Shown here piece after piece: positions 1-35,664 of a stretch of 35,664 nucleotides of DNA; position 1 is the stretch's first letter, and each line of letters begins with the position of its first letter. Both the position numbers and the translations under genes were made by a program. The notes below the pieces were generated by a model, which saw only the letters and a program-made list of their open reading frames with translations, had not been told where the DNA came from and did not search any database. This stretch comes from Folioceros fuciformis (taxonomy: Eukaryota): positions 108,447 to 144,110 of the forward strand of contig JBNGIO010005642.1 of the NCBI GenBank assembly GCA_049999805.1, in the 5' to 3' direction.

Positions 1-1972
1 ATGCTGATTCTGACTATAGGCCTACTGTGCCGATAAGATTTCCAGTTTCAACACACTCTGATGAGGAAACCAAGATTGTGAGCCTTGGTTCTTTTGCTAT
101 TCCTTGTACCCCTCTGTGGTATAAGTGCCCTTACACCCATCTGAAGATGATGTGAGTGAGGATAGAGCACTGCCGCGAGTATCAGTGCCATGTGGTTAGC
201 TTTTACAGTAAGTGTTCCCTGTCTACTTTTATGTCAGCATCCCCATTGCTTTCTTCTCATAGTTCTCTAACAAGCTCCCACTTGCCTTGCAAGATCTGAA
301 CTAAGGCTGGAGGAAGAGCACAGCCTTGAGACTGAGGAGAGGATCTCCTACATGGAGCGTAGGAAGAGAAACTCTCCAAGATCGGATGAGAGCTTCACCA
401 CTCCTTCCGAACATGATCCTGATTCCTCTGAGCCTGATTACTTTGGCAGTCGTGCAAGTGTGGCTATAAATAGTGTGGAAGAAAACAGCGTAGACTGGGG
501 ATATGATTGGTAGTTTGGGTCACTAAACTGCAGGACTGAGGAAGTCATTCGGCTTCCCCATTTCTAAACATTTCATGTGCCTCTCGTGCAGCTCCCTACC
601 TAGGGCTTTTGTCATAATATCTGCTGGATTTTCTGCTGTTGGCACATACTCAAGTATAACCTGTCCACTCTTAATCAAGTCTCTGATGAAATGATACTCC
701 ACCTCAACGTGTTTTGTCCGTGAGTGATGCACAGGGTTTTGTGCAAGGTTTATAGAACCCTGACTGTCTGTTTTGATCACTGTGCAGGTGGGGAGAGGTA
801 GTCTGAGTTCACTGAAAAGCAGCTTGCACCAAGCAATTTCTTTAGAAGCGGCTGTGAGGACACGGTTCTCGGCTTCTGTGCTTGAAAGAGCAGCCGTTGG
901 TTGCTTCTTGCTGGACCAACAGATTGGTCCCCAAGCAAACATGACGATATATCAAGAGACAGATCTTCTACTGTCTATGTCACCAGCGTAGTCTGAATCA
1001 GTATATACATCTAGTTCAAGGGAGGCATCAGGTTTGTATTTGTAAACGATTCCATACTGTGCTGTCCCCTTTAAGTATCGAAATACCCTCTTAACACAAG
1101 TCCAGTGCTCCTGTGCAGGGTTTTCCAAGTATTGTGAGAGCACACTTGTGGAATATGCCACTTCAGGACGAGTAGTGTTGCTGCATATATGAGCTTTCCT
1201 ACTGCCTTGCGGTAAGGGATAGGAAGCATTTTGTCCTTTTCAGCTTGCGTTTGTGGGCTCATGGATTTGCTGAGCTTAAGTCCACTTGGTGGAGGTGTGA
1301 CTACAGGCTTTGCATCCTTGAGTCCAAGTTGGTCTACGCTATCAAGAAGGTATCTTGGTTGAGTGAGAGTTAAAACTCTTTTCTTTCAATCTCTCTGAAT
1401 ATGAATGCCAAGGCAGCTTTGTAAAGCTCCTAAGTTTGACATCTCGAACTTCTTGGATAGGAGGCCATTAATTTTTGTGATAAAGGAGGGACTGTTACAT
1501 GCGAGTATCAAGTCGTCCACATACACAGCAAGATAACATACAGTGTCTCCAGCCTTGTAGACATATAGGCTACCGTCTGAAACACATTTGATGAAGCCTA
1601 AAGCTCGCAGTTCCTCATCTAAAACTGCATTCCATTCAAGAGCTGACTGTTTTAAACCATACAGGGTCTTGATTAGGCGAAGAACATGGTCCTCTTTTCC
1701 CTTTACTACGTAGCCCATTGGTTGCTGCATATAGATTTCAGTATCCAGCTTGCCATGTAAGAAGGCTGTTTTGACGTCAAACATTTCCAACTCATAGTCA
1801 TGGTGTGCTGCTACTGCGCAGAGAACACGAAACGTGGCTAGTTTCACCACAGGAGCATAAGTTTCCAGATAATCCAGACCTGGTACTTGGGAGAAGCCAC
1901 GAGCAACGAGTCTGGCTTTGTACCTGTCAAAGGTACCATCTGCTTTAACCTTGAGTTTAAATACCCATTTAC

Positions 1973-2071
1973 NNNNNNNNNNNNNNNNNNNNNNNNNNNN
2001 NNNNNNNNNNNNNNNNNNNNNNNNNNNNNNNNNNNNNNNNNNNNNNNNNNNNNNNNNNNNNNNNNNNNNNN
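1973..2071. other. Assembly gap (~99 N) inside the copia RT
   Basis: Run of N characters. Confidence 1.
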
Positions 2072-5000
2072 NTCAGACTGAACGGCCTTTTTCCACTCTG
2101 CAGCATCTGGCCTACTCATAGCTTCTTCATAGGTGCGAGGCTCTGTAGGGTCCAAACTCATAGCATTAGCACGTGCTGAACTTGACCTGAAATCATGTGA
2201 TTGATAGTAATCAGGTGCACGTCTTTCTCTTGCAGGGTATCGACGTTCAGGTGGGGGTTCAGGATGTGGTAGTTGTTCAACTGCATCAGCGTCATCATCA
2301 CTCTCCAGAACAACGGCTACATCGTCTGCAACGTCATCATCATCTGGATCTGGTATGTTTGGTTGTAGCTCAACAGCAATGGGAGGTTGCTGCTGCTGCT
2401 CATCAAGGTCAACAAAGGCATCGTCCTCTGCTGGGTCAACTGGATTAACTTGATTATCATGCTCATCCCCCCATGCAGGAGCAATCTCCGCACGTGTTGA
2501 GTCATCAAAGAAAGTGATATTGGGGAGAACAGACAGATCATCACTATCATCTGGAGGTGTTCCCACTGGCGTCCAAACACGTCCTTCGTCAAAGGTAACG
2601 CTTCGTGCATTTATCACCTTGTTCTGAGGGACATCATACAGTTTATAAGCTTTTATGCCCTCAGTGTAGCCTATCATAAGGAGTTTTCTGGCTTTTGCAG
2701 ATAGCTTCTTACGCTTCTCCTTCGGGATGAAAGCATAAGCAATACAACCAAAGGTTCGAAGATGAAGGATAGACGATTTCCTGCCAAAGAAAGCCTCATA
2801 TGGCGTCTGACCTACAACTGCAGTGGTAGGTAATCTATTTCGTAAATACACAGCTGTCATTAGGGCCTCAGCCCAATAGGGCAATGGTAAGGTAGTCTGA
2901 TGCAGCAAGGAGGAAACCATCTCCTGCAAAGTCAAATTCAGGTGCTCTGCAACGCCATTTTGCTGTGGTGTATACACGACGGTGAGTTGGCGCCCAATAC
3001 CCTCCTTTGCACAATATGTTTGAAATTCGTTAGATGTGAATTCTCCTCAGTTATCTGAGCGGAGGGTCTTGAGCTGTTGTCCTGTCCATCTCTCAACAAA
3101 TTTTAAATAAGTTTTGAATTGAGAGAAGGCTTCACTTTTGGCCTTCAAGATATAAGCCATGACAAACCTTGTCTTGTCATCAGTGAAGGTTAGGAAATAC
3201 TTGCCACCACCTATGGAAGGCTGTGATAGTGGCCCACAAATATCAGTGTGGACTAGCTCGAGGACATCAGAGGCTCTGTGTGGGGTCCTGTTTTTGAAGG
3301 CTGCTTGGTGACGCTTAGATAACACACAAGCTTCACACAGAGGTAAGATAGGAAGAGTGCCAATCTTTCCATCATAGTATAGGTCACTGGTAGCCAGTTT
3401 TTGCAGCTTAGCACCATGTGGATGACCTAACCTATTGTGCCATAATATGGCTTTGTCTGTTTGATGTAAAGGTGAGAGGTCACCTTGTGACGTGAAGTGG
3501 GACTGGACAGGGATACTGTGCAAGTGAAGTCGGAATAGATCATGGTCAGAAGATCCATAAGCTAAGACCTTACGATGATCAAATGCATCAAGGATCTGGC
3601 ACTCTGTGGGGGTAAACAGAATGTGACTGTTGTTGTCTATGTTCAGTTGCCTGACAGAAATGAGGTTCCTAGTCATTCCAGGCACATAGTAAACATTGGT
3701 AAGGGACAGTTTTAGCCCTGAAGGCACAGGAAGGAACATTGTGCCCTTTCCTGGAGATACCAATGCCCTGTCATCACCTAAATAGACAAACTGATCCTTT
3801 ACTTGTCTGTAGGTGGAGAAGGCACTTCTATCAAAGCAAAGGTGCGCTGTTGCACCTGTGTCTAAGTACCACTCTTGAAATGGTCTAGACTCTGCTATGG
3901 CAGATAAGCATGTGGGAAAGACTAGAGGTTGAGCAAACTTCCTTACCCCTACTGTCAGGGCGGAAGGAGAGGATTGCTTCTTTACTACGACGTGTGTTTC
4001 AGCATTCGCATTGCCCTCCTTGCGAGGTATGCCAGCTTGCTTCTTACGACATTCGTTTTCCAATGGCCGGGAATTTTGCACCAGTTGCATTTCCCGGTCT
4101 TCTTGGGTTTCTTCTGTGAGGAAGCTCCCTGTGAGATCCTTGCAATAGGTGTAGTATTTTTGCCTCTAGGGTATGGTTTGTTTCCTCTGCCCTTGTTTGA
4201 GGTGTAGAGTGCTTGCTGTTTCCCATGCTTAGGTCCACCTCTCGTGGCTTCTTCTTGAAGAAGTGCTCCCACTAACTCAGAAAAGGTCATGGGAGGTAGC
4301 TTGATCCTGGCTGCAGATGCCAGTTTCTGAGCTTGTGCCTATGAGGTGTTATAAGAAGTCACAAAATTTGACCAGGAGGCAGGTAATGAAAGCATTAAAT
4401 AGAGTGCTAACATATCTTCCTTGATGGCTTCGTGTGTTGTTCCTTCCAACTAAGAAACAAGATGTCTGAAAGTAGCAATGTGCTTTTCTACTGAGTCACC
4501 ATCTCGCATCTTGCAGAGTTGAAGGTTTTTGAGGGCTGCCATCTGACTGGTTGAATTTCTACCAGAGTAAAGCTCACGAAGTCTAGACCAAATATCTGAT
4601 GCAGATACGGCTCCTAAAGTGTGCCTCAACATTTCAGAGGTTAGGCCACACCGTATCATGTACATGGCTGCGTCATTTCTGACTGTCCATGCCTTGACAG
4701 TTGCTGCATCATCTGTATCTAACTCATCATTTCCGGTTGTTACATCCCAGAGTCCTCTATTCTGAAGAGCACCCTGCATCCTCATTACCCACATATCGTA
4801 ATTCTCCCTTCCGAACCTGTCCTTTTCCTTAAACATGTCACTGCCTATGTTATAGGACAGTTTGGGTGTGGTATCTTCGTCACCCATGTTTGTAGGATTT
4901 AATAGACACTAATCTGTGTAGTTGTAACCTGTGTTGTGCAGGTTAATCACAACAGAGTTCTAGGAACAAATGTTAGGGGACAAATGATACCTGGTTCATG

Positions 5001-5164
5001 AAGACATCAGCAATCACAGAACATAAATAGGGTTTGAAACTCTGCACTGTGCTGCTGTTAAACTAATTTCTAGTTTTAAATGCCTCATCTTCCACTTATT
5101 GTTTGTGTGGGTGGAGTATGATGGGCAACAATTGGGTGCATCAAACCTGTGACTTCTGTTCGTC

Positions 5165-5719
5165 TTATTTGTATGCCTGTGTAAGGCTCCAGAATGAGGA
5201 ATTAGCAAGCAAATGTGATCTCGACAAAGTCAACAATTTGAAATTCAGGTGAGAGATTTGTTCTTTCAAACTTTGAATACCAACACTAGACTCAATAAGG
5301 CGCCGAATGACACTGCCATGATTTCTTTTTATGTGGTTTTGATATGATTCAAGCCTGGTTAGTAACTGAAAAATCCCTGTGTCTGATGCAGCATGTGTTG
5401 TGAGAAGTCCCCTATGATTAGGGTTACCACCAGAAGATCGCTGCAATCGCACCACTTGTGGAATCGATTGTCTGGGAAAGTAAGGAGCAAAAGTCAAATA
5501 TCTCTGACCAGGGTAGAGAGTCTCCACTATTGTATTGAAGGCCTCCTGTAGGTTTCTGCAGAGTTCAGGCAGATCTTGATTGCGCAACAGCCATGTCACA
5601 ATGTGTTGATGGATGTACTCCACAAGATTGTGCCTGTTTTGATTTCCATTTTGCTCCCTCTTGTTGTTGTTTGCACGCTCAACCGGAACGCAGCAGACAT
5701 TGTTTCCATTGGTAGCCAT
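5165..5719 (-). CDS. Uninterrupted 184-aa ORF of unknown function between PBS and gag of the copia element
   Basis: ATG-started open frame, same strand as gag-pol, no retroelement motif recognised; C-terminal part is heptad-like. Confidence 0.5.
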   Translation of the reverse strand: MATNGNNVCCVPVERANNNKREQNGNQNRHNLVEYIHQHIVTWLLRNQDLPELCRNLQEAFNTIVETLYPGQRYLTFAPYFPRQSIPQVVRLQRSSGGNPNHRGLLTTHAASDTGIFQLLTRLESYQNHIKRNHGSVIRRLIESSVGIQSLKEQISHLNFKLLTLSRSHLLANSSFWSLTQAYK

Positions 5720-6068
5720 TTACGGCTAAATTTGTAGAAGCTTGTAAAATGCAAATTATATGCATTTCTGTAAGCTATTCTCTATAATTTACTGAAATCT
5801 ATATGCAAAATCTGATAGTTGTTCTAGTGTACCTCTGCCAGAATTGCCTAAGGCAATTTGACTAGAGATGCACTGGAACAAGATCCAGGTTTAGCACACC
5901 TCCTTATAAAATATAAAGACAATTTCTACATGAATCTTAATATGTTCTTTTCTTTTCTAAAAAAGAAACCTAATTTCCTTTTTGAAAGAAAGCAAAAGAG
6001 ACATGATTGTGCATGAAATTAAATGCACAATCTAATGTACACTCATTTGAATGTAACCTACATCAAAG

Positions 6069-6080
6069 GCTCTGATACCA
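6069..6080 (-). promoter_or_regulatory. Primer binding site complementary to tRNA-iMet
   Basis: + strand gctctgatacca = TGGTATCAGAGC on the - strand. Confidence 0.95.
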
Positions 6081-6298
6081 TAAGAAATCACATGCAGATG
6101 TAGATTTATTATAAAAATAACATTGTATATATTTTAGAAAAAGAGTGTAAGTAAAACATTAAAGCTTAAACTTAACTATTCATGAATGGGTGTGACTATT
6201 ACTAATAGTCATAACCCTAGTGAAGAGGTAAGACATTTTAAACTATACACACAATATGAAACTGGATATAATATAACCCTAATCTCATTATGCCAACA
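6081..6298 (-). repeat. Probable short (218 bp) AT-rich 5' LTR of the copia element
   Basis: On - strand starts TGTTGG (6298) and ends TTTCTTA directly abutting the PBS (TA probably a mutated CA). Partner LTR not visible. Confidence 0.6.
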
Positions 6299-6322
6299 TC
6301 AATACTCCTTCACCCAATACCT

Positions 6323-6460
6323 TGGTGGTTAATACGTCTCGCCAGTTTTATAAGCATCTGATATGTCTATACACACAATGCTTGTACCAACCCAATATCT
6401 CGGTGGTGAAAACGTCTTGCCAGTTTTATAAGCATTTGATCTGTCTATACACAATGCTTG
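6323..6460. repeat. Imperfect tandem duplication, ~78-bp period
   Basis: ggtggt..aa.acgtct.gccagttttataagcat.tgat.tgtctatacaca(ca)atgcttg occurs twice. Confidence 0.85.
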
Positions 6461-8184
6461 ATTCAGGTATGGATTTTTCACTACCCTCAAGTGATGCCCT
6501 CTTTTTGTGCTTTGCAGTTAAGCAGGTTCATATCACTCATATTTTCTTTTGGCTCAATGACATTTGTCCCTAACCTTCACTAATGATGGTTGGTGTACTT
6601 TTGTAATGTTAAAGATAATGACTACTTGTTTATTCTTGAGTTCAAGATTCAAAACCATTGAGTAGTGGGGGTTCCACCCAACTACTCTCCGGCTTTAAAT
6701 CCTACCATCTCAACCTCATCAACTACATGCCATGTAGATCGTAGAGGGTGAATAAGGCCCATGGAAAGAGTGAACAAAAAGGATAGGCTAGATCCACTTA
6801 CATCCTTAAGCTTGTCGAAAATAACTACCCTTCAAAGTGGGTTAAAGTTTTTAACATGCAATTTCAAAGTGACCCATTGAGGATACGATTTCAAGATCAT
6901 CTTCACCTCAAAAGCCTTAAACTCATAAACCCTTAAAGTAGCAAAGCGGAATTGATGTCACCAAAAGTGTGGTTGGAATTTTTCCTAAAGTTGGATGACA
7001 GTGATATTATAAGCCAACCAACTACAAGAAATCTTCCCCCACTTCAATAAGGCAGATGTTGGGGCTGGGCTTATCCATAGTAAAAAATTGATTGGCTCCC
7101 AACACTTGAGAAATTGGAAGGGTGTCATATATTGCAACCCCCCTCCCCATTGCAACCACCAAGAGAAATGACTCTAAGAACCCATTAGATTAGAAAGATC
7201 CTTTGAGGCAATGTAATCCCTCAAATGGTCGTGGAGCATCCATGATATAACGTTAATAGAAAGTCACTAGCAGGGGAAAGAGCTTGATCCAAGACAATCA
7301 TGTCTAAACAACAACAGTACTTTTCAACAAAAAAGTCTCAAATGTATGGTAAGATGAGGTTGTCCAACATAGGGTGGAGGACATGAAGGGTGTAAATCTG
7401 GCCTTCATACATTAGTGCAACTTGCTTTGGATGACAAGCCCTAATAGCTTGTGCATAATCCCTTACACAACCTAGCAAAAGATAACCCAGCCAAAACTAA
7501 TGCTTCAAACCTACCTTCCCAATGTCCTTGCAAGTACCATCCTCCTTGGCTAAGACTATCTACTTACCACCTATACATTTATCACTTATCTTTATAATTT
7601 AAAAAAATCAAGATCAAATAGAGTTTACAAAGTAAAGAAGCCTATGGTGAAGTACGAGTGTCTATCCGTTCAAGTGGTCCCATGTTCTACAGCATCCTAT
7701 CACAAGCAAGCTTCTAAAACCCTTCAAACCTGCTTTTCTTTTTTTGTTTTAAAAGAGAACACGAACCACAAGCAGAATCTATGCTTGGCAATGTGAAAGT
7801 AGGAACAAACAAGTTTGGCCGAGGAGGAGGCTTAAGAAACAAGACATAAAGAGACAAAAAGGCAGGATGATTGTGCAGTAGTCCAGGACACGAGGCAAAC
7901 TCTCAACTGGGTAGCTAGTCCCAAGTCGCCCGGGCACATACGTCGCAGCAGTATATTAGTATCGTGGTGTAGGACCTATAGGCTGATCGGTGGCGCCACA
8001 CGAAGATACGAGAGGGGACCAGTGCCGATCTAGAACTCCATTGTGTTTGAGGCCGAGGCCGAATCTAAGCTGCGCAGATCGAGGATTTGAAAAAAAAAAA
8101 AAAAACGCAAACAAATCAAATCGCGTGGCAGTGGCGCAGCCTCTAAAACTTGTCCCCAAGCGAGGAAAAGAAGACGAAAGAGAA

Positions 8185-8471
8185 ATGGCGACAACGGAGT
8201 GTGTTCTCAGTCCGGAACTTGGTGGCCCGGCGCGGGCCTTCCTTTCCTCATCCCCTTCGTCCTTCCTCCTTCCTCAGCAATCTCTTGCCGGTTTCCCGCC
8301 TGTCAGAAGATTCTATTACACCCCGCCCCGCCTCGCCTCGCCCCGCGCCGTGCCCCGCTCCGCCGCACCGCACCGCTTCTCTCCTCGCCCCGGGCTGGCA
8401 GCGTACATGCTTCGGGACTCGCATTGTCATGGTGCCGGGACATTAATGCGACAAGCTGATTGCGCAGCTCG
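8185..8471 (+). CDS. Putative first coding exon (96-aa Ser/Pro/Arg/Ala-rich extension) of the cyclopropane synthase gene
   Basis: ATG 8185 open to donor CG|GTAAAT (8472). Acceptor GGCAG|G (8662/8663) completes CGG and is in frame with ATG 8664. Confidence 0.5.
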
Positions 8472-8663
8472 GTAAATGCCGCCGGATCCGGCCTCGCATT
8501 GGCTTCCCCTGCTGCCGGATTCTTGGTTCCGCGAGGAGCCGGGCTTGGGATTTCTGGGTGCGGGGAGGAGGAGCTGAGACAGCTGCGTTGTTGGCGGTGG
8601 GCGGCAGGCGCTGGGAAGTGGATCGGAGGAGACTGGATGATTCTGGTGTGAGATTCTGGCAGG

Positions 8664-11600
8664 ATGAGAGTGGCAGTGGTGGGCGCCGGGGTTGCGGGCC
8701 TGGCTGCTGCCTACACGCTTGCGCGAGCCGGCGCCAGTGTGGTGCTGTATGAGAAGGAGAGCTACCTGGGAGGGCATGCCCGAACCGTGAGAGTGGATGG
8801 GGTGGACGTGGATGTCGGGTTCATGGTGTTCAACCGGGTACGCGACGATGAGGCAATGAGGTTGCTCAGGCTGTTGGTTTAGTGATGCTTGTGGTCACAA
8901 TTTTTCGTCTGGCTTGTGTGCAGGTCACGTATCCCAACATGCTGTCTCTGTTTGACGAACTGGACGTGGAGACTGAGGAGTCCGACATGTCCTTCTCCGT
9001 GAGCCTGGAGAGTGGGAGGGGCTGTGAGTGGGGCAGTAAAGGGCTCGGGGGACTGTTTGCACAGAAGAGGAACGCGGTGAACCCTTTCTTCCTGCACATG
9101 ATCAAGGAGGTTGTCAGGTTTAAGGACGATGTCCTGAGGTAAGCTTCGGAGGCTGCGGATTGGAACCGTGTGTGGGTCTGTAAGTGTGGACTGCAAGTTT
9201 TCTGGAAACGGCGACAATGTGGGCTGTTGTTGTCCTTGCCCCAGGTACCTGGAGAGGTTGGAGAATCAGGACGTGACGATTGACAGGAATCAGACGCTGG
9301 GTGGCTTTCTTCATTCGCATGGCTATTCCCAGAAGTTCAGAGACTGCTATTTTGTGAGTGATCGCTGTCTGTGGATTGACGTTTGATGTGTCTCGCCAGA
9401 TTTGAGTTTTGTTACTGTGTGGGTAATGCGGCTTCATAACCTGTATGGATGCCCGGCAGATTCCTGTCTGTGCGTCGATATGGTCCTGCTCTTCCCAGAC
9501 TGTGGTGAACTTCTCCGCAGCTTCGGTTCTTACCTTTTGCCGGAACCATCATCTTCTCCAGGTGAGAGTGGCCATGAGATTTACAGGTGCAGGAATTAGG
9601 CATGTCCTGCGCGCTGGTATTTGCTGAACGTTAGCAATCCTGTTGTTCAGATTTTCGGTCGGCCCCAGTGGCTCACTGTCAAAGACAGGTCAGAGACTTA
9701 CGTCAACAAGGTTGGTGATGTTGTGCGAATGTTTGATGACGGCAGCTGGGCCAATGCGAGTTCAGCAACTGTTGTGGCCGTACCATGTCTTCTTTGGAGT
9801 GACATCATGCCTTGCATGGCAGATCGCTTCAATTCTCGACAGTCTGGGCGGTGAAGTCAGAACACAGTCTAACGTCGTGCATGTGTCGAGCACTGGAGAA
9901 GGTGATCCCTTCAACCCTGTTTGTCGGGCTCGGCACAGCCTTGTTCCCTTCCCACTCAGAAGAATCATTACATGTTGCAGGTGTGGAAGTTGTTGACGAC
10001 AAGGGCAGGAGGGATGTCTTTGACAGGTGTGTGGTCGCAGCCCATGCCCCAGATGCCCTGGCAATGCTCGGGGAGAGCGCCACGTTTCAGGAGCGCAGCA
10101 TTCTCGGAGCTTTCCAGTACAGTCCTAGGTAATCGTTGCAGATGGGCAGTTGCATCATGTTTTCCTTCACAGACGGAGGATTTGCTAACTTGTGCGATGT
10201 CCATCACTGCAGTGATATCTACCTGCATCGTGATGACAAGTTGATGCCAAAGAATCCTGCTGCATGGTGTGCTTGGAACTTTCTGGGAGAAGCGGGCGGA
10301 CGAGTTTGTGCGACCTACTGGTTGAACACGTTGCAGGTGCTTCAATCTTCCAGCTTCTTCTGCTGCTGTTTTGTCCTGTTTCGTGGCCTGCTCCTGTGCC
10401 AATTGTCTCGTCGGCCTTCGCTCCACAGAATCTGGGAGATACAGGACGCCCGATACTTGTGACGCTAAATCCACCAATCCTTCCTCAGCACGTCGTGACA
10501 ACATGGCAAACAAGCCACCCGATTCCATCTCCGGCCGCTGTCACTGCGTCACAACGCCTGGAAGAGATACAGGGCAAGAGACAAATTTGGTTTTGTGGTG
10601 CTTACCAAGGTAACATGCTCTTTGCCCACGGATCTGCCCCAATCAAGGACCCTGCAGCCCCTGACGTCCTCAGCTGGTTCTGTGCATGCTTCCAGGCTAC
10701 GGCTTCCATGAGGACGGCCTCAAGGTACTGTGAATGCTGTAAGTTGCTTCCCTTTTAGGAAACCAGGCTATCAACTGACGCGTGTTGGTGCAGGCGGGAT
10801 TGGCAGCAGCAAACGGTCTGATGGGGCGAAAGTTCGAGGCTTTGAAAGATGCGAAGCAAATGGTCGTCTCATGGACGGAATTCGCAGCGCGCCTCGCTGT
10901 TATCACTTTCTTGCGGACCTTTGTCCAAACAGGACATCTCCAGTGAGTAAATGCTGCCTGGATCTGGGGTGTCAACTTGAGGTTTGCACCATTGTTGAGG
11001 TTTGTTCTCTCTTGTAGATTGTTGGAAGATGGGGGAACGGTTGTGGATTTCGTTGGAGGCGAGAAGGGTTGCAACGTGAAGTGCATCCTGCGTGTGCACA
11101 GTCCTGCATTCTATTGGAAGGTACGATTCAGAATCTGGCATTTCAGCTTTCATGTTGTGGATTTCGATCATAACTGATTGTGAAATACGTGCTATATGCG
11201 GCACCTGAATGTCCCCTGGCATCTGGATCGTGGAGCAGGTGGCATCCAGGGCAGATTTGGGACTTGCTGATGCGTTCATCGACGGCGATATGTCCCCTGT
11301 AGACCCGAGGAATGGCCTTTACAATCTTTTTGTGGTAACTCTCTAATATCTCCTGCTGCGCCCGGATTCGTCCAGCATTAATCAAATGACACAAGCTTTC
11401 GTTTGTTCCCAGATCCTGATCGCCAACAGGGATTTTACCAAACTTGCGGCACCTCAGCAGAACAGCAGGTCAAATTCTCCTTTCTGGCATCTTACTTGCA
11501 CGGCATCGATCTCAACCTTGTCGACATGTCTCTGCAGGGGGTGGTGGAGTCCTGTGATTCTAACCTCATTAGTTGGTTCAACTGTATCATATCTGCGACA

Positions 11601-13426
11601 TACTTTCCGCCAGAACACCCTCACTAACGCTCGTAGAAATGTTTCTCAACACTATGATTTGGTCTGCCACACTTCCAGATCCTGTGCTCTCCTTCTTCCC
11701 TGTCGTCCACTCTCCGTTTGATGTTCTACGGTCTTCGTATCACGACTCCGGCTGATGTGGAAACTGATGGTGCACGTGCAGAGCAATGATATGTTCGCTC
11801 TCTTTTTAGACGAGACGATGACGTACTCATGTGCAATATTCAAGGTACCTTCAGCCTTCCCCCAGGTGTGCATTAGGCGTCCTGGATCTCCGCGTGAAGA
11901 GAAACTGAGAACAAGTATTTTTCTGCTTTTAATAATGTCACAGGGCCCCGAGGAATCTTTGGTGGATGCACAGAGGCGGAAACTGAATCACCTGGTCAAC
12001 AAGGTTGCTTCTGGTTGCAATTTGCCTGGCATCTTATGAGTGTTACCACCATGAGTTCCACTCACTTTCTACAACTTTCCTTGTCCGCTTGGCAGGCCAG
12101 GATAAAAAACACACATGAGGTGTTAGAAATCGGGTTCGGTTGGGGCAGTTTGGCGTTAGCTATTGTTCAGCAGACCGGGTGCAAGTACACAGGCATCACC
12201 CTCTCCGAAGAACAGTTGCAATACGCCCGAAGCCTTGTAAAGCAAGCCCAGCTGGAGGTATTTTTTTTTCGAACCACGGAACCTGCTCAATATGTTCGAT
12301 GTGCTGAAAACCTAACCTCTGATGCACCTGACAGCTCGTGCGACAATCTGATAGTGCTAAACCTCACTGTTGACAGGATAAAATCACCCTGAAGCTCTGT
12401 GACTACCGTTCTTTGCGTGGATATCACAAGTATGATCGGATTGTAGCATGGTGAGTGCAATTCGCTAGAAGTTTCTGTGTTTCAAATTCTTGTTTCAATG
12501 CAAGGAAGCGCGATGTTAACCTGTCCAGTGCCATGTCTTTTCCCAGCGAGATGTTAGAAGCAGTTGGTCACGAATACTACAAGGAGTTCTTCAGTCGGTG
12601 CGATCACCTTCTGGCCAAAGACGGGCTCCTAGTTGTACAGGTTGTTCCCTCTTCCAACTGCTGTTGCAAACGACACTTTCCGGTGTCTTCATACTAGCGT
12701 CCCTGCCATTCCGACAGGTTATCTCTATACCAGAAGAGAGGTACGAAACCTACCGTAGAAGCTCAGACTTCATCAAAGAGTACATCTTCCCTGGTGGATG
12801 CACTCCCTCGCTGAGCACTCTCACAGCAGCCATGGCGAGCGGATCAACTTTCTGGTACGACCTCACCCCTTTTCTCCATTCCTCTGTAGACTGGTAGATC
12901 TAATTCTCTTTCTTACTCCTCCAAAAAGCGGGGTCTATGCGGAGAACCAGGCACTCACTGTTGGTTGCTCTCACAGCGTGGAGCACATGGAGAACATTGG
13001 AGTACATTATAAGCAAACTTTGCACCGCTGGCGTGACAAGTTCTTGGCTAACGGCAGGTATGTAAAAGGCCCACAGTGGCAACACCACTTGCTATGCACT
13101 GACTTTCATGGCGACTTTGTGCTGAACCAGCTGGCTCATGCCATGTGGTGTGACAGTGAAATCCGGAAACTTGGTTTCAGCGAGAAATTCATCCGAATGT
13201 GGCAATACTATTTTGACTACTGTGCTGCAGGCTTCGAGACTTGCACTCTGGCCGATCTCCAGGTATTTCACATTTCCATTTTGCTGGTTATCGGGCTTGA
13301 TGAATTCCTGCTGCTCAATGTTGCTGTAAGTCAGTGTCTGTGATCTGTGATGAACAGATTGTCTTCTCTCGACCTGGAAATGTAGCGGTTCTAGGAGACC
13401 CCTCCGTCTCCTTCCCCAATGCATGA
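8664..13426 (+). CDS. Cyclopropane-fatty-acyl-phospholipid synthase, plant long form (N-terminal FAD-dependent amine-oxidase-like domain + SAM methyltransferase), 24 exons, ~864 aa
   Basis: Motifs MRVAVVGAGVAGLAAA, DVGFMVFNRVTYPNM, GAYQGYGFHEDG, HYDLSN, MTYSCA, VLEIGFGWG, EMLEAVGHE, FIKEYIFPGG, YFDYCAAGF. GT-AG exons: 8664-8837, 8924-9138, 9245-9353, 9460-9561, 9651-9710, 9823-9901, 9981-10128, 10213-10336, 10429-10609, 10696-10724, 10794-10942, 11018-11120, 11239-11334, 11413-11468, 11538-11661, 11782-11844, 11944-12003, 12096-12257, 12377-12450, 12547-12640, 12718-12854, 12977-13057, 13157-13262, 13358-13426. They sum to 2595 nt, in frame. Confidence 0.95.
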
Positions 13427-14075
13427 CTATCGGCGATAGTCCACATTGTGCATAACTTCAATCCATTCGCCTTTATCTTTTACTTCCTGCATTAGATGCC
13501 TTAATTTGGTATGGTTATCCATACAAGACATTGTACGATCTGCAGGTGATGAATTTTTTTCTATTTTTATAATAAATAATTGTCTACACGACAGCTATGG
13601 AGTCAATCTCCCATATACCTGCTCACTCTCTTAAGTATCTATTAATAATGTTGGTGAAAATAAAAAATCTCATTTTTAATATTATTGAATGCAAACAATG
13701 TTTGCATCTTAAGATACTGTTGTTAAGATACTGTTGCTTAGCCTCTTCGTGTGCAAGCCTTACTCACCATGTGTATGTTTCTCACAAAGTTGGACGGTAA
13801 GTATGCCTTCATTAACCCGTTTGGCAAATAAAGAAGGATTGTCACTAGCATTTATTTATCTGTAAAAACATATGCAAAATTATTTGGTAGGAATATATGC
13901 AAAATCATTGTCAAAAATTTCAATAGCCCTCTTTCCATGAGAACCATCTTCAACTTCTATAGTATGAAGTTCTTGTAAAATGTCTCTGCTCAACTTATCT
14001 CCACACTATTTGACATCACCTCTACTTCTCCTCAATTACTATTCAAGATTAATTCTCCACTCTCATGCACTTGCA

Positions 14076-14137
14076 AAGACACTCTCACAAGCATAAGGCT
14101 TAAGAAAAGACACTCTCACAAGCATAAGGCTTAAGAA
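14076..14137. repeat. Perfect 31-bp tandem duplication
   Basis: aagacactctcacaagcataaggcttaagaa x2. Confidence 0.95.
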
Positions 14138-14221
14138 CATGGCAATTGCACACAAGGTGCTATAATCACAACGCTGAGAATTACAATCATTGGCTACTCT
14201 TAATTGTTGAAAGTTTCTAGT

Positions 14222-14311
14222 TTATGACACTCTTCAACTCAATACGAAGGTTGGTCTTTTTAGACATTATGACATTCTTCAACTCGATAAGAGGGTTGGT
14301 CTTTTTAGACA
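14222..14311. repeat. 45-bp tandem duplication
   Basis: ttatgaca(c/t)tcttcaactc..ggttggtctttttagaca x2. Confidence 0.9.
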
Positions 14312-14629
14312 CCCCGATAATTCACTTTAGGACATCCCTCATGACTCTAAAGCAGCTCCTAATCAAAACTTTTAAAAGATAGTTTCAGCAAAACCCGCCT
14401 ACTCCGAGCAAGTGTCAAGAGCCAAAGGTCTAGTCCAAAAATTTTACCGTCTAGCCTACCTTTCGTCTACCCGGGTGTTGATGGATCTCGCGCTGGCCCT
14501 GGTCATTTTTGTGGACAAGTCAACAGCCCCTTGATGCAGCTTGAGCTTGAACTGGACCTCGTCAAGTTAGATGGGCAACTGGAAAAGGAAAATTGACTAC
14601 CAACCCTGGCTATCACTGGCATTGCTAGC

Positions 14630-15400
14630 ATTCATTGAAACACACAGGTGGCAGATCCCAGGGGTTACATCCTCGAGTGTCGCCACATCCTTTACCTTCG
14701 TGGCCGAGTTATCAAACAGCTGCCGTACTATCTTCAAGCTCGCCACGCTTTGCAGACATATCCACCGGGCAGTTCACAACAAAATCCCGTGGACTATGTG
14801 ACCACCACCATCTTGCCCACTGTCAATGTGTATGTATGTAGTCGCCTGTCACGACTTCATTTTCCACCTCCAGGAGCAGAGCATCGTGGAAGGCGTCATC
14901 CAGCGTATGGCCTCCTCCTCTAGCCTATCTGCCGTGCATCATGAGGAAGAGTTGCTTCCCAAAACCGTATCCGACGCGTACCCAAGTTCGACTTGACCTC
15001 GTTCTTCGCTCTACACGGATCCTTAGCTGTACTCTGTTTTAGCGGTGTGCAAAGAAGAGCTTGACAAATGGCAGTGTTTCTCTGCACGAGGGCTTCCAAT
15101 TTTTAGGGCTCAAACGGCCACTACTCGCTCACTCTTCCAGCCGAAACCCTAAACGATTCAGATCCTTCAACCCTACATATACCAGGTTCAGGCTTATCAC
15201 GAGAGCTGGACTCGGAAGGAGAGGCACAATGGGCATCTGCATATCCAAGGAAACGAGTTGATCAATCAACCCAAGCTAGTCCAAACATTTTCCTCAGGCA
15301 CAGCACTTAACTACCCTAGACCACCCCGGGAGTGAGGCGAACAGGAGCTAGAATTCCAGACTTTTGCCCCACATCACGGTATTGTCCTGCAATAGTTGTA
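14630..15400 (-). pseudogene. Decayed copy of the N-terminal half (PDF motif + first PPR motifs) of the adjacent PPR gene
   Basis: Collinear matches: atatccaaggaaacgag 15241 vs 17552; ggaaggagagg 15214 vs 17524; atccgacgc(g/a)tacccaagtt 14969 vs 17260; tttgca(g/t)acat(a/g)tccacc(g/a)ggcagtt 14749 vs 16919. No long ORF. Confidence 0.85.
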
Positions 15401-15549
15401 TGTCTGCCTTACATCTTCGAGCACTCGTCCCTGTATGATCACACCACCCGTAGGACAGTCTCGACGGGTTTTCCTTGAAAAGAAAATATCGTTTCTAAGT
15501 TTTGGTGTCCAGAAGGAGGAGAGAATCGTGCCATTGTGAGGACTGGGAT

Positions 15550-18060
15550 TCACGATCGGCCACTACAACTGCAAAAACCAGCCGCGAATCGATGCACACG
15601 GTACCCATCCCTGACAATTATGTCTCTCTGCTCAAGCCTTGACATGATCTCCGTGGAACTGTGGCAGTCGCTGCACATGCGCAGATTCTTCGTTATCACC
15701 AGAGGTGTCCCACTAGGAGTGTTCAAGAGACCAAACGCCAAAGCTAGCTTCTCGGCATGGCCACAAAGCACATCTTCCTTTTCCTTTTCACACACTGGCT
15801 TCAACACCAATTTTGTGTGAGGCACGTGGCCCCCTTCCTGCTTCAAACGTGCATTCGTGCTGTCTACTTTGAGGGCAATGTCCTCCCTTGTTTCTCCTAC
15901 CGCAAAGCTATGTACCACACATTGCACCTCAACAGTCGCCACTGCAGGTTTCTTATTAGCTCCTGCTACTCTCCTCTGTGTCTCAATCCTGTCTACATCG
16001 CTCCACCTGCCTGCATCTGCAAAGACATTGGCCATAAGCACATACGCGGGTGCATGCTGGGAGTCCAGCCTTACAATGCTCTCAAAACACCACACCGCCC
16101 TCTCTATATCCCCATGACATTTGCTAGCGTTCAGCAAAGACATCAACCCCACAACGTCACTTTCGCCATCACATGATAATAGCATCTCCTCTGCCTCATC
16201 TAGATGGCCCGCACGCCCAAGGAGGTCAATCATACAATTGTGATGCTCAACAGTAGGATTGATGCCATGTTGTTCAGCCATGGAATGAAAGTACTTGCGA
16301 CCCTCATGGACCAGGCCCTCATGACTGCATGCTACCAAAAGGCAAGTAAAAGTTGTATCATTAGGCTGAATACCGGCAGCTAGCATCTCCTCAAAACAAG
16401 CTAGTGCCTTGTGACCTTCATCACAAGTACCGTATCCAGAAATCAGGGCGGTCCATGTCACCACGTCCTTTGTAGCCATGCAGTCAAACACCTGGCGAGC
16501 ATCTTCCAGTTCACCACATTTCGCATACATGTCCACCAGGCAGTTGCCCACCAGAACGTTCTCTAGGAGCCCTCTTCCTACAATATGTGAGTGCAGTTGC
16601 CTACCTCTCTGTAACGCACCAGTGCCTGCACAGGCCTTCAGAAGGCAAGCAAAAGTGATATGATTAGGCGAACTCAGGCCCTCCTGCTCCATTTGTTCAT
16701 ACACAACTAACGCCTCTTGGCCGAGCCCATGTTTTGCATACCCTGCAATCAGCGCCGTCCATGTCACAACATTTTTTGTGCGCATGCTGTCAAAAATCTG
16801 ACGAGCATGTTCCAGTTCTCCATATTTTGCATATCCAGATATCAGGGCATTCCATGTCCCCACATCCTTTGTGGCCATGCTATCAAAAACCTGGAGTGCC
16901 TCTTTCAGTTCACCACATTTTGCATACATGTCCACCAGGCAGTTTCCAACAAACACGTCAGGAGGAATGCCACTGTGTAATGCATCACAGTGCACTTTCC
17001 TACCAGATTCCAAGTCGGCCGAAAACGCACAAGCTTGAAGGGCAGCGACAAAGACGTGAGCATCCGCCTTCACTCCTGAGCTACGCATCTCATGGTACAG
17101 TTGCACGGCCTCCTTAGGTTTCCCATGCTTAGCATATGCAGAGATTATGGAAAACCACATGAAAACATCTGGTTTGCGCACCCTGGTGAACACATCCATG
17201 GCCTCCTGTAGACAACCTCGGCATGCGTACATGCGCAAAATATGGTTTCCCAAGTATGCATCCGACGCATACCCAAGTTTGCTTACGAGGTCATGAACTC
17301 GTCGCCCCACAACCAGATCCTTCTTAGCTATACACAGTTTTAGCACAGCGTAAAACAAAGATTGAGAAATAGAAGAGCCCGTCAACGTCAGAGATTCCAG
17401 GGCTCCAAAGGCCTCATACAGCTTCCCCTGCTGACATAACGTGCTCACAGTTGCAGCCGTAACGATGCCCATTTGGGATCCTGCACAGCTGTTAGACTCA
17501 GCCTTCTCCAGAGAGGTGCAGCCGGAAGGAGAGGCCCCATGACCCATCGCTATATCCAAGGAAACGAGCTGCTCATCAACCCAAGCTGGCTTGAACATGT
17601 TCTTTAACCACAGCACCTCGCCGGACCCCTTGCGCCGGAAGTGAGGGGGACGAAGCCCCCTCTTATGTCGTCTGTTGTCCCACCACATGGTAGGATCCAG
17701 AAAAAATTGCTGCCACAAGTGCTCCTGGCGACGACCATCGCTGGATAGCCCATCCTCACCCACATATTTCCTGGGTGATGGAAGTGCAGGGCTCCTTACA
17801 TTGCTGCTCCTGAAGGCTTGGCTGGTTGCCGGGGATTGATTCCCTGAGGGCAAGTAAGTGGCAACTCCTTGCAGATCCCTCGGCGTACACCAATTTGTTG
17901 GGTCCAAAACAGTCCCCGCCGCCGCATCGCCCCTTAGCCTGGAGCGAGCTGAATTGGGACGGCGTAGGCCAACTGTGACTGCGAACGACCTGCGGGATGA
18001 GAACACAAGTGGATGTCTCACACAATTAAGCAGAAGACATAGCTTCCTTTGCTTATTCAT
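15550..18060 (-). CDS. Intronless PLS-class pentatricopeptide repeat protein with E1-E2 and DYW:KP deaminase-like domain; N-terminal organellar-targeting-like peptide and OSB-type PDF motif (~836 aa from ATG 18060)
   Basis: ~13 PPR motifs (P-L-S-P-L-S-SS-P-L-S-P2-L2-S2), E1/E2, KKPAVATVEV box, HAEKLA...CSDCH zinc site, terminal CSCSGRS. The frame is also open upstream to 18210. Confidence 0.93.
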   Translation of the reverse strand: MNKQRKLCLLLNCVRHPLVFSSRRSFAVTVGLRRPNSARSRLRGDAAAGTVLDPTNWCTPRDLQGVATYLPSGNQSPATSQAFRSSNVRSPALPSPRKYVGEDGLSSDGRRQEHLWQQFFLDPTMWWDNRRHKRGLRPPHFRRKGSGEVLWLKNMFKPAWVDEQLVSLDIAMGHGASPSGCTSLEKAESNSCAGSQMGIVTAATVSTLCQQGKLYEAFGALESLTLTGSSISQSLFYAVLKLCIAKKDLVVGRRVHDLVSKLGYASDAYLGNHILRMYACRGCLQEAMDVFTRVRKPDVFMWFSIISAYAKHGKPKEAVQLYHEMRSSGVKADAHVFVAALQACAFSADLESGRKVHCDALHSGIPPDVFVGNCLVDMYAKCGELKEALQVFDSMATKDVGTWNALISGYAKYGELEHARQIFDSMRTKNVVTWTALIAGYAKHGLGQEALVVYEQMEQEGLSSPNHITFACLLKACAGTGALQRGRQLHSHIVGRGLLENVLVGNCLVDMYAKCGELEDARQVFDCMATKDVVTWTALISGYGTCDEGHKALACFEEMLAAGIQPNDTTFTCLLVACSHEGLVHEGRKYFHSMAEQHGINPTVEHHNCMIDLLGRAGHLDEAEEMLLSCDGESDVVGLMSLLNASKCHGDIERAVWCFESIVRLDSQHAPAYVLMANVFADAGRWSDVDRIETQRRVAGANKKPAVATVEVQCVVHSFAVGETREDIALKVDSTNARLKQEGGHVPHTKLVLKPVCEKEKEDVLCGHAEKLALAFGLLNTPSGTPLVITKNLRMCSDCHSSTEIMSRLEQRDIIVRDGYRVHRFAAGFCSCSGRS

Positions 18061-18064
18061 GCCA

Positions 18065-18280
18065 ATGGTCGCCACTGTAGGTTTCTTGTTAGCTCCTGCT
18101 GCTCTTCTCCATGCTTCAGCCCAGTGTATCGGTTCACCTGCCTGCATTTGCGGGGAAAATAACCCTGAGCACATACATGTGTATGCAGGCGTAACCAGGG
18201 GTCCACCCAAACAGTGTTATTCCCGTTTGTATCGTGGTGACTACCTTTGCAAGCATTCAGCAGGCGAAGTCATCAGCATG
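18065..18280 (-). pseudogene. Decayed copy of the E1-E2-KP box segment of the PPR gene, immediately upstream of its ATG
   Basis: gtcgccactg(t/c)aggtttctt(g/a)ttagctcctgct 18068 vs 15935; cacctgcctgcat and agcacatac shared; tttgc(a/t)agc(a/g)ttcagca 18246 vs 16120. Translates RRAAGANKKPTVATI vs RRVAGANKKPAVATV. Confidence 0.88.
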
Positions 18281-19799
18281 AATGGATGGAAACGACTCGA
18301 AGCCTGATGTGGGAATGGATTACACGGATATAACAAACAACACATCTGTTGGTTACACCCCATGTTCCGAATCTTGCATCGTCGGAAACGACTTAAATTG
18401 CAAGGTTTGGCTGCCTCGAAACATGATGTGGGACTGGAAATTCCAGTGTCACTTTGGTCGAGTCCCGAGCTCGGTCCTGCAAGTTTAAAACAAAATTGGG
18501 AACCGAAGGCTAGTGAAAAGTCCAGTCCCGAGCTTCGATCCCCATTTTCTTCGGCGACCGACGGTTCCAAAAAAGGCCCGTCCTCCTGTCACATGGAATG
18601 GCATTGTCAAAGCTGGGGAAGAGCAGCCTCCACAGCAGAATATACCAGACTTTTTTTATTTTTAAATAATTTACTTAGTATTTGTTACGTATAAGGACCA
18701 AGAGTGGAAAAAGGCGACGTCCCTTACGCCTGGGTTGGTGCCAACCCAAGTGTCGCTGTCATTAGCCTTGTACATACAAGCTGCAGCTTCTTCTCTTGGG
18801 AATTTTCTGCATTTCTTGTTATCATAGTTAAAATCTCACTGATTGTCAACTAGCTATTGGTCAATAAGACGGATCACATAGCGGACGAAGTACTCATGCT
18901 GCTATATGGATTAGCCTAGGGATCCCTCATGGATTGGGGCAAGGTAGTAGCCCATAGCATCTAGTCTCTGAGGTTAGAAGACTAAGATAGAGGGTTAGAA
19001 GGCTAAGACAGGAAATGCCACCCACTTCAGGCTTGCCTCCTTTCCTCTTCCATATTTGGGGTCACTGCAAGGCCCTCACAGACTTAGAAAGACAATCCCT
19101 AGTCTGACTCATGCTAACCTCTCGTCTAACTGCTCTAGTTCCCGCACCCAGGAAGAAGGCCCTGGCACCCGCAACTCATCCAGTCACCCTACCCTCAACA
19201 CCCGTGTCGCTGCCAGTCTTCGATAGTACACTGGAAGATATGACTGGTAGATACCCATACGGAGCCTCTCCAATGACTCTAGCATCAGTGCCTAGTTCCC
19301 CTGCCAATCCTCCTTCAGCCAAGAAGCGGCAAGTCACTACTCTAGCGAAGGAGAAGCCAGCTTCTAAACGACAGAGTGCTCGGGCTCTAGTCCAGTCCCC
19401 GAAGTGGATTATGCTCCTGAGTGCCCTCCCACCCACCAGCCCATAGCCCGAAGATTTATAAGTACCCGAACGTAGACCATAGGTTGCTCCCATATCAAGG
19501 GAGCAAGCAGATCCTACTGGCAACATAGTTGGACTACAATGAGAAGCACCAAATTGGTCTGTTTGGGTAAAACGGCCTCCATCTCTGCACGGCAGGTAAA
19601 AAGGGAGGGGGGCCTCACTCCCCTAGCCCACCTCCGGCCAAAATAGTGCGACCTCCCGCACTACGACCTACTGAAGAGGAACAAGAGCAGCGGAGAGCCC
19701 TACCCTAGTCCATTGTTTTGGAATATTTGATTGAAGGGGGCATCACCGATCCGGAGGCTATGAGATAGGCCATATGGACGTCATTCAGGAGGCCGCATT

Positions 19800-19980
19800 C
19801 ACTACTACAAAACGGGTGCTTTTGTGACACTCGAGATATGACAAGCACAGCCCTCGAGGTTTCATGTCATACATTGAACACGCCGTCTAATAAGTATGAC
19901 ATTAGGCGGACGGGTTTGCCTCCTGCTCTGGACCGTTCCATTGGTATGTCATTTGCGTGTCACAATGAACTTTGGACACA
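19800..19980 (+). mobile_element. CACTA (En/Spm) transposon terminus with subterminal repeats
   Basis: CACTACTACAAAA at 19800, followed by several direct/inverted TGACA/TGTCA-core motifs (tgtgacac, tatgaca, tgtcata, tatgacatt, tgtcaca). Matching other end not found. Confidence 0.75.
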
Positions 19981-20569
19981 ACTCGGGAGAGTTGGACATG
20001 TCCAACTCAATGCTGGTGTTTTTATTGCGCTATGTATATGTCCCGCACGCCCTATCCTGTACAAGATAGAGAGCGCAGGACGCAACTAGGGAGAGTCAGA
20101 TGGAATAGGGAGCTTTTAGACACCCATCCTTGAGAGAGTACACTAGCCATCAATTGGGGAGAGAGTGCAGTGGCATTCCCCTCAGAAGAGAGTGCAGTCA
20201 AACGGGCTTGGGTAGAGAAAGCAATGCTGATGGTCACAAAGTGCCCGGCTTTGCATGCCGTTGATATCTAGCCGTCCAAAAGGACATGGCTGTGGAGTGA
20301 CCGCTTGGACCAAAGGATCACCAAGAGGTTCATATTAACCCTTTACTCGTTATAGTCCTAAGATTCATTCCTAAGGGAGTAATCTCGTGTAAAGGTAGTC
20401 AACCTAAGCTATCTTAACGTGCTAATCTGATTCTACCTATTAGCCCCTAGTAGCTACAATAATTATGTCTAACTCCATAACTTTATTCCTAATGCATGCA
20501 TAGGCTATCTCAGCAACTGAAAAAAAGTAACTCTAGTCTCATAGCTCCAACTCTTCAACTTCAACTCAG

Positions 20570-20745
20570 CATCCAGAAATTTGCAACACAACCCTCCAGC
20601 TCTTGGAATTGGCACCACAACTGTCCAGCTCTCCAGCTCCTGAGGTTGGCAACGCACCTCTCCAGCTCCTAAAATTGGCAACACAACAGCCTTCCCCACC
20701 AGCAGACTTAAGGCAGAGAGGTGTGAAGATTAAGGCAGAGAGGTG
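20570..20745. repeat. Short degenerate tandem repeats
   Basis: Recurrent ctccagctc...ttggca(a/c)c units, and ttaaggcagagaggtg x2. Confidence 0.65.
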
Positions 20746-21993
20746 AAGTCTTCACACCGGATAGCCCCCTTGACTCAAGGCCCTCAAAACCTTCACCTTG
20801 GAAACCTCACTCTAAGACATGAAGGCACCTTTTAGCCAACAAACAAGAAGGATCAGCAACTACACATCTGGCTACACAGATCTTGGCAGCCTAGGGATTC
20901 ACCACAGTTACAAGGAGATAAGCCCAAGGTGTACTCTCACACCAAATCAGCGTCCTAATCCAGTAGCCGACACACAAGGGACAAGAGAAATTGCACCAAA
21001 GACTGTCCCCCCTAAATGGCAAGGCTAGCCCCCTATACTATCTTGGCCAAGAACCCCCTATCACTACCCACCAAGGTCAGCATCAATTCACACGCTCAAA
21101 AATCTTTTACACACCCACCAAGAACCTAACCCTAATGCCGGCCTATGAGAAACTGCCAGCTGGCCTTTTGGAACTCATTACTAGTTCCCCCCTTCACCAA
21201 TCTGCAGCCGCTTCCCTTGCAATTACTCCACCTTCTCCCTCAAATCATCCTACACCTTCTTCAAGGCCTCCAGCCCCCATCCTATTGGCTACACTGGCCA
21301 AGAACATCCGCCCTGCAGTTGTAAAGATGATTGAGCTGCTGGACGCAACCCATCAACTTCATGTCCTTGCTTTCTAACTTGTGCGTGAAGCTACTTCCCC
21401 ATTTCCAATGTTGCGGATAGATTTCCAGATCCTTGCTACGTCAGCTTCCAGTACTTGGTTGTGGCAGCTGGTTCATGGCCGTAGAACCACACTACCAGGT
21501 CAGAGTCTAATGAAACATCCTCCTCAGCAGTCCCCCGCCCTACCTGAAACGAGTTGATGACGCAAGCCCTACAACACTCAGGACACCCTGGGACCAATCC
21601 TCTCTAGCACTGCCGCAGACGTCCTCACACAATATGTGCAGGAGCCCTTAATTCTTTGATAGCTATCACCGACCTTTCTCATGTTCAGATTTGGACATCT
21701 TCGCAGGTTCCCGTCTACCTCCAAAACCTCTCCACAAGCTCTTCCTTCAAGCGTCCCTTCCGCCTTTCAAGATCCGCAGTGGGCAGACCTCGGATCCCCG
21801 CTGTCTCCACCACAAGAGGTAGCAGCTGCAGGGCCATGGCCACGGACTCACCCTCCCCACATGGGGTAGCATCTCTTCGATGTACCCAGCCTGCCCCGTA
21901 CCGCGTTCACAGGCCAAAGCCTCCACCAAGCTAAGAACGAGGCAAGACAAAATCTTCCCCCGCTCCCGCCATGCCTGCATTGATATTAACCGC

Positions 21994-22668
21994 CTACCCT
22001 TCATTGTCCGCCGCAATTGATGCTATGACTAGAATATTTCCGTCCCGCAAGATGGCCTGCAAGCCTCCAAAGTTGACGTGGGTAATCTCCTCATGCATAT
22101 CTACTCCAGAAGTGCTGCAAACCCGCTCTTTGATATGAGAGATCAGAGACAACATATCCGCTCTTTGGAGTCCCCTAGGTTCACCAAAAAGTTGGCATGC
22201 AACTCTGAGACCGCAGTGTCGCCAACTCGCACACCCTTCAGCCTAGCTTGCATTCGTTGGAAAGATGACGAACGATAAGCATACTGAAGCTGGCCCTTTT
22301 CTTTGGACGGTACACGAACCTCCCCGTCTCCAGTCACCACTTCTACAGCTGTGGGGACATCTGATGTTTGCTGCCCGTCCGCCCCATTGTTCATATACAC
22401 GTCTCCCCCCACAGTACCAGGGATCCCACACGCAAACTCCAACCCGGAAAACCCTTCCTTGGCGCAGCGGATCCTTAGCAGATTGAAAGCGTGGCCGATA
22501 CCTGCTCGGTACACCCTTGCCCTGCAGCCCTAGATGAAGTTGATCCAGTTGAGCAGCACTCAACACAAGCAGCGGAGATTTGGGGAGCAATAGCTCCGCG
22601 AAGTAGCTCGCAGGTCCCCCGATCCCCCACGTACTCACTTCGCTGAGCAGTCTGCCCCTGCATCCACC
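21994..22668 (-). pseudogene. murB: UDP-N-acetylenolpyruvoylglucosamine reductase (plant/plastid-type MurB) pseudogene with internal deletions, stops and frameshifts
   Basis: Across frames: GRLLSEVSTWGIGGPASYF, VLLNWINFI*, VYRAGIG, GFSGLEFACGIPGTVGGDVYMNNGADGQ, YAYRSSSFQ, LKGVRVGDTAVSELHANFLVN, DMLSLISHIKERV...GVDMHEEI. Confidence 0.9.
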
Positions 22669-22839
22669 GTCTAGGAGACCACATCCCGACCCACCTGTGA
22701 CCAGCCTGCCGTCCTGTTATAGCCTGATGTTTGTCATAAAGCTACTCCACCTAATTGTCCGCCATGGCTATGCTTCGCGTTCAACCAGCTCAAGTCAAGT
22801 GCTTGCGCGCACAAGCTGGGTCACAACCAGGCCTAGCCC

Positions 22840-23470
22840 GCCGCCGCCTGTCTAGATCCGCCACCTATAGCTGCCTGCCTGCCTAACTAGAGCTGACTGG
22901 CCTGCTTGGATCCGGTCCACACAGCTTGCCACTGATCCGCCTCGATCTGCTTCAGATCCGTCTCGGCCTACCAGAGCCCGGAGCTGTCCAAAGCTGTGAT
23001 CTAGCTGCTGTTCAGCCGCGAACCAGCCAATTGGCTTGTCAGCCCACCTGAACGCCAGCGTGCCTGCCTGCTTGGATGTCTGCCACCCGCCTGCCCGCAA
23101 ACCGATCCGGCCAGTCTGCCTACCTGCCGATCCGGCCAGAACCAGCCAGACTGCTACTGATCCGTCCTGCCCCAGATTCACCACAGCCTACCATAGCCTG
23201 GGGAGCCTTGCCCCCCACTTGGCCTACCAGCTGCGATCCAGCAGTAAGCGTGTTCTGCATCCATTCATGCATGCGCTCCAAGCTCCAACATTTTGCCTAA
23301 ATGTCCACCAGGCAGCGGCCAACAAAAAAGTTAGCTTGAAGGCTGGCTGGCTGATTCGCCCTGGCTTGCCTGGATGTCTGCTTGGATCCACCACCGCCCG
23401 CCTTCTAGCCGACATCCCGATCAGCCAGCCGCCTGGATCCGGTCCACCAGGACCCTGCCAGGGATTTGTG
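22840..23470. repeat. GC-rich low-complexity region with dispersed short repeats
   Basis: Recurrent gcctgcctg, (gct/gcc)tggatccggtccac, tggatgtctgc, tgatccg motifs. Confidence 0.6.
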
Positions 23471-23509
23471 GACTTTGCTTAGGATCGGAGACATTTTGGA
23501 ATCAGGCTC

Positions 23510-23782
23510 TTGAGAAACAAGGGTGAACCAGAGCTCTCGTGGGTGTTGCATGTGTGGAGAGTCTTGTATGTGTGTGAGAGGGTGGCTAACTCTTTGAGAA
23601 ACAAGGGTGAACCAGAGCTCTCGTGGGTGTTGCATGTGTGGAGATGATTCGTGGCTAATTCACGGGGTCTTGTTTCCATGTATTACCATTTGCATGTGTG
23701 GAGAGTCTTGTATTGTGTGAGAGTGTGGCTAGTCTTGTATGCGTGTGAGAGTGTGGCTAATTCACGGGGTCTTGTTTCCCAT
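23510..23782. repeat. Mosaic tandem repeat block (~84-bp period plus shuffled subunits)
   Basis: tgagaaacaagggtgaaccagagctctcgtgggtgttgcatgtgtggaga x2; gtggctaattcacggggtcttgtttcc x2; gtcttgta..gtgtgagag x3. Confidence 0.9.
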
Positions 23783-23919
23783 GTAGAGCATTCAATAACA
23801 CTAAATTTGTAAGTCTAGAAGCATAAACCCGTTGTAGAAACTCGCACCGCCGGAAAAATATTAGTTAGGGTTCTGGGTGGGTCCCACCACGATCTTGGAA
23901 ACAACTATCGATCGCGGAA

Positions 23920-26900
23920 ACAGTGAGCAAATCGTGGCTGGCCTTCCCGGCGCATCATCAGCCGCAATCTTTGAAGTTCAGCTGGACTAACCAACAACAG
24001 CAGAATTTGGGAACTCGCAGATTAGATAGGTTCTATGTCCCATCTGGTTGGTTGCCTCTGGTGCAGTCATATAATATTCTCGCTGGTACAATCCTGTCGG
24101 ACCAATTAGCTGCCCTTGCCCAAACCCTTGCCCCTGCCTCGGGGCGCCAGAGGAGGCATATGCAAAAATTTCGGATGAACACATCCTTACTTAAGGAAAA
24201 AGGTGTGTTCGAGGAGGTCAAAAGCATTTGGTAGGGAACAGAGCAAGGGGAAGAACTTGTTGTTTCCAAATTGATTTGTGCTAACAACATCGCGATTAGG
24301 TACTTGAGGAAACGGGGGGTCCAATGGGCGAAGGAACTGTGCCAGCAAGAATGTTTTTGGAGAGAGGAACTAAGCTGGCTGCAAAGGAGTTGAGAGGAAC
24401 GGGACTTCACAATCGAAGAAGAAGCCTTGGAAAACAGAGGTGTAATGCACCTTGGCCAAATTGGAACAAGACAAAGCCAGAGGTTGGTTTAAACGGGCGA
24501 AGGTTAAGTGGGTGAGGGAAGGGGACGGTCCGTCTAAATTCCTTTTCGCTAAGGTCACCTGGCTACTAATCGGCATAGGTCGCACATTCCTGCTCTTCCG
24601 GACGCATAAGGAGTGGTACAGGAGTCTCTTGAAGGTTTGAAAAAGCTCATCACCCTCTTCTTTGTGGGAATTTTTTCCAACGTTCGGAAGGTGGTTGGGT
24701 GGGAGCAGCTCTGGTCATCTTCCTACGGGACACTCTCGGCTAAAGTGTCTGAAGCCTAGCGCAAGGCACTGGATAAGCTGATTACTGCAGATTAAGTACT
24801 CCAAGCTCTGAAGGGGTTGTCGAGGAATAAATCCGCGGGTCATGACGGTATCCCACCCAAGTTTCTGCTATGGGGGTGGGAGTTTATGGAGCCTTTATTC
24901 ATGGAGGCGGTGGACATGATTTGAGAGGAAGGTAGCATGGGGAATTGGTTTAACATGGGGGTCATCGCATTGCTCCCTAAGCAGGACGCCAGTCTATCAA
25001 TCTCCAATTGGCGCCCAATCACATTGCTTACAACTACGTACAAGATGATAGCTAAGGTTTTGGCCAACCGCATCAAGCCTTTTCTGGATGATTGGATTGA
25101 GAAAGGGCAGCGGGGGTTCATCCAAAACAGATGCATCTTGGACAACCTTCTGCTCTTGCGGGAAGCTAAGTATAATACAAAAGTTCAGAAGAAAGCTGTC
25201 GTTTTCATTTCCCTGGGTTTTTACAAGGCTTATGGTTCCATTGAGTGGCACTTCTTGTGGAGGTGCTTGCGTAGCTTTGGGTCCGGGAATAACTTCTGTA
25301 GGTGGATCGCCATTTTGTGTGAAGATGAAGGGGCAAAGGTGGCTGCCAATGGATCCTTTACGGAGCGCTTTGGCATTCATTGGTCGGTACGTCTGGGTTG
25401 CCCCCTTGCTCCATTCTTATTTATTATTGTTATTGACTTCTTCCTCCGAGCAGTCAAGCAAGACCAGGCAATCAAGGGTATTCGCAACCCAAACGGATCG
25501 CAGTCAAGGGTCTCTGTGTTTGCAGACGATACCCTTTTTTTTTCGTCGATAGAGGAGGCCTCTTTGAATGCTCGGCTCCCGCAGGTCAAGGTCTTTAGGG
25601 AGTTGTCGGGTTGCAAGGTTAATTGGAATAAGACTCACATGATGTGTTTACACATGCAAGGGGAGCTACCTCCATGCATTCAGCACATTCGGCGAGTGAC
25701 GCAAGGGTCCTCTCACAAATATCTGGGACTTCCCTTCCATGAGGGAAATGAGAACGGTGAGATAGGTAAGTATGTGTGCCTTAGATTTATTCGTAAAGCG
25801 GCGAGTTTGCAGCTGTTGGAGCTTAACCTTGCAGGAAGGCTGGTGGTGATTAACCATAGCCTCTCTATGGTATTATTTGTTCTTATGGGCCCCTTCCAAG
25901 ACAGAGGTGAAGAGGTTGCAAAAGGTGTTGACTTCATTCTTGTGGAAACATGCGGGGGATAGCTCAGCTGTGTGCTCTAAGGTGGCTTGGCAACACATTA
26001 TTCAGGCAAGTAGTTTAGGGGGGCTTGGGGTGGTTGATCCAGTTGCCAAGATGGAAGTCTTGCATGCTCACTGGGTTGTCTGGGCGGCGAATCCTACCTA
26101 CTACCCCTGGAAGAACCTGCTAACACAATATTTGGAGTGCACTCAAGCTGACCCTAGAGGAAGGAGGTCTATTGACAACATCCTTGCTGATAAACCACTT
26201 CTTAATATGGCAGAGTACTCCCCACTCTTCAAGTCAATCTGGAGTAGCTACTTAGAGGTTAAGTGGTGCATTATCCCTAGTAACCCTTTGCACGTTGATG
26301 ATGTTCTGGGTGTTCCTTTGCAAGGTTTCTCGATGTTGTGGGCTCAAGAATTTAGGGCAAGGGTGTATCGGTCACAAATCTTCGGATTGACGTGTCGGAA
26401 AGGAGTTATCCAGCTCGGTCACTTATGGAACAGATCAGAGGCCCGTTGGAAGGAGGTGGAGGAAGTCAAGGGTGAATTGGTTTAGTGGCTAGACATGTTA
26501 GGCACATTTTTTTCATGGTTGCAAGAGGGGTTAGAGGATAAGGTACAACAGGTTTTAAGGCAACAACCTACCCGGGGCGCCGAGGGGTGGTATGTGTACT
26601 CCATGGATAGTAAGGGAGTCGATTCTGAGGAGGATGAACAGGAGTAAGACCTTGAATTGGATAGAGTTGTTTGGCTTACAGGCACGGCTGATAAAGAAGA
26701 ACTGCGGTCATTCAAGGTCCTCTTGCTTGTAGGGCTTTTGGAAGATCAGGGCAGGGAGGACGGTGCTATTCGAAGAGGGGAACTAAGGGCCATCACAATC
26801 CTCTCTAAGTCTGTTCGCGCAGGGCGGTGGTGCACCCAAGTCGAACGTTCTAGTGGGCCACAAACTTCGGACAAGCTAGTTGTACGATGTTGGTTTCGGC

Positions 26901-27908
26901 TTGCGGAAAATTGGGATTTAGCCTTAAGACCAGACCTATACAATTGGCCCAAGAGGCCAAGGTGCAAGGCAGTCAACCTTTGGTCTTTCTTCAACTTCCC
27001 AACGGTGGACCTCTACCTATGGATGGTACGAGCGCAGAAACTCAAGCAATAGCAACCAATGGCTCCCAGATTACAGCTATCTATGCGGCAAAAAAAGGAA
27101 GCTATCAAGCTGCTTTGGAAGTCAGTAGGAATTCCTCCCAAGGTTAAGACGACGGTTTGGAACTTTTTTCAAGCTTGTTTGCCCAATGCGGATCGGTGGG
27201 ATGGGTTGTTGGTTGCTACGGGGGAAGACCAGTGTCGACTATGCACCTCCGGTGCCCCAAACAAGAGCCAACACATGTTCTTCCACTGCAGTTTTGCCCA
27301 AGAGATACGGAGTGAGGTGGGCAGTTAGTTGCAAAGGATTCTCCCTGGCGCCAACATTAGGATCACGAAACAAACTGCTCTATTTGGGTTGGATGCACCC
27401 TCAGGCAAAGCTCTACTTCAGGCGCAATGGTGGGGATTACTGTGGTCTTCTTGCCTTTTTCATCTTTGGGTCAACTGGTTTGCCGTGGTCTATGGAGGTA
27501 ATGAACCAGTCTCATCTAAGGCTCTACTATGGCGCATCTGGGAGCATTTACTAATTGCGGCAGAAAGTCTAAGGCAGTCTCATCGAAAACAGTTCAAGTG
27601 GAGTGAATGGAGGTCAACGGGCTTCCTAGTGACTGGGAATGACAATCATTGGAATCACGCCTGCCCTTGGGGAAGGTGAGCCCCCATGACCCTCACGTGA
27701 ACTTGAGGTTAAGTTTGGATGGTCTTAGCAGTCCGCTAATATCAAGGTGATGGGGAGCATTTTCCGAGTCCTGTCCAGAGGGCTGGACACGAGGTCGGTT
27801 TTTTCTCCCGAGCATAGTACTCATGCTATGTAAATTCGTAGGCAGGGGTCCCCCTAGTATTGTAAGAGGACGACAATATTAATCAAAATCCTTTTCTTCG
27901 TGAAAAAA
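23920..27908 (+). mobile_element. 5'-truncated, degenerate L1-type LINE (ORF2: end of APE endonuclease, RT, zinc finger)
   Basis: RRLDRFYV..SDQ, NWRPITLLTTTYK, QRGFIQNR, LGCPLAPFLF, FADDT, KYLGLP, GGLGV, CRLC..QHMFFHC. Ends attaatcaaaatccttttcttcgtgaaaaaa. Several stops and frameshifts. Confidence 0.92.
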
Positions 27909-28780
27909 TCGCTCACAAGGACGGACCAGGGAATCCTACAACGACAGTGGGTGTGGCCACTTAGCAAGGGTCCTTGGGGTGTTGAGGTCATGCGCGTCCA
28001 CAAATTCCGTCCACTTTGTTCATTACAGATTCATGACAAACCCCTTACAGAGTTTCGCGCATATTTGAAAAATCCTCAAAGAGCCCATGCCAAAATACTT
28101 AAGCGATTTTGATAAGGAGTGGTGGCGGTCGTTTTGGAGGTCCCAGGAGGTTATCGCTAATAAAATCATTAATGGAGAGGATAAAGAATTGATGATTCCT
28201 TGGGAATGGTACACCAGAGGGGAAGGGGCAACATATATAGACTTCATAGATAACTGTCCCACTACCACTGAAGAGGATGCGGACGAAAGACCATCAGAGC
28301 AAAGACTGATGTATCTTGAACCATATTGACCCACGATGACGGCGGCGGTCAAGGAGGCGAGGTTGGAAGGCAATGTCAACAAAATAAAAAAGGGAGATAT
28401 GATTGTTGTGCCATGTGAGGGCATATGGATTCCTATTGACGCGTAATAACACTCTGCAACTACGGACACAAGAACTGATCAAAACTAAGTTATATGAACT
28501 TCACAATCAATCCCAAAGTATTCCATGTGATCGAGGAGACAGTATCATAATGGAAAGGTCCATGAAGGGCATCGAAAGGAGACCAATTGTACAAGATTTT
28601 CAGGAAGCTGCAACAGTTATTGGTGAGACACAGGAAGACCAAGTAGCAGTCCAAGACACCCTCAAAGATCAACTTTTGGCCCGATCGCTAGCAGAACAAG
28701 AGCAAGGACTCATGGGCACTAATCAATGCATGGTGCTTTTGCGGACATGTTTGATGAAAACCCAAAGCAAGTGGTGAAGA
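27909..28780 (+). other. Degenerate coding-like segment of unknown (probably transposon) origin
   Basis: Overlapping + strand ORF fragments with protein-like composition (e.g. SDFDKEWWRSFWRSQE); no motif I can name. Confidence 0.3.
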
Positions 28781-29184
28781 GGAAGAAGAAGGGTGTGCTC
28801 GGCTAGCATTGGCTAATCCCTGACTTGAGGTCGCTAGCATAGTACGACGGTCCATCTTGCGTGGTGCGCACATGGGCGCGCCACGATATCCTGTAGGTTT
28901 TGTATCTTTTAGACCCACTATTTGAAATGAATCAAATACATGTAGAAAACAAGGTTTTTTGAGAACAAGTAGTATCAATGGACATTCAGAATCATGCGTG
29001 GTCTAAGATAAAAAAACGTTCTTGTTTCATCATATAATTCCTGATGTGATTGCACCTTGAAGAGTGCATGGCGTGCACATGTTACCACCGTAAAAAAACT
29101 AGTAAAAAAAGCAGACAATTGCGGAAATAGCCATTTACTGTTTGGATTTAAGCGAAACCCAATTTGCGTGGACAAACCCGATTT

Positions 29185-29736
29185 AATCTGGACGTTGTTA
29201 TAGGCTCCCATGTTTTTCTCCTCAATGGTGGAGCCATAAGCTGGTCATACAAAAAGATATCCGCGATTTGCACAGCCACCACCGAGAGTGAATATAGTGC
29301 ACTGTCTATGGCAGCCCATGACTTAATTTGGGGAAAAATTTCCTTGATAGTATACAATATACACAAATGGAACCAACCACTTTATATACTGATAGACAAG
29401 CTGCGATTGCCATGGTAGCTAATGCTCGGTTCCATGGTCCAACCAACCAACCAACCATATTCAATTAAAACACCACTTTATACGTGAAGTAGTTTTAGAT
29501 GGTAAGGCACACCTTACCTATGCTCCTTCCGCGGAAAACGCAACTGATGTGTTTACTAAACCTCTGCCCAAATACTTACATTATAAACATTTCTGAGGGA
29601 TTGGGAGTTCGAATATGTTTAAACGTTAAAGAATCCAAGATAGTAAAATTTAAAGACCCTATGACCACGAACGTGAAGTCATCTACAAGACAGTGAAGAT
29701 GTTTACAAACTCCAATGCTGTTCGTGCAAGTGGGAG
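29185..29736 (+). mobile_element. Ty1/copia 3' fragment: RNase H remnant and polypurine tract, with LTR starting at 29737
   Basis: FLLNGGAISWSYKK..TTESEY, KHHFIRE, ENATDVFTKPLP across frames; AAGTGGGAG immediately followed by TGTT. Confidence 0.85.
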
Positions 29737-30069
29737 TGTTAGAGTAGATTATGTGCTCAGCATGTCTAGAAGGTACTTATACGAGATGCATTAATTTATG
29801 TTTATTTAATTGGTTAGGGTTTTGCACCTCATCAGTCACGACGAACCCTTGCACCATCATGCGACTCTTAATTGTACTTGCTTGTTTAATCGATCTATTA
29901 CTTTGCATAAACTCGTTACTTTGCATAAACTGGTGACCTAGGAAAATTCTATTAGCCTTTGGGTCACGCTACCGGAAGATACCCAAACGACTGCTTATTA
30001 TTCAATGGTGAATATGAAAATGCCAACGTCTGAAACCACGCCTGCCAACGTCCATTCGGCCAAAAAGCG

Positions 30070-31330
30070 TCCACCTCTAGCATGTGGCATGTCCTTCTAT
30101 TTGTGCACAATTTGCCCCCCTAGTTGAGAACAAAGTCAGACAACATCCTCATGCCACTTATTGTGCCCAAGCCCCACATCATGCATGACATGGATGTGTA
30201 CATGGCGCCACTGCTAGAAGAACTAACTAAACTATGGGCAGGATTGTCAATGGAGGATTTTTCAGAGCCAATGGATAGCCTCTTGTGCCACTTCACACTT
30301 CGGGCGACGGTGGTACACACCATTGCAGATTATCCGGGCTTAGGACCCTTAAGCGGCTTTCAAGTTCGTGGCTCTCGAGCTTGTTTTGAGTGTTGGTTAG
30401 GCCTTGACGCCCGCTGGCCAATGCATTTCCAAAAGTAGGTGTACTTAGGAGCCCATCGTTGGCTGCCTTAAAACCATAGTATGCATCATGAGAACCTCCA
30501 CATGTTTAACAAGGAGCCAGAACATTAGCTGCCTCCTGCTCCACCAATGTACAAAGGAGTAATATTTGACATGCGTGCACGACAACACGCAACGGCGGCT
30601 GGGCTTCGGGAAACAGGCAGGTTTGGGAGTTAGTGGATGTCATTGTGGTTCCAGCACCTCTAGTATTGGAAGCACTTGCTCAAATGGGCACAAAAGGATG
30701 TCATGCACATTGAAGAGAACAATGCGGAGACATTGTGGTGCACTATGACAGGTGAAAAGGACGACCTTAAGTCTCGCCTTGCCATGGAGAAGCTTGGTTG
30801 GAAGACACACTTGTGGGCATCTAGCCCAAGCAAGGATGCTTGTGAGCCTGCCCCCTATATCCTCACTGCGGCCGATCTTAAGCTTTTGCTGGAGAACATG
30901 CAAGCAATGAGGTTACCAATGGGATTTGCCTCCAACATTGCTCGCAAACTGGCTCACACAAAGGTCGGCAGTCTCAAGTCACATGATTGGCATGTGATTA
31001 TGGAAATATATTTCCCCATCATCTTGCGTGGCAGAATAGCACCCTTTGTGTATAAGGTGATTGTTGGTTTGAGCAAGTTGTACAGGTGGCTTTGCCGAAG
31101 AAGGATCCCTAGTGTTGAGGTTGCCACCATGCAGATGGAAGTCATCAAGCTGATGTGCGCATTGGAGAAAGAGTTTTCCCTCAGGGTGCTCGATATCTCC
31201 ACCAACCTTGCACACACTTCGTGGAGGAGGCTGCGGTTCTTGGTCCTTTGCATGGAAGATGGATGTACCATGTGGAAAGGTACCTCCGCAATAGAAACAA
31301 AGAATTCGGCAGTGAAGCAGACCCGATAGT
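30070..31330 (+). pseudogene. CACTA/En-Spm transposase (TnpD/Tnp2-like) remnant
   Basis: DMDVYMAPLLEELTKLW, TIADYPGLGPLSG, DVMHIEEN, LKSHDWHVIM, MCALEKEF, GPLHGRWMYHVERY; interrupted by stops and frameshifts. Confidence 0.9.
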
Positions 31331-31349
31331 AGTATTGCAGAAGGTTATT

Positions 31350-31612
31350 GGGTGATGGAGCGTAGAGCGGTGGTGATGGTGCTTAGGGCGATGGTGAGCA
31401 TAAGGCGGTGGTGATGGTGCATAGGGCGATGGTGAGCATAGGGCGGTGGTGATGGTGCGTACAACGATGGTGAGCGTAGGGCAGTGGTGATGGTGCGTAG
31501 GGCGATGATGAGCATAGGGCAATGGTGATGGTGCGTACGGCGATGGTGAGCGTAGGGCAGTGGTGATGGAGAGTAGGGCAGTGGTGATGAACGTGGAGCG
31601 TAGAGTGGTGGT
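31350..31612. repeat. 38-bp minisatellite (~6 copies)
   Basis: Unit tagggcgatggtgagc(a/g)tagggc(g/a)gtggtgatggtgcg at 31384, 31422, 31460, 31498, 31536. Confidence 0.92.
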
Positions 31613-31879
31613 ATGGCATAGTGTGTGCGCAACTTTACTATGCCATTATGCGGCTATGGGCCTAGGGTTTCTAAGAGGTGCTCTTTGGGGGAAGAGTTTG
31701 GATGATGCAAAGTGATGTAGGGCAAGACTATGTTCATTAGGGTTTGGGTGTATGTTTGTGTCTAGGTGAGGAAGGCGGTGGAGTAGGCTCACCATACATA
31801 CATAATTAGGTTCAAGCATTCAGCACTGGTATATATGGTGGTGTATGAGTAGTGTAGAATTGCTTGTAGGAATGGTATA

Positions 31880-32400
31880 CTGACATGGTGGAGCAAGCAA
31901 GTAAGGTTTAGGGTTTAGCGGCAGGGCAAAGCGGAATGAGTTTGGTGTTTTGTAAAATGACATAGCAGAATGAGATTAGGGTTTAGTGGCATGGCAGAGC
32001 AATAAGGGTTTACAGTTTACAAGCATGGCAGCAGCAGAATGGATTTAGCACATGGCGGGGGAGAATGGATGTAGGGTTTAGAGGCATTGCGGAGAAAAAT
32101 AGGTTTAGGATTTAGTGACATGATGGAGCAGAATAGGTGTAGAGTTTAGCTGCATGGCAGAGTGGAGTGGGTTTAGGGTGTAGCGACATGGTGGAGAAAA
32201 ATGGATTAGGGTTTTATCAACATTATGGAGCAAAAATGGGTTTAGGGTTTAGTGACATGGCAGAGCTGAATAGGTTTAGGGTTTAGTTACACAATGGAGA
32301 AAAGTGGGTTTAGCATTTTATAAATATTGTGGAGCAAAATGGGTCTAGGGTTGAGCGGCTTAGAATGGAGCATATGGAGGGCATTATAGAGTTATGGGTT
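31880..32400 (+). repeat. Degenerate ~30-bp satellite containing TTTAGGG telomere-like motifs
   Basis: Recurrent ggtttagggtttagtgacatggcagagcagaat-like units. Confidence 0.8.
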
Positions 32401-32464
32401 ACAATGAGGAGTACAATTGTTTGGTTTTGATCATTTCACAAGACTTTCTATATGCCTCTATCAC

Positions 32465-35023
32465 ATGGTGCGTGACACCCAGCCTTTACCTGTCAAGGAC
32501 ACCCCTTGCCCAGTGTGTTCTCAACTTTGCTCCGGGGTCAAGGGGGTGAAGTGCCATATTGGTCAAGAGCATAAGAACTTCGATAGGACCACTCGGGTGG
32601 CACAAGTGCAACTTGCTTCTTCCTCCGAACCAGCTACCAATCCTCTTCTAACAGATCCTCTGGGGCCGTCCCCGGAGGCTGGTTGTGGCTTCGAGGGCAA
32701 TCTGATCACTTGCTGGCTCTTTTCAATGCTCGTTTTCCATGTCCTCGCCTCTTCTGACGTCTCTCTAGGCGCCTACATGATGATATTCGCCTTGCTTATC
32801 GTCTTCCCTTGGATCACCTTGCTCGGGACCCGAGGGATGAGGGTGCTTGGATTTTGTTCCTTTTCCTGCCTAGATGGTGCCTTCGGCGCTCTAGGGGTAG
32901 TCCATCAGGTCATAGGGAGGTGGCCTCTTGACTTTGTCGTTTTCGATCCGAAGATTGGCAAGCTCTTCAGGAGAAGGATCTACTAGCAGCAAAATCTCGA
33001 TCGGAGTAAGCTAAGGTTGACAAGGTATGCCATGACCCATTTATAGCGCGTCTTAAGCGGTGTCTCATGTTGGGCAGGGATGGTGAATATGCTCGGGCTG
33101 CTAGAGTATTGTGCCCAGACCCGGCTGCATCTGCAACTGAGGACACCATTGCTGCACTTCGTGCCCTTCATCCAGAACCTCATGACACTATACCGCAAGA
33201 TCTTCTTGACCACACGGTCGAGGAGCCTTTTTGCTTAGATAGGGTTGTTTTTGGACATTCACTCTCTTCTACGCCGCGACTTTCTTCAGGGGGTTTGTCT
33301 GGCACAGTTTATGACCACTTTTTAGATTATTTTTCTCTTGAGGATCCCTCAAGTGGTTTTTCGGAGCTTTATACACTAGCAGCTGCTATGGCTAGGGGCG
33401 AAGTTCCCAATCGAATCTCTCAAGTTTTGGCGGCTAGTAGGCTACTTGCATTGGAAAAGCCCACCTCAAGGGTGCGCCCTATTGCTGTGGGGGAGGTATT
33501 TTTGCGCCTTATCAGCCGAAGTATCGCAATTCAACTTCGGGAGTACTTCCAAGCGCATCTTGCACCCCACCAATTTGGGATTGCTACCCCAGGTGGGTGT
33601 GAATCTGCCGCTCTTGGCATCCAGGCGGCCCTTGAGTTACATCCTTACTACCTAGCTTTGCAGGTTGATATTGAAAATGCTTTCCACACCGTCTCTAGGG
33701 TTGCCATCTTCTCAGAGGTCGAGAGTGCAGGAGATCAATTGGCAAGTCTTATCCCTTTCGTTCGCTCCTTCTATGGCTCGCCATCCAAGCTCTCCTACCA
33801 ACACGGCCCGACTATTGAGGGGGTGTTATGCTGTTGCTGTATGGGAAACAGAGCACCTAAGACTCTATGACTGGATACTGACTAGAGCATCCTGGGCATA
33901 AGCCCTGAATGCTGAAATGACTAGATACTGACTGGAGCATCTCGGGCATAAGCCCTGATGCTGAAGTGCTTGATGATGTCATGTACATGGCCCATGGATG
34001 GCCTGCACATGACATGTATGCCATATATGCATGTGTGCCATGTATGCATGCATATGGAGATGAAGGATGACATATGATGTATGTGGACATGTGGCAGGTG
34101 ATGTGTCATGGCGCATGCAACCTATATGCATGGTTGTGCATGAAAGGTGCGGTGCTATGCCGCATATATAGATAGCAGATTTATATTAGAAGATATTAGA
34201 AAATACATAAAAATCATAAATCAAGGAAAGTAGGATTATAAAGTGCCCACCATCGATACGGGTGGACACTTCATCGAGAACTCCTGAGGGTTTTTGCCTA
34301 TATATGTAGGCACCCAGCCATGGATTCTCGGATTGTTGATGTTTGTCTTGTTCCAATAGACAGCCATACTTCGTCCCTGCTGTGTCTTTGTCTCCTAGAG
34401 GTTCTTGTGGTTCGTTGCATTGCCAGGTTGGGAGAATTTTCCAGCTTGATTTCACCTGTTGACGGGTCCCGGGTCTGCCTCTCTTAGGCAAACCTAGTCT
34501 CTTTTTGTAGCCTTGCTCTTGGCCATAGGTCAAGGACAAATTAAGGCTAGGATTGTTGCTCCTGGGCCGAAGGCCAAGGAGATCGCAGGCAGGCAGAAGC
34601 TTAGTGACCTAGCTTGGTAGACAGGCTAGGTAGGCATGCAGCTATGCGGCTGCTGCGCGACAGGGGTCTCAGTTTTTGATTCAGCAATAGGCACAAGGCA
34701 AGGGGATCCGTTGGGGGGTGCTCCTTTTGCAATGGCGCATTTTCGTGCGTTGTCCTCTATTGCCTTAGCATTTCGGGAATGCCTTTTCCCTTCCGTGGTT
34801 GATGACACTCATTTTCTTGGGCAAGGAGTCACAATCAAAGCAGCATTTGATTTCTTCTCATCACAGCTCTCCAAGGTGGGGTTGCGGGTCAAGCTATCTA
34901 AATGTAGGGTTTGGTCCCCTTCAAGCATCACTCCCCCCCCTTCAATATTTGGGGGGGGATATCACCCCCTCACAAGGACTTCGAGTCTTGGGACCTCCTG
35001 ATTTTGTTCATAGGTTTGTGGAT
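32465..35023 (+). mobile_element. CRE-clade-like non-LTR retrotransposon (N-terminal C2H2 finger + RT), interrupted by a solo LTR and ending at a second LTR insertion
   Basis: CPVCSQLCSGVKGVKCHIGQEH; RLLALEKP..VRPIAVGEVFLRL; HQFGIATPGGCE; VDIENAF; after the insertion GTRQGDPLGG, VDDT, GLRVKLSKC, GLRVLG. No APE endonuclease before the RT. Confidence 0.8.
33824..34662. mobile_element. Solo LTR (839 bp, TG...CA) with GGGG target-site duplication
   Basis: Termini TGTTATGC...GCGCGACA, flanked by GGGG on both sides. Removal restores the host RT frame. Internal ~50-bp duplication (33870-33965) and a tatata box. Confidence 0.8.
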
Positions 35024-35664
35024 TGTTGGAAATAAAGCCAACATTAGGATAAAGAACTTAGGGTTTCATTAAGTGAACCGTTTCAGAGTTTAGTATTTAA
35101 ACAACATACACATACAATTTTGTATTCAATTTATTGTTTTGTATCAAGATTTGTTGTTCCAAACTACTCTCCGTAAATTCTCATGGTATCAGAGCTCCAA
35201 ATGCTCTCTACTTTTCTGAAGGCATAATGCCTGGCCGGGGTAGACCTCGTGCAGATCGATGTCAACAAAGGAGACGACGTTGTGGTAGTACTAGTAGGCT
35301 ACAAAGCACAAACCGAGTTCCTATAGACTTTGTTCTGGATCTATACGAGGCTAACTACCCTGACATACGGCTAAGACAGTGGGTTGCTAGAAATGAGGGC
35401 ACAGCAAGTTCCAGAGCGCGTGCCATCAGGCTGCAGCAGTTGAGAACCTCTGAAGTAGATTCCCTCTACCGTGCCCGGTGCATTGCTAGGAACCAGCCTG
35501 ATCCTCGTTCTCAACTATTTTGTCAAGCGTGCCGAGGAGGAGTCCACAATTTCAGCCTCATCCCCCAACACACCTGAATTCAGTCCTATTGCTGATTGGG
35601 AATTACAAGCTTTTGGAGAAGTCTGCAATCATCCAAATTACAACAGGACAATTAGGTGGCTGAG
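35024..35664 (+). mobile_element. 5' end of an LTR retrotransposon: 160-bp LTR (35024-35183), tRNA-iMet PBS (35184-35195), then an unrecognised ORF (ATG 35227-35577)
   Basis: TGTTGG...TTCTCA directly followed by TGGTATCAGAGC; the CRE-like RT reading stops at the LTR start. Confidence 0.8.

Follow-up and report, generated by a model that had tools for sequence, protein, structure and literature searches.

Decayed partial copies on both sides of an intact DYW:KP-type PPR gene in Folioceros fuciformis

An intact PPR gene of F. fuciformis is flanked on either side by decayed, co-oriented pieces of homologous sequence, an E1-E2-KP-box relic 5' of its ATG and a relic of the PDF motif and first PPR motifs 3' of its stop codon. 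Analysis of the 35,664-nt stretch of contig JBNGIO010005642.1 that contains the gene (hereafter the window, numbered from its first nucleotide) suggests, with a probability of about 0.7, that these relics are the remains of old local, possibly partial, duplications involving the resident gene or else a sister very close to it, eroded by deletion and leaving one survivor. The arrangement had been predicted from inspection of the sequence, and self-blastn, alignments and nhmmer confirmed it at levels far beyond chance.

The resident gene (15550..18060, minus strand) encodes a PLS-class PPR protein with an E motif and a DYW:KP deaminase domain. Its coding sequence, running from the ATG at 18060 to the stop at 15550 (2511 nt, 836 aa), is intact and intronless, and lies within a minus-strand ORF (15550..18174, 874 aa counted from the first ATG) that extends 114 nt (38 codons) 5' of the likely start, across the gene's own E2/KP relic. 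Pfam matches to PPR_2 (E 2e-64), PPR (E 4e-63) and PPR_1 (E 4e-51) reveal tandem P/L/S motifs, followed by the E_motif (PF20431, residues 649–711, E 3e-15) and the DYW_deaminase (PF14432, residues 744–834, E 1e-32), i.e. in the order E1/E2 and then deaminase. DYW:KP proteins are described as having a KP-type instead of a PG N-terminal box, HAE in the HxE(x)nCxxC signature and a last triplet other than DYW (PMC9478123). The resident protein carries KKPAVA where the PG box is expected (...NKKPAVATVEV...), HAE and not HSE in its deaminase signature (...CGHAEKLA...CSDCH...) and the C-terminus ...CSCSGRS, with GRS in place of DYW. As judged from sequence, it thus has all three features and can be ranked, by family membership, among the candidate organellar U-to-C RNA-editing factors; the gene is presumably functional. 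The closest database protein shares 54% identity with it.

Residues 1–115 of the resident protein (17715..18060, minus strand) form a leader, presumed to be a targeting peptide, that has no counterpart in either relic. Among the 150 homolog matches listed of 463, no best stretch begins before resident residue 43 and nearly all fall within residues ~100–180, and a search with residues 1–200 only yielded 1703 candidates, none at E <= 1e-3. An OSB-type PDF motif with a degenerate triplet (PPHF) was located at 17533..17742 (minus strand) with a local HMM built from the homolog matches (E 2.5e-26), and blastp of this region against homolog N-termini gave E values down to 8.5e-21. The PPR array contains internal tandem repeats (self-blastn offsets of 93, 303 and 399 nt) and has one 31-aa motif more than P0076, indicating that slippage or unequal exchange has acted on the resident sequence.

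The upstream relic (18062..18276, minus strand, 215 nt) is a decayed E1-E2-KP-box piece, recognized by blastn, gapped alignment, nhmmer (E 9e-19) and translation, and its source-equivalent in the resident gene is the E1-E2-KP segment at 15929..16146 (minus strand, residues ~639–710; gapped alignment and nhmmer). In the gapped alignment of relic 18275->18063 with resident 16145->15930, 148 of 199 aligned columns are identical (74%). Self-blastn of positions 14000–19000 recovered the relic pairs, all of them plus/plus, so that relics and resident gene are co-oriented. For the upstream relic it paired 15930–16045 with 18063–18176 (76%, 116 nt, E 7e-20, offset 2133) and, weakly, 16117–16136 with 18243–18262 (offset 2126). 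The homology breaks abruptly at 18063|18062, the final ~41 nt before the break being 85% identical. The relic ends 2 nt short of the resident ATG, in keeping with the predicted place immediately 5' of it, and is in frame with the resident ORF; stop codons occur farther 5' in the relic.

The downstream relic (14652..15408, minus strand), identified by alignment, nhmmer and tblastn, comprises a decayed PDF motif, the linker and roughly five or six PPR motifs from the start of the array, the equivalent of resident residues 116–408. It begins 141–152 nt past the resident stop, close to the ~150 nt predicted; the 141-nt spacer (15409..15549, minus strand) is without a run of five or more A. Alignment of relic 15408->14652 with resident 17714->16836 gave 518 identical columns of 722 (72%), nhmmer gave E values of 2e-36 and 2e-10, and tblastn 35% across 117 aa. 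Self-blastn matched 15188–15306 with 17498–17616 (76%, 120 nt, E 2e-19, offset 2310), 14914–15074 with 17202–17375 (67%, offset 2288) and 14695–14783 with 16866–16953 (75%, offset 2171). The relic carries frameshifts, stops and net deletions: it spans 757 nt, as against 879 nt for its resident counterpart, and the balance is deletion-biased, with 157 resident nt lacking a counterpart versus 35 nt extra in the relic. The far ends of both relics are truncated, and the ends appear eroded.

A third PPR scrap, co-oriented with the gene and about 5 kb upstream of its ATG (23286..23343, minus strand), was detected by blastn (78.6% across 56 nt, E 2e-8) and nhmmer (E 1e-4), and database homologs gave 11 tblastn matches spread over 23204–23635. 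An nhmmer search of the masked window with the gene found no significant match beyond the pieces listed and none at 18.3–23.2 kb, and an HMM of the PDF motif found the resident motif alone significant across the window. Searching all six frames with an HMM built on 9 close homologs brought no gain in sensitivity over tblastn. In 18000–24500, no TE termini turned up that might explain why the 18.3-kb relic and the 23.3-kb scrap lie so far apart, and self-comparison of the window revealed no LTR pair. LINE-type reverse-transcriptase ORFs occur in the window.

Divergence from the resident gene is similar for the upstream (p 0.256+/-0.031, n=199) and the downstream relic (p 0.283+/-0.017, n=722), and both are therefore old and of similar age. 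When the relics were compared with 121 proteins, namely the resident and 120 database homologs at most 54% identical to it, the resident matched both best (38.5 against 28.1 bits for the downstream relic and 30.0 against 25.8 bits for the upstream one). Within the variable linker of the downstream relic, the resident alone was significant (E 4e-8), the other 120 proteins lying at E >= 0.017. The N-terminal 250 residues of the 120 homologs contained no KP-like relic (best E 0.018, PPR-like), a weak comparison since predicted proteins start at ATG.

The upstream relic is displaced by 2130–2133 nt (2126 nt for the weak pair) and the downstream relic by 2306 nt, declining to 2184 nt along its length, all below the 2511 nt of the coding sequence; the predicted offsets of ~2126–2311 nt are thus borne out, and leave no room for complete units separated by intergenic DNA. 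The interval from the relic KP box to the resident PDF motif is 354 nt and consists of the ATG and leader, and that from the resident KP box to the relic PDF motif is 522 nt and consists of the DYW domain, stop and spacer. The original prediction placed the DYW domain of one unit at the leader position of the next. This holds for position, but the sequences of the leader (18062–17715) and of the DYW domain plus 3' spacer (15929–15409) are dissimilar: Smith-Waterman alignment with 300 shuffles did no more than lengthen the PDF anchor, semi-global alignment scored 2.0 versus 2.6+/-1.4 in shuffles, the best nhmmer E was 2.1, and no tblastn match fell below E 2.8. Descent of the leader from the DYW domain or 3' flank of an upstream copy is thereby rejected. 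A run of five or more A is absent from the 173 nt following the stop and from the 3' ends of both relics, and neither the resident nor the relics have the poly(A) trace of a processed retrocopy.

The concatemeric or circular intermediate put forward in the original prediction would have amplified a sub-genic unit of ~2.1–2.3 kb head to tail, through circular DNA/cDNA or rolling-circle replication, with the DYW end of each unit at the leader place of the next and a leader later gained or kept by the resident. The similar sub-genic offsets on both sides (2133 and 2306 nt), the common orientation of every piece and the nearby LINE-type ORFs would suit such an origin, and the equal divergence of the relics is compatible with a single event. 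It predicts identical junctions, however, whereas two dissimilar junction types and two periods were found, so the locus is not a uniform head-to-tail array; poly(A) traces are absent, and neither the PDF HMM nor nhmmer over 18.3–23.2 kb revealed further units or PDF relics at the predicted upstream positions. We therefore consider this origin very improbable. Also very improbable is a variant in which head-to-tail amplification involved a leaderless unit of ~2.3 kb that stretched from the PDF motif to ~140 nt beyond the stop codon. In this variant the resident would have gained function only once a new start codon and a targeting leader had taken the place of the upstream unit's DYW domain and 3' flank and been joined in frame with the old KP box. 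Unequal crossing-over with deletions, the alternative offered in the original prediction, is what the data fit.

There are two further readings. Templated insertions derive from nearby sequence, and the pieces (215, about 760 and 56 nt) could be patches of the gene copied in where double-strand breaks were mended by template-switching, synthesis-dependent repair, the resident never having been part of an array. They are short, close to the gene, co-oriented and abrupt at their ends, and HMM and nhmmer searches detected no other portion of any putative sister copy; yet the colinear 757-nt relic with its many small internal deletions is long for filler and resembles a decayed larger copy, and a divergence of about 26–28% leaves ample time for full copies to have eroded. 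We regard this origin as unlikely. The relics might instead descend from other PPR genes, distinct paralogues in an old, heterogeneous cluster, since the 23.3-kb scrap spans only a highly conserved VDMYAKCG-type motif for which any PLS gene could be the source, and since the relics could be compared only with distant relatives (best database identity 54%). Against this, similarity between the downstream relic and the resident continues across the variable linker, a stretch in which the 120 homologs gave no significant match (best E 0.017), and the relics are 72–76% identical to the resident in nucleotides whereas no database protein exceeds 54% identity to it; derivation from other paralogues is accordingly quite unlikely.

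The preferred reading remains that of old local duplications, and the locus shows what characterizes tandem or proximal duplicates, homologous copies from one family lying side by side in the same orientation. The gene is rich in repeats, and unequal recombination or template switching during replication may have created the relics. The duplicates could have been partial from the start, with a 5'-truncated, promoterless copy downstream and a 3'-truncated copy upstream, or complete copies could later have been trimmed by deletions; by either route, deletion-biased decay would then have erased most of each copy. From one locus alone, partial duplication at the origin and full duplication followed by deletion cannot be told apart. 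If the DNA that once separated the upstream copy from the ATG was lost by deletion, the resident promoter would have to lie farther upstream. That the period falls short of the gene's length is best read as the by-product of two different breakpoints and not as the signature of a concatemer or circle. What the analysis shows directly is that the relics are homologous to the gene and co-oriented with it, that the junctions are abrupt and differ from each other, that the relics have diverged to a similar degree and that the decay is biased towards deletion; the order and number of the duplication and deletion events are what we infer. Against the preferred reading, two sub-genic offsets agreeing within about 8% would be a mild coincidence if the events were independent, and nothing but chance accounts for the upstream relic ending 2 nt from the start codon and in frame, the match of frame having a chance of about 1 in 3.

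As it stands, this DYW:KP locus illustrates gene birth and death in a single case, and it looks like ordinary debris of old local duplications, not a new mode of gene copying. Care is needed in annotation, as the ORF reads through the gene's own E2/KP relic and the downstream relic could be mis-called as a gene fragment. If the leaderless-unit reading were true and recurred at other DYW:KP loci, it would constitute a distinct way to multiply editing factors and re-equip them with leaders. A survey of 364 genomes describes PPR expansion as mainly dispersed duplication by retroposition (PMC13386178), and the present arrangement, if recurrent, would represent a local copying mode for U-to-C factors beside that retroposition route of early land plants.

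The resident protein resembles the PPR-DYW:KP candidate U-to-C factors, described as occurring only in hornworts, lycophytes and ferns (PMC13386178), in its KP-type box, HAE(x)nCxxC signature and non-DYW terminus, but it is known from sequence alone, its closest database protein being 54% identical. With retroposed PPR copies the locus shares an intronless parent gene and retroelements close by; the relics differ in lying next to the parent in its orientation, without poly(A) and truncated at both ends. The head-to-tail order and the apparent period shorter than the gene are reminiscent of rolling-circle or eccDNA concatemers, whereas the junctions are non-identical and the period is non-uniform. 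Duplicated (non-processed) pseudogene fragments in tandem clusters likewise form co-oriented, adjacent, decayed partial copies around a surviving member, and the frameshifts, stops and deletion bias of the relics conform to them. Such tandem fragments are present in Rf-like PPR clusters, which consist of P-class genes of flowering plants, whereas the gene here is of the DYW:KP type and both of its junctions have sub-genic offsets.

The resident gene, an intact and intronless PPR-DYW:KP gene on the minus strand (CDS 18060→15550), lies in an ORF (15550..18174, minus) of 874 aa when counted from the first ATG; starting at ATG 18060, which is likely the true start, it encodes 836 aa, i.e. the 2511-nt CDS of the original prediction. 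The stop-to-stop frame extends up to 18216 (minus), and the open frame passes ATG 18060 through the upstream relic to ATG 18174. Annotators could thus call the 874-aa version, whose first 38 residues would be a relic of an E2/KP region (18061–18216, minus). Pfam detected multiple PPR motifs (PPR_2, E 2e-64), an E motif (residues 649–711, E 3e-15) and a DYW-type deaminase domain (residues 744–834, E 1e-32). The protein has NKKPAVATVEV at the position of the PG box of canonical proteins, the zinc signature HAE...CSDCH and the C-terminus CSCSGRS. Since box, zinc signature and terminus are the three places described in PMC9478123 as telling DYW:KP from DYW:PG domains, it was classed as DYW:KP. U-to-C activity has been demonstrated for designer DYW:KP proteins (PMC9478123), and the subgroup is described as confined to hornworts, lycophytes and ferns (PMC13386178). 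The nearest database protein, P0076, shares 54% identity over 92% of the query, and the best named matches are proteins of Diphasiastrum, Adiantum and Ceratopteris (30–43% identity).

Self-comparison of 14000–19000, with the gene's own internal repeats set apart, gave five co-oriented off-diagonal matches. Two are upstream: 15930–16045 with 18063–18176 (76%, E 7e-20, offset 2133) and, weakly, 16117–16136 with 18243–18262 (offset 2126). Three are downstream: 15188–15306 with 17498–17616 (76%, E 2e-19, offset 2310), 14914–15074 with 17202–17375 (67%, offset 2288) and 14695–14783 with 16866–16953 (75%, offset 2171, with an alternative register of 1772 due to internal repeats). In gapped alignments (all minus strand), the upstream relic (18275→18063) matches resident 16145→15930 at 148 of 199 columns, and the downstream relic (15408→14652) matches 17714→16836 at 518 of 722; with the gene masked, nhmmer recovered the relic pieces from the window at E 9e-19, 2e-36 and 2e-10. 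The upstream relic, equivalent to residues ~639–710 (E1, E2 and KP box), ends 2 nt 5' of the ATG in the frame of the gene, with stop codons farther 5'. The downstream relic, equivalent to residues 116–408 (PDF motif, linker and first PPR motifs), starts 141 nt 3' of the stop and contains many frameshifts and stops. Every figure of the geometry originally predicted was reproduced.

When the resident protein and 120 listed homologs, at most 54% identical to it, were compared as sources (121 proteins), the resident scored best on both the downstream (38.5 vs 28.1 bits) and the upstream relic (30.0 vs 25.8 bits), and it alone matched the variable linker significantly (E 4e-8; other proteins E 0.017 or weaker). 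In this comparison with homologs of ≤54% identity, these scores favour derivation of both relics from the resident gene or a very close sister. Divergence from the resident gene is equal in the two relics (upstream p 0.256±0.031, K2P 0.32; downstream p 0.283±0.017, K2P 0.36), values which indicate that both are old. The far ends of both are truncated. The downstream relic spans 757 nt against 879 nt in the resident gene, with 157 resident nt unmatched and 35 extra nt in the relic in the colinear alignment, and this loss and gain account for the drift of its offset from 2306 to 2184 nt.

The original prediction explained the offsets, shorter than the gene, by a concatemeric or circularly permuted duplication. 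A single circular or rolling intermediate is expected to leave identical junctions at a single period. The upstream KP box and the resident PDF motif lie 354 nt apart (ATG and leader), whereas 522 nt (DYW domain, stop and a 141-nt spacer) separate the resident KP box from its downstream PDF counterpart. Between these intervals, the only local alignment obtained extended the PDF anchor (score 15 vs 11.1±1.4, reached by 9 of 300 shuffles), semi-global alignment scored 2.0 vs 2.6±1.4 (reached by 235 of 300 shuffles), the best nhmmer match had E 2.1, and translated searches both ways gave none below E 2.8. Since the flanking anchors are still 72–76% identical, homology between the intervals, if present, should be visible; the two junctions thus argue against the proposed intermediate. 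Upstream, homology breaks off sharply at 18063|18062, just after a segment of ~85% identity, which marks a rearrangement breakpoint and not a gradual decay. The signature of a retrocopy is also absent: neither the 173 nt starting at the stop nor the relic 3' ends contain a run of ≥5 A.

The most likely history is local duplication with deletional decay of the flanking copies. Unequal recombination or template switching would have made the copies, either with breakpoints inside the unit from the outset, in which case the downstream copy would have lacked promoter and leader from the start, or as whole copies later cut by deletions; the copies would then have died and been trimmed by deletion-biased decay. 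The sub-genic offsets would reflect two different breakpoints, not one mechanism, leaving the near-equal offsets and the in-frame abutment on the ATG as mild coincidences. Slippage or unequal exchange has acted on the resident sequence, as indicated by internal tandem repeats in its PPR array (16336–17004, minus; offsets 93, 303 and 399 nt, 67–85% identity) and by one 31-aa motif that P0076 lacks. Farther upstream of the gene, 23286–23343 (minus; 78.6% over 56 nt, E 2e-8; nhmmer E 1e-4) holds a third PPR scrap in the same orientation, the core of a decayed PPR-like region (23204–23635, minus) matched 11 times by database homologs in tblastn. This region adjoins tandem repeats of 84-nt period (23510–23785), and a lone weak tblastn match lies at 21301–21480 (E 0.009). 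Templated filler insertions may alternatively have been the source of the relics.

The N-terminus carries an OSB-type PDF motif (17533–17742, minus) with a degenerate P-D-F triplet; in organellar SSB-like proteins this motif is described as binding ssDNA (PMC6963530). When residues 1–200 were searched against 1.84 billion representatives, 463 proteins reached E ≤ 1e-3; within the 150 listed, the best-matching stretches lie nearly all in residues ~100–180, the PDF motif, and no relative of the leader appears. Of 120 database homologs, 39 have PDF-like stretches (1–3 copies each), which are also present outside KP-type proteins. Among the top matches of the PDF search, 8 were scanned: 3 had an SSB OB fold and 2 were PPR proteins. 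A single open-access paper contains both terms, 'PDF motif' and 'pentatricopeptide'.

The window is rich in repeats, with Copia-type LTR retrotransposon pieces (523–5719, minus; gag, integrase, SH3-like domain and RVT_2), for which the window yielded no LTR pair, and two LINE/non-LTR-type reverse transcriptase ORFs on the plus strand (24925–25962, RVT_1 E 2e-34; 33010–33870, RVT_1 E 7e-07). Short tandem repeat arrays of ~75–78-nt period (81–88% identity) lie at 31347–31587 and 6312–6460. Exon-like ORFs with cyclopropane-fatty-acyl synthase/methyltransferase domains (11898–13343, plus; CMAS E 8e-10 and 2e-07) terminate ~1.3 kb short of the downstream relic's distal end.

Pseudogene fragments occur in flowering-plant PPR clusters, and the resident gene with its relics is another example of an already known kind of arrangement. 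For Anthoceros angustus, PMC7027989 reports both a very large PLS-class PPR complement and many tandem clusters, and its account of the PPR expansion draws no tie to tandem duplication. PMC13386178 names dispersed duplication connected with retroposition as the main source of PPR expansion in hornworts and lycophytes, with tandem and proximal duplication treated as separate categories.

What the first reader, a model, noticed from the sequence alone, without database searches (positions are those of the whole stretch)
17565..17725. OSB-type 'PDF' ssDNA-binding motif fused in front of a PPR-DYW:KP editing factor
Seen: LWQQFFLDPTMWWDNRRHKRGLRPPHFRRKGSGEVLWLKNMFKPAWVDEQL lies between the targeting peptide and the first PPR. 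Known: this matches the C-terminal PDF repeat of plant organellar single-stranded DNA-binding (OSB) proteins (W..FF..P..WWDNR..K....PDFKHK.TGEALWL...P.WV), here with PDF changed to PHF. Standard PLS editing factors have no such domain. Inference: an editing factor with an extra nucleic-acid-binding module that might tether it to nucleoids/transcription bubbles, or assist U-to-C editing. The decayed neighbour also carried it, so the fusion predates the duplication. I cannot verify whether this architecture has already been reported in hornwort PPR surveys.
Basis: partly seen in the sequence, partly recalled or inferred. Interest (0 to 1): 0.8.

Follow-up and report, generated by a model that had tools for sequence, protein, structure and literature searches.

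The report
ssDNA-binding motif on RNA-editing protein
A plant gene for an organelle RNA-editing protein carries, in front of its RNA-reading repeats, a small domain otherwise known from organelle DNA-binding proteins, and this combination turns out to be common in hornwort-like, clubmoss, fern and peat-moss proteins.

Summary
Window 17566-17718 (minus strand) encodes the quoted 51 residues, aa 165-215 of an intact 886-codon frame (15550-18210) that continues into PLS PPR repeats, an E motif and a DYW:KP-type deaminase domain ending GRS. A 76-aa piece around the stretch finds 501 proteins at E <= 0.001 among 1.84 billion, including named OSB1/OSB3 proteins (Populus OSB1, E 9e-20), and keeps 13 invariant motif columns. 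Only PDF is changed, to PHF.

The fusion is not peculiar to this gene or to U-to-C editors. Of 368 proteins fetched, 68 combine PDF motifs with PPR arrays, and in 67 the PDF lies N-terminal, in 1-3 copies. Eighteen end in canonical DYW and three are KP-like. Named sources are Diphasiastrum, Selaginella, Adiantum, Ceratopteris and Sphagnum.

The motif is a conserved island (51% identity against 12-19% in its flanks). It folds confidently as a separate small domain on a disordered linker.

The likely role is an accessory single-strand nucleic-acid anchor, but this is inferred. No paper in the searchable library links the PDF motif with PPR proteins. Expression is untested.

The parts
15550..18060 (-). 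Probable coding sequence of the PDF-PPR-E-DYW:KP protein, from ATG (Met51 of the frame) to the stop codon at 15550-15552; 836 codons, no intron needed
   Evidence: Open frame 15550..18210. In-frame ATGs at 18174, 18147 and 18060. Met51 is chosen because similarity to a duplicated DYW fragment ends there and a basic, Ser/Arg-rich N-terminus follows. The start is inferred and has no transcript support.
17719..18060 (-). N-terminal presequence-like region, aa 51-164, poorly conserved
   Evidence: Mean identity 0.12 to three KP-type homologues. No Pfam hit. Organelle targeting is inferred from composition only.
17566..17718 (-). OSB-type PDF motif (PHF variant), aa 165-215
   Evidence: Mean identity 0.51 to KP homologues. 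Confident small alpha/beta model, pLDDT 84.2.
17461..17565 (-). Linker, aa 216-250, poorly conserved and predicted disordered
   Evidence: Identity 0.19. pLDDT below 50 for aa 225-244 in the aa 150-420 model.
16117..17460 (-). PLS-class PPR array, aa 251-698
   Evidence: Pfam PPR_2 E 3.8e-64, PPR E 9.4e-63, PPR_1 E 8.5e-51. Helical repeats from aa 252.
15955..16116 (-). E motif (Pfam span aa 699-761; shown here up to the KP box)
   Evidence: PF20431 E 2.8e-15.
15553..15954 (-). DYW:KP-type deaminase domain. It has a KP box (KKPAVA, 15937-15954), HAEKLA, CSDCH, Lys841 at domain position 88 by counting, and a C-terminal GRS
   Evidence: PF14432 E 1e-32. Motif positions. The KP/GRP subclade and Lys88 come from passages of PMC9478123 and PMC11845758.
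18061..18185 (-). Upstream remnant of an E2/DYW:KP junction (contains KKPTVA), in frame with the gene and ending at its ATG
   Evidence: DNA alignment to the gene's own 15860-16060. KP-box pattern hit at 18070-18087.
14657..15412 (-). Decayed partial copy directly downstream of the stop. It holds a degraded PDF motif (15255-15412) followed by the first PPRs, with stops, frameshifts and deletions
   Evidence: tblastn pieces covering aa 199-313, 311-323 and 417-459. Three-frame reading. DNA alignment.

Best explanation
The window holds an intact nuclear gene, probably of a hornwort, for a PLS-class PPR-E-DYW:KP protein of the GRP/GRS type, the class that carries out U-to-C editing of organelle RNA. 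Its N-terminus carries one OSB-type PDF domain. This is an independently folding module of about 55 residues (helix, small beta-hairpin, helix), joined to the first PPR by a flexible linker of about 25-35 residues. The gene belongs to an old and widespread subfamily of PPR proteins with 1-3 N-terminal PDF domains. That subfamily also includes C-to-U type (DYW:PG) proteins and proteins without a DYW domain. The most likely mechanism, which is inferred, is this: the PDF domain keeps the activity it has in OSB proteins, namely sequence-independent binding of single-stranded nucleic acid with a preference for ssDNA. It thereby anchors the editing factor to single-stranded DNA in the organelle nucleoid (transcription bubbles, R-loops, replication or recombination intermediates), so that the PPR array meets its RNA target as it is transcribed. 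Shown here: homology, architecture, conservation, independent fold and spread. Inferred: binding activity, its ligand, organelle targeting and expression.
For: Homology: 501 hits at E <= 0.001, with named OSB proteins among them, and 13 invariant motif columns. One frame runs from Met51 through the PDF motif, PPRs, E motif and DYW domain. The architecture recurs: 8 of 10 long hits with an N-terminal motif are PPR proteins, 12 of the best 150 representatives, 26 of the best 120 in the motif-profile search, and 38 of the best 120 full-length homologues. In all, 68 of 368 proteins held combine PDF and PPR, with PDF N-terminal in 67 of those 68. Selection: the motif is 51% identical to three KP homologues against 12% and 19% in its flanks, which matches the PPR array at 54%. 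Fold: pLDDT 84.2 when modelled alone; in the aa 150-420 model, two confident domains are separated by a stretch with pLDDT below 50. Biochemistry from papers (passages read): the PDF motif is responsible for, and sufficient for, ssDNA binding in AtOSB1, and OSB1/OSB2 prefer ssDNA to dsDNA or RNA (PMC6963530; PMC4166229; PMC6451138). Paralogues: in four public runs, tens of contigs at least 90% alike cover the motif region. A loose-end consensus there reads ..SPDFR.., so related copies keep the canonical PDF.
Against: No binding, localisation or editing data exist for any PDF-PPR protein. This copy has His for the nearly invariant Asp of PDF. No RNA run holding the gene was listed, so expression and the 5' end are unknown. 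The gene sits among retroelements next to a decayed copy. A PPR array already binds RNA, so an RNA ligand for the PDF domain is about as plausible as ssDNA. The counts of PDF-PPR proteins come from searches whose queries contained the motif, so they are enriched and are not frequencies.
Confidence: 0.4

Rival explanations
1. The PDF domain binds single-stranded RNA rather than DNA. Because it sits N-terminal of the PPR array, it would lie on the RNA 5' of the PPR footprint. There it would add sequence-independent affinity and keep the target unfolded, doing in cis what helper proteins do in trans in seed plants.
For: PDF is N-terminal of the PPR array in 67 of 68 PDF-PPR proteins, and occurs in 1, 2 or 3 copies (40, 21 and 7 proteins). 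The flexible linker would let it reach flanking RNA. Extra PDF copies lengthen the stretch of single strand needed for OSB3 binding (PMC6451138 passage). The orientation of PPR arrays on RNA, N-terminus at the 5' side, is recalled knowledge.
Against: OSB1 and OSB2 were reported to prefer ssDNA over RNA (PMC4166229 passage). Nothing has been measured for PPR-linked PDF domains.
Confidence: 0.3
2. The PDF domain is a protein-protein module. It might dock to OSB proteins, to other PDF-bearing PPR proteins or to other nucleoid or editosome components, rather than bind nucleic acid.
For: It is a small, independently folded domain on a flexible tether. AtOSB2 is reported to be a tetramer (PMC6963530 passage).
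Against: The papers read attribute ssDNA binding, not oligomerisation, to the PDF motif. The conserved Trp, Arg and Lys residues fit a nucleic-acid surface; that reading is my inference.
Confidence: 0.1
3. In this particular copy the motif, or the whole gene, is a young relic without function. The family feature is real, but this locus is drifting: PDF has become PHF, a decayed copy lies next door, and the surroundings are rich in transposable elements.
For: The Asp-to-His change falls at a column that is at least 90% conserved. A decayed partial copy lies directly downstream and a gene fragment lies upstream. Retroelement ORFs occur in the window. No RNA holder was listed.
Against: 836 codons are open from Met51. 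All catalytic motifs of the DYW:KP domain are present. The other 13 invariant motif columns are kept. Other natural motif copies also vary at this triplet, for example PGF, PNF and RDF.
Confidence: 0.15
4. The resemblance is due to chance, or the fusion is an artefact of reading through two separate genes.
For: None beyond the absence of a transcript.
Against: E-values reach 1e-47. The same architecture appears in independently predicted proteins of at least five named genera. There is no stop between the motif and the PPRs.
Confidence: 0.02

Closest known systems
[quoted passage not shown]
   Same: The 50-residue PDF motif has the same conserved Trp, Phe, Pro, Asp, Arg, Lys and Leu positions, and the sequence match is strongly significant.
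   Different: There is no SSB/OB-like domain. The motif is N-terminal rather than C-terminal and is followed by a PPR array and a deaminase. PDF is changed to PHF.
PPR-DYW:KP proteins of hornworts (GRP variant; basis of the designer proteins KP2/KP3), the U-to-C RNA editing factors
   Same: PLS PPR array, E motif, DYW-family domain with a KP box, HxE, CxxCH and a lysine at domain position 88, and a GRS end close to GRP. The closest relatives, P0096 and P0260, end in GRP.
   Different: It has an extra N-terminal PDF domain, which the passages I read from papers on this class do not mention.
Domain fusions of editing factors surveyed across Archaeplastida (PPR with RRM, MORF or RanBP2 zinc finger; PMC13386178)
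   Same: An accessory nucleic-acid-binding or helper domain is fused to a PPR protein.
   Different: That paper's text has no occurrence of OSB, PDF or single-stranded DNA. Its supplementary tables could not be seen.
PDF-PPR proteins annotated only as hypothetical or generic PPR proteins in Diphasiastrum complanatum, Selaginella, Adiantum, Ceratopteris and Sphagnum compactum
   Same: The same architecture: 1-3 N-terminal PDF motifs, a PLS PPR array, often an E motif and sometimes a DYW domain.
   Different: Those with a DYW domain are mostly of the canonical PG/DYW (C-to-U) type. Many have two or three PDF copies and longer arrays.

Membership tests
PDF motif (as defined for OSB proteins) | A motif of about 50 residues with the conserved signature including Pro-Asp-Phe | tested here: met
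   There are 13 invariant columns shared with 10 other copies and 8 invariant plus 7 nearly invariant columns in 39 sequences. E is 9.3e-20 to Populus OSB1. The Asp of PDF is His in this copy.
OSB protein family | An SSB/OB-like domain N-terminal of the PDF motif(s) | tested here: not met
   Pfam finds no SSB domain (PF00436) in P0001. The only other families are PPR/TPR-type repeats, E motif and DYW deaminase. The protein carries an OSB motif but is not an OSB protein.
OSB protein family | Preferential binding of single-stranded DNA through the PDF motif | not testable with these tools
   This is known for AtOSB1/2 from passages of PMC6963530, PMC4166229 and PMC6451138. It needs a gel-shift assay for this protein.
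PLS-class PPR editing factor | A PPR array followed by E motif(s) | tested here: met
   PPR_2 E 3.8e-64, PPR E 9.4e-63, E_motif E 2.8e-15.
DYW:KP subfamily | A DYW-family deaminase domain with HxE and CxxCH zinc-binding motifs | tested here: met
   PF14432 E 1e-32. HAEKLA and CSDCH are found.
DYW:KP subfamily | A KP-type box in place of the PG box, and a non-DYW C-terminal triplet | tested here: met
   KKPAVATVEV is at the PG-box position and the protein ends in GRS. Homologues end in GRP or DRH, whereas PG-type controls show PGxSW and DYW. The criteria come from a PMC9478123 passage.
DYW:KP subfamily | A conserved lysine at domain position 88, essential for U-to-C activity | tested here: met
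   Lys841 in ..ITKNLRMC.. is position 88 if the 133-residue domain starts at aa 754. This comes from counting against the PMC11845758 passage, not from an alignment to their set.
DYW:KP subfamily | U-to-C editing activity on organelle RNA | not testable with these tools
   It needs an editing assay.

The most novel reading that the evidence does not exclude
PDF-PPR proteins are a distinct, ancient branch of editing factors that work on the nucleoid itself. The PDF domain would hold the displaced DNA strand of a transcription bubble or R-loop while the PPR array reads the nascent RNA. In the boldest form, the PPR-DYW part would act on single-stranded organelle DNA as well as RNA, which would give a route for fixing or erasing editing sites at the DNA level in the hyper-editing lineages (hornworts, lycophytes, ferns).
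Probability: 0.07. Interest if true: 0.9.

Novelty: new variant of a known kind. Interest (0 to 1): 0.6.

Why it matters
PLS-class editing factors are usually described as a targeting peptide, a PPR array and C-terminal E/DYW domains. Helper functions are ascribed to separate proteins. Here a DNA-maintenance motif is built into editing factors of both the C-to-U and U-to-C types, in several early-diverging land-plant lineages. The motif is conserved as strongly as the PPR array itself. If the domain binds ssDNA, it would physically link RNA editing to the nucleoid and to transcription. If it binds RNA, it is a natural affinity module that designers of synthetic PPR editors could copy. Either way it defines an easily testable and, as far as my searches reach, undescribed subfamily. 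It also shows that the PDF motif is a mobile domain, not a private feature of OSB proteins.

Tried and rejected
Searches and look-ups that gave nothing usable:
- Plus-strand reading of the given coordinates gives only stops. The motif is on the minus strand.
- Pfam has no model for the motif.
- A sequence search of solved structures with the piece found only chance-level matches to CP29 (E 0.2).
- A word-index search of the motif region among proteins of 487-1551 aa found nothing. This is a limit of the index, since HMMER found such proteins.
- No whole genome is held for the window, so paralogues in the same genome could not be counted.
- The look-up of sequencing runs listed no RNA holder.
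- The ESM Atlas gave no usable hit.
- Earlier-findings look-ups by sequence and by place gave nothing.

Laid runs: the four runs are contigs of unknown kind. Parts with little cover (17748-18015 and 15336-15469) say nothing about expression.

Fold searches with the PDF model gave no clear match. The best Foldseek E was 4.3 and the best VIA-align Z was 4.2. This shows neither a new fold nor a known one.

Papers: Zaegel 2006, Gerke 2020 and Gutmann 2020 are not held, so I cannot exclude that one of them, or a supplement, mentions the fusion.

Considered and rejected:
- A specific link between the PDF motif and U-to-C editing.
- A single simple tandem-repeat unit for the three local copies; the spacing does not fit.
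Full report
**What is in the sequence**

On the plus strand the given coordinates read only as stops. On the minus strand the window holds one long open frame, 15550..18210, of 886 codons.

Pfam places these families downstream of it:
- PPR repeats (PPR_2 E 3.8e-64; PPR E 9.4e-63)
- an E motif at aa 699-761 (E 2.8e-15)
- a DYW-family deaminase domain at aa 794-884 (E 1e-32)

Pfam reports nothing for aa 1-250.

The deaminase domain has KKPAVATVEV where canonical proteins have the PG box. It also has HAEKLA and CSDCH, and it ends in GRS. Passages of PMC9478123 state that the PG box, the active site and the C-terminal triplet distinguish DYW:PG from DYW:KP. They also describe a GRP variant taken from an Anthoceros genome. 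The closest homologues found here end in GRP.

By counting, Lys841 is position 88 of a 133-residue domain. That is the lysine PMC11845758 reports as essential for U-to-C editing.

The gene is therefore an intact PLS PPR-E-DYW:KP gene.

**Start of the gene**

In-frame ATGs lie at 18174, 18147 and 18060. The roughly 125 bases upstream of 18060 are a copy of the gene's own E2/DYW junction, including a KP box (KKPTVA), and the similarity stops at that ATG. From Met51 a basic, Ser/Arg-rich stretch without acidic residues follows, which looks like an organelle presequence. I take Met51 as the start. This is inferred, because no transcript evidence could be obtained.

**Is the motif a PDF motif?**

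Yes. The 76-residue piece aa 150-225 (P0002) was scored by HMMER against 1.84 billion representative proteins. It gave 501 proteins at E <= 0.001, 104 at <= 1e-10 and 12 at <= 1e-30. Most hits are 250-500 residues long with 2-4 matched stretches near the C-terminus.

Cluster look-up names one of them OSB1 of Populus (P0033, E 9.3e-20). The profile search lists many proteins that their sources call OSB1, OSB2 or OSB3.

Aligned with ten motif copies from other proteins, 13 columns are invariant. In a 39-sequence alignment, 8 are invariant and 7 nearly so. The one departure is His for the nearly invariant Asp of Pro-Asp-Phe. Other natural copies also vary there, for example PGF, PNF and RDF.

The protein is not an OSB protein, because it has no SSB/OB-like domain.

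**The architecture is widespread**

- Of ten long hits with the motif near the N-terminus, eight are PPR proteins by Pfam. The other two are a kinesin and a weak SSB match.
- Twelve of the best 150 representatives are PPR proteins.
- In the profile search with the motif alignment, 1142 proteins scored E <= 0.001. By my reading of the table, 26 of the best 120 carry PPR families. Twenty-four of these are 'hypothetical protein' of Diphasiastrum complanatum, and three carry the DYW family.
- Of the best 120 full-length homologues of the window's protein, 38 have the motif by an HMM built from the alignment.
- Over all 368 proteins fetched, 68 have both PDF and PPR. In 67 of these 68 the PDF copies lie N-terminal of the array. 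Forty have one copy, 21 have two and 7 have three.

Named sources are Diphasiastrum, Selaginella, Adiantum, Ceratopteris and Sphagnum compactum. None of the seed-plant PPR proteins in these lists (Cryptomeria, Ginkgo-type identifiers, Phalaenopsis) had the motif.

These counts come from searches whose queries contained the motif. They show occurrence, not frequency.

**Not tied to U-to-C editing**

Of the 68 PDF-PPR proteins, 21 have a full DYW domain. Eighteen of those end in DYW, 15 with a clear PG box, and three are KP-like (P0096, P0260, P0313). The other 47 lack a full DYW domain. A Sphagnum protein (P0149) combines PDF, PPR, E, E+ and a canonical DYW.

Among the closest KP-type relatives, P0096, P0260 and P0313 have the motif, the last two with canonical PDF. 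P0259, P0265, P0268 and P0343 do not, although some of those gene calls may be cut at the N-terminus.

**Conservation and fold**

Mean identity of the window's protein to P0096, P0260 and P0313, by segment:

| Segment | Mean identity |
|---|---|
| Before the motif | 0.12 |
| PDF motif | 0.51 |
| Linker | 0.19 |
| PPR array | 0.54 |
| E motif | 0.54 |
| DYW domain | 0.66 |

The motif is therefore an island kept as well as the functional core.

AlphaFold2 on the motif alignment gives a confident model, with mean pLDDT 84.2. It consists of a helix, two to three short strands and a second helix. Folded together with the first PPRs (aa 150-420; pLDDT 89.2), the motif and the repeats are both confident. 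They are separated by aa 225-244, which have pLDDT below 50. This fits an independent domain on a flexible tether.

Neither Foldseek (best E 4.3) nor VIA-align against 48,161 chains (best Z 4.2) gave a clear structural relative. That result is uninformative.

**Relations among motif copies**

I built a FastTree of 614 distinct PDF instances. On it the label 'in a PPR protein' changes 10 times. The ten printed shuffles (of 200 run) gave 94-99 changes.

The window's motif pairs with that of P0096 (support 92). Its next neighbours are mostly PPR-linked copies. A clade of 76 copies is purely PPR-linked and, in the 40 names printed, nearly all Diphasiastrum proteins.

A 55-residue motif cannot resolve deep branches, and relatives share labels. 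This fits few fusion events but does not prove one.

**Local history**

Directly after the stop codon lies a decayed partial copy on the same strand (14657-15412). Its PDF stretch (15255-15412) has 93 of 151 aligned bases identical and 9 gap columns. It is followed by fragments matching aa 199-323 and 417-459, with stops and frameshifts. Together with the upstream DYW-junction fragment, this shows repeated local duplication and decay. The spacing does not fit one simple tandem unit.

**Public runs**

No RNA holder was listed. Four runs kept as contigs, whose kind is only guessed, were laid on 14800-18800. One run holds about half of the sampled words and includes pieces with no differences. 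It also covers the decayed region, so it may well be DNA.

In all four runs, tens of contigs at least 90% alike overlap the motif. At 17602, 17695 and 17710 the counts are 27-33, 59-73, 60-74 and 29-40 contigs. These are of the same order as in the PPR region, where site 16859 gives 61, 96, 93 and 70.

A loose-end consensus at 17661, read in the gene's frame, has ..SPDFR... This suggests a sizeable family of close paralogues that keep the canonical PDF. It is not a copy number.

**Mechanism**

From papers (passages only):
- The OB-like domain does not contribute.
- OSB1 and OSB2 prefer ssDNA to dsDNA or RNA.
- An extra PDF copy increases the length of single strand needed.

(PMC6963530; PMC4166229; PMC6451138.)

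On that basis I favour an accessory, sequence-independent single-strand anchor. The ligand is open. One option is organelle ssDNA, which would tether the factor to the nucleoid for co-transcriptional editing (0.4). The other is the RNA 5' of the PPR footprint (0.3). A protein-protein role (0.1), a drifting relic in this one copy (0.15) and an artefact (0.02) are the other readings. None of these was tested here.

**Novelty**

Six full-text searches found no paper linking the PDF motif or OSB with PPR editing factors (and for the DYW:KP literature). The only paper holding both 'PDF motif' and 'pentatricopeptide' uses the latter for the PPR domain of mitochondrial RNA polymerase.

A 2026 survey of domain fusions of editing factors has no occurrence of OSB, PDF or single-stranded DNA in its text. 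Its supplements are closed.

Zaegel 2006, Gerke 2020 and Gutmann 2020 are not held, so an earlier mention cannot be excluded.

I rate the finding a new variant of a known kind: two known modules in an apparently undescribed, conserved and widespread combination.

Noticed in passing
window 18061-18185 (-): About 125 bases just upstream of the likely start codon are a diverged copy of the gene's own E2/DYW:KP junction, including a KP box (KKPTVA). The copy is in frame with the gene and ends exactly at the ATG. The 5' region of the gene was therefore built from a fragment of another DYW:KP gene.
   Followed up: partly
window 14657-15412 (-): A decayed partial copy of the same gene (PDF motif plus first PPRs, with stops, frameshifts and deletions) starts about 140 bases after the stop codon.
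   Followed up: yes
window 1386-4090 (-), N run 1973-2072: Ty1/copia-type retroelement ORFs (RVT_2, Pol beta-barrel, gag-pre-integrase, integrase core), interrupted by a 100-N assembly gap.
   Followed up: partly
window 24937-26485 (+) and 33067-33870 (+): Two non-LTR-type reverse transcriptase ORFs (RVT_1, E 2.4e-34 and 5.7e-07).
   Followed up: partly
window 12798-13343 (+): An ORF with a short match to cyclopropane-fatty-acyl-phospholipid synthase (CMAS, E 1.7e-07). It may be one exon of a host gene.
   Followed up: no
proteins P0004, P0003, P0010, P0017, P0023: These proteins have 9-13 tandem PDF motif stretches, for example a 1160-aa Kingdonia uniflora protein with no precomputed Pfam domain. 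They look like poly-PDF proteins far beyond the one to four copies described for OSBs in the passages I read.
   Followed up: no
protein P0008: A 521-aa protein with five PDF stretches is attributed to the snow alga Sanguina aurantia, a chlorophyte.
   Followed up: no
protein P0043: A 1526-aa Coptis chinensis protein combines three PDF stretches with a kinesin motor domain. It could be a real fusion or a merged gene model.
   Followed up: no
protein P0328: A 1095-aa PPR-E-DYW protein attributed to the amoeba Balamuthia mandrillaris ranks among the plant homologues.
   Followed up: no
window 15470-17747, runs X2, X6, X9: Runs of three other coded organisms hold thousands of short contig pieces 90-99% alike to this gene. 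This points to a very large, recently expanded family of near-identical PPR-DYW:KP genes in those organisms.
   Followed up: partly
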